IMG/VR virus record: IMGVR_UViG_3300023184_009677
Location: 1,752 to 65,751 of that record
DNA: 64,000 nt
Source: a virus
Lineage: Duplodnaviria; Caudoviricetes
Reading direction: 5' to 3' (one strand)
Positions 1-64,000 of this stretch are shown here, in pieces (the stretch's first letter is position 1; the number at the start of each line of letters is the position of its first letter). The translations under genes and the position numbers were made by a program. The notes under the pieces are model-generated. The model did not search any database, was not told the origin of the DNA, and saw nothing but the letters and a program-made list of their open reading frames with translations.

Positions 1-74
1 TCGCCAAGTTTAACGAAGCATTCCAAATAAAGAAAGAAATTCAGAAACATATTGCCATTTCCAAAGAGCCAATC

Positions 75-377
75 ATGGAACACATGACCAACATTTATGA
101 TGGTGCATTAGCAGATTACGAATATATCCCAAAGTTTTATGATGATGCTGGAAATAAACTTGAACACCAAATAACTCAAGATATTCCTAAAAAACACCAA
201 GAAAAGCTCAAAAATTTTGGAAAAAAGAAAGATTTTGAGGGTTTATGGCATTATGTAGATAAGCACTTGAAGATAGGCGTTAGAGGAAATGCAACCAGAA
301 TTTCAAATGATTATACCCAAATAATTATTGTTAAACCTTATAAATTAATTAAAACTGAGGAGCCTAAAAATGCTTGA
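75..377 (+). CDS. hypothetical phage protein
   Basis: ORF in a gene-dense + strand run; no recognisable motif. Confidence 0.5.
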   Translation: MEHMTNIYDGALADYEYIPKFYDDAGNKLEHQITQDIPKKHQEKLKNFGKKKDFEGLWHYVDKHLKIGVRGNATRISNDYTQIIIVKPYKLIKTEEPKNA

Positions 378-410
378 CAGTTAGCCAAATAAGACTTATT
401 ATAAGATAGT

Positions 411-617
411 ATGAGAGAACAAAAACATTCTGGTCAAGTTTGGGCGATGAAGATGGGTATTCCCATTGTTGACCCAAAAGGCTGGGAATCATACGATGAT
501 TATAATCATGTTTTAATTACAAAAGAAGAATTCATTAATCGTGCCACCAGCAGCAAACTGTTTGTTCCTAAAAATGCTACGCGTAGAAATGCAAGCAAAA
601 TGTTTAAAAAGATTTAA
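411..617 (+). CDS. hypothetical protein
   Basis: ORF directly after TTGACA-17-TATTAT (374-402). Confidence 0.65.
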   Translation: MREQKHSGQVWAMKMGIPIVDPKGWESYDDYNHVLITKEEFINRATSSKLFVPKNATRRNASKMFKKI

Positions 618-680
618 ATAATTTACAAAAAATACTAAATGGTTTAGTATTTCTTGTATGTCGGAAAAAATAAAATATAT

Positions 681-1163
681 ATGAATAAACTATTCACACT
701 AACTATCGGAGCTATTCTTGCTTTGACATTGACTGCCTCGGCGGTTGATTTCTCTTCGCAAGCATTATATAACCACAACTTCAAGAGCAGCGAAAATGTT
801 GTTGGCGCAGAAATTTCTGCCTCAACAAATCTTTTTTCTGATGTAGTCGGTCAGACATCTCTTGGCATCAGTCAAGCCTATGGTTTGACAACTGATGGTG
901 CAGATAGCACAGGCATCACAAGCCTTGCCTTCCGTCAAGATGTTGACAAGTTGACGTTCGGTGGTTTTGCGCCGTTTGTCGCAGGAGAAACTTCTCTTAG
1001 CTACGGCGAAAACCAAAAGGAAAACTGGTCGCTCTCTCCCGTTGTTGGAGAATCCTTCTGCTACAAGGGAGTAAATTTGTTTGCTTCTGTCGCTTATGAC
1101 TTTAGCCTTCAAAATAGAGGAGATGGTTTGACTGCTCGCGCTGGTCTAAATTGGAAGTTCTAA
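681..1163 (+). CDS. secreted outer-membrane beta-barrel-like protein
   Basis: Signal peptide MNKLFTLTIGAILALTLTASA, alternating hydrophobic strands, C-terminal ARAGLNWKF; start moved to ATG 681. Confidence 0.6.
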   Translation: MNKLFTLTIGAILALTLTASAVDFSSQALYNHNFKSSENVVGAEISASTNLFSDVVGQTSLGISQAYGLTTDGADSTGITSLAFRQDVDKLTFGGFAPFVAGETSLSYGENQKENWSLSPVVGESFCYKGVNLFASVAYDFSLQNRGDGLTARAGLNWKF

Positions 1164-1182
1164 AAAAACTAAAACAAAACAC

Positions 1183-1214
1183 AAACCCGCTAGTGAAAAA
1201 CTGGCGGGTTTTTT
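1183..1214 (+). terminator. Rho-independent terminator
   Basis: aaacccgctag-tgaaaaa-ctggcgggttt followed by a T-run. Confidence 0.8.
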
Positions 1215-1249
1215 ATTGACTTTGAAATAAATAAAGTATAATATCTGAT

Positions 1250-1828
1250 ATGGTTATTCAAAAACAACAAGATATTAAAGAGTCTTTCTCTTATTTTATT
1301 TCTTTAATCAAAAATAAGCAATTATCAAAGACTTGTCAAGAATTATATAATTACCCAAATTTCTGGACTCATGCAGCCTCCCTTGAACATCATCATAATT
1401 TTAAAAGCGGATTGATACTGCACACGCTAGAAGTTGCAGATAACGCAAATTATTTGAGTCAAAGATTCCCTTATTGCAATAAAGACGTTTTAATTTCTGC
1501 GGCTCTATGGCATGACTTGGCTAAGATTTGGGAATACGAATGGAAAGAAAATAATGGTCTTTCCTCTTATCATATGCCAAAGTTTCAAAAAACTGATTAT
1601 GTTAAAAAAATTCACCATATTTCTGGGTCAAACGCCGAATTCACCGCAATGGCAATTAAAAATGAAGTAGATAGAAAATATATAATAATGGTGCAGCATT
1701 GCATTATCTCCCATCATGGAATAAAAGACTGGGGTTCCCCAGTTCTTCCAGAGTCTCTAGAGGCAATCATTTTACATCAATCCGATATGTTGAGCGCAAT
1801 GTATCCAAAATATAACCAACAATTTTAA
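1250..1828 (+). CDS. HD-domain hydrolase (YhaM-like)
   Basis: HH..GLILHTLEV, LWHDLAK, HI, ISHHG, ILHQSD pattern. Confidence 0.8.
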   Translation: MVIQKQQDIKESFSYFISLIKNKQLSKTCQELYNYPNFWTHAASLEHHHNFKSGLILHTLEVADNANYLSQRFPYCNKDVLISAALWHDLAKIWEYEWKENNGLSSYHMPKFQKTDYVKKIHHISGSNAEFTAMAIKNEVDRKYIIMVQHCIISHHGIKDWGSPVLPESLEAIILHQSDMLSAMYPKYNQQF

Positions 1829-1829
1829 T

Positions 1830-2018
1830 ATGAAAAAAGAATTAGAAGAAACAGTTATTCGTCTTCGTAAATTTAATCAATGGCGCAGGGGCGCAGAATT
1901 AACTGAATTTAATACATTAGATTACTCTCCAAGACAAATAGGGCTTGACCTCGACTATGTTTTAGATTATTGTGAAGGTAGATATGAAAACAGAATTACA
2001 AAACAAATTAATAAATAA
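1830..2018 (+). CDS. hypothetical protein
   Basis: ORF coupled to neighbours. Confidence 0.5.
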   Translation: MKKELEETVIRLRKFNQWRRGAELTEFNTLDYSPRQIGLDLDYVLDYCEGRYENRITKQINK

Positions 2019-2538
2019 ATATCCAGAGCTATTTAATCTGGAAGAAAAGTCTCCGTTACGCCATAGAGGTATTGGATGCGGAGATGGCTGGTATAATCTA
2101 TTAGACAAAACATTATATTTAATTGATTATCATGCCAAAAATCCAGAATGGCATCAGGAACGCTTTTATCAAGTCAAAATTTGGTATAATAAAATATTTT
2201 GGAATAATTTGTTTTTTCGCATTGCAAAGTTATTTCCCGAAAAAACCTATCGAATACTCTTTAAATATTTGAGCGCAGACCCTAGATACATTAATCCAAA
2301 AATTTCTTTAAAAGTAAAAGTAATGCAGATTAAAGAAAAATTTGCAGGATTGCGTTTGCATGTAGATAGGAGAGATGCTTACATAGATGGCATAATTTGT
2401 TTGGCAGAATCATTGTCTTATGGTCTTTGTGAACAATGCGGCACAAACGAAGGAGTATCGCAAAATAAAGAAGGATGGAACAAAACCCTTTGTAAAAAAT
2501 GCAGAAAAGGTGTTGACAAGAAAGTAAATAAACAATAA
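1984..2538 (+). CDS. conserved phage protein with QIKEKF.GLR motif and C-terminal zinc ribbon
   Basis: CGDGWYNL, QIKEKFAGLR, CEQCG..CKKC. Confidence 0.65.
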   Translation: MKTELQNKLINKYPELFNLEEKSPLRHRGIGCGDGWYNLLDKTLYLIDYHAKNPEWHQERFYQVKIWYNKIFWNNLFFRIAKLFPEKTYRILFKYLSADPRYINPKISLKVKVMQIKEKFAGLRLHVDRRDAYIDGIICLAESLSYGLCEQCGTNEGVSQNKEGWNKTLCKKCRKGVDKKVNKQ

Positions 2539-2547
2539 TATTAAAAT

Positions 2548-2748
2548 ATGTTAAAACACAATCATAAATTCATCTACGAAGTTCAAGAATCGGATATTGA
2601 AGATGTTCCTCGCCAAACAGCAATAGTTGGTATTGATGGAGATGTAACTCTGCCCCAGATGCTTGAGGCATTTGAGAAATATCTTCTTGCCGCAGGGTTT
2701 GTTCCTCCAGAAAACTCTTATCTTGACTTTGTATCAAAACACGAATGA
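2548..2748 (+). CDS. hypothetical protein
   Basis: ORF after TTGACA promoter. Confidence 0.6.
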   Translation: MLKHNHKFIYEVQESDIEDVPRQTAIVGIDGDVTLPQMLEAFEKYLLAAGFVPPENSYLDFVSKHE

Positions 2749-2882
2749 AGCACAGGCCCCTGAGTAAGGAGTTCCTCTTGAAAAGGGGTTTTTGTTGCCA
2801 CAATGGATGTAAAAATTGCCCATATAAAAAAATTAAGCCAAATGAACCTAAGCAGCCAAAACAAAAGAATACTGGTCTTTAG
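2745..2882 (+). CDS. small Cys-rich protein (DUF5522-like)
   Basis: Not in ORF track; MKHRPLSKEFLLKRGFCCHNGCKNCPY; ATGA overlap with the upstream gene. Confidence 0.65.
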   Translation: MKHRPLSKEFLLKRGFCCHNGCKNCPYKKIKPNEPKQPKQKNTGL

Positions 2883-3609
2883 TGACCCGCATCAAAATAT
2901 TCCTTATGTTGAGCATCTTCTCAACAAAGAGAAATATGATGTTGCTGTGTGCCTTGGCGATTGGTTCGACAGCTTTAATCTAAATTCAGAGAGGGATTTG
3001 GAATTAACTTGCAACTTCTTAAAGAAGTGGCTTTTTAAAGACAACTTTTATACTTGCATTGGCAACCACGATATACAATATCTTTTTGATAACAACTCCA
3101 CTATATGTAGTGGTTATAGCAGAGATAAAGACTTGTTTATAACTGATTACTTGGGTAGCTTTTTGCCCCCAATCAGGGATAAATTCTTATGGTATTTGTG
3201 GATTGACGATTTCCTTTGCTCCCATGCGGGAATTAACAGTCGCTCATTCCCCTTTAACCAAGAAATAAATAAACCTGCCATTACAACTTGGTTAGATGAG
3301 CAAGTAAATCAAGCAGTTCCCAAATTAATTAATGGAAGCCACCATTGGTTCTATGGTGCAGGTGAGGGCAGGGGCGGCAGACAAAAGATTGGCGGCATCA
3401 CTTGGCAGGACTTTGACACAGAGTTTGAGCCTATTGACGGCTTAAAACAGCTTGTTGGGCATAGCAGCCATAATATAATTTTAAATCACCATACTGATGG
3501 CAGTTTAGATTTAAAAACCTGTGACAATCTTGATATAGATTGCCATTTAAATGAATACTTAATAATCTCCAACGGAAAATTAGAAATAAAAAAATTGAAA
3601 GATTTATAA
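2842..3609 (+). CDS. calcineurin-like metallophosphoesterase
   Basis: SDPH, GDWFD, GNHD, SHAG, VGHS motifs. Confidence 0.9.
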   Translation: MNLSSQNKRILVFSDPHQNIPYVEHLLNKEKYDVAVCLGDWFDSFNLNSERDLELTCNFLKKWLFKDNFYTCIGNHDIQYLFDNNSTICSGYSRDKDLFITDYLGSFLPPIRDKFLWYLWIDDFLCSHAGINSRSFPFNQEINKPAITTWLDEQVNQAVPKLINGSHHWFYGAGEGRGGRQKIGGITWQDFDTEFEPIDGLKQLVGHSSHNIILNHHTDGSLDLKTCDNLDIDCHLNEYLIISNGKLEIKKLKDL

Positions 3610-3610
3610 T

Positions 3611-3832
3611 ATGAACAAAACTCAAATAAAAAAAGAAATCAAAGACATTGTAACACAAGTCCAAATTATTCAAGAACAGTCCATCTCACCTTTGGAAGAT
3701 AAAGTAACTATGTTACTTATGGAGCTTTATCCAAAAGCTACCCAAGCCAATGCCCAAGATTGGATGTTAGATGTCTTATATAATAACCCCAAGGGTGCGT
3801 TAAAAGTAATGAATAAAGTTTATGGCGGATAA
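3611..3832 (+). CDS. hypothetical protein
   Basis: ORF coupled to upstream gene. Confidence 0.55.
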   Translation: MNKTQIKKEIKDIVTQVQIIQEQSISPLEDKVTMLLMELYPKATQANAQDWMLDVLYNNPKGALKVMNKVYGG

Positions 3833-3995
3833 ATCACAACCAACATCAGGAAAGGGTGACAAGCCACGAAATTGCTTTTCTTCAAAATTTAAAAATAATT
3901 ACGACGAGATTGATTGGGGCAAATCAAAAGCCCCAAAATTGAACGCTAAAGAGTCAAATAAGAAGAATCCTTATGAAGCCCATCGCCAAGTATAA
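3822..3995 (+). CDS. small phage protein (GKGDKPR...NYDEIDW)
   Basis: 57-aa ORF not in track; the motif resembles common small phage proteins. Confidence 0.5.
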   Translation: MADKSQPTSGKGDKPRNCFSSKFKNNYDEIDWGKSKAPKLNAKESNKKNPYEAHRQV

Positions 3996-4013
3996 CTTGA
4001 TAATTACCCAAAA

Positions 4014-4020
4014 GTGTAAT
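4014..4020 (+). promoter_or_regulatory. putative late promoter motif GTGTAAT
   Basis: Same heptamer upstream of genes at 6416, 48355, 57599, 62976 and a hairpin at 13962. Confidence 0.55.
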
Positions 4021-4030
4021 TATCTTCTAT

Positions 4031-5596
4031 ATGGGTTATAATAAAAATATTGAGTTAAAAAGTGAGGATTTTGATTACTATGGTAATCTTTTGCATCCAG
4101 TAGATTTAAGTGATGTCGGAGGCAGTTTAACGATTGAGCATAGTGGAACCTATGATGGAATAAATTTTTTTTGGCTCCCAGTTTCTTTGCCTAATGCCGT
4201 AAAAGTATCAGGAAATATTAGTATTCATGCTAGAGAAGTTTCTTGTGGTGATTTTATTTCTGGTGGAGGGCAAATTAACTCAATAAATAGTATCTATGCT
4301 TTAAATGATATAAAAGGAAGTTATGGTCTTAATTGCGGTGGAGAAATAGTTTCTTCAAGTGGAAATATCCTTTTTAGCGGTCAAGTTACTGCGGCAAGGG
4401 ATATTAAGGCGGTAGGAGTCACCTCAAGCGGTAGTATTAGTGCTAATTTTTTGACTGCTGGTGGAGATGTAATTAGTTTTTTTGCTGATGCAAATAAAAT
4501 AGAAATTGGTGGAGATTTAAATGTTGCAGATGGTTGGTTTGGTTCGGCTTATATAGGAAAAAATGCTTATGGAACATTAGATTCACTCGGTGACTTTACT
4601 GTTAGAGGTAATGTATTTCCTGGAATTCAATCTGGATTCGGTGGCGGAGGAGGAATAGTGTCATCGTCAGGAAATTTAAATATCGGAAAAAACTGCTATA
4701 CTGCTCCTTGGGCACCAAATGGAAACATAAATATTGGTGGAATATTAAGTTTTTATTCTGGATATCAAGTAACAAATTCTGCTTATTGCAAAGGAATATT
4801 TTCTGTTTCAGGAATAGCGGGTAATAATGCAGACATTACTGCTGCCTCAATTATTATTGATGGCTATGCAAATTGCGGAGCATTACACGCTACTGGCGGA
4901 GCAATATATTGCATCGGAAATATTAATGGAAGCGGATTAGATAGTGACACTTCATCAATTTCAGCAGGGAACATCAATGCCTCTTATATTTCGGCAAAGA
5001 GTTTCATAGAAACCACGGGAAATCTTTATAGTGAAAGAGATGTTATTTCTCGCAATTCTTGGATAAGAAGCAAGGGAAATATAACTTCTCATGTGGGTAA
5101 AGTGATTGCTTGTTTAGACATTACTGCGGCGGGGTATATCCTTGCAACAGGAGGAATTTACGCAGGAGTATGCGAAAAAACTGCCCCAGAACCAACCAAA
5201 ATTATTTGCCAAAATATATCTGGATTAAATATAGTTTATGGAACACCTGTAGAAAAACCATTTTCAACATCCGTAAATTCTCCTTATTATGGGCTGTTAT
5301 TAGGATATATAACAGCGTATGATGGTAAAAATAAAAAAGTAATTCCAATTAAAGAATTCACAAATTCTTATTCATCATTTATTTTTTCTATAGATAAATT
5401 AACAGTTCCAAATACTATTTTAATTGATTTTATTAATTTGGCATATTTTGGTTCAAATAATTTTTTGGCAAAATCTTGCGAAAATCAATTTGGACCATTT
5501 AATACTGAAAAAACGGCATCCCCAATGGGAGGAAACCATTATTATGTTAGTTTTCCATATACGGGAGCCAATTATTTTCAAATATATTTAACTTGA
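4031..5596 (+). CDS. Gly/Ile/Ser-rich beta-solenoid repeat protein, possibly virion-associated
   Basis: Recurrent ~6-aa G-x-I-x-A/S units; ends homologous to 23575..24174. Confidence 0.6.
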   Translation: MGYNKNIELKSEDFDYYGNLLHPVDLSDVGGSLTIEHSGTYDGINFFWLPVSLPNAVKVSGNISIHAREVSCGDFISGGGQINSINSIYALNDIKGSYGLNCGGEIVSSSGNILFSGQVTAARDIKAVGVTSSGSISANFLTAGGDVISFFADANKIEIGGDLNVADGWFGSAYIGKNAYGTLDSLGDFTVRGNVFPGIQSGFGGGGGIVSSSGNLNIGKNCYTAPWAPNGNINIGGILSFYSGYQVTNSAYCKGIFSVSGIAGNNADITAASIIIDGYANCGALHATGGAIYCIGNINGSGLDSDTSSISAGNINASYISAKSFIETTGNLYSERDVISRNSWIRSKGNITSHVGKVIACLDITAAGYILATGGIYAGVCEKTAPEPTKIICQNISGLNIVYGTPVEKPFSTSVNSPYYGLLLGYITAYDGKNKKVIPIKEFTNSYSSFIFSIDKLTVPNTILIDFINLAYFGSNNFLAKSCENQFGPFNTEKTASPMGGNHYYVSFPYTGANYFQIYLT

Positions 5597-5719
5597 TTTT
5601 TATTTAAAAGAGTGTTAGTATTTTTCATAATCGTTTAGAAAGATAGTATAATAATCTGGACAAATATACAAATAACTTGTATATTTATGAAATCAGAGAA
5701 TATAAAATACACGAATTAC

Positions 5720-6421
5720 ATGAATACTTATAAAAATGCAGTAGAACTAATTGGACACTATGGCAGCGATGAAATTCACGCTTGTTCTGCATGGACTTCT
5801 ACAAGTCGAGATATTACTGCTGAAAAACGCGACAGAATCCCCAAATTGTTAAAAATGCTTGCTGAAGCTGGACATCATACGCCATTTGAAAAATCAAATT
5901 TACATTTTCTTGTAAATTGTGATATTGCTTCCCATATACATATTATTAAGCATCGCGTTGGTGTGTCTGTTAATGGCGAGTCGGCTCGTTATAAAGAGCT
6001 AAAGGAGGATAAGTACTACTTGCCAGAAGATTGGAAAGGAATCTTAGATTCCGAATTGGAAAATGCTAATGTTGAAGTAGAATGGCTAACGCACCTTCAA
6101 TCTTATGTAGAACAAGGTAATGCTCTATATCATAAATGCGTCAAAGACCTTGAGCCAGTTCTAGGTCGTAAGCGAGCCAAAGAGTCGGCTCGATTCTTTA
6201 AAACTTATAATTCTCAAATTCAAGCTGATGTAATGTTTAATTGGAGAAGTTTTGCTCACTTCTTGCATCTGCGTAATAAACCTGATGCTCAAAAAGAAAT
6301 CCGCGAAATTGCCGCCGAAATGTTGTTTCAAGTTCAAAACATTGAAGGCAATCCTTTTAAATATACCATAGAAGCATTTAATTTGAATAATAATGACACC
6401 AACTCCTCGATTAATGTGTAA
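5720..6421 (+). CDS. thyX: flavin-dependent thymidylate synthase
   Basis: GHHTPFE, KHRVGVSVNGESARY (RHRx7-8SxR-like), NWRSFAHFLHLR..AQKEIR; start could be 5687. Confidence 0.92.
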   Translation: MNTYKNAVELIGHYGSDEIHACSAWTSTSRDITAEKRDRIPKLLKMLAEAGHHTPFEKSNLHFLVNCDIASHIHIIKHRVGVSVNGESARYKELKEDKYYLPEDWKGILDSELENANVEVEWLTHLQSYVEQGNALYHKCVKDLEPVLGRKRAKESARFFKTYNSQIQADVMFNWRSFAHFLHLRNKPDAQKEIREIAAEMLFQVQNIEGNPFKYTIEAFNLNNNDTNSSINV

Positions 6422-6430
6422 TAAAATTAT

Positions 6431-7165
6431 ATGGGAAGAAAAAGCAGTATATATTTAGGCCAGAAATTCGGGAAATTAATTGTAAAAGAAATAATCCCAG
6501 CTAATCAATCTGGAAAACATGTTAAAGTAAAATGCAATTGCGAGTGCGGCAAAGAAACAATCGTCTCTAGTCATTTATTAAAAAATAAGATAAAATCTTG
6601 TGGATGCAATCAGAAATATTATAGAAATTTAACAGGCAAAACTTTCGGAAAAATATTTGTGGTGTCTCTTTTGAAAGAAAATTCAGAATTTGATAATCAT
6701 CAAGGGCATCTATATTTATGTGAATGCCTTGATTGTAAAAGTCAATATAAATATCAAGCATCTAGTATTTTGAGGGAAAGTTTTTTGGGTTGCAGATGCG
6801 ATATAACATCTTCTGGAGCCAAAAATAAAACTTTTGAATCTTACAAAAAGAATGCAAAAGATAAAAAAAGAAAATTTGAATTAACTTTTGATAATTTTGT
6901 AAAAATTTGTGAACAAAAATGTCATTATTGTGATAAATCTTGGAGCAACGAAAGTCGAACTAGTAAATTAAATTCTTGGAAATATAACGGAATAGATAGG
7001 CTTAATAATAATATGGGGTATGAAATAAATAATTGTGTCCCTTGTTGTAAAATTTGTAATAAAATGAAATGTAATTTATCCGAAAAAGAATTTTTCTCTC
7101 ATATTCAAGAAATACTTTTTAAACATTTCCCAAATATAGCTGAAGCATTAAAAGAAACGGCATAA
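6431..7165 (+). CDS. putative HNH homing endonuclease
   Basis: Two G.KFGK..V...C.C repeats plus CHYC...GIDRLNN..GY..NCVPCCKICNKMK. Confidence 0.85.
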   Translation: MGRKSSIYLGQKFGKLIVKEIIPANQSGKHVKVKCNCECGKETIVSSHLLKNKIKSCGCNQKYYRNLTGKTFGKIFVVSLLKENSEFDNHQGHLYLCECLDCKSQYKYQASSILRESFLGCRCDITSSGAKNKTFESYKKNAKDKKRKFELTFDNFVKICEQKCHYCDKSWSNESRTSKLNSWKYNGIDRLNNNMGYEINNCVPCCKICNKMKCNLSEKEFFSHIQEILFKHFPNIAEALKETA

Positions 7166-7371
7166 TGGACATATTCTCTTGGTCAGCATTTATTATAAAT
7201 GTCTGGGCGGTATATCTTAATATCCATAAAAATAAATGGTGTTGGATGTTAGGATTTGCCTGTTCTTCAATGTGGACGATATATGGAGTAATGACTCATC
7301 AGCCTCCCTTGTATCTAATGAATGGAATTTTTATCTTTATGAACCTTTATGGGGTTTTTAAATGGAAATAA
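7165..7371 (+). CDS. small membrane protein (PnuC/PQ-loop-like)
   Basis: Three hydrophobic helices, NLYGVFKW C-terminus. Confidence 0.55.
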   Translation: MDIFSWSAFIINVWAVYLNIHKNKWCWMLGFACSSMWTIYGVMTHQPPLYLMNGIFIFMNLYGVFKWK

Positions 7372-7413
7372 TTTATTCTTGACACATCTACAAATTTCAT
7401 GTATCTTTAAAAC

Positions 7414-7959
7414 ATGGAATACAAAAAATTACAAGATTCGTTTAATAAGAATGGCTTTACCTTTGAGCAGGTATGGCGCGAAGGAGACTTTGCAATCTAC
7501 AAGCAAACAAAAGAAGGCGTAAATAAACAATGGTATGAAGCCATTAAAATTACTCGCCATAATGGATATGAGATTGGTGGCAATGTAATTGAGCCTAGCG
7601 AAGTCTATCCCTCTAATGAAAAGTGGGGAATACTCGGATTTACTTGTGTAGATTTGCTAACTGCCCACAAAAAGATTGGCTATATGAAAGACCATCTTGA
7701 CGAAATAATTAACAAGACCAAAGAAGTGGATGAGGGTGGCAAAGTTGTTGTTCGTGGTCAAAATAAATTAACTTATCCCCAAGATAAAGAATTCTCTATC
7801 AAAGATTTAGAACTTTTAAATAAAAATATTAAAAAGCATAACATTTACCCCGCAATTCAAAAATTAATCGAAAAGGGCGAAATAAATGAATCCAAAAGAG
7901 AAAAAGTAGGCAAAGGTAAGCCAACAGTATTCTATAAGTCGTCATCTTTGACTCATTAA
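7414..7959 (+). CDS. hypothetical protein, possible C-terminal winged helix
   Basis: ORF after TTGACA promoter. Confidence 0.6.
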   Translation: MEYKKLQDSFNKNGFTFEQVWREGDFAIYKQTKEGVNKQWYEAIKITRHNGYEIGGNVIEPSEVYPSNEKWGILGFTCVDLLTAHKKIGYMKDHLDEIINKTKEVDEGGKVVVRGQNKLTYPQDKEFSIKDLELLNKNIKKHNIYPAIQKLIEKGEINESKREKVGKGKPTVFYKSSSLTH

Positions 7960-8166
7960 ACATGGACTATAAATTAAATAATAATATAAAACCAAATAAA
8001 TTTATTATTGAAGCCGACCAAAAACGCCGCGCAAAAGTAGAGAAAGCAGCAAAGAGAAAGCTAACAGATGAGGAATGGGCTAATTATAAATGTATGACTA
8101 CCCCAAAACCTAAAGATAGTTGATAATCTTGTTGACTATCCTGTAAAGTTCCAATATATTCCTTAT

Positions 8167-9078
8167 ATGAATTTATCCCTTTGTTGTATTTCTTTGCGTC
8201 TCCAAGAGCAGGGTTATAAGTTTCAAACCATGACTTACACCCGCTTTGCCTCCCTGCCACGCAAAGAAGCATTAGAAATTCTTTCTGCACGAATCCTCAA
8301 TAATTTTGAGGTTACAGGTGAAATAATTCAATACTGCCACGATTCTGGCATCAAGGGCTACCGCCTTTCTTCTGGACTCACTCCAGTAATCAATCATCCA
8401 AGTGTAAACATGAGCATATCAGACCTGCCTAATTCTGATAAGATTTTTAAGGAAATCAACAATGTCAAACAAATTATCAAAAATACTGGAATCCGCATAT
8501 CTGCTCATCCTAGTGAGTATATTTCTCTTACCAATACTAACAGCAATGTTATTAGCAACTCTATTCGTGACTTGGAGCAACACGGCGAGATATTTGACCT
8601 CCTTGACCTACCGAAATCGCATTGGTCGCCGTTAAATATACATTGCCGCCAAGATGGTGAACCAGAAAAAGTTTTCCAAGAGTTTGCCAAAAACTATGCT
8701 AAATTATCTGATAGCGTCAAAAAGCGTCTTGTTATAGAAGTTAATGACAACAAAGATGGCACATGGCATATTCCTAATCTTATCCAATACTTTTACGATA
8801 AACTTGGTTTGCCAATTACATTTGATTCCCTGCATCAAAAGTTTTGTCATGGCTCCCTGACAGAAGAACAAGCCTTTAAAAAAGCATATAGCACATGGAG
8901 CGAAACCCCTTTGTTTCATTACAGCGAAGGCGTTGACGGCACACGCAAACACGCCGATTATGCTACTGGAGTGCCAAATAATTATGGTATGGAAGTCTAT
9001 TGGGATTGCGAACTAAAACAAAAAGACCTTGCAATCGAACAAATTTTAGCCAAAAATGCTTCGCATCAACCCGTTTAA
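8167..9078 (+). CDS. uvsE: UV-damage endonuclease
   Basis: YRLSS, RISAHP..Y, NIH, RLVIEVND, FDSLH, HYSE, HAD, CELK.KD. Confidence 0.9.
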   Translation: MNLSLCCISLRLQEQGYKFQTMTYTRFASLPRKEALEILSARILNNFEVTGEIIQYCHDSGIKGYRLSSGLTPVINHPSVNMSISDLPNSDKIFKEINNVKQIIKNTGIRISAHPSEYISLTNTNSNVISNSIRDLEQHGEIFDLLDLPKSHWSPLNIHCRQDGEPEKVFQEFAKNYAKLSDSVKKRLVIEVNDNKDGTWHIPNLIQYFYDKLGLPITFDSLHQKFCHGSLTEEQAFKKAYSTWSETPLFHYSEGVDGTRKHADYATGVPNNYGMEVYWDCELKQKDLAIEQILAKNASHQPV

Positions 9079-9228
9079 AAAGAAAAAAACTTTTGAAAAT
9101 CTGCCTCGCAATAAAACATTGCACAAGCATATTAAATTAAAATAAAATTGTTTAAATTTATTCACTAAAAGTTATTACACTTTTGCTTGACTTTTAGAGA
9201 GGGGCTGGTAATATAAGATATAGAGTTT

Positions 9229-9305
9229 GCGCTTGTAGCTTAATTGGATTAAGCATTTGCCTTCTAAGCAAAGGATTGTGGGTTCAAATCCCGCCAAGCG
9301 CACCA
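9229..9305 (+). tRNA. tRNA-Arg(UCU)
   Basis: Cloverleaf, anticodon arm tttgc-cttctaa-gcaaa, GGTTCAAATCC, encoded CCA. Confidence 0.92.
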
Positions 9306-9317
9306 ATTTAGTAAATT

Positions 9318-9399
9318 GGCTCTGTGGTGGAAAGCATACACATGGGTCTTAAAAACCCACGCCGAAAGGATTGCGATGTCGAAGTCGCCAGAGCCACCA
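9318..9399 (+). tRNA. tRNA-Leu(UAA)
   Basis: Acceptor ggctctg/cagagcc, anticodon arm tgggt-cttaaaa-accca, long variable arm, CCA; atypical T-loop. Confidence 0.8.
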
Positions 9400-9405
9400 A
9401 TTTAT

Positions 9406-9486
9406 TGACCCTTAGCTCAACTCTTTGCTAGAGCAATCGTCTCATAAACGATAGGTTGTCGGGACAACTGCCGACAGGGTCAACCA
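9406..9486 (+). tRNA. tRNA with CAU anticodon (Met or Ile2)
   Basis: Acceptor tgaccct/agggtca, atcgt-ctcataa-acgat, CCA; non-canonical T-loop gacaactg. Confidence 0.78.
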
Positions 9487-9492
9487 TTTAAT

Positions 9493-9569
9493 CGTAGCGT
9501 AGCTCAAATATAAAGAGCAAATAGTCTATAACTGTTAGGATGTGGGCGAAAATCCCACCGCTACGACCA
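9493..9569 (+). tRNA. tRNA-Ile(UAU), atypical
   Basis: Acceptor cgtagcg/cgctacg, aatag-tctataa-ctgtt, T arm gtggg-cgaaaat-cccac, CCA. Confidence 0.72.
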
Positions 9570-9576
9570 TTTTAAA

Positions 9577-10101
9577 ATGATTAAGTTTAAAATATCTTCA
9601 GATATAATTCAAGAGGCTGAATCTCGCCACAAAGAGCTTGGCACTTTAAAAGGTTCATTTATGAAAGGCGAACGCCAAATAAGTGGGCTAATTGGTCAAA
9701 TTTTAGTCAGGCAATATCTGGGGGCAGAAGATGTTAGCAATTACCATTATGATTTAATTCGTAGCGGCAAAACCATTGATGTAAAAACTAAAACTTGTGG
9801 AGTTGTTCCCAGAGTTGGATTCCTATGCTCTGTTCCAATCGGTTGTGCAGAAACAAAAAAGTGTGATTACTTTGCTTTTATTCGCGTCCATAAGAACTTT
9901 GACTATGCTTGGTTGCTTGGAGCAATATCATGGGAGAGTTTTAAAAATAAATCAATTTTATTTAACAAAGGAGAAATAGACCCAACCTCTCCTCAAGACA
10001 ATCCTTTTGTATTTCAGCAAACTGAATATATGATTTCCTCTAGCGAATTAAAACCTTTTAATTCTTTCGTTAATAAACATTGCCCATTAATTTGTTCTTG
10101 A
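9577..10101 (+). CDS. putative PD-(D/E)XK-fold nuclease
   Basis: YDL...IDVKTK motif. Confidence 0.55.
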   Translation: MIKFKISSDIIQEAESRHKELGTLKGSFMKGERQISGLIGQILVRQYLGAEDVSNYHYDLIRSGKTIDVKTKTCGVVPRVGFLCSVPIGCAETKKCDYFAFIRVHKNFDYAWLLGAISWESFKNKSILFNKGEIDPTSPQDNPFVFQQTEYMISSSELKPFNSFVNKHCPLICS

Positions 10102-10132
10102 CAATTAACAAAAAAATGTTAGCTTTAGATAT

Positions 10133-10474
10133 ATGAAACTTTATTGGTCGCTGCATCGCAAATACAACTCAATACTAGACTGGTTTGCTTTTAAATTTCA
10201 AAATCCTTATCAAATAAAAGTAGGGGGAAATTGCCCAGTTGAAGCCGAAGGCTATCTTCCAACAGGAGAATTCTATTATTTTCGAGCTAGGGGTTCTCAT
10301 TGGCGTTTGGAAATTTCTAAAAACGAACAAGAATGGGCTAAAAATAAAATTATATTTTATTATGGCGAAAAATACTGCTATGACCAATTTGGTGCTGGCT
10401 GGATGACTTGCAGAGAAGCAATTAAATTTACAAATATGGCAATCAAATTTTATTACCAAAAGAGGGAACTATGA
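10133..10474 (+). CDS. hypothetical protein
   Basis: CPVEAEG..YYFRARG..W; promoter upstream. Confidence 0.6.
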   Translation: MKLYWSLHRKYNSILDWFAFKFQNPYQIKVGGNCPVEAEGYLPTGEFYYFRARGSHWRLEISKNEQEWAKNKIIFYYGEKYCYDQFGAGWMTCREAIKFTNMAIKFYYQKREL

Positions 10475-10830
10475 ATAGAGAAATTAAATTTAGAGTTTGG
10501 GACATATTTCAGAAAAAGTTTTTGGTTTATCCTTGCTATTTTAATAACAAAGATTTTAATGAATTTACTGCCTTTGATAGATATTTCAAATGTGATGAGG
10601 ATGAATGTATTGTTCAGCAATATACAGGAATCAAAGATAAAAATGGTAAAGAGATATATGAAGGTGATATAATTAAAACACCATTATCTCACATGTTTCG
10701 TAGTAATATATATGAAGTAAAATACCACCAAAATAGATTTACCCCTGATGATATTTGTGATGGTGATGTTGAAATCATTGGTAATATATTTGAAACTTCA
10801 AATCTTCTTGACAATACCAGCAAAATATAA
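10471..10830 (+). CDS. YopX-family protein (copy 1)
   Basis: REIKFRVWD...QYTGIKDKNGKEIYEGDI...IIGNIFE. Confidence 0.9.
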   Translation: MNREIKFRVWDIFQKKFLVYPCYFNNKDFNEFTAFDRYFKCDEDECIVQQYTGIKDKNGKEIYEGDIIKTPLSHMFRSNIYEVKYHQNRFTPDDICDGDVEIIGNIFETSNLLDNTSKI

Positions 10831-10842
10831 TATACTCTTTAT

Positions 10843-11250
10843 ATGAATAGAGAAATTAAATTTAGAGTTTGGGACAAACTTCCTAAAAAGTTTTTGGATT
10901 ATCCGTGTTATTTTAATCACAAAGATTTTAATGAATTTACCGCTTTCGATAGATATTTCAAATGTGATGAAGACGATTGTATTGTTCAACAATATATTGG
11001 ACTTAAAGATAAGAATGGTAAAGAGATTTACGAAGGTGATATTGTAAATTTCACTAAACGTGGAATGAATCATGGGCCTGAAGTGGAAAATATAAAAAAT
11101 GCCGAGGTATGGTATTCATCCGAGGATTGTGCATTTGTTTTTGGAAAATACAAATCTGCAGATTATACATGGTGGTATTCAATGGTGGATGTTTTGTACG
11201 ATTTCGAGGTGGTTGGCAACATATTTGAAAACCCTGAATTGTTAAAATAA
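10843..11250 (+). CDS. YopX-family protein (copy 2)
   Basis: Same YopX motifs. Confidence 0.9.
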   Translation: MNREIKFRVWDKLPKKFLDYPCYFNHKDFNEFTAFDRYFKCDEDDCIVQQYIGLKDKNGKEIYEGDIVNFTKRGMNHGPEVENIKNAEVWYSSEDCAFVFGKYKSADYTWWYSMVDVLYDFEVVGNIFENPELLK

Positions 11251-11251
11251 T

Positions 11252-11626
11252 ATGAATAGAGAAATTAAATTTAGAGCTTGGGATGAGAAATATAATTGCT
11301 GGGACAAAGGAGGCTTTTATTTCTACGTTAATGACCCATTCCAAAAGCAAGGATTCGTTATTCAACAATATACAGGACTCAAAGATAAAAATGGTAAAGA
11401 AATTTATGAGGGTGATATAATTAAGCATATAACAACAAGTGATGAAGGCATCTTTTCTGAAACTGTCGGAGGACTTGTAATATTTGAATCTGGTAGTTTT
11501 ATGTGCTATTTTAAAGAGGCTAAAATTAAAGTAAAATTAGAGGCGTGGCTATTAGAAACAACTATGACTATGGTTGGTAATATGTTTGAGAACCCTAATC
11601 TTCTTGACAATACTACCAAAATATAA
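11252..11626 (+). CDS. YopX-family protein (copy 3)
   Basis: Same YopX motifs. Confidence 0.9.
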   Translation: MNREIKFRAWDEKYNCWDKGGFYFYVNDPFQKQGFVIQQYTGLKDKNGKEIYEGDIIKHITTSDEGIFSETVGGLVIFESGSFMCYFKEAKIKVKLEAWLLETTMTMVGNMFENPNLLDNTTKI

Positions 11627-11640
11627 TATACTCTTTATAT

Positions 11641-11967
11641 ATGAAATACTCTTGCGAAGAACTGACTCCTAGCCCCACATTGGACTACGACTGCATTCCA
11701 GAACATATCAAGAAAAAAGCTATGGAAATTTCTAATTATTTTCAAGAGCAGGGGTCTAAAAAGTGGAAGCTCATGGGCATCCAATCCAGAGACTTTAGCG
11801 ATGAGCAGTATAATAATCCTGTCGTTAAGGGTTCGACATTGCATCTTCATTCCAAAAGAACAGATGGAACAATTTGTGAAATGACATTGCCAGTTGAACC
11901 TGCAAGAAAATATTGCTGGTATAATACAATAGAAGAAGCTCAAACTGCTATAAAAGATAAAAATTAA
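11641..11967 (+). CDS. hypothetical protein
   Basis: ORF after TTGACA/TATAAT. Confidence 0.55.
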   Translation: MKYSCEELTPSPTLDYDCIPEHIKKKAMEISNYFQEQGSKKWKLMGIQSRDFSDEQYNNPVVKGSTLHLHSKRTDGTICEMTLPVEPARKYCWYNTIEEAQTAIKDKN

Positions 11968-11977
11968 AATTCTTTAT

Positions 11978-12244
11978 ATGAAAATACTATTATTAGTTCT
12001 TTTTTTTGCTTGTCAAGGCTGCGCGAAAAATGCCCAATTAGTTTGGACTAATGAACCCTACCTCAAATCAACTAACATCGTTGTGGAAATTTGGTCATCC
12101 CCCGATTTAAATAATTGGTCATTAAAAGATACAGTCCCCGCATCACAAACCAATTACACAATCAGTTATAATTTGCCCCAAGAGTTTTTTAAAATCAGAA
12201 ATAAAGATATAAATAATGGCATGACGAGTTTTTGGTCTAACTAA
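11978..12244 (+). CDS. small exported or lipoprotein-like protein
   Basis: Hydrophobic N-terminus with Cys; VEIWSSPDLNNW...FFKIR. Confidence 0.6.
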   Translation: MKILLLVLFFACQGCAKNAQLVWTNEPYLKSTNIVVEIWSSPDLNNWSLKDTVPASQTNYTISYNLPQEFFKIRNKDINNGMTSFWSN

Positions 12245-12285
12245 TACATCTTGACAAATATATAAACATACTATATCTTTAATTT

Positions 12286-13050
12286 ATGCCTAATCATACA
12301 TCAATCAATCTAAAAATAACTGGCACAAAAGCCAAAATTAAAAAGTTCGTTGAAACTGTTAATCATGGAAAAGTGGACGAGAACACAGAGGGTAAGTTTG
12401 ATTTCTCTACCATCGTTCCTATCCCCAAAGAGCTTGTTGGAACAACCGCTCCAGTTGACATCTTAACCCAAGAAGAACTTGATAAGGAGTGGGACAAATA
12501 TAACAAATCCCCTAAAAAGGACAAAGAAAAGCGAGACAAGATTTGGGGCGAGCCTACAAAACATAGTTTTGGCATGACCAAAGAACAGAGCGACAAATTA
12601 ATCAAGGAATATGGTTTTAATGATTGGTATAGCTGGCAAGTGCATAATTGGGGAACAAAGTGGAACGCTTATCAGATTGGAACTTGGAGTCTTTGCACTT
12701 TTGAAGCGGATATTAGTTTTTGCACAGCTTGGAGTCCTCCGACTGCTTTCTTTGTAAATGCAAGCAAAAAGTTCTCAGATTTGACTTTTGAAATAAAGTA
12801 TAGCGATGAAGGCGGGGCATTTGTTGGTAAAGCAATTATTAGTAAAGGAGAAGTCCAAGAGGAGCTTGACCCTGATTGGTATAGCTTTGATGGAATAGCA
12901 TTGAGGGAAGATTTGGGTTCATACTGCGAAGGTTCTGATTTCGAGATTGAAGGTCGCCTAGAATACCTCAAGGAAAATCCACAAGATGCCAGAGAAAACG
13001 AAGTGAAAAATTTAAAGAAAGAATTAAAAAACTTTAAAAATAATAAATAA
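12286..13050 (+). CDS. DUF1281/YubB-like ferredoxin-fold protein
   Basis: MPNH, FDFSTIVP.P, WYSW..NWGTKWN, F.TAWSPP. Confidence 0.8.
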   Translation: MPNHTSINLKITGTKAKIKKFVETVNHGKVDENTEGKFDFSTIVPIPKELVGTTAPVDILTQEELDKEWDKYNKSPKKDKEKRDKIWGEPTKHSFGMTKEQSDKLIKEYGFNDWYSWQVHNWGTKWNAYQIGTWSLCTFEADISFCTAWSPPTAFFVNASKKFSDLTFEIKYSDEGGAFVGKAIISKGEVQEELDPDWYSFDGIALREDLGSYCEGSDFEIEGRLEYLKENPQDARENEVKNLKKELKNFKNNK

Positions 13051-13054
13051 AATT

Positions 13055-13438
13055 ATGAAAATAGAACTTGATGCAGCACAAAAAGAAAATAAGTCTGCTC
13101 ATATTGCAGTAGATTTTGATGGCACTCTTGCCCACTACGAAGGCTGGAGTAAGCAGGGTAACGGAGTTGGTAAGCCAATCAAAAAAATGGTTGACAATAT
13201 CAAATCTTGGTTGAAGAAAGGTTATCATGTTTCTATTTTCACCGCTCGACTTGCACATTCCCCTGCTGAAGCAGACCATAATGTTCATCTCATCAGCAAT
13301 TTTCTTGAAGAAAATGGGCTACCAAAAGATATGCAAATAACTTGCATGAAAATGCCTTATTTCACACATTTTATTGATGACAAAGCATATCATGTAAAGA
13401 TGAACTCTGGAATCATTGAAAGTAATCCCGACCTCTAA
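13055..13438 (+). CDS. HAD-superfamily hydrolase
   Basis: AVDFDGTL, IFTAR, FIDDKA. Confidence 0.8.
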   Translation: MKIELDAAQKENKSAHIAVDFDGTLAHYEGWSKQGNGVGKPIKKMVDNIKSWLKKGYHVSIFTARLAHSPAEADHNVHLISNFLEENGLPKDMQITCMKMPYFTHFIDDKAYHVKMNSGIIESNPDL

Positions 13439-13459
13439 TTAAAATTAAATAAAATAAAT

Positions 13460-13648
13460 ATGAATGGTAAAAATGCAAAACTAATCCGTAAAAAAGTCGC
13501 CGATACTCATGGCATCGAAAAAAACATTGAAATTGATGGTAAGTTGCAGACCAATCCTCAATTCAAAAAGATTGTTACTATGGTAAAGAAAGAACTCCTT
13601 TCCACTCCATTCAACCAACGCCAAGAATTTAAGAAGTCAGGAATTTAA
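13460..13648 (+). CDS. small basic hypothetical protein
   Basis: ORF. Confidence 0.55.
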   Translation: MNGKNAKLIRKKVADTHGIEKNIEIDGKLQTNPQFKKIVTMVKKELLSTPFNQRQEFKKSGI

Positions 13649-13686
13649 TGCTTGACATTTTTAGAAATAAATAATAATATACAAAT

Positions 13687-13962
13687 ATGAAATATCATAA
13701 TGTTCGTAATTCAAAAGGTCAGTTCACACGCAAGCTCAAGGTTGCTCGCGCAAAGGATGGTAAGTTCTCTAGCCCATACAACATCGTTGCAGGACGATTG
13801 TATGATTATAAGGGAGCAGTTGTTCGCGCTGGTCAAAAGAGCAACAGCGGCAATTATCGTCGCGTTTCGTTTCACAAAACTTTGACAGGTATTGTTAAGG
13901 ATTGTGAATTAAAAAAAGTAAATAAATCTGCTGTTGAAGCGTATTTGTCTAACGCGCAGTAG
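13687..13962 (+). CDS. basic hypothetical protein with two RxxxGxF motifs
   Basis: RNSKGQF, RAKDGKF; promoter upstream. Confidence 0.6.
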   Translation: MKYHNVRNSKGQFTRKLKVARAKDGKFSSPYNIVAGRLYDYKGAVVRAGQKSNSGNYRRVSFHKTLTGIVKDCELKKVNKSAVEAYLSNAQ

Positions 13963-14056
13963 TGTAATATATGGTAAGAGCAGTATATGGCAACAAGCTA
14001 GTGGGGCTTTCCCACATTGATAGTTTAAATGCCATTACTGCTCTTTTCTTTTCTTT

Positions 14057-14479
14057 ATGTCACAAATAATTCGACCAAGTTGGGAACAATACGCCCTTGC
14101 CCTTGCTAAAACTGCTTCCACACGCTCACAAGACCCATTTGTTAAGGTTGGTGCGTGTGCAATTAGATTTGATAAATCTGTTGCTGCTCTTGGTTACAAT
14201 GGTTCTCCAAAAGGAGTAGAAATTGATTGGTCAGATAGGGATGAGCGCAGAAAGCGAGTCATCCATGCCGAAATAAACTGCCTTGCTCATTGTAAGCCTA
14301 ATGAGGTTGAGTTTATTGCAACAACTCTTTTGCCTTGTCGTTCTTGTATGCAGACTATTGCTGCTTATTCTATTAAAAAAGTTATTTTTAATGAAATATA
14401 TAAACAAGACGATTTTGCAATCGAACTTGCAAAAGAATTTGGTATTGAATTAATTCAAATAAACATTGACTCAAAATAA
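14057..14479 (+). CDS. dCMP deaminase
   Basis: RSQDP..KVGA, GYNG, HAEINC, PCRSC. Confidence 0.92.
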   Translation: MSQIIRPSWEQYALALAKTASTRSQDPFVKVGACAIRFDKSVAALGYNGSPKGVEIDWSDRDERRKRVIHAEINCLAHCKPNEVEFIATTLLPCRSCMQTIAAYSIKKVIFNEIYKQDDFAIELAKEFGIELIQINIDSK

Positions 14480-14513
14480 AATTTGGGTTATAGTAGAGAA
14501 GTAATAACATCTT

Positions 14514-14669
14514 ATGGCAACACCAAAGAAAACCGCAGCAAAGGCAGCTTCTACAAAGAAGACTTCGCCAAAGAAGGTCAAGGCGACCACTTCCAAGAAG
14601 GAAGTAGGAGAAACCGCTGAAAACCCAAGCAAGACAAGCTCACAGAGTTTGCCTTCTTGCAGTCGTTAA
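14514..14669 (+). CDS. Lys/Ala/Thr-rich peptide (histone H1-like composition)
   Basis: MATPKKTAAKAASTKKTSPKKVK...; own promoter and terminator; not in track. Confidence 0.55.
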   Translation: MATPKKTAAKAASTKKTSPKKVKATTSKKEVGETAENPSKTSSQSLPSCSR

Positions 14670-14675
14670 ACCAAA

Positions 14676-14708
14676 CTCGCCACCGAATTATCGGTGGCGA
14701 GCCTTTTT
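14676..14708 (+). terminator. Rho-independent terminator
   Basis: ctcgccaccga-atta-tcggtggcgag followed by a T-run. Confidence 0.8.
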
Positions 14709-15164
14709 ATGAAAAACGGAACCTATAATCGTAAAATAAATTGGGAAACATTTAAAGTTAAAAAATTTCCAATCCATATATTTGATGTAATAGAAAATTC
14801 ATTAATGGGATGCGGAGCAAATGCTCTTGCAACGATTTTAGGCAAATCCCCTGAAACTTTAAAGACAAGAAATAATCATTATCCTGATTCTTTTATGCTA
14901 AAACATTTAAAGAAAAATGGAATAAAGTGTGTCGAAATAACTAAAAGCAATCTAACAAATAACAAAAAAGCAACAGCAAATTTAGATGACAGGAATGTAA
15001 TTTTGTCCAGTCATTTGATGGCAAAAGGAGATGCGTCATGGCTAGTTAGTTTTGGAGGAAATATAATACACAACCATGAAATAACAAAATGTAATTATTG
15101 GCAGTTGTTAAACTTTCCAATAATTTCAGCCTATTGCTTGGTTCATACAGATTGGAAAAAATAA
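14709..15164 (+). CDS. hypothetical protein
   Basis: ORF containing GCGANALATILG. Confidence 0.55.
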   Translation: MKNGTYNRKINWETFKVKKFPIHIFDVIENSLMGCGANALATILGKSPETLKTRNNHYPDSFMLKHLKKNGIKCVEITKSNLTNNKKATANLDDRNVILSSHLMAKGDASWLVSFGGNIIHNHEITKCNYWQLLNFPIISAYCLVHTDWKK

Positions 15165-15180
15165 TTTAATAAATAAAAAT

Positions 15181-15732
15181 ATGCAAATCTTAATTAAAAA
15201 AATCCCTAATTTAGTTGTTCCTTTTCGAGCCACTCCTGATGATGCGGCGTATGATGTTGTTGCAACAAGTGACCCTATCATTGTTGGTGAAAAGTTTGAT
15301 AGATACCTTGATGGCATTATGAACGCATGGTCAAAGATTGATTACATTGCTTACAAAACTAATCTTTTCATTTCTCCCCAAAGTTTAACCAAGTTGAAGC
15401 AAATAACGAAATTCCATACCCTTTTGTTTCCCCGCTCAAGCATTTCCAAAAAGAACTTGATTTTGGCAAATAGTATTGGTTTGGTTGACAATGGTTATCG
15501 TGGGGAAATTGAGTTCCGCTTCAAATACATTGTTCAACCAGAAGATATGCTTATTGTGCCAGAACAGGGAAGAACAAAGGTCTATTGCCAACTTTCTCCG
15601 CATAATGTATATGCAAAGGGAGATAAAATTGGTCAAATAATGGCTCAACCCAATATAGACATTGACTTTCATTTGGTCGAACAATTAGATACTTCGTCAA
15701 GAGGAGAGCATGGTTTTGGCAGCACCAATTAA
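15181..15732 (+). CDS. dut: dUTPase
   Basis: AAYDV, PRSS, GLVDNGYRGEI, KIGQ, RGEHGFGST. Confidence 0.93.
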   Translation: MQILIKKIPNLVVPFRATPDDAAYDVVATSDPIIVGEKFDRYLDGIMNAWSKIDYIAYKTNLFISPQSLTKLKQITKFHTLLFPRSSISKKNLILANSIGLVDNGYRGEIEFRFKYIVQPEDMLIVPEQGRTKVYCQLSPHNVYAKGDKIGQIMAQPNIDIDFHLVEQLDTSSRGEHGFGSTN

Positions 15733-15753
15733 ATAATTTGTGTATATTCACTT

Positions 15754-15948
15754 ATGAAAGCTGATAAATTACATAATCAAATAGATAAATTAATTGAAAA
15801 AATAAATGGCATTGATTTTAAGTTTCAAGAAGAAACCTTGCAAAGCGATTTTGACGAAATAAAGAATGATGCTGCATCCCTTCTGGAAGAATTAAATGAT
15901 ATGATTAGCGCAGAAGCAGACAATAGTAATGAAGAAAACGATGAGTAA
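15754..15948 (+). CDS. acidic hypothetical protein
   Basis: ORF. Confidence 0.5.
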   Translation: MKADKLHNQIDKLIEKINGIDFKFQEETLQSDFDEIKNDAASLLEELNDMISAEADNSNEENDE

Positions 15949-16101
15949 TTCAGAATTATTAAAGAAAACATTAATTATATTAAAAAATAAAAAGGCGGGT
16001 AAAAAAATAACCAAAGACTTTACTCGCTTTCTTATTGAATATGAAGATTTACGCAAATCTTACCACTTGACATTTCCAGAAAAGTCCCCTAGTATAGAGG
16101 C

Positions 16102-17235
16102 ATGATTAAAACCTATCCCACACTTTATTCCAAAGACACTACTGGTAAAATCCGCATCTGGCTTCAAGAACAAAAAGGTGCAAATTATCGCACAGTTGCA
16201 GGTGTAAAAGATAGCGAAAATCTCGTCTATTCAGATTGGTCTGTTGCTGAACCAAAAAATACAGGCAAGAAAAACGCCACCACCGCTGAAGAACAGGCAG
16301 TTGCCGAAATTGAAGCCAAATACAAAAAGCAACGCAAAACTGGCTATTTTGATTCTATCAAAGATGTAGATACAGTTCAGTATGTTGAGCCAATGTTGGC
16401 AAAGAACTATAATGACTATTCTGCAAAGATTGATTTTTCAAAAGAACTCTGGGGTATTCAATGCAAGTTTAATGGCAATCGCTGTATTGCAACCAAAGAT
16501 GGTCTTTTTACTCGCAAAGGTGAGAAATATGTAAATGTTAAACACATTGAAGAATCTCTCAAATCTTTCTTTGCTGAACAACCTTTTGCAGTTTTAGATG
16601 GCGAACTTGCCAATTACGAACTTCGCCAAGAACTTAATGAATTAAATAAACTCATTCGCAGAACTGTGAACATCACTCCAGAAGATGTTGAAAAGAGCAG
16701 AGAGATGGTTAAATACTATGTCTATGATGGATATGGTTTTGATACTCATGGACAAGCAATCCCCTATAAGACTCGCAAATATTGGATTGATAACAATGTA
16801 ATTAATAAATATAAATATATTGAAGAAGTTAAAACTTATCCAGTTAAGAGCAAGGTTGATTTAGATAAACAATATAGTATCTTTGTGCAAGATGGCGAAG
16901 AAGGCGGTATTCTCCGAAAATTGGACGAAGGTTACGAAAATAAGCGCAGCAAATATCTTTTGAAAATCAAGCCAGAAGATGATGCAGAAGCAATCTTAAC
17001 CAACATTCAAGATGGGGACGGCAACTGGAAAGGTGCTGCCACAATAGCAACTCTGCTATGGAAAGGTCAAAAGTTTGATGCCATGTTCAAAGGCACTTAT
17101 GAGAAACGAGCAGTTATTTTAAAGAATAAAAAAGACTGGATTGACAAAGAAGTAACCTTTTTATACAATGGGTTGACTGGCTTGGGAACTCCAAACTTTG
17201 CCAGAATTGACATTAGCAACTGTTTCAAGAAATAA
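16102..17235 (+). CDS. lig: ATP-dependent DNA ligase
   Basis: PMLA, KFNGNR (motif I), LDGEL, YVYD, EGGILR, KRSKYLLKIK. Confidence 0.92.
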   Translation: MIKTYPTLYSKDTTGKIRIWLQEQKGANYRTVAGVKDSENLVYSDWSVAEPKNTGKKNATTAEEQAVAEIEAKYKKQRKTGYFDSIKDVDTVQYVEPMLAKNYNDYSAKIDFSKELWGIQCKFNGNRCIATKDGLFTRKGEKYVNVKHIEESLKSFFAEQPFAVLDGELANYELRQELNELNKLIRRTVNITPEDVEKSREMVKYYVYDGYGFDTHGQAIPYKTRKYWIDNNVINKYKYIEEVKTYPVKSKVDLDKQYSIFVQDGEEGGILRKLDEGYENKRSKYLLKIKPEDDAEAILTNIQDGDGNWKGAATIATLLWKGQKFDAMFKGTYEKRAVILKNKKDWIDKEVTFLYNGLTGLGTPNFARIDISNCFKK

Positions 17236-17238
17236 ATT

Positions 17239-17430
17239 ATGAAAGTTTATCTAAAGAAAAATGTTAAAGTTGGGGACAAAGAGTTTTATAAAGACTCCTC
17301 TGGCTATACTCGCGCCGTTACTTGGGGAGACAAAACAAATGGCAGCTTTGTGTATCTTGTTGACTTTGAAGACTCACCAATGACTCCTGTTAGTTTAAGT
17401 AATTTATCTTTTTCTGCGTCTCCTTTATGA
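17239..17430 (+). CDS. hypothetical protein
   Basis: ORF. Confidence 0.5.
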   Translation: MKVYLKKNVKVGDKEFYKDSSGYTRAVTWGDKTNGSFVYLVDFEDSPMTPVSLSNLSFSASPL

Positions 17431-17588
17431 AAACAAGTATTAAAAATTTAAATATAAATGAGGAGCATCTTGAAAAGAAGGAAGATACATGGAAATGCCC
17501 CCATTGTGGTAGCGACGAAGGCACTTGGTTTTCTCGCACAATGCCAATGTCCAATGTTTGCTATGCCTGTAATGAAGATGTAGATTAA
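17427..17588 (+). CDS. small zinc-ribbon protein
   Basis: CPHC...CYAC; ATGA overlap; not in track. Confidence 0.5.
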   Translation: MKTSIKNLNINEEHLEKKEDTWKCPHCGSDEGTWFSRTMPMSNVCYACNEDVD

Positions 17589-17589
17589 T

Positions 17590-17769
17590 ATGAAAACTCA
17601 ATTAACAAATACTATTAATAATTATTTAACCAAAAATTTAAACATTTACCTAGACGACTCCCAAAACTGGACAGTTCAGGAAATGCTTAAACAAGTCCAT
17701 GAATGGGGAATCAAAAAGGGTAAAGAACAAAAGGCGGATGAGATTAAAGAAGTATTAAATATAAAATAA
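17590..17769 (+). CDS. hypothetical protein
   Basis: 59-aa ORF, not in track. Confidence 0.45.
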   Translation: MKTQLTNTINNYLTKNLNIYLDDSQNWTVQEMLKQVHEWGIKKGKEQKADEIKEVLNIK

Positions 17770-17855
17770 AAAATCTTAAAAAACATTTGACAAAAAAATA
17801 AACCCCTGATAGGATATGATTGTTCGTTAAACTAAACTAAAAAATAAAAACTATT

Positions 17856-18959
17856 ATGAAAAATGCACCTGCTTATATTGTAACTGATGAATCCATCACC
17901 ATTGTGGTTGGTGGCAAACCCTACACCGCCTCCGTTTCCAATGCCAACTTCCCCCAGATTAAGGAACGCATTGTTAATGAGGATTTTGATGAGATTGAAG
18001 AACTGTTTGATACTGGAGCAGCAGTTGGTCAGTTCACCAACGGAAACATTGTTGTCCAGAATAACGCCGTCCTTTACAAAGGCGAGAATGTTGATAACCA
18101 TGTTGTTGACCGCATCCTCGATTTTATGCGTCAGGGCTTGCCCTACAAGCCTCTTTGCAACTTCCTTGACAAGTTGATGCAGAATCCTTCTCGTCGCGCC
18201 GTTAGCGAACTGTATCGTTTCCTTGAGCATAAGAAGATGCCCCTCACTCCTGATGGTAACTTCCTTGCATACAAGAGTGTTCGCGCCGATTGGACTGACC
18301 ATCACACGGGAACTGTTGACAATAGTGTTGGAGCAACAATTCCTCGCATGGGACGCAACTTGGTTTGCGATGACGCAAATATCGCTTGCTCTAGTGGCTA
18401 TCATGCTGGCAGCTTGGATTACGCCAAGAGTTTTGGCGGCGGCGATAGTCGTTTGCTGATTGTGGAGATTGACCCCACGGATGTTATTAGCATCCCTCAC
18501 GATTGCAACTGCCAGAAATTGCGTTGCTGCTTCTACAAGATTGTTGGCACTTTTGAGCGTCCCCTTGAGGAAGCACTCAATACGCAATACTCTCCCGCTG
18601 AAGATGATGGCGTTGAGTATGAGTGTGAAGATGAAGGTCTTTCTGCTGAAGATTCTTTTGAAGAAGGATATTCATTGGGATGGTCAGATGCAGAGCATGG
18701 TTTTAACCAAGATGCAGATACCACCCTTGAGGAAATTCAAGATGGCACATACAATGATGACGCTTTCATTGAAGGATATAACTGTGGGTATGAAGAATAT
18801 CAAGGTGAAAACTTGATTAAGCCTTCTTGCGAAAAGAATAGCTGTTCTTGCAAGACCCCTGTTGCAAAGTCGAAGCCTAGTGTTAGTGAAACAACTCGCG
18901 CCAAACTTCGCGCTGCTGCACTTCGCCAACGCCGTGACGACAATGGCAAATTTATCTAA
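17856..18959 (+). CDS. rIIB: rIIB-like protector from prophage-induced lysis
   Basis: NPS..AVSELYRFL, TPDGNFLAYK.V, CSSGYH, IDPTDVISIP.D, LRCC.Y. Confidence 0.88.
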   Translation: MKNAPAYIVTDESITIVVGGKPYTASVSNANFPQIKERIVNEDFDEIEELFDTGAAVGQFTNGNIVVQNNAVLYKGENVDNHVVDRILDFMRQGLPYKPLCNFLDKLMQNPSRRAVSELYRFLEHKKMPLTPDGNFLAYKSVRADWTDHHTGTVDNSVGATIPRMGRNLVCDDANIACSSGYHAGSLDYAKSFGGGDSRLLIVEIDPTDVISIPHDCNCQKLRCCFYKIVGTFERPLEEALNTQYSPAEDDGVEYECEDEGLSAEDSFEEGYSLGWSDAEHGFNQDADTTLEEIQDGTYNDDAFIEGYNCGYEEYQGENLIKPSCEKNSCSCKTPVAKSKPSVSETTRAKLRAAALRQRRDDNGKFI

Positions 18960-18980
18960 AGCTAGGTAAAAACGAACACG

Positions 18981-19012
18981 ATGCCGCCGACTTAATTGTT
19001 GGCGGCATTTTT
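18981..19012 (+). terminator. Rho-independent terminator
   Basis: atgccgccgac/gttggcggcat followed by a T-run. Confidence 0.8.
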
Positions 19013-19126
19013 ATTTAATTTTAATTACGCAAAAACATTTTATCTTTTTTCTAAAACCCCTTGACAAAAGATGAAAGGTCTGGCATATTGGTCATGTCAG
19101 TTAAACCTATTTAAACAAAACCTATT

Positions 19127-21229
19127 ATGATTACTATCGAAAAACCTAACAATGTAGTTTCCTCTGGAATTAAAAACGCCGTTTCTTTTGGCATCAAACA
19201 AGAAGGACTGGCTCACATCTTCTCTGTTCTTCGCAACCAACTTTATTCTGATAAGATTCTTGCTGTTATCCGCGAGTATTCGACCAATGCTGTTGACGCT
19301 CATGTTGAAGCTGGTAAGGCATCGTTGCCCATTCATGTGACTCTCCCCTCGCGTTTCAATTCTGTTTTCAAGGTGCGCGATTTTGGTTTGGGTCTTTCCG
19401 AACAGGACATTCAAGACATTTATGCGTTCTATGGTGAATCTACCAAACGCAAGAGCAACCAGATGATTGGGCAGCTTGGTCTGGGCAGCAAATCTGCCTT
19501 TGCCTATGGTGATAACTTTGTTATTACTGCTTTTGTGGATGGCGTAAAGACCACTTACAATGCTTTTATTGACCCCTCGCAGATTGGTAAGATTGCTAAA
19601 CTTGCCTCTGAACCCACCAAAGAAGAAAACGGAGTAGAGATTTCTATTGCCGTCAAGGATTATGATGTTCAATCGTTCCATGACAAGGCTAATAATTTAT
19701 TTCGTTATTTTAAAGTGAAGCCTGTTGTTAATGGTTCGCAGGTTAAGTATGATGAAGCTGAACCCATCATGCAGGGAGCAGATTGGAAAATTACTGGCAA
19801 GTCCAATACTTCCATTGCCATCATGGGCAACATTGGATACCCGATTGACAATCACTTTACTAGCTATCCAATGTTGCCCACGGAGGAGAACATTACCAAT
19901 GCGTTGAGTTGCGGGATTGAGGTTGACTTTGCGATTGGCGATTTGGAAATTTCTGCTTCACGCGAAAAGCTCCAATTTACTGACCGCACCAAGAAGGCTA
20001 TCAAAGACAAGATGACTCGCATCATTAGCGAAGTGTCTGCTGAATTGAATAAGAGGTTCAAGTCTTGTCAAACAATGTTTGATGCTCACAAACTGTATGG
20101 TGAAGTGATGGACTATGGCAGCAACCTGTATATGCTTCGCAACCTTGTCAAGAGCAATCTTGTTTTCAATGGCGTGAAGATTAACTCTGCGAACATTGGT
20201 TTTAATCCTCCTACGGATGGTAGCTATGCAGTCAAGACCTATGAAAAGACTTGGCGTGGCAACAAAGTTCGCTCTTATGAATCGCATGGTATTCAATGCA
20301 ACTCAAACACTTTGCTGATTGACAATGACCTGAATATCAGTTCTGCAATCGTGAATCGTGTTCACACGCCCATCTCTAATGGTAAAAAAGTTTGGCTGTT
20401 GACTTATCGCACTCCTGCTGATAAAGCCAAGTTCCTCTCTGATACTGGTTTGATTGAAGCAAACTTTGTCAAGTTGAGTTCTTTGCCGAAAATTAGCTTG
20501 ACAACGACATCTGGTTCCACCGCCGTAAAGAATACCAAACACTCCAGCAAAGAGTTTGCTTATGACTTTGATTTTGCTGCCAATGCAAACAACTGGCATC
20601 GTAAGCAGAGTGACTTTTGGAAATCGGAAGATGTTGATGTTGCCAATGATTCGGGACTGTATGTTATCATTGACAAGTTTGAATTCAAAAATCAGGAAGG
20701 CAAGATGACCTCTCCTTCAGATTTGAAAAGCATCATTAATTCCTTGAAACATTTTGGGATTGACATTACCAAAGTCTATGGCTTCAAGCAGAAGCATGAG
20801 ACTGAATTAAAAGACAATAAAAACATGGTCAATTTGTTCGACCATATTGCTAGTGAGTTGACTATTTATTTTAATAAAAATAAAATTGCACAAAAAGTTG
20901 CTGACCGCATTAACTATGATGCAAGTGTGACTGATTGGACAAGGTTCATCCAGAAGAATAGTGGCAAGGCAAATGCTAATACCCTGTTCCGTAAGACTGC
21001 CCTGATTGCCGACAAGATGCAGCACAAGAGCGATAAGGTTGTCTTGGATGCGGCGGTTCAATGGAAGGCATATTTTCAGCCTGTTCCTCCTTCTAATGAC
21101 ATGGTAACGCTCATGGAGGCACTTATGGAGACTTATCCCTTGTTCAATAGCATCTCCATCTGGGAGCGCGTGGCTGATAAGAGCAAGATTGAAGCAGTCA
21201 TGCAGTATGTCAACTTGATTGATGGTTAA
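19127..21229 (+). CDS. rIIA: rIIA-like protein with N-terminal GHKL ATPase
   Basis: LYSDK..AVIREYSTNAVDAH, RDFGLGLS, STK, GQLGLGSKSAFAY, SASRE.L. Confidence 0.88.
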   Translation: MITIEKPNNVVSSGIKNAVSFGIKQEGLAHIFSVLRNQLYSDKILAVIREYSTNAVDAHVEAGKASLPIHVTLPSRFNSVFKVRDFGLGLSEQDIQDIYAFYGESTKRKSNQMIGQLGLGSKSAFAYGDNFVITAFVDGVKTTYNAFIDPSQIGKIAKLASEPTKEENGVEISIAVKDYDVQSFHDKANNLFRYFKVKPVVNGSQVKYDEAEPIMQGADWKITGKSNTSIAIMGNIGYPIDNHFTSYPMLPTEENITNALSCGIEVDFAIGDLEISASREKLQFTDRTKKAIKDKMTRIISEVSAELNKRFKSCQTMFDAHKLYGEVMDYGSNLYMLRNLVKSNLVFNGVKINSANIGFNPPTDGSYAVKTYEKTWRGNKVRSYESHGIQCNSNTLLIDNDLNISSAIVNRVHTPISNGKKVWLLTYRTPADKAKFLSDTGLIEANFVKLSSLPKISLTTTSGSTAVKNTKHSSKEFAYDFDFAANANNWHRKQSDFWKSEDVDVANDSGLYVIIDKFEFKNQEGKMTSPSDLKSIINSLKHFGIDITKVYGFKQKHETELKDNKNMVNLFDHIASELTIYFNKNKIAQKVADRINYDASVTDWTRFIQKNSGKANANTLFRKTALIADKMQHKSDKVVLDAAVQWKAYFQPVPPSNDMVTLMEALMETYPLFNSISIWERVADKSKIEAVMQYVNLIDG

Positions 21230-21353
21230 AAAATTTGACTGGCGATTTTTTAGTAGGTTTTAAAATCGTTAGTCTCAAATCGGGAGGGAGTGGGTCAGTA
21301 GGTTTTCCCACTCTCTCCTTGACTTTCATATAAAATTATATTATATTTTAATT

Positions 21354-22106
21354 ATGCAACAACTTGATTTCATTTCAATCGCTCCTTGCGTTTCACCTGT
21401 TAGCGAACAGTTTGACCTCTGGAATCTCAAGATGGATTCCAAGAATAAAGTTCGCGCCAACATTAGCTATAACAAAGTTGAGAAATTCTTCAATTCATTA
21501 GATTCAGAAGTAATTAAAAATTATAAAAATTATTGGCAGTCAGTTGCACCTGTTACTGATTCAGAAAAGTTTCAGCGTTGGTTGTTTGCGTTTATGTCTG
21601 TGCATACGAGTTGGGAATCGAATCTGCGAGGCTATCAGGCAATCAAAGACTGGACAGGGTGGTTCAATCACCCCGACAAGCTAAAAGCTCTCCTAGAGCA
21701 GAGCAGGGTTGGTTTGCACAATAACCGCACTCGCTTTGTTGATACCTTCTCCAAACAATTTTGGAGCAATTCATTAAAATTTAATAAATTATCTTCTGAA
21801 TCTTGGGCAACTTATCGCAATCGTCTTGAGAAAATGATTCTTGGTTTGGGAATGGCTAAAACAAGTTTTGGATTGGAGATGATTTATCCTAATGAGTGCG
21901 AAGTGACTTGCATGGATACTCACCTTTTTCAACTGTATGGGCTTGACCAAACACGCGACTCCGCGCACTACGAAGCGATTGAGAAGCATTGGATTAGTAT
22001 GTGTAAGGCGTGGAGTGTGCCAAGCTATGTGGCTCGTTGCATCTGGTGGGACATTAATCAAAACAAGACTGACTCAAGATACTGGAGCTATGTTTTAGAA
22101 AACTAA
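21354..22106 (+). CDS. HhH-GPD-like DNA glycosylase
   Basis: ILGLGMAKTSF (HhH) followed by CMDTH. Confidence 0.65.
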   Translation: MQQLDFISIAPCVSPVSEQFDLWNLKMDSKNKVRANISYNKVEKFFNSLDSEVIKNYKNYWQSVAPVTDSEKFQRWLFAFMSVHTSWESNLRGYQAIKDWTGWFNHPDKLKALLEQSRVGLHNNRTRFVDTFSKQFWSNSLKFNKLSSESWATYRNRLEKMILGLGMAKTSFGLEMIYPNECEVTCMDTHLFQLYGLDQTRDSAHYEAIEKHWISMCKAWSVPSYVARCIWWDINQNKTDSRYWSYVLEN

Positions 22107-22108
22107 TT

Positions 22109-22318
22109 ATGAAAGTTAAAGAATTAATTACCAGACTACAAAGTTTTGACCCTGAACTGATGGTAGTTTGTCATGGATACGAAGGCGGGGAACACGAAAT
22201 TACAGAATTAACTATAATTGGTTTAAAATTAAATGCTAATAAAGCATGGTATTACGGCGAGCATGAAAAAACTTATGGCGATGAAAAATCTGATGCGATG
22301 GCAGTAAAAATTAATTAA
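22109..22318 (+). CDS. hypothetical phage protein
   Basis: MKVKELI..LQ..DP...V..GYEGG. Confidence 0.6.
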   Translation: MKVKELITRLQSFDPELMVVCHGYEGGEHEITELTIIGLKLNANKAWYYGEHEKTYGDEKSDAMAVKIN

Positions 22319-22476
22319 AATATATATGATTAACAAAATTATCAAATTCCTAAAAGAACTATTCTGTTGCCCTGTTGGGTATGAAGATGAGACTGGTTTC
22401 CATTATGGCGAACCTCCTGTCACGAAAAAAGAGAAAACTGTCTTGACAAAAAAGAAAATTCATCCATACTAGAGAT

Positions 22477-22653
22477 ATGAAATATCAAATCCCCTGCACT
22501 TGGTCAGTTTGTGGAGTATTGGAGATTGAAGCTGCCTCACTTGATGAAGCAATTATAGAAGCCGAAATTGCTCCATTGCCTACTGAATTTGATTATATTG
22601 ATGGTAGTTTTGAAGTGAATGAACCAATGTTAGAATTTTATAACAAAGAATAA
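22477..22653 (+). CDS. hypothetical protein
   Basis: 58-aa ORF after TTGACA promoter; not in track. Confidence 0.55.
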   Translation: MKYQIPCTWSVCGVLEIEAASLDEAIIEAEIAPLPTEFDYIDGSFEVNEPMLEFYNKE

Positions 22654-22656
22654 TTT

Positions 22657-22953
22657 ATGGATTATTACGACAAAGAGTTGAAAGAAGCATTAGCAAAGAT
22701 GCTGCCAGAGAAAACTGTTCAAACGCTTCCTTATGGTAGAGAAGATAATTTGATTTTGTGTTGGGATTTCAACAAACAGCCAATTTTGAATAATGAACTG
22801 TTAGACCTCTGCAATCAGGTTGAATTGACTCTTTCTTGGTCAGAGTATTCGATTTTCAGAAAAGGATTAATGAATCAACTAATGAGGATTGAATCAGCAT
22901 CATGGCAGCAGCGTGTAAAGTCACTCGCAATAACAAAAGGAATTAAAATATGA
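22657..22953 (+). CDS. hypothetical protein
   Basis: ORF. Confidence 0.55.
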   Translation: MDYYDKELKEALAKMLPEKTVQTLPYGREDNLILCWDFNKQPILNNELLDLCNQVELTLSWSEYSIFRKGLMNQLMRIESASWQQRVKSLAITKGIKI

Positions 22954-23375
22954 GATATACTCCTGATAACATTACTAGTTTGGCTAAAAATGAAGTGTTC
23001 GTATTCGGTAGCAATGAATCTGGCGTTCATGGTGCTGGTGCTGCTCTCCTTGCATGGGAAAAGTTTGAAGCAAAGATGGGGCAGGGATTTGGTTTGCAAG
23101 GAAAATGTTTTGCTATCCCCACAAAGGATTGGAGTATAAATGCTCTGCCCATTAATATAATTAATTTTTATGTTGAGCGTTTTCTTCACTTTGCATCAAA
23201 AAATCCTGATTCTATTTTTCTAGTGACGAAAATTGGTTGTGGATTGGCGGGACGCTGTGTTTGGGAAATTGCTCCATTGTTTTTCCAATATGGCAAACCT
23301 AAAGACAATATCATTATGCCAGAAGATTTTTGGATAGCCATGCAGGAGGAAGCAAATTATGATTGTATCTCTTGA
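22950..23375 (+). CDS. A1S_2505-like (macrodomain-like) phage protein
   Basis: VFVFGSN..G.HGAGAA, AIPT, VTKIGCGLAG. Confidence 0.8.
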   Translation: MRYTPDNITSLAKNEVFVFGSNESGVHGAGAALLAWEKFEAKMGQGFGLQGKCFAIPTKDWSINALPINIINFYVERFLHFASKNPDSIFLVTKIGCGLAGRCVWEIAPLFFQYGKPKDNIIMPEDFWIAMQEEANYDCIS

Positions 23376-23553
23376 AACATTCAATGGGGACAAAGATGAA
23401 TTTATTAATTTTAAATTCCATTTAGAAAATGCCAAATCCCACCTGAATACTTGCATATTGTTTGGGGCAAGGGATAACAAATTGCTAGAAGAACTGGATG
23501 ACATTAATTATTATTTGAGAGACATTGTGGTAAAAGACCTTGACAAAGAATGA
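23359..23553 (+). CDS. hypothetical protein
   Basis: ORF. Confidence 0.45.
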   Translation: MIVSLETFNGDKDEFINFKFHLENAKSHLNTCILFGARDNKLLEELDDINYYLRDIVVKDLDKE

Positions 23554-23574
23554 GAAGCTGGTATATTTGATTAT

Positions 23575-24174
23575 ATGAATACATTAACCCTAACATCTTC
23601 TGATTTTAACTCCAATGGAACTTACATTGGTAAAACTGACCTATCCAATTTTGATGGAAATTTGATAATTGAGGCAAGTTATGCTCGTTTTCCTAAATGC
23701 GTCATTGTGACAGGCTTCATTGAAGCTGGTTACTCCATTAAAGCTGGTGACTCCATTAAAGCTGGTGACTGCATTCAAGCTGATGGCTTCATTGAAACTG
23801 ATGGTTCCATTAAAGCTGGTGGCTCCATTCAAACTGGTGGTTGCATTAAAGCTGCTGGTTCCATTCAAGCTGGTAGTTCCATTAAAGCTGCTGGTTCCAT
23901 TCAAGCTGGTGAATACATTGACGCTGGTAGTTCCATTCAAGCTGGTCTATATATTACTTGCAAAGAATTATCTGCAATACTACGCATTTTTGCAGGATTA
24001 TGCTTGTGGAAAATACCTGATGAATCGGAAACTCTTATCACTTGCGAGAAACTCATTATTGGAACTGTTAGTTATGGCAGATTGAACATCGTAGAAGCCA
24101 AGAAAGAAACACCAAGTTGTGCTGGTAAAGTGGTGGAAATTGATGGTAAAAAGTATAAATTAGTTGAGGCTTGA
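23575..24174 (+). CDS. hexapeptide-repeat beta-solenoid protein
   Basis: About 13 tandem 18-nt units (SI[KQ]AG[DGS]) at ~23715-23950. Confidence 0.75.
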   Translation: MNTLTLTSSDFNSNGTYIGKTDLSNFDGNLIIEASYARFPKCVIVTGFIEAGYSIKAGDSIKAGDCIQADGFIETDGSIKAGGSIQTGGCIKAAGSIQAGSSIKAAGSIQAGEYIDAGSSIQAGLYITCKELSAILRIFAGLCLWKIPDESETLITCEKLIIGTVSYGRLNIVEAKKETPSCAGKVVEIDGKKYKLVEA

Positions 24175-24370
24175 CATTTTATAAAAAAATTAATATATTT
24201 AATTATATGAAATTAACAAAAGAGCAAAAACTGGTAATTATGTATGCGTTAAATTTTCTTTATGAAAATGTTGGTTCTGATGTAACTCTGGAAAATGGAA
24301 AAACTTTATCGGATAGTGATATTCGCAAGATAATTGTTGACATTTTATAAAAAGCTGGTATATTAATTTT

Positions 24371-24500
24371 GTTGTTTAACAGCCAGCATTAAGACAATGA
24401 GGGCATAAGGGAAAGCCGTTAGGTGAGTGGATACCACGATTGTAACTGAATGAGAATCCCAAGTGAGCGACCTGATTTTTAATGTTGGCTTTTAGACAAT
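24371..24500 (+). ncRNA. candidate structured ncRNA
   Basis: Begins ~7 nt after TTGACA..TATATT; ends pair (agccagcattaa/ttaatgttggct; ttgtttaa/ttagacaa) and enclose internal hairpins. Confidence 0.55.
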
Positions 24501-24511
24501 TATTTAATTAT

Positions 24512-24766
24512 ATGAACTGTGGATGCGGAAATTCTATTCACCCAGAGAGATTATCTCTTGGATTTAAAGTGTGCGTCATTTGCGGCGAGAAGTTTGCCCA
24601 ACAAAAGAAAAAGTTTGGCTATGTGTCCTATGGGCATAAGACTGCTGGAGCAATCGTGATTACCTCCAAAGCAGCATTTGACAATTACAAAACAGTATCT
24701 TCACGCATGGCAAAGGGGAGCAACATGGGATTTGCTTCCAGAGTGGGAACATTAATTGCAGCTTAA
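24512..24766 (+). CDS. DksA/TraR-like C4 zinc-finger protein
   Basis: CGCG.SIHPERL..G..VCVICG. Confidence 0.6.
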   Translation: MNCGCGNSIHPERLSLGFKVCVICGEKFAQQKKKFGYVSYGHKTAGAIVITSKAAFDNYKTVSSRMAKGSNMGFASRVGTLIAA

Positions 24767-24774
24767 TTAAAAAT

Positions 24775-25446
24775 ATGGATTGCAATCACCAACCAGAAGA
24801 AAAACTTGACAATCTTCCCAAGTTTGAGAAGTTCCAAGATGATGATTATTTTGATAATTATTGGGGTAAAAATTTGCCCTACACTCGACTGAAACGATGG
24901 GTTGAAAGTCAAGAAGGAAATCACATTGATGGAGTATTTCATAAGTTTGTCAATTTGAAATGGTTACTGCCCGAATACCGCACCAAACAGCAGTTTCGTA
25001 ATCATGTAGAAGTTGATACTTTCATTGGTGAAGATAATAAAATTTATTATTATTCAAAGTATTCTTGGAGAACAAAAAGTGCAATGCCAGTTGAAGGCAA
25101 CATAAAAACTGTCTATGTTCACCCTAAAACTAAATTGATTTGTGTTTATCACCCCCAAACTCTCAAAAGTTACAAAAGTAAATGGTTAGAGGAACGCAAT
25201 AAGAAAGTTCGCATTTTGGGAGCATTTGACCAGTTTTACAAAGATAATGGCATTTGGTATCATGTTCAAGCTGAACCTGTAATTGACTTTACCAAAACAT
25301 CTTTGCATGATGCGCGACTTGGCAGGAAAAAATCAGATTCAATCTTGCTTGAAACAACAAACTCTGATGGTAGCTTTGTTAAAATTACCTTGAAACGCCA
25401 ACTAAATGGCAAAGAATTAAAAAAATTTAATTTAATTAATGATTAA
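24775..25446 (+). CDS. hypothetical protein
   Basis: Long ORF; KRQLNGKELK at C-terminus. Confidence 0.65.
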   Translation: MDCNHQPEEKLDNLPKFEKFQDDDYFDNYWGKNLPYTRLKRWVESQEGNHIDGVFHKFVNLKWLLPEYRTKQQFRNHVEVDTFIGEDNKIYYYSKYSWRTKSAMPVEGNIKTVYVHPKTKLICVYHPQTLKSYKSKWLEERNKKVRILGAFDQFYKDNGIWYHVQAEPVIDFTKTSLHDARLGRKKSDSILLETTNSDGSFVKITLKRQLNGKELKKFNLIND

Positions 25447-25617
25447 GATGGGTAATATAGATGATGAAGATATTAATAGGTTTGTGTGCAATTTTATCTG
25501 CTGTTTTTTTATTTAGTTGTTTTTGGGCTTTCCTTGTGCGTTGGTGGGATGGTGATATAAATGATGATGACTACACTTAACCCTTGACAAAAAACGAGAA
25601 TCATATATAGTTAGGGT

Positions 25618-27166
25618 ATGCAAAACAAAAGTTTATATGAAACTCACTATGAAATGCTTCTAGTTCAGTTAGAAAATCTTGAAACTGACTTGGAAGGTTA
25701 TGCTGGTCGTAACTGGCAGGATGAGTATAAAAATTATAATAATCTCTCCACCATTAAAAAGATAAATGTTGTTTCGGCGGCATTAGAGCAATACAAAGAT
25801 TAATTATGAATACCCTAAAAGAAGAATACTCTGAATACTTGAGTGAAATTAGGAAACTTGATAAACAATACTTTAAAAAATGGAAAGAGTATTTTGAATC
25901 TTATGGATTTAAGATTTTTAATGTGAACCTTCTTGGATATGGAAACAGTTTTGAGATGGAATATGCAGGGAAACAATTTTATGTGTCTGCCCAACCTCAA
26001 AGGTATCAGGGCGTTACTGTAAGATGGTTAGTTAAAATGGCTCAATATGGAGACGAATACGATTTTAAAAAACTAATGTCTGAATCTGGGGCAATTAAAT
26101 GGATGAAACAGAACAATGTTGGCAATCTTAACTAATTTATGCACATTTCTGAACAATTCACCTTTCCTTTTGAGAAAAACTACTTGTCTGGTGACAAAAT
26201 TGTTATCAATGGCGATTCTGAACCCTTGTTTGTAGAAGAAGTATTGCATGATAGGCTAATGGTAAGGGATTGGCGAACAGAAGAAGTCTATTCTGTAATG
26301 TTTAATGATTGCCGCCGCGCAAATGAGCTTGACTATCTTTAAAATTCCCATAATATATTTATATGACTGCTGAACCAAAAGAATTGCCAATTTATGTAAT
26401 CACCAGCTCCAACTGGACAATGGAAGTGCAAATGGATGAATATAATTCAAATTTTGACATTGAATCACAAATCATGGAAGCAGGAACCATTGCAGTAGAA
26501 GTTTTCAAAGGAATCAAAGATAAACCTTTTATTCAAATGAACCCTGATTCTGGCAATGACGAGCCTTACATGGGGACAACTATGCTCATTCACCCCAAAG
26601 GGGCTGACCCTGATGATGCGGCGGTTGTATTTACCCATGTTTGTTATGCCAATGTGGGACTCTACAAAGAATCTTTTGAACTGCAAAAAACCCTTGAAAA
26701 ACAAATTGAGGACATTCAAAAATCTCAATTAGAAAAAGAATTGCAGCGCAAAAAGGAGCATGACCAATCCCTCCAGATGTTTGATGAATTAAAGAAGGAA
26801 CTGGCAGCAAAGAAAAAGATTAAGAAAAAGAAGAAAACTGATGATGAAGATGATGCAATTTAATTAAAATTTAATATAATTATGAAATCTACCAAAAAGA
26901 TATTAGAGAAGTTCACAGTCAATCAACTCAATAAATTAATTGAAAAAAATGTCCCTTGCATGGTCTATGAAAATTATCATGGTTGGATAATGGTAGAAAA
27001 TTGGCAATGGTTGGAGCCTAATGAAAATTATGCTGACCCCGAAAACGAAGAATACCAATACAGCGATGGGTCTTTTTGTGGACTGGTTGCGGAAGCTCGT
27101 GGGCATCACTATCCATACATGACTCTTGGCAAGGTTATGGTGGGAAAAGAGATTGGAATTAAGTAA
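25618..27166 (+). CDS. run of five hypothetical proteins (25618-25803, 25806-26135, 26139-26342, 26363-26863, 26882-27166)
   Basis: Contiguous ORFs, some with sigma70 promoters; no recognised motifs. Confidence 0.55.
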
Positions 27167-27214
27167 CAAATTTACCAAGTGCAATGCTTGGCAATGAGGT
27201 GGGTTGGGAGAACT

Positions 27215-27249
27215 GGAGTGCTGACCTTTAAAAGTTGGCACTCCTTTTT
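27215..27249 (+). terminator. Rho-independent terminator
   Basis: ggagtgctgac/gttggcactcc followed by TTTTT. Confidence 0.75.
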
Positions 27250-27976
27250 GTAATTAAAATTTAATATAATTAGATTTTGTATCTGAAAAGGGGCAAAGTG
27301 GGGCGAGATGGGGTATATGAGTATCTTTTGATATATAGATGGGCATTTATAGATATATAAAACTCTTTTGTTATTAATTTATCCTATGTATTGACCAATT
27401 ACAAGGAAGAATTTTAAAATGTCAAGGGCGGGGCAACAAAGGGCTGGAGGTATTGATTAAGGATTAGATGGGGGAAGACACAAAAAAGGATAATTTTATA
27501 GGTTTATTTTTTTAATTATAAATACCCCCAAAAAACCCAAAATTTGAACAAAATTCTTTTTAAATAACCAACCTTAAACACATATAAATCAACGATTTAT
27601 GCTGTTTCCCTTGACAAAGAATGAAATACAGCGTATATTCATCTCAAGGAAGGAAAAAAGCCAAAGACCAGAGTATAGTATAAGATACCATAAGATAAAG
27701 AAACAATTAATAAGTAGATACAGATACATAAAGGAATGTATATAGATATTTATTAATGATTATAAAATTGGGTCGTATGCGAAATTTATTTAATTTATTA
27801 TAATTTAATATAATTACATTCTTGTCAAACCTACTTTTGTTCATTCCCTACCTATGAAAACTATAAAAAAACATAATGTTTATCGTGTTAATAATCGCCG
27901 TGTGGGTTTTTGGTATTTATCTAAAATCTGAAAAAAACTATTGACTAAAAATTAAAACTCCTATATATTTACCCCT

Positions 27977-28414
27977 ATGAATAATGTTATCCCCAACTAC
28001 AATCCCGAACAACACAAAATTCCTATTAAGTGGTTTAATACCAATAAAATCAAGCATATTAAGTTTGGAAAGAATGAAGAAGTTGTTAAAAACTGCACCA
28101 CACTTAACTATCCAGCAAATTCAATCTTAATTAAGTTTCATAGTGAAAACTTGGTTGAGGTGAACTTTATGGGCGTGCCCAAATTCCCCAATGCAGTAGA
28201 TTGGTGGAGCAAACGAGTGCCCCGCGACAATGTGCTGGTCTATAAGAGTTCCACCAGAGTGCCTGATAACAATGGCGGATACACCTTTATTAAATCAAAA
28301 GAATTTAATGAATTGCAGTTTAAGACTGGAGTAAAGGTCAATAGGCATGAGGATTCCCTAACCTTAAATGAAATGATGACTTATATTAACTATATAATTA
28401 AGCAAATCAGTTAA
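27977..28414 (+). CDS. hypothetical protein
   Basis: ORF after TTGACT promoter. Confidence 0.55.
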   Translation: MNNVIPNYNPEQHKIPIKWFNTNKIKHIKFGKNEEVVKNCTTLNYPANSILIKFHSENLVEVNFMGVPKFPNAVDWWSKRVPRDNVLVYKSSTRVPDNNGGYTFIKSKEFNELQFKTGVKVNRHEDSLTLNEMMTYINYIIKQIS

Positions 28415-28473
28415 AAAAATTTGAACAAAATAATTTTCAAATATGCTTGACCTTGATGTAATCTTATGTTAAG

Positions 28474-28758
28474 ATGCCATCATCAAGAGTAAAAATCAAA
28501 AAACCAACAATTAGGCACAAAGATTTATCAGGTGATAATGTGTATGGCTATGCCATGCAAGAAGATTTTGAAATTGAGATTGACCCAAAACAAAGTAGCA
28601 AAGAATATTTAAATACTTTAATACATGAGATGTTGCATTGCTTCTTGCCAGATTTGCAAGAAAGGTTTGTAGTAAGGATGGCAGACATTATGGCTGATGA
28701 AGTATGGAAAAGAGGCTATAAGAGACTTTCTAAATTGAATAAGAAAATTCGTAAATAA
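28474..28758 (+). CDS. small HExxH metallopeptidase-like protein
   Basis: IEIDP....YLNTLIHEMLH. Confidence 0.65.
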   Translation: MPSSRVKIKKPTIRHKDLSGDNVYGYAMQEDFEIEIDPKQSSKEYLNTLIHEMLHCFLPDLQERFVVRMADIMADEVWKRGYKRLSKLNKKIRK

Positions 28759-28846
28759 CGGCAGATTTGAAAGATTTTTTAAGTAAATAACGAAAAAATA
28801 GCAAATTTCTTTAAAAATTAATAATATTTAATATAATTACATAAAC

Positions 28847-29146
28847 ATGAGCGAAAATCCAAAATTGAATGAAAATGGCGTAAATAACGCTACGGCAGCA
28901 ACCCCCACCCCCGCAAAAGAGACCAAAAGTTTAACAGACTTGTATTCAAAGACTTACACAGAAGTTTTTAATAAATTAACAAAAGCAGAGCAAGATAGGA
29001 TTTTAAAAGATTTGCAAAAGCCAGCAGAGGTTATCAGAGGCGAGGAAGTGCAATACCCCGAAGTTAGCAAGTTTCTTAAAGAAGTGTGCCGCAAAGCAGA
29101 AGGTGAGTATGATAAGCAGTTTGTTAAACAAGAACCCAAAAAGTAA
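28847..29146 (+). CDS. hypothetical protein
   Basis: ORF. Confidence 0.55.
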   Translation: MSENPKLNENGVNNATAATPTPAKETKSLTDLYSKTYTEVFNKLTKAEQDRILKDLQKPAEVIRGEEVQYPEVSKFLKEVCRKAEGEYDKQFVKQEPKK

Positions 29147-29225
29147 TTATATTAAATAAAAATTACTTTAAAATTATTTTTTTTATTGTTGACCCCAACT
29201 GAAGTCTCTGGTAGATTACTTGCCT

Positions 29226-30209
29226 ATGGAAAACCTATTCCCTGATGTTATCGGTCAAGATGCAGCCAAGAAAAAATTGGCTTTCTACTTGAATTCTTAT
29301 CACTCCACTCGCATCATGCCCAATTTGATGCTCTGCGCTCCCAAAGGTCAGGGCAAAAGTATGTTGGCGAGGGAGGCGGCAAAGCAACTGTATCTCTATG
29401 AGGATGGCAAGCCTGTCCTAAAAGAGAATGGCAAAGTCAAGAAGAAAACCTTTCTTGAAATCAATGCCAGCACCATCAAAGGCGTTCGCCAGTTTGTGAA
29501 CAATGTGCTTGTGCCTCATGTAGTTGACAAAGATGTCACAATCTTTATTGACGAGGCATCTGAAATCAAGAAGGATGTTACCATGAGTCTCCTGACATTG
29601 TTGAATCCCAATGCCACCAACAAAAATACATTTGTCTATGATGACTATGCTTGTGACATTGACTTCTCGCGCCAGACCTTTATCTTTGCAACATCAGAGT
29701 CTCACTCTGTATTTGCTCCCCTTATGGATAGGTTGACTCGCGTTGACTTGGAAGATTATTCTTACAGTCACTTGGGTCAAATTGTTCAGAAAGCAGCACC
29801 AGAAGTCAAGTTCAAAGATGATGTTCTTTTGGAGATTGCTACTGTATTGCGCGGCAATGCTCGTCAGGCAGTCAAAACAGCAGGGGACATTAAGACATAC
29901 CTGTGCGGCGGCAAAGAGTTTGGCAAGCAAGATTGGCAAAAGTTAATTGGTTTGTTGAGCATCCTGCCGTTGGGACTGTCCCCCATTGAACTGAACCTCT
30001 TGCGCTTTATGCGTCAGAACAGCGATGGTAGCTCCCTCACCAACCTTGCCGCCAAGACTGGTTTGAGCCGCGAGGCAGTTCAGAAAGACTATGAGACCTA
30101 TCTCCAGAAACATTCCCTGATGGAGATTACTGCTGGCAAGGGACGCACAATTACTGGCAAAGGTCTTGACTACCTCAAGGGGTTTGAAGCCCTACCCCAA
30201 GCAGCATAA
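29226..30209 (+). CDS. ruvB: RuvB-like Holliday junction branch-migration ATPase
   Basis: VIGQ, APKGQGKS (Walker A), FIDE, APLMDR, RGNAR, C-terminal winged helix E.YL....L..IT..GR. Confidence 0.82.
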   Translation: MENLFPDVIGQDAAKKKLAFYLNSYHSTRIMPNLMLCAPKGQGKSMLAREAAKQLYLYEDGKPVLKENGKVKKKTFLEINASTIKGVRQFVNNVLVPHVVDKDVTIFIDEASEIKKDVTMSLLTLLNPNATNKNTFVYDDYACDIDFSRQTFIFATSESHSVFAPLMDRLTRVDLEDYSYSHLGQIVQKAAPEVKFKDDVLLEIATVLRGNARQAVKTAGDIKTYLCGGKEFGKQDWQKLIGLLSILPLGLSPIELNLLRFMRQNSDGSSLTNLAAKTGLSREAVQKDYETYLQKHSLMEITAGKGRTITGKGLDYLKGFEALPQAA

Positions 30210-30265
30210 AAAAATAAATTAAAAAAATAGTTGCATATAAATTAAACATCTAGTATATTCTGTAT

Positions 30266-30965
30266 ATGGAAATTGTTAAAAAGAAAGTAACTCGTAAGGG
30301 GGCAGGTCGCACCAAAGGCAGTTTTAGCTTTGTGCCTGTTACCCTTGGAATCCTAAACAAAAAATTTGCAGGATTGCCTGACCTAAAGATTCTTGTCTCG
30401 CGCAAGCAGATGGAAGCCTTTGGTTTAGAAAATCTTGTAACAGGAGCAGCAACAGATTTGGTCTCCAGCATCTCTGGTCAGACTGAAGAAACCCAAGTCA
30501 AAGTTAATCTAATTGACCTTGACTAACAAACAAAAACAAAGTAGTATTAAATAGTAATGAACAAAACATATCATTGGTATCGTATTAACAGAGATTCGTT
30601 CCTTGATGCTTGGGACAATCTTTCAAACACAGACCGCCGACTGTTGGCAGAAGATGCAGAGCAAAAGAGTTGGGGTTTTAAAAACTTCATTAACAAAGTG
30701 AATGCTGATACAGAAGGTCGCTACAATAGCCCGACCTATTACCTGAACGACCCTTATTCATTTAAATACGCATACTACAATGAAAACTAAAAATCCTAGC
30801 GATAGCCCCATCAAAGACCAGATAACTGTTTGCGGCACTCTGGTAACATTCCACCAAGACGGCTCATTCTTGATTCATGCCAAGTCTATGGAGCAAGCAG
30901 AGAAAGTTCAAAGATACTTGATTGATGAGGGGGTCTTTGAAATGGAAGAGGGAAGCCCAGAATAA
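30266..30965 (+). CDS. three hypothetical proteins (30266-30526, 30557-30790, 30780-30965)
   Basis: ORFs with upstream sigma70-like promoters. Confidence 0.55.
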
Positions 30966-31050
30966 CGGGAGCCCTACCCCCAAAAGATATGGTTTGCGGT
31001 CATCCACAAAACCGCTTGACTTTTTTATAAAATTATAATATATTATACCC

Positions 31051-31410
31051 ATGAACGATAACTCTGTAATGGTATTGAATCCTTATTTCAAAGATAACAC
31101 TTGGGTCTTTGATGATGTTGCAACTGGCTTAAAGGCTGAAGCCTTTGTCTTTGGTATCCCAGAGATGATTGATTATGCCATTGCCAAAAAGAAAATCCCC
31201 AATGCAAATAAAGGATTCAAATTGGTATTTTCTAAAAATGCTTTGCCAAAGTATGATTTGAAACTGGAATGGAGTCACGAAGATTGTGGCGGCAACTGGT
31301 ATAAGTGTAATGAGACAAAGACAACTGGATGGTTGTGCCCCGCTTTGTTTAAATACTTTAGCATTGCACCAAAAGAATTGTATGCCTTTGTCGAACCAAT
31401 AAAAATATGA
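31051..31410 (+). CDS. DUF6717-like protein
   Basis: PY....WVFDD..GL..E.FV.G...GWLCPALFKYF..AP. Confidence 0.7.
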   Translation: MNDNSVMVLNPYFKDNTWVFDDVATGLKAEAFVFGIPEMIDYAIAKKKIPNANKGFKLVFSKNALPKYDLKLEWSHEDCGGNWYKCNETKTTGWLCPALFKYFSIAPKELYAFVEPIKI

Positions 31411-31719
31411 AAAAAAAATCAAATAAAAAAAATACCAAATCAAATAATAATAAAGTTATTATCTTTTGCACAGTCGCAGCAGCAATCATTATTGCAATCT
31501 TAATAAAGAAATATCATTGACAAAATAAGAGATTCTGTTATATTAGCTATATGAACAATAATAAAAAGAATTGGTATCCTGCTGTGGCAAAAGCAAACAT
31601 TGGGGCAAAGCGCAAAAGCACCAAGCCAAAGGTTGCTGCCAAAGACCACGGCGAAAATAAAGGGATGAGCATCTCTGAACAATTAAAATTTTTGGGTTAC
31701 ATCCCGAAATAACTAATTT

Positions 31720-31924
31720 ATCCCGTTCCTATGCCGGACGAGTCTCGGGAATATACTAGGCGATACGCTAAGGAAAGCTCGAACGAAGTGCAAGTGGGCA
31801 ATAATCTGCTGGATTCTGGCGGACGCTTGCAGCGGGATTTTACTTTGGCAGGTTAGGGGAAAAGGAGGCCTAAGTCTCTGTGATTCCAAGTGCGTAGCAC
31901 GAGGCAATCCTACCCTTAACTTGC
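31720..31924 (+). ncRNA. candidate structured ncRNA, two domains
   Basis: GC-rich intergenic tract; atcccgtt/agcgggat and gcaggttagggg/cccttaacttgc closing stems. Confidence 0.5.
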
Positions 31925-31962
31925 TTGACATTTAAATAATAACTTGTTATATTATCACCATT

Positions 31963-32883
31963 ATGTATTACCACCAAGAAGAAGATGTAATGGCAACACC
32001 AATGGACGCTTGTAGGGAATATGCTCGTAATGTTGGATATGAGCGTCCTGAACACGCATGGATTTTAACAGATTATGATACTTGGGAACCCAATCCATAT
32101 TATCATGGTCCTCCCCAACAGCATCCTGAATTTGATTGCCAATAATTGTTGACTCTTTATAAAAATTTGGTATTCTCGTTATATGATTAATTCATTCCAT
32201 ATTGGCGACAGAGTAACATTCAATGGCTACAAGGGCACAATCTGCTCCCCCGCCATCTTTGCCCAAACTACATCCCACCACAAGTTCTATTGCTACCTTG
32301 TCTGGTTTGATGAGGTAAATGATAAACAGATCAGATTTGAAAATCTAGAGTTGAATTATAGCTCAAACATTGCATCAATCAATGAAGCATTTCTCTCCCC
32401 TTTAATAGAAAAAAATATAAACAAAACCCTTTACACCGAGGGCTATTGCTGATACCTTGTCCCCGTATGAAACTTACATATCAAAATTACGGCTCATCAA
32501 TCCTGCTGTTCGTCAATGCAGAATCAGATGAGATAGCGCACGGCAAATACCTGTCCCTCTGGAATTGGAACTGCACCTCTAGCGATGCAAACTATGTGAA
32601 GGATGGGGTGATTGCCTGTTGGTCAACTGTTCAGCGTTTAAAGGATTACTTATTCAATCGTCGAGTGATTGAGTTGAGTGATTCTGCCCCCAACAAGGGA
32701 GTCAAAGGCGGAGTCGCAACAGAAGCTCACAAGTTGGCGGAACAAGATTTCCTCGCCATTGAACAGGAGCAGTATCGCTCCATTAACAACTCTGGCACAG
32801 AATATGAGCTTGGTCTCATTAAAGCTGAAAAGCCTGACGACGATTTCAAAGATTCCGTTTTGAAATACGCTTTCGCAAATTAA
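31963..32883 (+). CDS. three hypothetical proteins (31963-32145, 32183-32452, 32467-32883)
   Basis: ORFs after sigma70-like promoters. Confidence 0.55.
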
Positions 32884-32908
32884 ACAAACCAGACACGAAA
32901 TAAGAAAA

Positions 32909-32938
32909 GGAGCAGGGAGAAATCCCTGTTCTTTTTTT
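32909..32938 (+). terminator. Rho-independent terminator
   Basis: gagcaggga-gaaa-tccctgttc followed by a T-run. Confidence 0.8.
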
Positions 32939-33223
32939 GTTTTTCAAATATTAGAAAATCTAATTTAAATAATAAGCTATGCAAATATAAGAAGGGATAA
33001 AGAAGAAGATTGGGATAAATAATATATTAAAAAGGGGGGTAGGGGGGTAGGGATTTTTGGGGGTAGGGGGCCCCCTACCCCCGCAGAGTGTGCGAGGAGG
33101 CTTGTCAAGCTTTTTCTGCAATAATCTTTTTAAAAAAACTATCAAAAAAAGGTTGCGCGGGAATGAATAGTCTGATAATCTTTGTCCGTTAGTTAAACAA
33201 ACAACAAACAAAAAGATAAAATT

Positions 33224-34102
33224 ATGGCTCAACTCGCAAAACAATCCTCCTCGTTCAATTACTCTGTGGAAGCTGCTCCCTCATTCATGCAGCTCACTGA
33301 CGGCTCATTCGTCAAGGATGGGTTCACTGTTAACCGCCGCACTGACACTCTTGAAGTGTTGGGCAAGGTGACTGACCGCTACGGTATCGTGCAGAACGCT
33401 GACCTGATTCAGGTTGCGGAAGATGCGTTTGCTGCAAAGAAAATGACTGACTACACTCGCAAGGTTGTGGTGACTGGTGCTGGTGAAAAGGTTTACGCGG
33501 TTTATGATTTCAAGAATCATACCAAAAAGCTCAAGGTTGGCGACGAAGTTGGCTTGCGTCTCACCTTGCAGAATTCGTTTGACGGCTCCCTCCGCGCTTC
33601 ATTTGGTTTGGGGATGTTGCGTCTGCTCTGCTTGAATGGCATGACCACCATGGAACGCGAAGTGGGCATGACCAAAAAGCATTCGTCTGGTATCAGCGTG
33701 CAGTTTGTTTCTGATGCGCTTGAAAAGGCGATTGTGTCTTGGAACAGTGCCACTGCTGTTTTTGACCGCCTGTCTGATATTAAGGTGACTCAAATTCAGG
33801 GCGCGAACATCCTTGCCAATCTGGAAAAGCAGTCTGTCATCTCTGGCAAGTTGCGCGAAGGCATCGGCGGCATCTGGGCAAGCCCCACGCATCGTGAGGA
33901 TGCTGGTCGCAACCTGTTTAACCTCTACAATGCCGTGACTCAACATCTCACCCACGATGTTGCTGGTGACCGCTTTGAATTGGCAAACCGCGTCTCCTCT
34001 AATGTCCTTGCGGCATTTGACCGCGCCTCGCAAAAGTCTGACCGCTTTGCGCGATTGGTGACCCCTGTCAAGGATGAACTGGCAGCAGTTAGCTTAAACT
34101 AA
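33224..34102 (+). CDS. DUF932-family protein
   Basis: LGKVTDRYGIVQN, NSFDGS, RLLCLNGM, KH, NLYNAVT. Confidence 0.85.
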   Translation: MAQLAKQSSSFNYSVEAAPSFMQLTDGSFVKDGFTVNRRTDTLEVLGKVTDRYGIVQNADLIQVAEDAFAAKKMTDYTRKVVVTGAGEKVYAVYDFKNHTKKLKVGDEVGLRLTLQNSFDGSLRASFGLGMLRLLCLNGMTTMEREVGMTKKHSSGISVQFVSDALEKAIVSWNSATAVFDRLSDIKVTQIQGANILANLEKQSVISGKLREGIGGIWASPTHREDAGRNLFNLYNAVTQHLTHDVAGDRFELANRVSSNVLAAFDRASQKSDRFARLVTPVKDELAAVSLN

Positions 34103-34122
34103 AAGTCAAGCAAATAAATCAC

Positions 34123-34151
34123 AGCCCGCTTCGAAAGAGGCGGGCTTTTTT
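34123..34151 (+). terminator. Rho-independent terminator
   Basis: agcccgctt-cgaaag-aggcgggct followed by a T-run. Confidence 0.8.
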
Positions 34152-34284
34152 GTTTTTTGTCAAATAAGCAAATAAGGGGGTAGGGGGTAGGTTCTGGGGT
34201 AGGGCATACCCCTACCCCTAAATTATATAAAAAAATAATTAAAAAAACCCTTGACCTTTTTACCAGACCTGATATCTTCTTTGT

Positions 34285-34767
34285 ATGGTTAATAACAAAT
34301 CGCACTTAACAGCAATCAAACGCAACAAACTATCTGCTCCTGCCACTTGGCTCTTGACCAATGGCTTTTTCAAGGATGCAAAACAAATCCTTGACTATGG
34401 GTGTGGGCGCGGTGAGGATACAAAGTTTTTAACTCATGTAGGATACCTGTGCTATCCTTATGACCCGCACTACCAGCCTCTCCCTGCCCCGCCAAATTTC
34501 TTTGACAAAGCAATGTGCAACTTTGTTTTGAATGTGGTGAATGAGACTGTGGCAGATGTTATCATCAAAAAAATCCAAGCACACTTGACCCCAACTGGCG
34601 TGGCTTACCTTACTGTTCGCCGCGATGTCAAGAAAAATGGTTTTACCAGCAAAGGAACTTTTCAGCGCAATGTGGCGTTGAGCCTGCCAGTCCTGCGCGA
34701 AACAAACGGATTTTGCATTTACAAACTTGACAAATATTCTGCCGTAGTCCAAACTCATTGTGTATGA
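34285..34767 (+). CDS. class I SAM-dependent methyltransferase
   Basis: TAIKR..LSAP, LDYGCGRGED, YDP, FVLNVV. Confidence 0.8.
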   Translation: MVNNKSHLTAIKRNKLSAPATWLLTNGFFKDAKQILDYGCGRGEDTKFLTHVGYLCYPYDPHYQPLPAPPNFFDKAMCNFVLNVVNETVADVIIKKIQAHLTPTGVAYLTVRRDVKKNGFTSKGTFQRNVALSLPVLRETNGFCIYKLDKYSAVVQTHCV

Positions 34768-35114
34768 AATATAACGTGTTCGTTAATTACCTCGGTGATG
34801 GTGGTTGCTCCTTCCATTACGAATCTGATAGCCCTGTTGAACGGGTGCTGGAAGATGTGTTTGCAATGTTCAACTATGGCAGCGGCAAAGAAAGCCCCCT
34901 GTTCCTAGCTCGCAGGTTGCGCTCACTTTCAGTCCATGATTGTGTTCGCGTTGGTGAAGAATGGTATCAATGTGCTTCTGTTGGTTGGCAAAAGGTCACA
35001 GCAGAGTATGTTGATGAGTTGGAAAAGAAAGTGGTGATGCACCCCTTGTTTAAATTGCATGGTAGCTGGTTCGCCCTAAATGATGTAATGTGGACAGAAT
35101 ACAAAAAAATATGA
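34764..35114 (+). CDS. hypothetical protein
   Basis: RSLSVHD.V.V...WY.C..VGW. Confidence 0.6.
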   Translation: MKYNVFVNYLGDGGCSFHYESDSPVERVLEDVFAMFNYGSGKESPLFLARRLRSLSVHDCVRVGEEWYQCASVGWQKVTAEYVDELEKKVVMHPLFKLHGSWFALNDVMWTEYKKI

Positions 35115-35398
35115 AAACCTTATCCTTCGACTTCCGTTCTGGTGCAGACATGGCAAATTTTGTTGACCTGATACTTGCCCTTCAATCCAAAGGGGTTGAA
35201 TACGAACTGACCCAAGACAATAAATGGGTCATGGTTAATTTCAAATAAAATAACAAACTCCTCAAATAGAGGAGTCCTTGGGGGGGTAGGGGGCTACCCC
35301 CTACCCCTATAAAAAATAGCGCGCCACCAGTTGAATCTTATCAGAATTTACGCTGAAAAGATTACGGGGCATGGAGCCCCTTAAAGGTGGCCGCCAAA

Positions 35399-35782
35399 TT
35401 ATTTTAAGAACTTATGGATGTTGGTTTTCCAATTTTTGTTTCCAACAGGGTCGGCGGATTTTGGACAATAGACATCCGCGAGAAAATTAAGATAATCTCC
35501 TTTGCTCCCTGCATCTTTCCAGCGCACTTCGTTGTGGTAGATTGTCACAAGGCAAACTTTGCGCGGGTTGCTAGTCTTGACACTCAAGATTCCGTAAGGG
35601 TGTTTTGTTTTCGCGCCGCCTTCAACTTTGTAAATGGCATCGGCAATCTTGCCATACTTGGCTTCTAGTTGTGCCTCGGTTAGCGGGGCAAAGCGACTTT
35701 TCTTTGTTGGTTCAGCGTGAGAAGATTTCACGATGACAAGGATTGCAACGAACACGCACAGGGCAGTAGTTAAGTTTTTCAT
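35399..35782 (-). CDS. secreted lysozyme/glucosaminidase-like protein
   Basis: Signal peptide; ADAIYKVEGG..YGI...YCP.SADPVGNKNW. Confidence 0.55.
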   Translation of the reverse strand: MKNLTTALCVFVAILVIVKSSHAEPTKKSRFAPLTEAQLEAKYGKIADAIYKVEGGAKTKHPYGILSVKTSNPRKVCLVTIYHNEVRWKDAGSKGDYLNFLADVYCPKSADPVGNKNWKTNIHKFLK

Positions 35783-36015
35783 AGTGGTGATAGATTATTA
35801 TATTTTGGTGGAGTTGTCAAGAAAAATTAATTAACATAGTCTTTATATTCAGTCTCTCCCTCAAACGGCTCTGCCCAGATAAGGTCAAAAGCATCATCAG
35901 CTGATATTTCTCTATACCAAGTTTTACTGAGAATATCTTGCAGTTCTTCTTTGGTCATTGGTTTTTTCATAGTGGTGATATATTATTATATTTTGGTGGA
36001 GTTGTCAAATGTATT

Positions 36016-37238
36016 TTACACCAAAGCGCAAGTAGTTTCCTGAATGTTCATTGTGCAATGGTAACAGTCTAAAACTTCGCCATCGCAACTAACAGAAGCA
36101 TGAAAGCCGTGGGAAATTAAGTATTCAACATATTCCAATGCCGCAATTAAACTTGCTGATGCTTTGGGATAAGAAAAGCTGCTGACGGCAACAGTCTCTA
36201 ATGTTTCGGTGCTAACTGCATTCACAGAGTATGTTTTATTCATGGGTAAAGTTTAGCTGATTATCAAAAAAACGCAAGGGAATTTTAGAAAATTTTTTAA
36301 ATATATTTTACGATTTTTCTTGACAAAATACAAAATTTCCCTGAAATACTAAAATATCCAAAATAGTCTAAATAGACTAAATAGCCTAAATAGGGGTTTT
36401 TGGGGTTATTTTTCCCAAAAAAAGCAACTTGCGTAAGTCGTTGATACTCAAGGGCTTTTGGGGCCCCCCGCGTAAGTCGTTGAATTTCAACCACTTATGC
36501 AGGTCTTTGTTAGCAAGCCCCGTGCCAACTAGTCCACCACCTCCACAAAAAAAGTTTGTTTTTTATCGTGACAATCGTAACCCGTAACATTGAATCTTTT
36601 GCCGCTCCCGTCTTCCCGTTCAACGGAGAGGATGTTATGCAAAAAATCATTGCCAATCCGATACCATTGGTCGCGGTCAAAAGTAAAAAGAGCGTCAACA
36701 AGGTTTTGGCGTGTGGTGATTGAGTAAAGGTTTTTATTCATGTAAAGAGTATAGGTTGAAAGTGTGAGATTGTCAACATTTATTTTAGTGTTTCCAATTC
36801 TTTTAAGAGTTTGGCAAGTTCTGCCCCTGCCTTGCCACTCTCTACTTCTTTAATCTTGTTCTTGTAGTAGGCAATGTTTTTGCGGAGAACTCGGCGTTTA
36901 TCATTCAGCTCTTCATTCTTTGCATCTGCGTCACATTCAGCCCACCACTTAAGAATTTTTTGTGTCTCGTCAACATTTTTGTGGGCAGTCTTGACAACCT
37001 TTGCACCATTCTCAACAGTTGTCTCAACTTCGTCCCAAGTGTGTTTGAATTTAGTAAAGAGTTGGCGCGGGATAACATGACCAGTCCCATGACCTTCTAA
37101 AATGTATTCACCGCCAGATTCAAGCAACCCATGAGTGTTTGCCCTGTGACCTTTTTTGTAGGTCTTTGGTCCGCACATTGTCTCAACAGTAAAGTCGGCT
37201 CCCAGAATTGCGTAGTGTTTCTCGTTTTTAATTTTCAT
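36016..37238 (-). CDS. three hypothetical proteins (36016-36243, 36529-36741, 36780-37238)
   Basis: - strand ORFs with own promoters or coupled to the upstream gene. Confidence 0.6.
36434..36527 (-). promoter_or_regulatory. sigma54-like -24/-12 box plus IHF-like sites
   Basis: - strand TGGCACG-GGGC-TTGCT (36512-36527) and TATCAA-CGAC-TTA (36434-36446). Confidence 0.55.
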
Positions 37239-37259
37239 AAAGTTATTTTGGGCTAAAAG

Positions 37260-37448
37260 TTAGCTCATGTCAACAGTAAATTTATAATTACATTCTTTGC
37301 AACATTCCGTTTGAGTATTGCCCGAAGGGGAAACCCACAAGCGGGTGATTTTATGTTTCATCGCCAAACACTTTTTAAAAGTTGCGTCGAATTCAGGATT
37401 ATATCCGTTTGCCCATCCGTAATCTGTCATTTCGTTCTCAATCTTCAT
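37260..37448 (-). CDS. small Cys/His protein, paralog A
   Basis: Near-identical to 37688..37876. Confidence 0.75.
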   Translation of the reverse strand: MKIENEMTDYGWANGYNPEFDATFKKCLAMKHKITRLWVSPSGNTQTECCKECNYKFTVDMS

Positions 37449-37565
37449 GACTAAAGATTACCTGATTTTTTAAAAATGGCAAGGGATTTTTAGTAAATTT
37501 ATTTTTCTTTTTTTTGCAATTCCACTTGACAAGTTTTAGCGTTTGTGGTAGTAGGGCAACTTTTG

Positions 37566-37685
37566 TAAGTCGTTGATATTGAAGGGGTTAGGCGGGGGGC
37601 CCCATAGACCGTTGATATTCAAGGGTTTACGCATTTTGCATCTAGCAAGTCCCATGCCAACCTGCCCCTAGCAAGTGGCGTGCCA
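37566..37685 (-). promoter_or_regulatory. two tandem sigma54-like boxes plus IHF-like site
   Basis: - strand TGGCACG-CCAC-TTGCT (37670-37685), TGGCATG-GGAC-TTGCT (37644-37659), TATCAACGACTTA (37566-37578). Confidence 0.55.
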
Positions 37686-37687
37686 AC

Positions 37688-37876
37688 CTAGCTCATGTCG
37701 GTGGAAAATTTATAATTACATTGCTTGCAACATTCCGTTTCCCGATTGCCTGACGGCGAAACCCACAAGCGGGTCAGCTTGTGTCCCATCTCTAAACACT
37801 TTTTAAAAGCTGCGTCGAATTCGGGATTGTATCCGTTTGCCCACCCGTAGTCCGTCATTTCGTTCTCAATTTTCAT
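37688..37876 (-). CDS. small Cys/His protein, paralog B
   Basis: MKIENEMTDYGWANGYNPEFDA shared with paralog A. Confidence 0.75.
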   Translation of the reverse strand: MKIENEMTDYGWANGYNPEFDAAFKKCLEMGHKLTRLWVSPSGNRETECCKQCNYKFSTDMS

Positions 37877-37885
37877 AAATTTATT

Positions 37886-38252
37886 TTACGCTTCAAACCC
37901 ATCTTTGTCAAGGACAATTTCAATGTCTCCACCCTCTTGGTCTATTGCAAAAGCGATGTTGCCCACGATTGCATCTACAATGCACCATCTTCCGTTTACA
38001 TTTAGTTCAGTTCCAATTTCAATTTTCATAAAGTTAATTTATTAAATTTACACTATTTTGTCAAGGGGCAATTACTTGTTCAAAGGAAACTATTCCTGCC
38101 GTCAGGTCACGCAACAGTTCCCTAGTTTTGCTGTCAATGGTTTTTTTGCCAGTTAATTGCTGAATGATTGCGGCATCACCCTTGTTAACGATGTAGGACA
38201 ATTTGTTGCCGTAAACTTCGCGGGTGTAGTATTGGATCGTTTTCTTATTCAT
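37886..38252 (-). CDS. two hypothetical proteins (37886-38029, 38061-38252)
   Basis: - strand ORFs. Confidence 0.55.
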
Positions 38253-38272
38253 TTATATAGTTTGTTAAATTT

Positions 38273-38476
38273 TCAGAGAGATGTCAAATCTAAATTCCAA
38301 TTATTTTTTGCAAATCTTTTGAGGGGATGCAATCCCTTTTCCCCATTATGAAAAGAATAAAATGGCTTACTTGAATCAGGAGGGAAAATTTTGATTGTGC
38401 TGTTTCCAGACTTGGAATAGCTCAACCGGAACCCCAAGGCTTTTAACGCTGACAATATTTGATTAACATTTTTCAT
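38273..38476 (-). CDS. HicA-like small protein
   Basis: QILSALKALGFR.....GN..KIFPP....H pattern. Confidence 0.45.
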   Translation of the reverse strand: MKNVNQILSALKALGFRLSYSKSGNSTIKIFPPDSSKPFYSFHNGEKGLHPLKRFAKNNWNLDLTSL

Positions 38477-38684
38477 TGGCTTTAATATATATTATTTCAA
38501 AATCAATAGCAAATAAAATAAATATGTTCTTTTAGGGGTAGGGCCCCCTACCCCCATTTGATAGGAAAAATGATTGGGCGCGTTTAGCTCTCCCCCTCGC
38601 TGCTGGTTTAACTTTATCGGAGACCTTTGCCGAACTCCGCTTTTGTAAGATGTGGCAGTTTTGAGGGTCTGCCAACCTTGTTAG

Positions 38685-39044
38685 TTATGCCGCCAGAAAA
38701 AACGCATTAGGCTTGCGACCACGCGAGACAATCTTTGACTTGCTGCGTGCGCTCAACGCTTTGCAATCCACGATTCCAATAGCCTTGAGTTTATAAACAA
38801 TGTCCTTGACATATTTACTGTTGGTGATGAAACCCTTTTTGTTCAACTCCTCAATGAGTGCAGAGATGGTCAGGGTGCTGGTGGTGCGGGATGCCAAAGT
38901 TTCCACAACTAACTGGTGCATGGGGAACGGATTGCGAACATTTTGCGTCCAGTTGCTGTTCAGGATGTTATAGCTGCGTTGCAGACCCTTGGCAAAGGGC
39001 ATAACGGACTTGACTTGCTTGCGAACGATTTGTTTCTGGTTCAT
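38685..39044 (-). CDS. putative winged-helix DNA-binding protein
   Basis: LTISALIEEL...YVKDIVYKLKAIGIV...GRKPNAF. Confidence 0.55.
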   Translation of the reverse strand: MNQKQIVRKQVKSVMPFAKGLQRSYNILNSNWTQNVRNPFPMHQLVVETLASRTTSTLTISALIEELNKKGFITNSKYVKDIVYKLKAIGIVDCKALSARSKSKIVSRGRKPNAFFLAA

Positions 39045-39291
39045 AACTAACTAACTTTTTTCTAGGTTTATTGTGAAAGACTTTGTGTCCTTCATCTGCA
39101 AAGAGAATATCAGACCTGCTAAAGAGTGCAATCTTTTTTTAATAAATTTTTAGAGTATATTTTAATAAATATCAAATATTAACTTGACAACTGTAAATAG
39201 ACTTAGTAAAGGGGTAGGGGTACGCCCCTACCCCACCAAGACCCATTGAGGGTTGTGTGATACAATTATATTTTAGTGGGGATGCCAAGGA

Positions 39292-39459
39292 CTATTCCCC
39301 GCTATTTTTAATGGCGCGTTTTGCTGCCGACAAAGGTTTAACTCCATCTGTATACCATTGCATATAGCAACAGTCCTCTAAGTCGTCGCTAGTCAAGCCG
39401 CAAAATGCAGAGATGTTCTTATCAACTTGCTTCTTCCATTGTTCGAATGTTGTTTTCAT
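39292..39459 (-). CDS. small acidic hypothetical protein
   Basis: TFEQWKKQVD..CGLTSDDLED..WY.DG; own promoter; not in track. Confidence 0.55.
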   Translation of the reverse strand: MKTTFEQWKKQVDKNISAFCGLTSDDLEDCCYMQWYTDGVKPLSAAKRAIKNSGE

Positions 39460-39490
39460 ACAGATAAGTTATTATATTTTAGTGGCGGTG

Positions 39491-39982
39491 TCAAGAGTTA
39501 ACAGAGGAAAGATATACTAAATATTTTTTGCATTTTGGGCAAAAGCGTCGTTGACCATTTTGAATCTTGCGGTGAATCAAATTTGATACATGGAACTTTT
39601 GGCAACTACAGACATAAGTGTGCGGTTGTTTTGACGGCAGGTGCATAGAGTGGCAGCGAGTTGGCTCTGTGCCCAATTTCACAGCAACAGATTTCCATTC
39701 TGGTCCATGATGCTGCTTGGCATAGGGATAAACCTTGTAAGCGACCAAGTGTGCAACTTCATGAGGAACTGTGCGAGAAATTATCTTGTCAGGATATTGT
39801 TCAAGAAATTCAGGATTGATTTTGATTTTCCAGTCATGCAAATGAGCCTGACCAGCAACACGAGATGAGTTGAGTTCAAAAGATAATTTGGGCAGTTCAA
39901 AAACTTTGCCAAACTGTTTTTGTGCCAACAGGAATGTTTCCAAGATTTTATCTTCAACCCGATTAATGAGTTCGTTATTCAT
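39491..39982 (-). CDS. SprT-like zinc metalloprotease
   Basis: AGQA, PHEVAH, HGPEWK, Y.CSC, CPKC. Confidence 0.88.
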   Translation of the reverse strand: MNNELINRVEDKILETFLLAQKQFGKVFELPKLSFELNSSRVAGQAHLHDWKIKINPEFLEQYPDKIISRTVPHEVAHLVAYKVYPYAKQHHGPEWKSVAVKLGTEPTRCHSMHLPSKQPHTYVCSCQKFHVSNLIHRKIQNGQRRFCPKCKKYLVYLSSVNS

Positions 39983-40157
39983 TTGCCTAAAATTTATCAG
40001 TTCCAAAAAAAATAGCAACATAAATAAATAACAATCTTTAGGGGTAGGGCCCTACCCCTTTTGGCAAAAGGTAGGCCACCCAGTTAGGGTGACCCATTGG
40101 ATTAGGCTTTCTTATAGATTGCCAACAATATTATCATTAGTAATGCAAAGAATATCA

Positions 40158-40784
40158 TTAGTGTTGTTTATAGTTGATGTTCGCGTTTTCTTTAAGCCAG
40201 CAGGCGCGGCAATCGCGGCACTCATTGTTTTGCTTTGATGCTGGACAAGTGAATCCCTCTTTTGAAACGCCGCTGGTAGTTAAGCCAAGACGATTGGCAA
40301 TCGCAACAGGCGGTTGCCCCTCTAACATAAGGGCAGACAAGCGCACAGTCAAGTTTTCAGGGAAAGAATTTTTCGCTAAGTATTCGGAAACGAAAGAATA
40401 TTCGCGGGTGGGCAACCAATGTTTAACGGTGGGAGTGAGTTTGCAAACTTCCACAATCTTGGCAAGGTGGGCAACAGATTGAATGTCCCCAGAATCATGC
40501 CAGCGAAAGAAACCAGATTTTTCTTTCTTATTAATCAGGAAAGCCATTGCAGAAACCCATTCAGCGTGGGTTAATTTTTCCCAGCGACGCATCAGGGCAT
40601 TTTTGACAACAGGAAAGCCATACATCCCCTTCATCGCATAACACTTTGAACAGATAGAGTCTACAACTTTCCGCAACTTCATGCCCGTGATACATTTGAT
40701 TGCAGGGATGGAAAAGCCATAGCAGGGCATTTTGCTAGGGTTACTCAATCCGCCGGTGATTTCAACAGCCAGTGATATATTCAT
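40158..40784 (-). CDS. GP88-like (radical-SAM-related) protein
   Basis: SKMP, C...C..CYAMKG, FRWHDSGD, WLPTRE, CPA...C.DCRACW. Confidence 0.8.
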   Translation of the reverse strand: MNISLAVEITGGLSNPSKMPCYGFSIPAIKCITGMKLRKVVDSICSKCYAMKGMYGFPVVKNALMRRWEKLTHAEWVSAMAFLINKKEKSGFFRWHDSGDIQSVAHLAKIVEVCKLTPTVKHWLPTREYSFVSEYLAKNSFPENLTVRLSALMLEGQPPVAIANRLGLTTSGVSKEGFTCPASKQNNECRDCRACWLKENANINYKQH

Positions 40785-40917
40785 AGGCAAACATTCTACC
40801 AGAAGACAAAAAAGATGCAACAATTAATTTTTATAAAAAATATTTAAATAATAATTGACAAATATCAAATAGTGTTTACGGGGGGTAGGGGGGTACGCCC
40901 CTACCCCACAAGGGGAG

Positions 40918-42152
40918 TTACCACTCCTTGTGTTTTTGTTTGCGGGTGTATTTCTTTTTATCCTTGACAACTCGTGTCACAGGATTCAATTCACCCCAAG
41001 TTTTCCGCACAGATTTAATGATTTCAAGTTGGCGTTTCATAAACAATTACCTTCCCATACTAGTTCATTTTCGCAAGAAATGCGAACAGTTTTTCCGCGT
41101 TTCACAAACCTCTCTGCCATTTTCATTGCAGAGTCTAGTGTGGCGCGAACATCCCTGCCCACAAAGTTCATTGTGAAGGTGGCTTCATTATCTTTGATTG
41201 TTTCCAGAGTGTATGTTTTTTGCATATAAGAAAAGGTATCAGATTTACAAAATTTGTCAAATATTTTTTAATAAATAATAAATAAGAGCTTTAGGGGGTA
41301 GGGGTACGCCCCTACCCCTTTTGGGAAAAGAAAACCGCCCTGCTCTGAACAGGGCGGCGTGGGTTAAAATGCGGAGTTGCGTGCATCAGCTTGTTGGTCC
41401 GCCCAGACATTTACAATATCTTCAAAAGCAGACAGAGCTTTTTCTTTGGTGGTCACATTACATAGTGCAAGGTGCTTTTCAATATCCTTGTCGCTCCAAC
41501 ATTCAACCAAGACATCCCAGCCTCCGTCATCGTAATGTTCAAGTGCGTATTGTTTAATGTATTCAACTAATTGTTTCATACTAGTATTCCTTTATTGGTT
41601 AACATTGCACAGAATTCAGCATAGACCTTTTGCTTGTTGCCTGTCAAATTAAATTCCTGCTTAACGATAGAAAACGCAGACTTGCCGCCGCGTTTCATTC
41701 CCAATGTTTCCAGCTTGAGCATAGACTTTAATGCCAAGAGCCGGAATGCGTTAATCTGTTCTGGTTTGTCCAACACCAATGTTTCATTCATAGGAGATAA
41801 AAATACCAAACTTGATAAAATAGTCAAATTTAATTTAATAAATATTAAATAAGATTCTGTGGGGGTAGGGGTACGCCCCTACCCCGCAGGGCATAAAAAA
41901 CGCCAGCCCTGCTCCGACAAGGCTGGCGAGTTTTCAGTAGCGGCGCAAAATCTTTTCGTCAATTTGATCGTTGATTTTGGCGCAGGCAGAAATTTGTTCG
42001 TCAATTTCGCTGTGAATTTCACTGAGCAAATTCCACAGCCTGGAACTGTCAAAGATTGGCACTTCGAATTCGGGCGTGATGGTTTCCTCGACGCTAATGT
42101 GCGCGAGCCGGCTTTCAATTTGTTCGTTGTTCAATTGTGAATAGTCATTCAT
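40918..42152 (-). CDS. five small hypothetical proteins (40918-41040, 41037-41225, 41364-41579, 41576-41791, 41934-42152)
   Basis: ORFs filling palindrome-delimited units, behind TTGACA/TTGACT promoters. Confidence 0.6.
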
Positions 42153-42198
42153 AACGTTTAGAGTATCGTCTATTTTAGTTTCGCAGTCAACAAATTTT

Positions 42199-42448
42199 TG
42201 AGAATAAGATTTGCCCCGACCGATCGTGCTTGCGTCCAAGACGACACTTTTTATTTGTTAGCATCTTTGACGATGCAACAGGATCTTATTCTCAGGGTCG
42301 CCCTTGCGCTACGCACTCAGGTTAGACCAAAATTAAATGTTGGTCGGGTTTGTCGTTTTGTGACGCTGCGATTTTCACGCAATCTCGCTGAATAAACAGA
42401 CGGCTCTAAATTGAGCTAACGGCACTTGATTCAGACTCCCGACCAACA
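42199..42448 (-). ncRNA. candidate tandem structured ncRNAs
   Basis: Promoter TTGACT-16-TATCTT (42481-42454) starts at a perfect 11-bp closing stem (42338-42348/42438-42448); second perfect 12-bp stem 42199-42210/42283-42294; no start codon at the predicted +1. Confidence 0.6.
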
Positions 42449-42643
42449 AAGAAAAGATACCAGAGCCCTAAAAATAGTCAAATATATTTCAAACTATTTT
42501 AAATAACAATCCAAGGGGGTAGGGGGTACGCCCCCCCTACCCCCCATGGGCATTGCGCCAGCGAGCCCCCGAAACTCGCCAGCGCAAAATTTATTTTGTT
42601 TTAAAAATTGAGACAAAAACCATAAAAACAAGTAAGAAAAAAA

Positions 42644-43372
42644 TCATGCTGCCACCTCACTTTTCGCTTGCTTTTTAATTGCTTTTAAGGCTTCCGCCGC
42701 TGCCGTTCCTTTGGGTTGCGTGCCGTGCAAAAGTAGAGCAAAAGATTTTTTGCCGATTGCGGCGTGGCTGTCGTCGTGGTCAATTTCCAAACCTTTTTGC
42801 GCGGCTTCGGCTTCGCTGAAAACTACTTCCGAACATTTCAGCCCGTGCTGGTTTATCATTTCGTCATATCTTCCGCCCCGTGAAGCTGTCAAAACAAAGT
42901 TTTCAGGGATTTCATTTTTACGAGAGAGCCAAAAGGGAAGGCTCTTGGTATAGGCATAAAAAGTTTTAGAAGGATTTTTCTTTGAGACTTCAATCCATGC
43001 GTCAAAGTAGGCTTGGCTAAAAAAGTCGCCGCCGATATGAATGCGGCAGATATTAAAGTATAGGGGAAGGCTTTTGCAAATTTCGTCCGCGATTTTTTGG
43101 TAGTCGTTCCCATGCTGGCGGATAGTTTCAAAGTTATTCCAAACCATTTTACGGAGGGAAGGATAAAGAGCTTCCGCGCTGGCTTGAAAGCAACGGAACT
43201 TTGTTTGCAAGCCGTCGGAGATTTTTCCCGTTTCCCTATCGGCACGGCTCAAACATTCCAAAGCACCCGAGCAAGTAAAGCCCGAGGGAAGGGAAAAGGT
43301 TATCACTTTAGCTTGCAAGGCGATTTCCAATTTTTTGAGTTTTGCGTTTGCGTCACCGAATGTTAATTTCAT
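42644..43372 (-). CDS. second GP88-like protein
   Basis: NAKL, FSLPSGFTC.GA..C, RIHIGGDFFS, YAYTKS, HDDSH. Confidence 0.75.
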   Translation of the reverse strand: MKLTFGDANAKLKKLEIALQAKVITFSLPSGFTCSGALECLSRADRETGKISDGLQTKFRCFQASAEALYPSLRKMVWNNFETIRQHGNDYQKIADEICKSLPLYFNICRIHIGGDFFSQAYFDAWIEVSKKNPSKTFYAYTKSLPFWLSRKNEIPENFVLTASRGGRYDEMINQHGLKCSEVVFSEAEAAQKGLEIDHDDSHAAIGKKSFALLLHGTQPKGTAAAEALKAIKKQAKSEVAA

Positions 43373-43594
43373 GCCCAAAGATTAACACAAAACAAAAAGA
43401 GAGCAAGAGATTTTTCAGAAATTTTTTTGATAAAAAAAACTAATTTTATCCTTGACATGAACAAATAACGCCAGTGGGGGGTAGGGGGGGTTGGCCCCCT
43501 ACCCCCAAAGAAGCCTACCCCCTACCCCCACAGGGGGGGAAAAGCAGAAAGCGTGCCAACCTTGCTCCGAACAAGGCTGGCACATTGGTTTGGG

Positions 43595-46490
43595 TTAAAT
43601 GATTTCTAGGTTTGCCGCTTTGACAGTCATGCAACCTTCCGCATTTTCGCGCGCCTTTGCTTTGCTGCCGCAAATTTCTTCCGCTTGTGCGCGGGAGATT
43701 TCTGCGCCGTCAAGATAAAACTTCACGCTGGGCTTGCGGCAAAAGCCAGAGTCTTGCTGGGCTTGGCTGGGCAGATACAAGCGGATATATTCTGCGCCTT
43801 TGTGGGAGATGACAAAGGGAAATTGTTTCCATTCGCCCCATTTGAGGGAGCCAACTTCGCTGCGTTCGCCAGCTTCAATGGCTTCGCGCACGTCCTTGCG
43901 ATTTTCAAAAGACACGCCAGAGATGACAGTCATTTCTGTAATCTTTTGAACAAGTTTTCCAGCGTGGGATTTGAGAGCTTCAATCTCGGACACAAGGCGC
44001 ACATTCAGGGACGCGCCCCGCTTGTCTTGAATTTTTTCTACGATTTGTTCTGCGTTCATTTTTTACCTTTGGTTTATTGGTTTAACTAACAAGGACACTA
44101 TCGCAAAGATTTTGTTTCGAGTCAACATTTTTTTATAAATTATTTTCTAAAATTAGCTTGACATTTGCAAATATCTCTATGGGGGGGGTAGGGGGGGTTG
44201 GCCTTGTAAACCAAAACAGACCAAATAATCTTTGGGAGGGGGTAGGGGGTGGGCCCCTACCCCTTTAGGCACAAAAAAGCCGCCCACTTGGGCGGCGTGA
44301 TTTTAAATGTCGTGGTGGTTTCCAAGCCAGCCATGATACCTGAAACATATCCCGTGAGGAGCGTCAATTTCTTTGCCAAACTTACGGGCAATGTGTTCAG
44401 AATTCCAGTCTGTCAATAAACCTCCGCGCCAGTAGATGATAGTTTCCGCGCCTGACCAGCGTAAAGTCAAGATAACTTTGGCAGTCTTAAACTTGGACTT
44501 GCGAAAGTTGGTGTTGACGCAAATGGCAGGGGAAAAGCAATTGCCCCAAACATTAAAACCAAAGTAGAGACCGCACACGCGCACAAGAGTGCCCAGATTT
44601 TTAGAAGATTTATAACTGAATAATTTATTCATACAAAAACAATATCAAATTCTAGAAATTGGTCAACAACTATTAAATAATATTTTTAAGGGGGTAGGGG
44701 GTACGGCCCCTACCCCAAAAACAAAAAAAGAGGCGAGCCACTTGGCTCGCCCTTGTTTACTCGCCCATGTCACCGAGGTCAGTTTGGGCTTCCCAATAGG
44801 AATCCAAACCAGCATCCTCCGCGCCCTCATCGCGGTAGCTGTCTGCCTCGTTGGCATTGTAGTCCGCGAGGTCGTCAGTCCCGCTGCCATCACCAGCCCA
44901 GCCGCCGCCATCATAGGCGGTCTCTAGGGGTTCCACTTGTGCCAGCCGCGCCTCGCGCGACTCCGAAGGTAACTGAATGAATTGATTCATACAAAAAAGA
45001 TAATACAAAATTTAAAAACCTAGTCAACAAAAATTCAAAATTATTTTAAAACATTTTAAATAATCTCTGTGGGGGGTAGGGGGGTACGCCCCTACCCCAA
45101 AAAGGCAACAAAAAACCACCCTGCTCCGAACAGGGTGGCTTGTGAGAGATTTATGACCAAGAGTGATTTTTGTCCAAGGCAAGTTGAATGGTCACTTCCA
45201 TTTCAGCCAGCCTCTTGTTTACGGATTCAGGAATTTTGTGGGCAGTATCTTTGTAAGCCCAAGCCATGGCTTGCGCTTCAATCAAAGTGTCGCGCAGGTT
45301 TTGAATCTTCGTCCGCAGTTCATCCATCTGTATTTCAGTTATTGTTGTCATATTTTTTTAATGGTTAAAACTAACAAAGACAAAATACCAAATTTCTAAA
45401 AGGTGTCAAATATTTTTTTAATTATTTTAAATAAGCCCACAAGGGGGTAGGGGGTAGGCGGTGGGGTAGGCCCCCTACCCCCACAGAAAATTTGGGCACA
45501 AAAAAGCCGCCCTTTCGGGCGGCGTGGTTTAGTCCATGTCTGCCTCGTATTCTTCAAAGGCAATTTCGATTACTCTCTCGCACTCGCTTTCCGTGAGTTC
45601 GATTTCCTTTCCGTCTTCACCCTTTGCGGAAAGAATTTCAAACTCGGCGGGTTCGGGCGGAGTCTCGCGGTCTCCGCTAAATGCCTTGTGATATTTCAAG
45701 ACAACATCCACTTCCTGTTCGGTGTCGTTCCGTTCAATTACGAATGATGTATAATGTTTCATACAAGAGAAGATTCTCACAGTTTTGATTTTTTGTCAAA
45801 TATTTTTTTGAATATTTTTTTAGCAAGGGCAAATAAGCCTGGAAGGGGGGTAGGGGGGTTGGCCCCTACCCCAAAAGATAAAAAAAGGGCGAGCCTCTCG
45901 GCCCGCCTTGTTTTAGCCTTGGTTATCAGGCAAGTGATTTAATGATGGTGGGTGAAAGGTGCTGCCGCAAAGCACCTTGGCGTCAGGATAAGCAGCCTGC
46001 GCCTCCTCTAGGGTGTCAAAATCGTCAAGCCACAAGCGGCGGCGTTGACCCGATAAAACACTGCCCCGCGAATAGCGTGAGTGTTCGTAAACAGTGTAGC
46101 GGTCATTGGCGTAGGTTTCCCCGCGCCCCATTTCGATGGTCTGATTAGGTTTAACCATAACAAGGAACAGTATCAGCCAATTTAAAAAAATGTCAAATAT
46201 TTTTTAATATATTTTAAATAAGGGTTTAAGGGGGTAGGGGGTTAGGCCCCTACCCCTTTTGGGCAAAAAAAGAGCGACCCTTTTGGGTCGCCTTGATTTT
46301 ACCAGCCTCGCGTATTTTCGCGGATGTTGTAACCGCGCAAGGCGGTCTTTCTGCTGAGGTGCCCACAGTCGCACTCGTACCACTCGTACCCACCCTGCAC
46401 CGCCGCACCCGCGTACTCCTGATAAGGCCGCTCATACTCAACAGTCACAACCGCGCCGCACTGGGAACACTTGCAATTTTTATTTTCCAT
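43595..46490 (-). CDS. seven single-gene cassettes, hypothetical proteins (43595-44059, 44303-44632, 44757-44990, 45151-45351, 45529-45762, 45913-46158, 46299-46490)
   Basis: Each ORF has a TTGAC(A/T/C) promoter upstream and a hairpin terminator then a GTAG palindrome downstream. Confidence 0.7.
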
Positions 46491-46674
46491 AGGCATTAAG
46501 ATTAATAGGTTTAGCAAAAAGGTCAACAACATTTTCAAAATTATTTTCAAGTAAACTAAATAAGGATCCAAGGGGGTAGGGGGTTAGGCCCCCCTACCCC
46601 CCCTTGGGGGGTAGGCGTTAACGTTAACGTAGAAAGGCAAAAAAGGGCGACCTTTGCAGGTCGCTTGGCACAGT

Positions 46675-46887
46675 TTAAGCTACCACACTGTAGCTCACTA
46701 TCCTGTCACTGCGCAGCATCCGTGGCGCAGCCCGTTCTATGCACCATCCCTTGTAATAGGTGATGCCATCCTTGTCCCATGTGGTGAGCCTATCCGTGAG
46801 CGTATAGGTCGCGGATGTTTCGGCATCTTCCTTAAGGTAACGGAATGCCACTGTCTTAACTTCACTGATGTTTAATGGTTTAATCAT
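46675..46887 (-). CDS. mini WYL-like protein, paralog A
   Basis: FRY...YYKGWCIERAAPRMLRSDRI. Confidence 0.55.
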   Translation of the reverse strand: MIKPLNISEVKTVAFRYLKEDAETSATYTLTDRLTTWDKDGITYYKGWCIERAAPRMLRSDRIVSYSVVA

Positions 46888-47029
46888 AACAAAAACATAT
46901 TAGTCCATTTCCAAAAATTGGCAAGAGAAAAAGATAAAATCTTTGAATAAAAAGTTATTCACAATTTGAGGTGTTGGCATGGAGATTGCTAACTAGCAAA
47001 TGCCAAACTTTAACGTTAAAGCCCAAATA

Positions 47030-47345
47030 AAGATAAGGGGGGGTAGGGGGGGTTACCCCCAACCCCCACAGCGTTAACGTTAAAATTAACGCTAAAACTC
47101 CAAATAAACCCCAAGGGGGGTAGGGGGGGTTGGCGTATGCCAAACTTTAACGATAAAGGGCAAATAAGACCTGTGGGGGTAGGGGGCAGGGGGGTAGGGT
47201 AGGGTAGGGGGTAGGCGTTAACGATAAAGCTGGGGTAGGGGTAGGGTAGGGGTAGGCGTTAACGATAAAGCTGGGGTAGGGGTAGGCGGGGGTAGGGGTA
47301 GGGTGGGGGTAGGGGGTAGGGTAGGGGGGGCCTTTCGGCCCCTCC
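47030..47345 (+). repeat. G-rich (GGG+TA)n tract with CGTTAACG(ATAAAG) spacers
   Basis: Dense runs of 3-7 G separated by TA; two copies of ggcgttaacgataaagctggggtagggg. Confidence 0.9.
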
Positions 47346-47352
47346 CGTTTTG

Positions 47353-47541
47353 TTAGTATTGCACTACAATTTCGTCCAGTATTTTCCGCGCATCTTCTAA
47401 CTCTTTTAGTCTTTCTACTTGCCAATCGCTAGGGATTTTTCCCTGTTCTTTGATTTCCTGCATTTCAACCTCTAGGCTTACAGTGCCCGTGCAAACGGCG
47501 CGCGATAATGTTTGCCAGTTTTTCCAAGTCATTTTCATCAT
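47353..47541 (-). CDS. hypothetical protein
   Basis: ORF between two G-rich hairpins; no clear promoter. Confidence 0.4.
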   Translation of the reverse strand: MMKMTWKNWQTLSRAVCTGTVSLEVEMQEIKEQGKIPSDWQVERLKELEDARKILDEIVVQY

Positions 47542-47589
47542 AATTTTTGGGGGTAGGGGTAGGGGCCTTTCGGCCCCACCCCGTTTGGT

Positions 47590-47838
47590 TTACTTACTGG
47601 TCACCTCGTAGGAGATAACACGGTCTGAACGAAGGACACGCGGCGCTTGGCGTTCAATGCACCACCCTTTAAAGTAGGTGATTTCCACACCTTCGACCTC
47701 TTTTGTCCAAGATAAAAGCGGGGCAGGTTGCGCGCCCCCGTTGCTGGTCAGGGTATAAGTGCGAGGCTTTTCAGCGTCCGGCTTCAAGTATTTGAACTTA
47801 ATCCGGCTTGCCGTTTCAATGTTAATTGCTTTTTTCAT
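47590..47838 (-). CDS. mini WYL-like protein, paralog B
   Basis: FKY...YFKGWCIERQAPRVLRSDRV; start moved to ATG 47838. Confidence 0.55.
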   Translation of the reverse strand: MKKAINIETASRIKFKYLKPDAEKPRTYTLTSNGGAQPAPLLSWTKEVEGVEITYFKGWCIERQAPRVLRSDRVISYEVTSK

Positions 47839-48379
47839 TTTCTGTTTTTTTGTTTTTTTGTGGCGCGCGTCGTGCGCTCCATCTGGGAACATATTAAACG
47901 AAAACAAATTTTGCACAAGTTTTTTTTGAATTATTTTTGCAAGTTTTTTTTTGGAATTTAGTTGACAAGAGACCCCTAATTTATGAAAAAATTTTTGGAT
48001 TGGAGACCAGCGGCACGGCGCGGGGGGTCTTTTATAGATCTCCCCTTGAGTTTGGGTCAAATCTAATTATATTAAATTATAATTATAATTACATTACAAT
48101 CTTAAAATCTCCTATTGTTTCTCATATCACTTAAAATCATCTGGGAGAAAAAATCGGAAGGGGTCCATATTTCCAAAGTAAATTCTAATTATATTAAAAT
48201 ATATTAAAATATATTAAAAGATATTAACATATCTAGTATATATGGGTGGGCTGGACCCCCCATTTTAAAAAAATAAAAACAAAATCAAAAAAAAATCAAA
48301 ATCATTTGGGAGAAAAATCCACGGGGGCTTTTATTTTCTAAAGTATTTTCCCTGGTGTAATATAAGATAAGATAAAATT

Positions 48380-48949
48380 ATGTATTTTACAGGAACATTT
48401 CAGGATTATGAGAACAGGTTGCACCAATTTGCCTCCAATCCAGGCCCAGGAGAGACTGGAGTTCAGTCATTTAGCGGTTTTAATCAATTTATAATTGAAG
48501 GTTCAGGGTATTTAGTCAGCTCTGCTACCAATACTTATGATGTTACTGGTTTGAGTGGCCAATACAGCACTTTAATCAATGGTAAATATACTATTTCTGG
48601 CACGGGATATCTTGCATCTCCTTACTATCTTAATTCTACCACCCCGCTTACTTTTATTGCAACTGGCGCATCAGGCACTTGGGTAATCAAGTCTGGCGTT
48701 TCAAATATATTAGTAAATACTGGTTCAGGATCAAACGTCTCTTCTATTGTTCCTATAACAGACTGGACATCAACAGGGGTCGCAACTGGTTTAAGTGGGT
48801 CTGCAATATTTTCCTCCTATAATTCTGGACAATTAATTTCGGGCATGGGTTATAGATGGGAGCGCGAGGCAAGATTATCTTACTATAGACTCAGCGGCGA
48901 TGGTGCTCTTTTAGCAAGATCTTTACTTTCCACTGGAATAATAATATAA
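48380..48949 (+). CDS. Ser/Gly/Thr-rich putative virion protein
   Basis: GTGTAAT upstream; SG/TG-rich composition. Confidence 0.6.
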   Translation: MYFTGTFQDYENRLHQFASNPGPGETGVQSFSGFNQFIIEGSGYLVSSATNTYDVTGLSGQYSTLINGKYTISGTGYLASPYYLNSTTPLTFIATGASGTWVIKSGVSNILVNTGSGSNVSSIVPITDWTSTGVATGLSGSAIFSSYNSGQLISGMGYRWEREARLSYYRLSGDGALLARSLLSTGIII

Positions 48950-48957
48950 TAAATCAT

Positions 48958-49245
48958 ATGAAAAAAACTATCTTATCTATCCTTATCCTAGCAACAGCAT
49001 TTTGCTCTTTTAGTTCAGAAATCTCTCTTACAAAAGAAGACGTTCAAACAATTATTAACAATTACAATTCTTCCCTTAGTCTAACCAGCACAAACAAAAT
49101 AGATGCTTCTTCTGAAAATTTAACCATGTTATCTTTAAGAAAAATCAATATCCCGTATGTTATTCAAGTAACTGATGGAAATGGTATCGCCCACACAATT
49201 TACACAAATGGCAGTTATTTTAAACTAGTTTACCTCAATAAATAA
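48958..49245 (+). CDS. exported hypothetical protein
   Basis: Signal-peptide-like N-terminus. Confidence 0.55.
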   Translation: MKKTILSILILATAFCSFSSEISLTKEDVQTIINNYNSSLSLTSTNKIDASSENLTMLSLRKINIPYVIQVTDGNGIAHTIYTNGSYFKLVYLNK

Positions 49246-49247
49246 TC

Positions 49248-51287
49248 ATGAAAAAGGCAATCTTAGGTTTTTGTTTTTTAATTTTAAGTATTTTTTGTGT
49301 TTTTGGTGGCAGTTGGACAAATTATCCAGTATCCAAAACCCTTAACCCGTCTGATACAATTCTTTTTGGTACTCAAACAAACAATCAATTGATTCAAGCA
49401 ATTGACTTGGCGGGTTATACAGGCAGCAATGGCGCCCCAAACATAACCGCCAATCAATATTTTTATTGGAAAAGTACATACAGCGGAAATGCAATTGAAT
49501 TGGGTAATGGCTATTCTAATAATTTTTCTTTAAATTCTTATCTTTCGCTTACTGATTCAAATATTTTAATTGTTTCTACCAATAATTTTCTTGTATATAC
49601 TGGCAATAACAACAATTACAGAATATTCCCACAATTAAATAAATATGATTACTCTGGAATTTATTACTGGAGCAATTCTTTAGGTTATTATTTTTGTCCA
49701 GGAAAAATAGGATCAATTTATTATTGGAGCGATCAGGGATCTTGGACCATGACCACCAACATCTATGCAATGACAAATGCCGCAGATGGTTCTTTTGCGG
49801 ACAGTTACAATCAAACAGTTGCTTATCCAACATATCTTTTTGGATATTGGGCAGACTTCATTACTGGAAGTAATAATTTTTCTGTTAATTTTAGCAACAT
49901 TATAGTTTTAACAAACAGTACCTATACAGAAATAACTCCGTATAGCATTAAAAGTCCATATGTTTCAATTGCTAACTTAAACATGAATTCAAATGGTTCA
50001 ATTTATTTTAATGGCACCGTTCCAAGTGGATATATTAGTAATTTAAAACTCATAAATGGCGCCACAGTTGTAGCTGGAAATACGATCTCCTCTACCCAAT
50101 TTAATGCTTTTTTAGATATAATCTATACAAATACTTCAACGGCCAATAGCATTGTAACTGTTCATCCCAGGTTATTTTTCACAAATTCCGTTGGTTCTTC
50201 TGGATTGGCGGCGTACGTTGATTATTCAAAAAAGGGAGAGTGCTCCATTACAACCGCCACCAACACTCCAATTGGTTCATCAATTGGAGAATTAACTATA
50301 TCTGTACCAAAAGACTCAACATTTTATTTCTCTGATGTATCTACTGGAACAAACAATTATTCTGATTCATCCTCAATAAATGGCACAAGAGCAAATTTCC
50401 AATCTTTTGATGGAACATTCCCAGTTTTTCTTCGCATAAATGATTTAATATCAAATGTCAACTATAATCTTTCTAGCAGAACAAATGGCAAAGGTTATAT
50501 TTTTGTAACTGGTAAATCAACGAATACAGGACAAGATGGTATTGAATTTTTCACTTCCCCCACAAATATTGCTGTGCCTGCGAATTTTTTCTTAAAAGAT
50601 GTTACAAATATCACTGGTGCAGCAATGGGCAGTTGGTCTGTTGGATATGGAAAATGGATGGTTGCCCACGCGGGCATTCCTCTTTCCCCATGGCATTGCA
50701 TTGGCGCCGCCCACGTAGGTGGACCTGGTGGAACCAATCTTTGGCTTTTGCCAGATGGAAAACTTTACACAAATAAAGTTTTGTATACCTATACCATACC
50801 AAGTACAGACATGATGATCAGTTTAATGGATAAGACTAATCCTTACGTTGTAAAATGGCTCCCTGATATTCTTTGGAAAACGGAAAATAATAATATTGCA
50901 AATTCAAATTCTTTAATTGGGGTACTTTTTCATCCAACTTCACTTGTGACAAATTATACAGTTTTTCTTGAGCCTATGTATCAAGGGGGATTTTATAATG
51001 GCGTAGCAAATTTAAATATTTGTACTGGCCCAACAAATGCAGTTATAAGATTTGGAGACTATAGCGTAGGCAATATATTTGTTGGAGGAGATTCTGGTGC
51101 TCCCAATCTTACCGTTATAAAAAATGAAGCAGTTTATCTTTTTTCTACTTATACCCCTGGCGGAGGACCTTCTCCTGGTGCATCATTTGTCAAAGTCAAT
51201 GCCGCAATGAATTATCTTTCCACAAATTATAGTGCTCCAGTTTATAAAATTCAGTTGTATGATTTAAGTCAGTTTTATGACTATTAG
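49248..51287 (+). CDS. exported Asn/Thr-rich protein with C-terminal trypsin-like serine protease domain
   Basis: Signal-like N-terminus; LSPWHCIGAAHV, TDMMI, GGDSGAP. Confidence 0.65.
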   Translation: MKKAILGFCFLILSIFCVFGGSWTNYPVSKTLNPSDTILFGTQTNNQLIQAIDLAGYTGSNGAPNITANQYFYWKSTYSGNAIELGNGYSNNFSLNSYLSLTDSNILIVSTNNFLVYTGNNNNYRIFPQLNKYDYSGIYYWSNSLGYYFCPGKIGSIYYWSDQGSWTMTTNIYAMTNAADGSFADSYNQTVAYPTYLFGYWADFITGSNNFSVNFSNIIVLTNSTYTEITPYSIKSPYVSIANLNMNSNGSIYFNGTVPSGYISNLKLINGATVVAGNTISSTQFNAFLDIIYTNTSTANSIVTVHPRLFFTNSVGSSGLAAYVDYSKKGECSITTATNTPIGSSIGELTISVPKDSTFYFSDVSTGTNNYSDSSSINGTRANFQSFDGTFPVFLRINDLISNVNYNLSSRTNGKGYIFVTGKSTNTGQDGIEFFTSPTNIAVPANFFLKDVTNITGAAMGSWSVGYGKWMVAHAGIPLSPWHCIGAAHVGGPGGTNLWLLPDGKLYTNKVLYTYTIPSTDMMISLMDKTNPYVVKWLPDILWKTENNNIANSNSLIGVLFHPTSLVTNYTVFLEPMYQGGFYNGVANLNICTGPTNAVIRFGDYSVGNIFVGGDSGAPNLTVIKNEAVYLFSTYTPGGGPSPGASFVKVNAAMNYLSTNYSAPVYKIQLYDLSQFYDY

Positions 51288-51367
51288 TCGTATAATAAAT
51301 TAATAACAATTATTATTTTCATGAGTAATCTTATATAAGACATTAAGGCTTATATAACTTCTTTTTT

Positions 51368-52105
51368 ATGAGTAAAAAACACAAAAACAAAAACGTTCCT
51401 CAAAAAGACCTTAGCCCAGTTGTGCCACAAAACTCCAAAATTAAAAGTGAGTTGCACATTTCTGAAAGACAATTAAATGAAAAACAAAAACAATTTTTAG
51501 AAATTGCCCTCAATAAAGAAACTAAAATGATTTTTATTTCTGGCCCCGCCGGAACATCAAAAACATTCCTTGCTGTCCTTGCCTCATTAAAGCTTTTGAA
51601 TCAAAGAAAAATGAGTGACATCATTTATCTGCGCAGCGCAGTTGAGAGCAGCGATGCAAAATTAGGCTACTTGCCTGGAGAGACTGCCGATAAACTTGCT
51701 CCCTATATGCAGCCATTGCTTGACAAATTGGGAGAGTTCCTTGGCAAGGGAGAAATTGAAGAACTCAAAAAGTCTGGCAGAATAGATAGTGTTCCAATTG
51801 GTTTTTTAAGAGGTCTCAGTTGGAACGCCAAATGCATCATTGCTGATGAAGCGCAGAACTGCACCCAAAAAGAATTGGTAACTCTTATAACCAGAACCGG
51901 TGAGTTTAGTAAAGTATTTATATTGGGCGACCCAGAGCAAAGTGATATTGGCTCAAAGAGTGGTTTCATAAAACTAATGAACATCTTTGATGATGAAGAT
52001 AGCCGCAAAAATGGCATCTTTACATTCAGGTTTACAGAAGAAGATATTGTTAGAAGCGGTCTTGTTAAGTTTATTATCAAAAAGATAAAAAACCTATCGA
52101 CTTGA
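51368..52105 (+). CDS. phoH: PhoH-family ATPase
   Basis: GPAGTSKT, LGYLPG, FLRG, DEAQN, TRTG, GDPEQSD, DIVRSGLV. Confidence 0.93.
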   Translation: MSKKHKNKNVPQKDLSPVVPQNSKIKSELHISERQLNEKQKQFLEIALNKETKMIFISGPAGTSKTFLAVLASLKLLNQRKMSDIIYLRSAVESSDAKLGYLPGETADKLAPYMQPLLDKLGEFLGKGEIEELKKSGRIDSVPIGFLRGLSWNAKCIIADEAQNCTQKELVTLITRTGEFSKVFILGDPEQSDIGSKSGFIKLMNIFDDEDSRKNGIFTFRFTEEDIVRSGLVKFIIKKIKNLST

Positions 52106-52532
52106 GCCAGCTTTCAATTGGGTAGAATCGGGGCACTCCTCTTTTGACAGAGAGAATGTACTTGATTCTATCCTCTTTGTTTTCTTTGATAAATTCAAAC
52201 ATATCAGTTTTTTGTCTCAAAGCAACAAAGTCAAAGCTTACCCCATTGTAATCTGGATGCGGCGGCTTATAAGCATTGTCTTTTAATGATTTATTAATAT
52301 CATTATTATCCGAAATATATACATGATTCCATAAGACGCACATGTTGTCATTCATATAATAATAGCCCTTGTACTTGCCTATATTCTCATATACCCTATC
52401 TAATATTTCATTAAAATTACCTTCTCTTGCTAAAAATTCACTATCAGGGTGATATTTAATCAGTAGTTCTTGGCATTTAACAAAAAAGTCCACCTTTTGT
52501 TCTGGCGTTAGTGATAGAAATAGTTGCGGCAT
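52077..52532 (-). CDS. hypothetical protein
   Basis: Isolated - strand ORF filling the gap. Confidence 0.6.
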   Translation of the reverse strand: MPQLFLSLTPEQKVDFFVKCQELLIKYHPDSEFLAREGNFNEILDRVYENIGKYKGYYYMNDNMCVLWNHVYISDNNDINKSLKDNAYKPPHPDYNGVSFDFVALRQKTDMFEFIKENKEDRIKYILSVKRGVPRFYPIESWLKSIGFLSF

Positions 52533-52599
52533 ATGTATGTGTATTAAAAAATATAATTAAATTTAATTATTTACTATACAATATATTAAACATTTCAAT

Positions 52600-53043
52600 A
52601 TGAATATCATTAATAAATTTTGCCACAACTGCGGAGTAAAATTAGTACCCACCGCAAAGTTTTGTGGAGAATGCGGAACTTCTCAGGCTTCTTTGGCTTC
52701 AAAACCCCCTGAACCCGCCTCCAAGCCACAGCAGAAAAAACAAAATCAATCATTTGAACCATTTGTTGCTCGTCGCAATGGCGATAATGGTGATGATGAC
52801 GATGATGATAGTTACATTGACCACATTGATCATTTAAATATATCAATCTCATCATTGGATGTTGATTTGGGTCAGCAAGGTAGACCAGTAAAAGAAACAT
52901 TTGCCGGAGTAATGTCTCATGGAGCTCAAATGGGTCAAAATGCAGATTCATTTACTAGACAAACTTTTGATCCAGGTCCAGTTGATCAACAAGCATTTTT
53001 AAAACAATTTCAACAAGAGGCTGGTACTTTAAGAAATAAATAA
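52600..53043 (+). CDS. zinc-ribbon protein
   Basis: FCHNCG...FCGECG. Confidence 0.7.
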   Translation: MNIINKFCHNCGVKLVPTAKFCGECGTSQASLASKPPEPASKPQQKKQNQSFEPFVARRNGDNGDDDDDDSYIDHIDHLNISISSLDVDLGQQGRPVKETFAGVMSHGAQMGQNADSFTRQTFDPGPVDQQAFLKQFQQEAGTLRNK

Positions 53044-53046
53044 TCC

Positions 53047-53727
53047 ATGACAAAAATTAAAAGGCCCAGGTTTGAGGATAGCCTTCCTTTAATCAATCAG
53101 GAGATAGCAAAGAGAAAATCCAAATGGAGTTTATCCTCAATAGCTTGGATGGACTATGATGATGTATCTCAGATAATAAGAATACATATTCATCAAAAAT
53201 GGAAACAATACAATCCAGAAAAACCATTGCAGCCGTGGGTGGGAATGATTATAACCAATCAAATAAGAAACCTAGTTAGGAATCATTATACAAATTATGC
53301 CCGCCCTTGTTTGAGATGCGACGCAGCAATAGATACAGATGGTTGTAAAATTTATAAAGAGCAGTGTGAATCCTGCCCACTCTATGCTCATTGGAAAAAG
53401 AATAAGCAACCAGCAAATTTTGTTAAACTACCACTCTCAATAGAAAATCATTCTCACGAAATACAAGAAATATCCGAACAATCAAGTTATTCTCGTGATG
53501 ACGAAGAAAAGTTACACATCATAATGAAAAAGATTTTAAAGGCTGTGGAATATCAAGTTTACAAAGGCTTGTATATTGACCATAAAGAAGAATCTGATGT
53601 AGCTAAAAAACTTGGGTTTATATCTAATGAAAAGGGCCGCGCCCCAGGATACAGACAATTAAAAAATATTCAAAAGTCTATTATTAATAAGGCTAAAAAA
53701 TATATGAAAGAAGAGGGGCTAAATTAA
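53047..53727 (+). CDS. sigma-factor-like protein (candidate late sigma)
   Basis: Region-2-like DYDDVSQIIRIHI..KWKQY...W..MI..NQIRNL; C-terminal HTH-like DVAKKLG. Confidence 0.55.
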   Translation: MTKIKRPRFEDSLPLINQEIAKRKSKWSLSSIAWMDYDDVSQIIRIHIHQKWKQYNPEKPLQPWVGMIITNQIRNLVRNHYTNYARPCLRCDAAIDTDGCKIYKEQCESCPLYAHWKKNKQPANFVKLPLSIENHSHEIQEISEQSSYSRDDEEKLHIIMKKILKAVEYQVYKGLYIDHKEESDVAKKLGFISNEKGRAPGYRQLKNIQKSIINKAKKYMKEEGLN

Positions 53728-53728
53728 T

Positions 53729-54832
53729 ATGGAAACAGTGCAAGAGGCATTAAATCCAGAACAAGAAAAACAAGTTTTAGATCTCTGGAATAAAAACCCA
53801 AATAGTCCTCCAGGATTAAAAGAATTAACCCAAGGAATTTTTGGCGGCGAATATGATGGCAGAAGCTGGCAAGGCAGAGTCATCAAAGCTTTCCTTGCGA
53901 AATGTAATTTAAAAGCCAAGGCTTCTAGCGATTACTCTTCCAAAACTCAAGAAATTGTTTTAACTGAAGATCATAAACAGTATATTATTAATAATACTTC
54001 CACCATGACTTCATTAGACATGGCTAAAATTTTATTCAATAATAACGGTTTAACAAATCTTAATGCAGAGACCCGCGTTGTTAATGAGTTTACAAAAACC
54101 CTAGATGGCAGAGTCATTTATAATCAAGCCCAGAATGAAGATGTCCCTACTGAAAATTATCAACCCCCCGCCACCATTGATAAAGTATTAAGAAGGGTCA
54201 ATAAATATGTTAACTCAACGCTAGATAAAGAAAAGTTAAACGCAAGACAAAAAAAGGGATTAGAAATGTTGATTAATTATCTTCATACCTACCGATTCAT
54301 TAGACAAATGAATACTTTTGAAAGTCAAGAAGATAGGAATCTTTGTGAAGACTCTTTCATCCGTTATACTTATGATAAACCAGATTTGACGCAAGAAGAA
54401 ATTGACCAATACATCGAATTGTCTAATCAAACTGTACGCAGCTTTAGTATCAAAAGAAGAAGTGAGCTGATGCAAGCAAGACTAGAAGAATTTACTACGG
54501 CTGATCCAGAGTCAATGAAGGTTTCAATGGGATTAGTAGAAGCAATTGGTAAAGCTGGGACAGAATATGACCAATGTTTAAAAAGATGCAACGATCTTCT
54601 TGATGACCTTAAAGAAAAAAGGAGCACGCGCCTTTCTAAACAAATAAAAGAGAATGCTTCTATTTTAAATCTTGTTGAAGATTGGCGTAATGAAGAGCAG
54701 CGTTTAAAAATGCTTAAACTGGGAGAGTTAGAGCAGGTTGCCATAGCAAACGAAGTTGAAAAACTCACAAGCATGGCAGAAATTAAAGCAAGAATTTTGG
54801 GTTTAGACAGGGATTCTATTTTATATGGATAA
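53729..54832 (+). CDS. hypothetical protein upstream of terminase (possible small terminase)
   Basis: Helical/coiled-coil sequence; position. Confidence 0.5.
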   Translation: METVQEALNPEQEKQVLDLWNKNPNSPPGLKELTQGIFGGEYDGRSWQGRVIKAFLAKCNLKAKASSDYSSKTQEIVLTEDHKQYIINNTSTMTSLDMAKILFNNNGLTNLNAETRVVNEFTKTLDGRVIYNQAQNEDVPTENYQPPATIDKVLRRVNKYVNSTLDKEKLNARQKKGLEMLINYLHTYRFIRQMNTFESQEDRNLCEDSFIRYTYDKPDLTQEEIDQYIELSNQTVRSFSIKRRSELMQARLEEFTTADPESMKVSMGLVEAIGKAGTEYDQCLKRCNDLLDDLKEKRSTRLSKQIKENASILNLVEDWRNEEQRLKMLKLGELEQVAIANEVEKLTSMAEIKARILGLDRDSILYG

Positions 54833-55748
54833 TATTATTTGCAAGGTTTGCGATAAAAAATTTGATAACGATGGTGGTCTTCATAAACATTTGAAGACCC
54901 ATAAGATGACCCAAACAGAATACTATCAAAAATTTTATCCTAGACGCGATAGGTCTGATGGCTCATTAATCAAATACAAAAACAAAGAATTTTATTTTAG
55001 CACAGAATTTAATTCTAAAAATAATTTAAAAGCATGGCTTGCCTCTGTTGCTCCCATAACTGGGGAAATTTATACAAAAGATTTTCTTTTAAAAAGAAAA
55101 GAAAAGAAAGGATTGGTTTATGCCCCAACGCAAATTGAATTAAGAACCTTAATGGTACCTGGAATAAAATACATTACCGAAAACTTTGGTGACTATAATC
55201 AATTTTGCAAAAACTTAGGTTTTAAAGTTCGTTTTCCAAAAAAGCAATTAGATCAAAAAGATTTTAAAGACATTTCTAAAAAAGTAATATTTGCCGATTC
55301 AAGAGAACAAAATCCATTAGACTTTAACAATACTACTAGAACGAAAGGCATGAGTTTTGGAGATTATAGAATGGCTAATTCTAATATCTATATTGAACGT
55401 AAAAGTCTTGGGGATGCATGGGGGACGTTGTCTGGGGGAATAGAAAGATTTGAGCGCGAAATCATTAGAGCCAAGGAAGCGGGGGCTTATTTAATCATAT
55501 TGGTAGAGAGCTCTTTTGAGTCATTGGAAAAATTCCCTACTCAGAGGCAGGTTTATGGTAAAATTAAGATACCCATAGAATTTATTCACCATAATATAAG
55601 AGATTTATTACAAAAGTACGAAGGTATCCAATTCCTCTTTGTTAAAAATAGGGATGAAGCAAGTCGAATCATTCAAAAAGTATTCTCTGCCGATGAGCAA
55701 GTAAAAGATGTTGATCTTCAATATTTATATGATATAGGAGAACTATGA
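54825..55748 (+). CDS. C2H2 zinc finger plus ERCC4/XPF-like nuclease
   Basis: CKVC..HLKTH; DSREQ, GDY, IERKSLGD. Confidence 0.8.
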   Translation: MDNIICKVCDKKFDNDGGLHKHLKTHKMTQTEYYQKFYPRRDRSDGSLIKYKNKEFYFSTEFNSKNNLKAWLASVAPITGEIYTKDFLLKRKEKKGLVYAPTQIELRTLMVPGIKYITENFGDYNQFCKNLGFKVRFPKKQLDQKDFKDISKKVIFADSREQNPLDFNNTTRTKGMSFGDYRMANSNIYIERKSLGDAWGTLSGGIERFEREIIRAKEAGAYLIILVESSFESLEKFPTQRQVYGKIKIPIEFIHHNIRDLLQKYEGIQFLFVKNRDEASRIIQKVFSADEQVKDVDLQYLYDIGEL

Positions 55749-57586
55749 GCTGGCATTCTCCCGAAAAATATAAAACCCCAATAGAAGATGTAAACAAAAT
55801 CTTCTTAGACTTAAAAGGTGAATTAGAACCAAAAGAGGCAAGGATTACTCTTGCTAGGTTTCTTCATCGCAATTTAGGTTTGACTACTGAACTATTAACT
55901 GGAGTCAAGCTTTATCCTGACCAAATTATAAATATTAAGGGCATGATGCAAAGTAATTTTACTCTTTGTGTCTGGGGTCGCGGTCTTGGCAAAACTTTTT
56001 CTGCGGCAATGTTTTGCATATTGCAAACTATCTTTTATCCAGGATCAAATATTCTTATTGCTGGACCAACATTTAGAACTGCTCGCTTTATCTTTAATCA
56101 TATTGAAAAAATATGTGACAGCCATGATGCCCAATTACTTTTTCAGGCGATGGGAGTTAAAAGTAAAAGAAACGACGAATTTAGATGGAAAATTAATGGC
56201 GGCGAGATTGTTGCTATTCCTCTTAACGGAGAAAAGATTCGCGGTTTCCGTGCCAACATATTAATCATTGACGAGTTCCTTTTGATGAATGAAGACTTGG
56301 TAGAAAAAGTATTGATGCCATTCCTTTTGGCTCCGCAGGATATTAAAGAACGCCAAATCATTAGAGCAAAAGAAACAGAACTCATTCGCAGAGGGGTTTT
56401 AAAAGAAGAAGACAGGATGGAGTTCTCTAATAAAGCTAAACTAATTGCACTTTCTTCTGCTAGTTACACTTGTGAATTTCTTTACAAGAAGTATGATGAA
56501 TTTGTTAAACAAATTTATTCACCGGAGATATCAGAAAATGGGGCCAAGTATTTTGTAAGTCAAATGGCTTGGGACGCAATTCCTCTTGACCGCGTGGATA
56601 AGAATATTATTAAACAAGCCCAAAGCAATGAATCAAACGCCGCCACATTTAAAAGAGAATATGGAGCCCAATTCATTGATGGTTCGGATAGTTATTTTTC
56701 AATGAAGAAAATGATTGAATGTACTGTTCCAGATGGAGAAACTCCAACTCTGTTGCTTCAAGGCAAAAAAAATAGTAAATATATCTTAGCTATTGACCCA
56801 AACTTTTCTAACTCTGCCACCGCCGACCATTTTGGTATGTGTGTTATTGAATTGGATGATGAACCAGGGAGGATTGGTGGAACAGTGGTCCACAACTATG
56901 CCAAAGCTGGCAAAGACTTAAAAGACCATATTAATTATTTTTATTACATATATAGCAATTTTAATATTGATATGATTATTATTGACTATGCTGGTTATCA
57001 ATTCCTTGAATCAGCAAACGAAAGCGAACTCTTTAGAAAAGATGGTATAGAGATAAAGGTGTTTGAGTTTTATGGGGAAAAAGATGGTGCCGAATTAGAA
57101 GATCAATTAAAATTAGCCAGAAAAGGCTATAATAAACAAATGCATAAGATTGCTTTTACCCAATATTTTACATCAGACTTTATCAGAAAAGGAAATGAAT
57201 GGCTACAAGGATGCATTGACTATAAAAAGATTTGGTTTGGTGGTGGCATAAAAGCTGACGGTTCATCATTTGAAAAAGCTGTGTCTGCAAATGTTGATTT
57301 GAATTTGATAGATGAAGAAAGCGTGTCCGACTTGATTGATACCCAAGAAATCTTGCTCAAAAATACAAAATATGAGTGCGCTTCTATTGAAGTTAAAACC
57401 ACGGCGAAAGGGACTCAAAGTTTTGACCTACCGCAGATAATGAAAAGAGACAATACATCAACAAGAATGAGGCGCGACTCTTATACTGCTCTTATGCTTG
57501 GTTGCTGGGGAATGAAATGTTATTATGACATTACTAGGGGCCCACAAGAAGAAAGTAACTCTACTTTTGAACCAGTGCTTCTTTAA
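55745..57586 (+). CDS. terL: terminase large subunit
   Basis: GRGLGKT Walker A, RGFRA.ILIIDE Walker B, FKREYGAQF, LAIDP, RDSYTA. Confidence 0.88.
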   Translation: MSWHSPEKYKTPIEDVNKIFLDLKGELEPKEARITLARFLHRNLGLTTELLTGVKLYPDQIINIKGMMQSNFTLCVWGRGLGKTFSAAMFCILQTIFYPGSNILIAGPTFRTARFIFNHIEKICDSHDAQLLFQAMGVKSKRNDEFRWKINGGEIVAIPLNGEKIRGFRANILIIDEFLLMNEDLVEKVLMPFLLAPQDIKERQIIRAKETELIRRGVLKEEDRMEFSNKAKLIALSSASYTCEFLYKKYDEFVKQIYSPEISENGAKYFVSQMAWDAIPLDRVDKNIIKQAQSNESNAATFKREYGAQFIDGSDSYFSMKKMIECTVPDGETPTLLLQGKKNSKYILAIDPNFSNSATADHFGMCVIELDDEPGRIGGTVVHNYAKAGKDLKDHINYFYYIYSNFNIDMIIIDYAGYQFLESANESELFRKDGIEIKVFEFYGEKDGAELEDQLKLARKGYNKQMHKIAFTQYFTSDFIRKGNEWLQGCIDYKKIWFGGGIKADGSSFEKAVSANVDLNLIDEESVSDLIDTQEILLKNTKYECASIEVKTTAKGTQSFDLPQIMKRDNTSTRMRRDSYTALMLGCWGMKCYYDITRGPQEESNSTFEPVLL

Positions 57587-57618
57587 TTAATATTAAAAGT
57601 GTAATTATTCTTTAGGAT

Positions 57619-60075
57619 ATGGCATTTGATTCAACAATTAGAGTAAGGCAGATAAACCAAACAGAACTTTCGGGTTTTGTTGTTGGTGTTGTACCGTCTT
57701 CTTCGTATCTTTTATCTGGCAATATTACTCCTTCTGGTAGCGGGGTTTATAATTTAGGTTCATCAACAAACTATTACAAAAATGTTTATTCAAATGCTAT
57801 TACACTCCCTTCTGGTAGCGGAATTCAAATTGGAAGCTCTTTCCTTACTGCTTATAGTTCTGGTGGGGCCGGAGTTGTTCAAATAGATGGATACAAAATC
57901 ACATCTTCTGGAAACTTTATATCAATTCAGGGTCCGCAAGGTATCCAAGGACCAAGCGGCGCAACTGGTATAACAGGAGCGACGGGAACAAGTGTCACGG
58001 GCGCATCGTATAATTCATCAAATTATCAATTAACTCTTTATTTTAATAATAATACTTCTTCTATACTTGATATTCCTCCGCTGACAGGAGCAACAGGAGT
58101 ATCTCTTACTGGATTTTATCAAAGTGGTAGTTATATCTATCCTCAATTTGATAATTATCAACCTCTTGGTGCGCCAGTCCAATTGATTGCTGGTCCGCAA
58201 GGACCACCAGGGTCAATTAATTTATATTTTAATTCTGGCTCTAATGTTCCTTCTTATCCAGGGGTAAACTTTCCAAGCGGAGTAACTGTTGATAGTTATT
58301 ACGTTGGAACAATTAATCCTCCCATATCTTTAATGAGAGGTATGGCGTATACAATTGATGCTAGTGGATTAGGTACCCATAGAATCACTCAATCAGATAT
58401 TGATATTTTAACTGGTTTATTTTTTACGGGACAAGCTGTTCCATTTAATGTTGGTGACTATCTAAACTATTATACTGATCCCACAAATGGCACAGGATAT
58501 TGGAGAATGGTATTTTTTCCAAATGGAACAGTTAGTGGATATTATGATACTTCCACAACTGAAGGTCAAGATTTAATTAATAATATAGAAACTATCAATA
58601 GTGATATTTACTATGACACTTTGCAGAACAGCGCCGCAAGAACAAAAATTTCATTTACAACTAATTTCACTGCCCTAAGTAATTACAAATATGGTTTTGC
58701 TCTTTATTCTCTTGGTGGAGATACAACATTAGATTATCTTGTTACTTATCCAACTGGGTATGCGATTGTTTGTGGAGATGTAAATGTTTCTTCTGGTATT
58801 GGACCCATTGGTCCAATTGGTCCATCGGGAGCGCAAGGACCTTCTGGTTTACAAGGTCCAAGCGGTGCAACAGGAATTGGGGTAGGAATCTACTCTTCTC
58901 AATATCAAGAAGTTGGTACCAATGCTTATCAGTTAAGATTTTTGAAGACAGATGGTAATTATACAAGTTGGGTTCCTTTACCTAGCGGTGGTCCTTCTGG
59001 AGCAAATGGCGCACAAGGTCCCGCAGGATCTTTAACTAATTATTTTTCTGGAGAATTTAATCCCGCCCTTGATTATGGAGTCAATTCCACAATATCTTAT
59101 ATTGGTTCTACATATATAAATACAGGTCCTTCTGCTTTGGGAATTTATCCCCCTTCTGTGCCTTGGCAATTACTTGCTAAATCTGGTGCGGTTGGCGCAA
59201 CAGGAGCTTCTGGAGTGGCGGACCGATACAGTTCAAGTTTTTATGTTGTTTCTGGTTTTCCAACTGGAACAGGTACATACGCAAATAATATAACTGGTAT
59301 AACCGTAAATGGATCTGGATTGAGTGGAACTGGAGCGAGATTTCAAACTGGTCAAATTGTTTCTTTTAGAAATAGCGGACTAGTTGGATACTCTTATACG
59401 CCCTATCAAAATATTGTTCTTGTCTCAAATACTTATACTGGGACTTATTGCTGGGGTCAAGTAAATTCTTATAATTCAACAAGCGGTATTTTAAGTTTTA
59501 CTGTTCAGTCTGGCGGTACAGGAATAACTGGAACATCTAATCCCACCTTATCTGGGAATTATTTCTTATGGTATAACTATGGTAATTCCACGATAAATCT
59601 TGGAGCAAATTTAATGACTGGTGCGCCAGGACCCGTTGGTCCACAAGGCCCAGTGGGACCATCAGGTCAGCCATCATTATTAAGATATACTAGCGATTAC
59701 ATATTAAATTTTAATGGAGATTATGATTCAGTTCTTTTGCAACCTTCTGGATTGGACATTTTTAATCTGATAGTTACTGGACAATTTAATGCGGGAGCAC
59801 ACCAGCCTATAATAAATTTTGATTTTAGTAACTTCTATACTGGAAAATCTATAATAATGAAGGTAAGGAATAGTGGGGTAAATTATAGCGATATTGCTGA
59901 TCCGCCGTTATTTTCATTTACTGGTAATGCGACTGGCATCAGATGGCCATCAGACCAATACTCTTTTCCTAACAATGGATATGTGTATATTTATACAATA
60001 ATAAGGTTCCCTGATGATAATGGGATCACGGGATTGTTTGGAACATATTCTAATCCCTATACCTATAATAGGTAA
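57619..60075 (+). CDS. collagen-repeat tail fibre/adhesin-like protein
   Basis: Several short Gly-X-Y blocks; GTGTAAT upstream. Confidence 0.75.
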   Translation: MAFDSTIRVRQINQTELSGFVVGVVPSSSYLLSGNITPSGSGVYNLGSSTNYYKNVYSNAITLPSGSGIQIGSSFLTAYSSGGAGVVQIDGYKITSSGNFISIQGPQGIQGPSGATGITGATGTSVTGASYNSSNYQLTLYFNNNTSSILDIPPLTGATGVSLTGFYQSGSYIYPQFDNYQPLGAPVQLIAGPQGPPGSINLYFNSGSNVPSYPGVNFPSGVTVDSYYVGTINPPISLMRGMAYTIDASGLGTHRITQSDIDILTGLFFTGQAVPFNVGDYLNYYTDPTNGTGYWRMVFFPNGTVSGYYDTSTTEGQDLINNIETINSDIYYDTLQNSAARTKISFTTNFTALSNYKYGFALYSLGGDTTLDYLVTYPTGYAIVCGDVNVSSGIGPIGPIGPSGAQGPSGLQGPSGATGIGVGIYSSQYQEVGTNAYQLRFLKTDGNYTSWVPLPSGGPSGANGAQGPAGSLTNYFSGEFNPALDYGVNSTISYIGSTYINTGPSALGIYPPSVPWQLLAKSGAVGATGASGVADRYSSSFYVVSGFPTGTGTYANNITGITVNGSGLSGTGARFQTGQIVSFRNSGLVGYSYTPYQNIVLVSNTYTGTYCWGQVNSYNSTSGILSFTVQSGGTGITGTSNPTLSGNYFLWYNYGNSTINLGANLMTGAPGPVGPQGPVGPSGQPSLLRYTSDYILNFNGDYDSVLLQPSGLDIFNLIVTGQFNAGAHQPIINFDFSNFYTGKSIIMKVRNSGVNYSDIADPPLFSFTGNATGIRWPSDQYSFPNNGYVYIYTIIRFPDDNGITGLFGTYSNPYTYNR

Positions 60076-60086
60076 TCGAAGATTTT

Positions 60087-62213
60087 ATGAAAAAAAAGAA
60101 TAAAAAGATAGATAATTTGCAAATGACCGGATCTCACGGGGGCGAATCATCTATTGAAACAAAGAAAACGACTAAAAAGAATAAAAGCTCTGCATCTTTA
60201 CCAGAAATGGTTTCTGAGGCTTCCTCTTCGCCATCTGGGGGTACAAGAAGAGACGTGGCAGGTAGCATAGAAAGAACAGATAGATTTGTTAACATTGAGA
60301 ATGGTCTTGTTCCATTTCGTAATTCAAATGCCATTTATGGTCCTGCAAGTTCAACCGTTGATATTCGTGATGCAGTTATTCTTTGCCAAAAATGCTATTG
60401 GAACTATGCCCTTTTTCGTAACATCATTGACTTGATGACAGAATTTTCGGTGGATGACATTTATTACAAGGGTGGAAGCAAGCAATCCCGTTCTTTTTTT
60501 GAAGCACTATTTTCAAAAATTAACATTTGGGACTTGCAAGACAAATTTTTTAGAGAATATTACCGCAGTGGAAATGTTTTCATTTATCGCTTTGATGCAG
60601 ATGTAGAAGTAAAGGATATTAAAAAGCTAGTTCAGAGTGTTGCTGCAAGAAAAGACTTTGGTAATCCAGTAATGGAACAAAACAAAGAACTCTTAACTGA
60701 TAAGACTAAAACAAAGGGTGATCCAGCTTTAGACAATGGAGATCAAATGGGTTATCCTACTGGTTATCCAAAAGGTCAAAGTGGTAATAATAATCCTTTG
60801 CTTGAAGATGTCCCAATGAAGTTAGAGGTGGAACCAATGAAGATGCCAGCAAGATATATTATCTTAAATCCTGCTGATATTAACATGTTGGGCACTGCTA
60901 ATTTCTCCTATGGTATTTATTATAAAGTTTTGACCGAGTATGAAGTTTCAAGACTTCGCAATCTTCAAACAGAAGAAGATATTGAAGTATTTAATAGTTT
61001 ACCTAAGTTCACCCAAGACCAAATTAAAGCCGGTGTTCGCAGTGTTTATATCCCTCTTGACACCAAAAAGGTTAAAATTGTATTTTATAAAAAGCAAGAC
61101 TATGAACCATTTGCTGTGCCAATGGGTTATCCAGTATTAGAAGATATTAATGCAAAAATTGAAATGCGCCGCATTGATATGGCTATCACCAGAACAATGC
61201 AACAAATTGTTCTTTTGGTTACGGCAGGAACAGAGCCTGACAAGGGCGGCATAAATCAAAAAAACTTAGAAGCTTTAAAGAGTATCTTTGCCAATCAATC
61301 TGTTGGAAGAGTATTGGTTGCGGATTACACAACAAAGGCAGAGTTTATTGTTCCAAAAATTTCTGAATTACTTGATCCAAAAAAATACGAGATCATTGAT
61401 AAAGATATTAACATCGGTTTAAACAACGTATTTATGGGCGGAGAAAAGTTTGCGAACCAACAAAATAAAATGGATATATTTGTTAAGCGTTTGGAGCAAG
61501 CGAAGATGGCATTCTTGAATCACTTTTTGATTCCAGAGATAAAGAGAATTTCTAAATCTCTTGGTTTTAAAAATTGCCCCACGCCATATTATGATGATCA
61601 AAATTTTATTGATGATGTATCCTATACCAAGATTTATTCTCATTTGATTGACATTGGCGTTCTTACTCCTGAACAAGGAATTGAAGCAATTCAAACCAAT
61701 CGTTTACCAGAAGCGGATGCAGACGAAATGGAAGAAAGACAAAGGAGTTATAAAAGATTAAGGGATCAGGGATTGTATACGCCACTTATTGGTGGACAAA
61801 AACAACAGGATGCTGGTCGCCCACAGGGGTCAACTGGTATTCCGCAATCAACTAAAAAGATTTCTCCCATCGGTTCAAAAGCCAGCGAAGAGAAGCCAAA
61901 AACAAGTTTTAGTTTAATGAAGCTTAAGGAAAATATGATTCTTTCCCAAGGTATTGAAAAAGAAATTTCTAGCTTCCTAAAGAAAAAATATAAAATTAAA
62001 AAACTTTCGGAAACCCAAGCTTCTGTTGTTAATGATATTCTCAATGTTATTGTGGCTAATGAAGAGCCCGAAAATTGGGAAAAAACTATGCAAGAATATT
62101 GCGAAAATCCCATTGATAAAAATCAATCAAGAGTAAATAAAGTTCTTGCCGTTGGAGCAGAACATCAGGTTGATACTTATATGGCTGGATTGCTTTATTC
62201 TAGCAGAATATAG
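60087..62213 (+). CDS. portal protein
   Basis: FRNIIDLMTEF, FREYYRSGNVF..R, LNP, KKQDYEP.A.P; position after TerL. Confidence 0.75.
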   Translation: MKKKNKKIDNLQMTGSHGGESSIETKKTTKKNKSSASLPEMVSEASSSPSGGTRRDVAGSIERTDRFVNIENGLVPFRNSNAIYGPASSTVDIRDAVILCQKCYWNYALFRNIIDLMTEFSVDDIYYKGGSKQSRSFFEALFSKINIWDLQDKFFREYYRSGNVFIYRFDADVEVKDIKKLVQSVAARKDFGNPVMEQNKELLTDKTKTKGDPALDNGDQMGYPTGYPKGQSGNNNPLLEDVPMKLEVEPMKMPARYIILNPADINMLGTANFSYGIYYKVLTEYEVSRLRNLQTEEDIEVFNSLPKFTQDQIKAGVRSVYIPLDTKKVKIVFYKKQDYEPFAVPMGYPVLEDINAKIEMRRIDMAITRTMQQIVLLVTAGTEPDKGGINQKNLEALKSIFANQSVGRVLVADYTTKAEFIVPKISELLDPKKYEIIDKDINIGLNNVFMGGEKFANQQNKMDIFVKRLEQAKMAFLNHFLIPEIKRISKSLGFKNCPTPYYDDQNFIDDVSYTKIYSHLIDIGVLTPEQGIEAIQTNRLPEADADEMEERQRSYKRLRDQGLYTPLIGGQKQQDAGRPQGSTGIPQSTKKISPIGSKASEEKPKTSFSLMKLKENMILSQGIEKEISSFLKKKYKIKKLSETQASVVNDILNVIVANEEPENWEKTMQEYCENPIDKNQSRVNKVLAVGAEHQVDTYMAGLLYSSRI

Positions 62214-62216
62214 AAA

Positions 62217-62966
62217 ATGTCCTTTGGAACTTTTGGTTTATTTAACTTTTTCCAACAACCAAACACTGGAAAAACTCCGCAACCAACTAGTTTAACAAAC
62301 GAAGATATTGCAGCAATTGTTGCTGGTACAAATCATGGTGGGGCAGTGGCCGATTTTAATTGGCCATTTCCCTATGTACTCACTAATACTCCCGCAATTA
62401 TCATATCTAATCAAGCTAATCCTCGTATTCCATTATACTCTGATAGCTATCTTGGTTTAAGATATGCAAAAATTACCACTGATTTTTCTGGATCTTTTTA
62501 TAAAGATTATGAATATGCAAATATTTCTTCTGATTTTCGTGGAATTTTTTGGCCAAATGGTGATGGCGCGCACATAGCTCAAATTAATTTTTCTGGTTAT
62601 GTGACGGGTTCTCCATTTGATAATTCCCAAAACTATATAGTTATTTCTGGAGATATAACTTCGTCAGCGCCAGATTCCACCAATCAATACTTTGTATTTT
62701 CCGGAGACTTTGCTAGTGGTAATCCAGATGCAAGTTTATTAAATACGATTGTATCGGGATCTTTTTCCGGTATTCAATTTGATCAATCTGACATTCGTTC
62801 TTCATTAAGTGGTTCTTTTTACCCAGTTAATCAAGATAAAACTAATATTTTATATAATTTGTCTAGTTTTTCAGTAAAATACAATACAGAAGTATTGCAG
62901 CTCTCTGGTCAAGATGATTATAATATCTATTATGATCTTTATGGATTTACTGTTAGCCAAAGATAA
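62217..62966 (+). CDS. putative virion structural protein
   Basis: Repeated F/I-SG-x-F units. Confidence 0.55.
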   Translation: MSFGTFGLFNFFQQPNTGKTPQPTSLTNEDIAAIVAGTNHGGAVADFNWPFPYVLTNTPAIIISNQANPRIPLYSDSYLGLRYAKITTDFSGSFYKDYEYANISSDFRGIFWPNGDGAHIAQINFSGYVTGSPFDNSQNYIVISGDITSSAPDSTNQYFVFSGDFASGNPDASLLNTIVSGSFSGIQFDQSDIRSSLSGSFYPVNQDKTNILYNLSSFSVKYNTEVLQLSGQDDYNIYYDLYGFTVSQR

Positions 62967-62989
62967 TTATAATAAGTGTAATAAAAATA

Positions 62990-64000
62990 ATGAAATCAAG
63001 TTTAAATTGTGGATTAAAGGGTTCGTATAAGGTAGATTTATACAAAGGCGCTGGAAAAAACAGGGAATTTGTGGAAACTACTGAGTGGTTCGACAATGAT
63101 ATTACCAACGTCGGATTAAATTATCCATACTATTATCCATTTGCAAGCTGTTTCATGTTTTTGTCTTTGGGTTCTGGAGCAGGAGGAAACAATGGAAATA
63201 GACAAAATTCTACAGGTTTAAATTTGCCAAACAAAGGATTTCCAGTTTTTAATAATACATATACTGGGGTTCCCCCAGCAGGATATCCTACCGGAACTTA
63301 TATTCAAAGTGGTCAATATATTGGATGGCAGGGTTATGAAATTGGTGGGGTTCATAATGGGGGTAATGCAACAAGCAGTCTTGCACAGTCAACTTGCGGA
63401 ACAAAGTTTACTCCAAGCGGCATTAATTTTTATAGAGGATGGACGATTCCCACTGGAGCTCAACCAACCGAAGGGGCAGAAACTATTGCTGATCCAGCGG
63501 GATTAGTCATACAGGGATTAATGGTCTCCCCTTCAAGTGGGACAGATGCAACAGGAAAATATGCATTTAGTCTTGTTGATAGAAACATTACTATTCCAAG
63601 TGGATATACTGCAACAATTACTTATAATCTTAGTTTAAATTTTCAGGATTATGCAAATCCATATACATTTTTCTCTGGAATTTACGGAGGAACAAATGGA
63701 TATTTTAATACCGGCAACGCCTATTCTGGAATCAATAACTCAGAACTTTCATTATTATCTGGATGGAGTAAGCTTTCTGGTTTTTATCGCATGCTTTTCC
63801 CAGGAATAAACTTTGTCAATTATTGGGGAGGAGTTGAATCTTCATCAGATAGAGGAAATGAATTGGAGCCTTATATTATACAGTGTTTAAAAACTTGTTT
63901 TTATCTGTCACCAGATATTGCTCAGTTTGCCGTTAATAAATTTGGTCCAGAAAATCCAACTTATTTAACCGGAGAATCACAAGCTTATAGTTCAAATGGA
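62990..64000 (+). CDS. putative tail protein, truncated by the window end
   Basis: Open frame from ATG 62990 (MKSSLNCGLKGSYKVDL...WFDNDITNVGL); GTGTAAT upstream. Confidence 0.6.
   Translation, partial: MKSSLNCGLKGSYKVDLYKGAGKNREFVETTEWFDNDITNVGLNYPYYYPFASCFMFLSLGSGAGGNNGNRQNSTGLNLPNKGFPVFNNTYTGVPPAGYPTGTYIQSGQYIGWQGYEIGGVHNGGNATSSLAQSTCGTKFTPSGINFYRGWTIPTGAQPTEGAETIADPAGLVIQGLMVSPSSGTDATGKYAFSLVDRNITIPSGYTATITYNLSLNFQDYANPYTFFSGIYGGTNGYFNTGNAYSGINNSELSLLSGWSKLSGFYRMLFPGINFVNYWGGVESSSDRGNELEPYIIQCLKTCFYLSPDIAQFAVNKFGPENPTYLTGESQAYSSNG

Follow-up and report, generated by a model that had tools for sequence, protein, structure and literature searches.

Among known systems, the one nearest to the array described here is a cassette found in T4-type phages, PeSL (promoter-early stem-loop). 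The two reports on it describe three parts, namely a sigma70 promoter, an AT-rich tract and a polyG...polyC stem-loop, and map PeSL-PeSL recombination in RB49 to the stem-loop's loop (PMC2839356, PMC4122927). One of them reads the stem-loop as a terminator or attenuator (PMC2839356).

Here, we describe an array in a 64,000-nt stretch of DNA (the window) from a fragment of a large uncultured freshwater (lake) phage that encodes rIIA/rIIB and a T4-type terminase; the 65.7 kb of the record that were analyzed make up 43% of the genome (CheckV). The region from 33.0 to ~47.97 kb can be read, with the even confidence that we give our explanation as a whole, as a hyperplastic accessory-gene region. 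In it, ~20 small accessory genes are kept as self-contained promoter-gene-terminator units, with one G-rich palindrome between units. Unlike in PeSL, the G/C hairpin stands apart from the terminator as well as from the promoter. Since a natural variant has one unit swapped exactly at the palindrome (see below), the array is a variant of the already described PeSL type. The cargo is compositionally foreign, with a GC content of 44.9% in array genes (n = 30) vs 36.1% in backbone genes (n = 43; P = 1.8e-9). Judging from promoter type only, the cassettes would be expressed early.

Palindromes and unit anatomy

Regular expression searches and reading by eye found 19 inverted-repeat copies between 33,059 and 47,068, close to the ~20 intergenic copies of the earlier note. 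Every copy is intergenic, with 0/19 overlapping the 34 gene calls (chance ~6e-10, given that 0.33 of the region is intergenic). The palindrome has the form G3-7 TA G3-7, a centre of 0-5 nt (16 in one copy) and C3-7 TA C4-7. Allowing at most one mismatch, GGGGTAGGGG occurs 67 times in the window vs 1.43 expected (the largest of 100 shuffles gave 7), and 64 of these 67 occurrences fall within 33,036-47,565. The strict pattern GGGGTAGGGG-N0-8-CCCCTACCCC matches 14 of the 19 palindromes, and its backwards control matches none. The stem is conserved and the loop variable; the GTA and TAC cores are 6 to 16 nt apart, and the G runs differ in length as well. As DNA hairpins the copies reach -5.3 to -15.3 kcal/mol (mean -11.6), as RNA hairpins a mean of -22 kcal/mol. 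Solitary half-sites show a 26:4 strand bias.

Each cassette is served by a host-type sigma70 promoter that has an AT-rich tract upstream, comprises 1-2 small genes and ends in an intrinsic terminator of its own. The genes of 35.4 to 47.9 kb are on the minus strand, and therefore the order terminator, palindrome, promoter runs right to left: an intrinsic terminator, ~15 nt, the palindrome, 8-11 nt, TATTT(A/G), an AT-rich spacer, a promoter of the type TTGACA/TGnTAyyTT and 1-2 small genes. The parts of the regular unit proposed earlier are all present; their order had to be corrected as given here. The proposal that the palindrome is separate from and additional to the terminator holds, as the stem end lies 14-16 nt before the palindrome in seven of the ten minus-strand terminators called (hairpin plus T run), and neither strand has a T run after the palindrome. 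TATTT(A/G) lies 8-11 nt past the palindrome in 17/19 copies. When 12 units are aligned, the columns without variation are GGGGTAGGG, CCCTACCCC, TATTT and a single T of the -35 hexamer, and the T, G and A that follow this T hardly vary. The offsets between palindrome and -35 are 22, 22, 23, 33 (five times), 43, 45 and 45 nt, and four are 58-113 nt; the spacer contains a 12-nt AT-rich tandem unit. From 38,535 to 47,038, palindromes are spaced 342-961 bp apart. As part of the same evenly held explanation, the GGGGTAGGGG/CCCCTACCCC palindrome would be a boundary linker between one terminator and the next promoter.

Gene content from left to right

At the left end, two solitary G-arm half-sites (33036-33053, plus strand) adjoin the palindrome GGGGGTAGGGGG/CCCCCTACCCCC (33059-33082), which has no terminator close by and lies 5′ of a plus-strand DUF932 gene (292 aa, 33224-34102; PF06067, E 8.6e-19). 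The intrinsic terminator of this gene (34123-34146, plus), a solitary G-arm half-site (34177-34191, plus) and a palindrome with a CATA loop (34196-34218) are followed by a methyltransferase-domain gene (160 aa, 34285-34767, plus) with the promoter TTGACC-16-TATCTT + TG (34251-34278, plus). The palindrome at 35280-35307 has convergent gene ends on both sides and no adjoining promoter. The earlier description needs two corrections here: 35.3-38.5 kb is palindrome-free, and the repeats at 47,176-47,327 form a (GGGGTA)n array on one strand and are not palindromes. The palindrome-free block holds ~10 small minus-strand genes with sigma70-type promoters (35399-38476). A second repeat family and three sigma54-like motifs also lie inside it.

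From here on, genes, terminators, promoters and the other stranded features are on the minus strand unless marked. Next to the palindrome at 38535-38555 is a 119-aa cassette gene (38685-39044) with only a weak winged-helix hint (E 0.03). The palindromes at 39211-39234 (TACG loop) and 40041-40058 (loopless) enclose a cassette (39292-40021) of a DUF5419 gene (39292-39459) and a SprT-like gene (ORF 39491-40021). They are followed by a GP88-family gene (40158-40823), a palindrome with a TACG loop (40880-40907) and a 62-aa cassette gene (41037-41225). Beyond the palindrome at 41294-41318 (TACG loop), a terminator whose stem end is 15 nt ahead of it (41334-41358) serves a two-gene cassette of 71- and 83-aa ORFs (41364-41827; promoter TTGACT-16-TATTTT + TG, 41800-41827). 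The next palindrome (41861-41885, TACG loop) is followed by a terminator (41901-41928), a cassette gene with a 101-aa ORF and a likely start further in (41934-42239), and a 253-nt non-coding stretch (42195-42447; fold z = -4.9) with its own promoter (42454-42481). A second GP88-family gene, paralogous to the first (244 aa, 42644-43378), lies between palindromes at 42515-42545 (TACG loop) and 43476-43506 (TTGG loop). A solitary half-site (43519-43528), a terminator (43552-43584), a 154-aa cassette gene with no family match (43595-44059) and a plus-strand truncated palindrome, comprising the left arm and TTGGC and stopping in the loop (44185-44205), come next.

The palindrome at 44238-44263 (TGGG loop) opens a series of compact units, the first with a terminator (44279-44296), a 109-aa gene (44303-44632) and the promoter TTGACC-16-TATTGT + TG (44639-44666). 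Then follow the palindrome at 44690-44716 with a terminator (44731-44752) and an 83-aa ORF of 56% GC (44757-45008); that at 45071-45098 with a terminator (45113-45141), a 66-aa gene (45151-45351) and the promoter TTGACA-16-TATTTT + TG (45382-45409); and that at 45443-45482, which has an extra half-site inside and a 16-nt centre, with a terminator (45506-45523) and another 83-aa ORF (45529-45780). The palindrome at 45845-45872 (TTGG loop) precedes a terminator (45888-45907), an 81-aa gene (45913-46158) and the promoter TTGACA-16-GATACT (46169-46196), and that at 46230-46256 (TTAGG loop) precedes a terminator (46273-46292) and a 90-aa ORF with a likely start further in (46299-46571). After the palindrome at 46572-46603 (TTAGG loop) come a terminator (46647-46664), a stand-alone WYL-domain gene (70 aa, 46675-46887; E 2.8e-5) and the promoter TTGCCA-16-TAATAT (46897-46924). 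The right end comprises a degenerate palindrome with arms TA vs AA (47038-47068), a second truncated palindrome that stops in the loop (47117-47137, plus), the tandem G-arm array (47176-47327, plus; a 41-nt unit x2.3 and GGGGTA x16.7), a 62-aa gene (47353-47541) and the first array gene, with a WYL-like C-terminus (47590-48060; 156-aa ORF, likely ATG near 47838).

Exchange in relatives and the role of the palindrome

The earlier note had proposed cassette exchange, and one metagenome contig (L179) is a clear natural case. It matches 39123-39234 and 40041-41504 at 95.6-95.9%, and the stretch bounded by palindromes 39211 and 40041 is 370 bp long there vs 806 bp in the window. The insert is a different unit, complete with a terminator, gene and promoter of its own, and includes a 51%-identical homologue of the 45529-45780 ORF. 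Both crossovers fall inside palindromes, 39211 on the left and 40041 on the right, with loop and arm lengths altered at each junction. Comparison of these sequences thus supports exchange at palindromes, in one short contig for which double chimeric assembly at repeats is possible. Against this, a second relative (L178) shares a 97.8%-identical block whose junctions coincide with gene ends and are 46-111 nt away from palindromes of the window. It keeps palindrome 41861, lacks the 41037-41225 gene and is without two of the window's palindromes, with another repeat family in their place; given its junctions, palindrome exchange is not the whole story. The expectation that breakpoints in relatives would lie at palindromes was borne out in part: 3/4 junctions of at least 94%-identical blocks are within 20 nt of one (P = 0.002 for all positions, 0.057 for intergenic positions only); in an unrelated phage pair (G007/G008) three of six indel breakpoints lie 19-47 nt away, at composite-repeat edges, and the other three are unrelated to the palindrome. 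Between two further contigs (L214 and L235), a 99.6%-identical block has its start at the T run that lies 16 nt ahead of a palindrome.

The same palindrome occurs in other phage lineages, punctuating an unrelated phage group of ~72 kb each. It is wholly absent from relatives whose TerL is 72% identical (records of 105 and 84.6 kb), and in one relative (L039) other repeats punctuate a similar small-gene region, so the palindrome is not required for such a region. In other lake contigs, SprT-like, DUF932, GP88 and a 63-aa protein recur adjoining the palindrome in differing order and orientation.

Our favored explanation, to which we give an even chance, is that these are PeSL-type autonomous cassettes with the palindrome as boundary linker and preferred crossover point. 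Several features sit poorly with the exchange part of it. Arms of ten bases offer little length for homologous recombination, and simple homology leaves unexplained the TA-centred G arm kept in phages sharing no protein, the constant absolute polarity from palindrome to TATTT and the half-site strand bias.

A less probable reading is an operator or roadblock, where a phage or host DNA-binding protein at every boundary insulates or co-regulates the units (e.g. all early promoters shut off or boosted together) and recombination is a by-product. Lineages with different flanking promoters (sigma70-type, sigma54-like, extended -10 only) keep the central-TA arm, other lake contigs have a symmetric layout with the palindrome between a T run and an A run, each 3-9 nt from it, the -35 offsets change in ~11-nt steps, and two stand-alone WYL-domain genes and the weak winged-helix candidate are in the array. 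However, the varying core distance and G runs would be incompatible with a fixed dimer site, one copy lies between convergent gene ends and has no promoter, four offsets are 58-113 nt, the ~11-nt steps are explicable by the 12-nt tandem unit, no protein is common to the window and G008, a phage that bears the palindrome, and the candidate binders recur in none of the other palindrome arrays.

Somewhat more doubtful is a role in transcription only, as a GC-rich clamp or second hairpin 6-8 nt past the U tract that raises termination efficiency or stops read-through, acting as RNA hairpin or DNA:RNA G-tract structure and, by its palindromic form, from both sides. The fixed distance to the terminator stem, a T run 3-9 nt before the palindrome in every other lake array examined, the RNA hairpin stability, the published reading of the PeSL stem-loop and a compensated arm change (L235 TT/AA vs L214 TA/AA) agree with it. 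It fits less well that the palindrome has no T run after it, that a good terminator is already in place, and that copies lie in a divergent promoter region (L231) and far from terminators (33059); moreover, a generic clamp would not preserve the exact GGGGTAGGGG word across unrelated phages, and dyad-centre crossovers are left unexplained.

A true site-specific site, folded into an attC-like or IS200/REP-end-like hairpin and read by a dedicated enzyme from the host or the missing part of the genome, is unlikely. Crossovers and scars at the dyad centre in 4/4 cases (two L179 junctions, two truncated copies), a conserved stem with a variable loop, a site common to phages without shared proteins and the 43% coverage speak for it; some junctions away from palindromes speak against it, as do the searches. 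Y1, tyrosine and serine recombinases were found in 0/5 phage records, including the 94%-complete G008, which encodes a UvsX-like recombinase, and recombinase or transposase families matched 0/91 window ORFs and 0/64 ORFs of other palindrome contigs. In 185,579 species genomes there were 89 matching stretches, and among the 80 listed no contig had more than one, i.e. no host copy family. The earlier observation of no integrase or RAYT is hereby confirmed for the 65.7 kb. The integron reading fails, with no tyrosine or serine recombinase found in these five records; the 'integron-like logic with different sites' suggested before is, in effect, the published PeSL idea. The suggested link to REP elements moved by a RAYT (Y1 HUH) transposase, prompted by GTAG letters in each arm, is rejected as highly improbable, since REP elements have GTAG at the foot, 5′ of an imperfect hairpin, whereas here it is within a perfect stem, no multi-copy host family is among the listed matches, and the Y1_Tnp profile matched none of the five records and did match control genomes.

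For the PeSL-type reading, the palindrome would be the preferred crossover point because it is identical at all boundaries and may fold into a stable hairpin or cruciform. A second, compatible role is likely, that of a GC-rich block just downstream of the terminator U tract, namely putative insulation. Phage general recombination would use the short shared arms to repair breaks or template switches arising at the dyad centre, and a dedicated recombinase would not be needed. Whole self-expressing units could therefore be deleted, inserted, replaced or flipped, leaving their neighbours unharmed.

The palindrome and its place in the cassettes

We read the G-rich, TA-centred palindrome as a shared linker at which self-expressing cassettes may be exchanged by the general recombination of the phage, a reading to which we give about an even chance. 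The repeat array itself, first described in an earlier note, is real. The window contains 67 matches to the word GGGGTAGGGG with at most one mismatch, where 1.43 are expected (the maximum in 100 shuffles was 7), and all but three of these matches (64/67) fall in 33,036-47,565. A regular expression combined with inspection gives 19 inverted-repeat copies from 33,059 to 47,068, which take the form G3-7 TA G3-7, centre, C3-7 TA C4-7, with a centre of 0-5 nt (single exception: 16 nt). The strict pattern has 14 matches and its reversed control none. All 19 palindromes lie outside the 34 gene calls; the intergenic share of the region is 33%, which gives this placement a P of about 6e-10. Folded as single-stranded DNA they reach -5.3 to -15.3 kcal/mol (mean -11.6) and as RNA a mean of -22 kcal/mol; an Rfam search of 32-49 kb returned four weak matches, none reaching the gathering score. 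Solitary half-sites show a strand bias of 26:4, truncated palindromes at 44,185 and 47,117 both terminate inside the loop, and at 47,176-47,327 the G arms are present on one strand only, in tandem (GGGGTA x16.7 and a 41-nt unit x2.3).

Between 35.4 and about 47.9 kb the genes are encoded on the minus strand, where a unit consists of a gene stop, a GC hairpin with T run, the palindrome, TATTT(A/G), an A/T spacer, a promoter and an ATG; every regular unit carries its own promoter and its own terminator. The polarity of palindrome then TATTT is identical in all 19 copies, regardless of gene direction: palindromes 33,059 and 34,196 serve plus-strand genes, and palindrome 35,280 is located between convergent gene ends. 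TATTT(A/G) stands 8-11 nt past the palindrome in 17 of the 19. Downstream of most palindromes follows a promoter composed of TTGAC(A), 16-17 nt and a TGn-extended -10, then the ATG, and a sigma70 consensus scan of the region finds 43 sites versus 25.4 in shuffles. In an alignment of the units (A1), TATTTA precedes an A/T spacer of ~18 nt upstream of the -35. The offset from palindrome to -35 is variable (22, 22, 23, 33 in five units, 43, 45, 45, 58, ~109, which is a weak promoter call, and 112-113 nt), and its steps of ~11 nt are compatible with an AT-rich 12-nt tandem unit observed in one spacer.

An alternative is an operator or roadblock site, which we consider unlikely. Mycobacteriophages contain repeated operator-like sites, namely the L5 stoperators, for which the L5 repressor is known, and the cluster O 17-bp palindromes near promoters. 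Like these, the palindrome is one short intergenic site, with tens of copies per phage, positioned relative to promoters; the mycobacteriophage sites are of fixed length, whereas the arms and loops of the window palindrome vary. A shared palindrome-binding protein was sought by comparing the window array proteins with the regions of G006-G009, separate ~72 kb phages that bear the palindrome, and gave 0 matches. An NtcA-type site (GTA-N8-TAC) was rejected on spacing, which is N6-N16 in the palindrome.

The palindrome is distinct from the terminator, as had been claimed from the sequence alone. Terminator stems end 14-16 nt ahead of the palindrome in 7/10 called terminators, and 18 of the 19 palindromes are not called as terminators under the requirement that a T run immediately follow a GC-rich hairpin. 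The sole call inside a palindrome concerns the degenerate copy 47038-47068 (stem 47060..47039), which has a weak tail. Since there is no T run on either side of the palindrome, it is not the terminator. A purely transcriptional role of the palindrome seems quite improbable to us; the linker could possibly double as a GC block behind the terminator. Two further candidates were rejected: a bidirectional terminator, which would need the T run on the other side of the palindrome, and an N4-type hairpin promoter, as host-type promoters exist and the start region is not conserved.

The region contains several other elements. A candidate structured RNA cassette at 42195-42447 (minus strand) consists of 253 nt without an ORF, has its own promoter at 42454-42481, and folds at -84.5 kcal/mol (z = -4.9 versus shuffles), without an Rfam match. 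A second small palindrome, TTAACGTTAA or TTAACGATAA, is interspersed with the G-arm repeats at the array head (46617-46634, 47010-47030, 47070-47097, 47140-47160 and 47215-47230), and such palindromes occur directly downstream of both WYL-domain genes. A sigma54-type motif (TGGCAY-N5-TTGCW) is found four times in the window versus 0.34 expected (36512-36527, 37644-37659 and 37670-37685 on the minus strand; 46975-46990 on the plus strand), and 17-19 nt after the palindrome in several lake contigs (L186, L217, L235). Sigma54-like promoters ahead of phage accessory genes would be unusual. The small-gene block at 35.3-38.5 kb is without a palindrome; here, as in relatives, a second intergenic repeat family stands in for it, with two ~20-nt direct copies (…CCCTTGAATATCAACG…) flanking a GGGGCCCC core (window 37560-37630 and 36440-36490, minus strand; also in the metagenome contig L178 and in L039, a relative without the palindrome). 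Two gene pairs within this block are local duplications: the tandem paralogues 37260-37448 and 37688-37876 (two 62-aa genes with identical first residues), and consecutive genes with near-identical promoter and leader (35790-35850 and 35975-36030).

The phage, its cargo and other carriers

The record is a 65.7-kb IMG/VR contig (43% complete), and 20% to 98% of its sampled words are found in metagenome runs labelled as lake or freshwater (these are word shares, not alignments); matching runs number at least 20, from 12 studies. It encodes rIIA, rIIB, PhoH, ThyX, dUTPase, dCMP deaminase, ATP-dependent ligase, a clamp-loader-like ATPase, a sigma70-region-2 protein and a terminase with a T4-type N-terminal domain, and the array is flanked by rIIA, rIIB, PhoH and the T4-type TerL. 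Kinship with T4 is distant, the terminase being only 25% identical to that of its best cultured relative. Elsewhere, the window contains three consecutive YopX-domain genes (10471-11626) and a single tRNA, tRNA-Arg (TCT), at 9229-9305.

A PHROG family is absent for 15 of 21 array ORFs. Pfam recognizes SprT-like, GP88 (twice), DUF5419, DUF932, a methyltransferase domain and two stand-alone WYL domains (46675-46887 and 47590-47838) among the cargo. Array genes have a GC content of 44.9% (n=30) versus 36.1% for backbone genes (n=43; P = 1.8e-9), so that the array looks acquired from a gene pool richer in GC. The SprT-like, DUF932, GP88, WYL-only and methyltransferase genes hint at anti-defence or takeover functions.

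Megablast found no match for a 10-kb part of the array among 50,697 phage records. TerL identifies relatives at 29 loci (53-98% identity), and the palindrome is absent from their available DNA, which for two of them is a whole record (105 and 84.6 kb). In L039, a similar region of small genes is punctuated by 13 sigma54-like motifs (first 2.6 kb) and a different repeat. The 98% relative G001 and the contig L038, which were independently assembled and allow no array comparison, both end ~60 bp or less from the right border of the array (47940-47980; L163:1; L038:1), which suggests only weakly that the region is variable or repeated. Viral-contig searches with proteins of 679, 154 and 244 aa found nothing close. 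A 209-aa GP88 query found 80 loci at 32-53% identity, and none of the 60 GP88 loci of at least 5 kb has a perfect 8-bp-stem palindrome repeated three or more times.

A metagenome scan yielded at least 133 palindrome stretches, and several lake contigs carry arrays of the window's palindrome. In every lake array examined, the palindrome is framed by a preceding T run and a following A run, each at a distance of 3-9 nt, and a sigma70- or sigma54-like promoter lies downstream. Homologues of the window's SprT-like, 63-aa, GP88 and DUF932 genes are present on lake contigs in differing order and orientation. In L182/L183 and L235, the palindrome is bordered by arrays of direct and inverted repeats resembling CCTAGGGAATTCCCTAGG. 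The first base of several contigs lies 22-26 nt ahead of a palindrome; assemblers break contigs at repeats, and we do not take these starts as evidence of physical DNA ends. In G006-G009, the palindrome takes the form GGGGGTAGGGGG[A/T]CCCCCTACCCCC and lies upstream of TGGTATAAT promoters. These phages encode ribonucleotide reductase, primase, DnaB and UvsX, and blastp of window against G008 proteins (1e-4) gives 0 pairs; the TA-centred word is retained among phages without any protein in common. The TGGTATAAT promoters have no clear -35, and the palindrome of G006-G009 (L159-L162, L006-L024) is flanked by TGTAAAG-N3-CTTTACA hairpins and CTCAT-rich direct repeats.

Junctions between relatives

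The closest view of an exchange is given by L179, a 1,947-bp metagenome contig that matches window 39,123-39,234 at 95.6% and 40,041-41,504 at 95.9%. The stretch separating palindromes 39,211 and 40,041 measures 806 bp in the window (DUF5419 and SprT-like) and 370 bp in L179; the L179 insert has a terminator and a TATTTGA-18 nt-TTGACT promoter of its own, and its gene shares 51% identity with window 45,529-45,780. Homology stops inside both palindromes, and arm lengths and loop letters are altered at both. Conceivably, L179 is an assembly artefact, chimeric at two points. In the contigs L214 and L235, a common 99.6% block starts at a T run, 16 nt ahead of a palindrome. L178 matches window 41,364-42,137 at 97.8% and GP88 at 87%, lacks 40,770-41,363 including two palindromes, and has three additional small genes between GP88 and SprT; all three of its junctions are at gene ends, 46-111 nt from window palindromes. 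Junctions thus fall inside the palindrome in 2/2 cases for L179, 16 nt from it in 1/1 for L214/L235, and at or near it in 0/3 for L178. Among blocks of at least 94% identity, 3/4 junctions are no more than 20 nt away from a palindrome (P = 0.002 against all positions, 0.057 against intergenic positions only). When G007 is compared with G008 (96% identical), 3/6 indel breakpoints fall at the composite repeat's edge, 19-47 nt from a palindrome, and the remaining 3/6 are unrelated to the palindrome.

The proposal of cassette exchange at the palindromes, made in the earlier note, therefore stands in part: the L179 crossovers, L214/L235 and the two truncated palindromes speak for it, L178 and half of the G007/G008 breakpoints against it. 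If the palindrome is a linker for general recombination, its hairpin or cruciform nature might assist exchange.

Recombinases and comparable systems

Neither an integrase nor a RAYT had been recognized in the window, and profile searches agree over a wider set of five records (the window's own, that of its 98% relative, and those of three phages bearing the palindrome, including a 94%-complete one). Profiles for Y1 transposase (PF01797), tyrosine integrase (PF00589) and serine resolvase matched 0/5 records, while the controls matched. No recombinase or transposase family was found in 91 window ORFs or in 64 ORFs of other palindrome contigs. We consider a dedicated site-specific system very improbable.

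The strict pattern occurs in 89 stretches among 185,579 species (one genome each), and the 80 matches listed are on 80 different contigs, with three at most in any one assembly. A link to REP elements and RAYT, suggested in the earlier note, is not borne out: there is no chromosomal copy family among the 80 matches listed and no RAYT in the five records, of which the window's is 43% complete. In REP elements, the palindrome is imperfect and GTAG lies 5' of its foot. The window palindromes are likewise short, GC-rich, intergenic and furnished with GTAG, but here GTAG sits inside a perfect stem. Integrons offer a likeness in small accessory genes bounded by hairpin-forming exchange sites, whose structure is more conserved than the loop. 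However, integron cassettes are promoterless and transcribed from one common promoter, and attC sites are imperfect hairpins, whereas each window unit is self-expressing and its sites are short perfect palindromes. With no IntI in the five records either, the array does not qualify as an integron. The modular theory of phage evolution (Susskind and Botstein; the lambdoid boundary sequences) reportedly places linkers between modules. Such short conserved inter-module sequences guiding exchange between different phages resemble our case, although the window linker is a hairpin-forming palindrome with ~20 copies in one region. A literature search for the motif strings gave no phage paper among the matches listed.

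The closest counterparts are the PeSLs (promoter-early stem-loop cassettes) of T4-type phages. In two papers (PMC2839356, PMC4122927), PeSLs are described in RB49/phi1, PST/T4 and nt-1/KVP40 as composite repeats whose parts include an AT-rich tract and a near-consensus sigma70 promoter. The papers report that they crowd hyperplastic regions, flank indels between close relatives, and recombine into mini-circles, with a crossover in RB49 located in the loop; the RB49 hairpin is taken as a terminator, and GGGG...CCCC as a protein target is offered as speculation (PMC2839356, PMC4122927). The array shares with PeSLs the dense intergenic composite repeats among small ORFans of a hyperplastic region, the near-consensus sigma70 promoter with an AT-rich tract upstream, the polyG...polyC stem-loop, and, at some junctions but not at others, replacements at the repeats between close relatives. 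It differs in that its hairpin lies 22-45 nt upstream of the -35 and ~15 nt downstream of a canonical terminator, without a T run, carries a constant word centred on TA together with a constant TATTT box, and is shared with unrelated phages. In RB49, we find the GGGG...CCCC hairpin between -35 and -10 and 0 copies of GGGTAGGG (49 kb checked). The window array is therefore PeSL-type, with its hairpin as a free-standing, fixed-word boundary element. Overall, the interpretation in the earlier note is partly supported.

PeSLs were proposed in 2010 for the shuffling of T4-type accessory genes, leaving open whether the hairpin is a terminator, a homology patch or a specific target. In this array, the hairpin stands apart from terminator and promoter, is one exact word, is shared across phages and is the crossover point in a natural variant, which makes the three roles separately testable. 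A bolder reading, which we regard as a long shot, is that the palindrome is a dedicated recombination site, read by its structure, opened at the dyad centre and common to otherwise unrelated freshwater phages. If true, its reader would be a nuclease, a DNA-binding protein or a hairpin-processing gp46/47-type nuclease, and the system would be a phage-borne counterpart of the integron without a classical recombinase. Freshwater carriers would then tap a common pool of self-expressing cassettes, and cargo with possible anti-defence or takeover functions is what such a system would spread.
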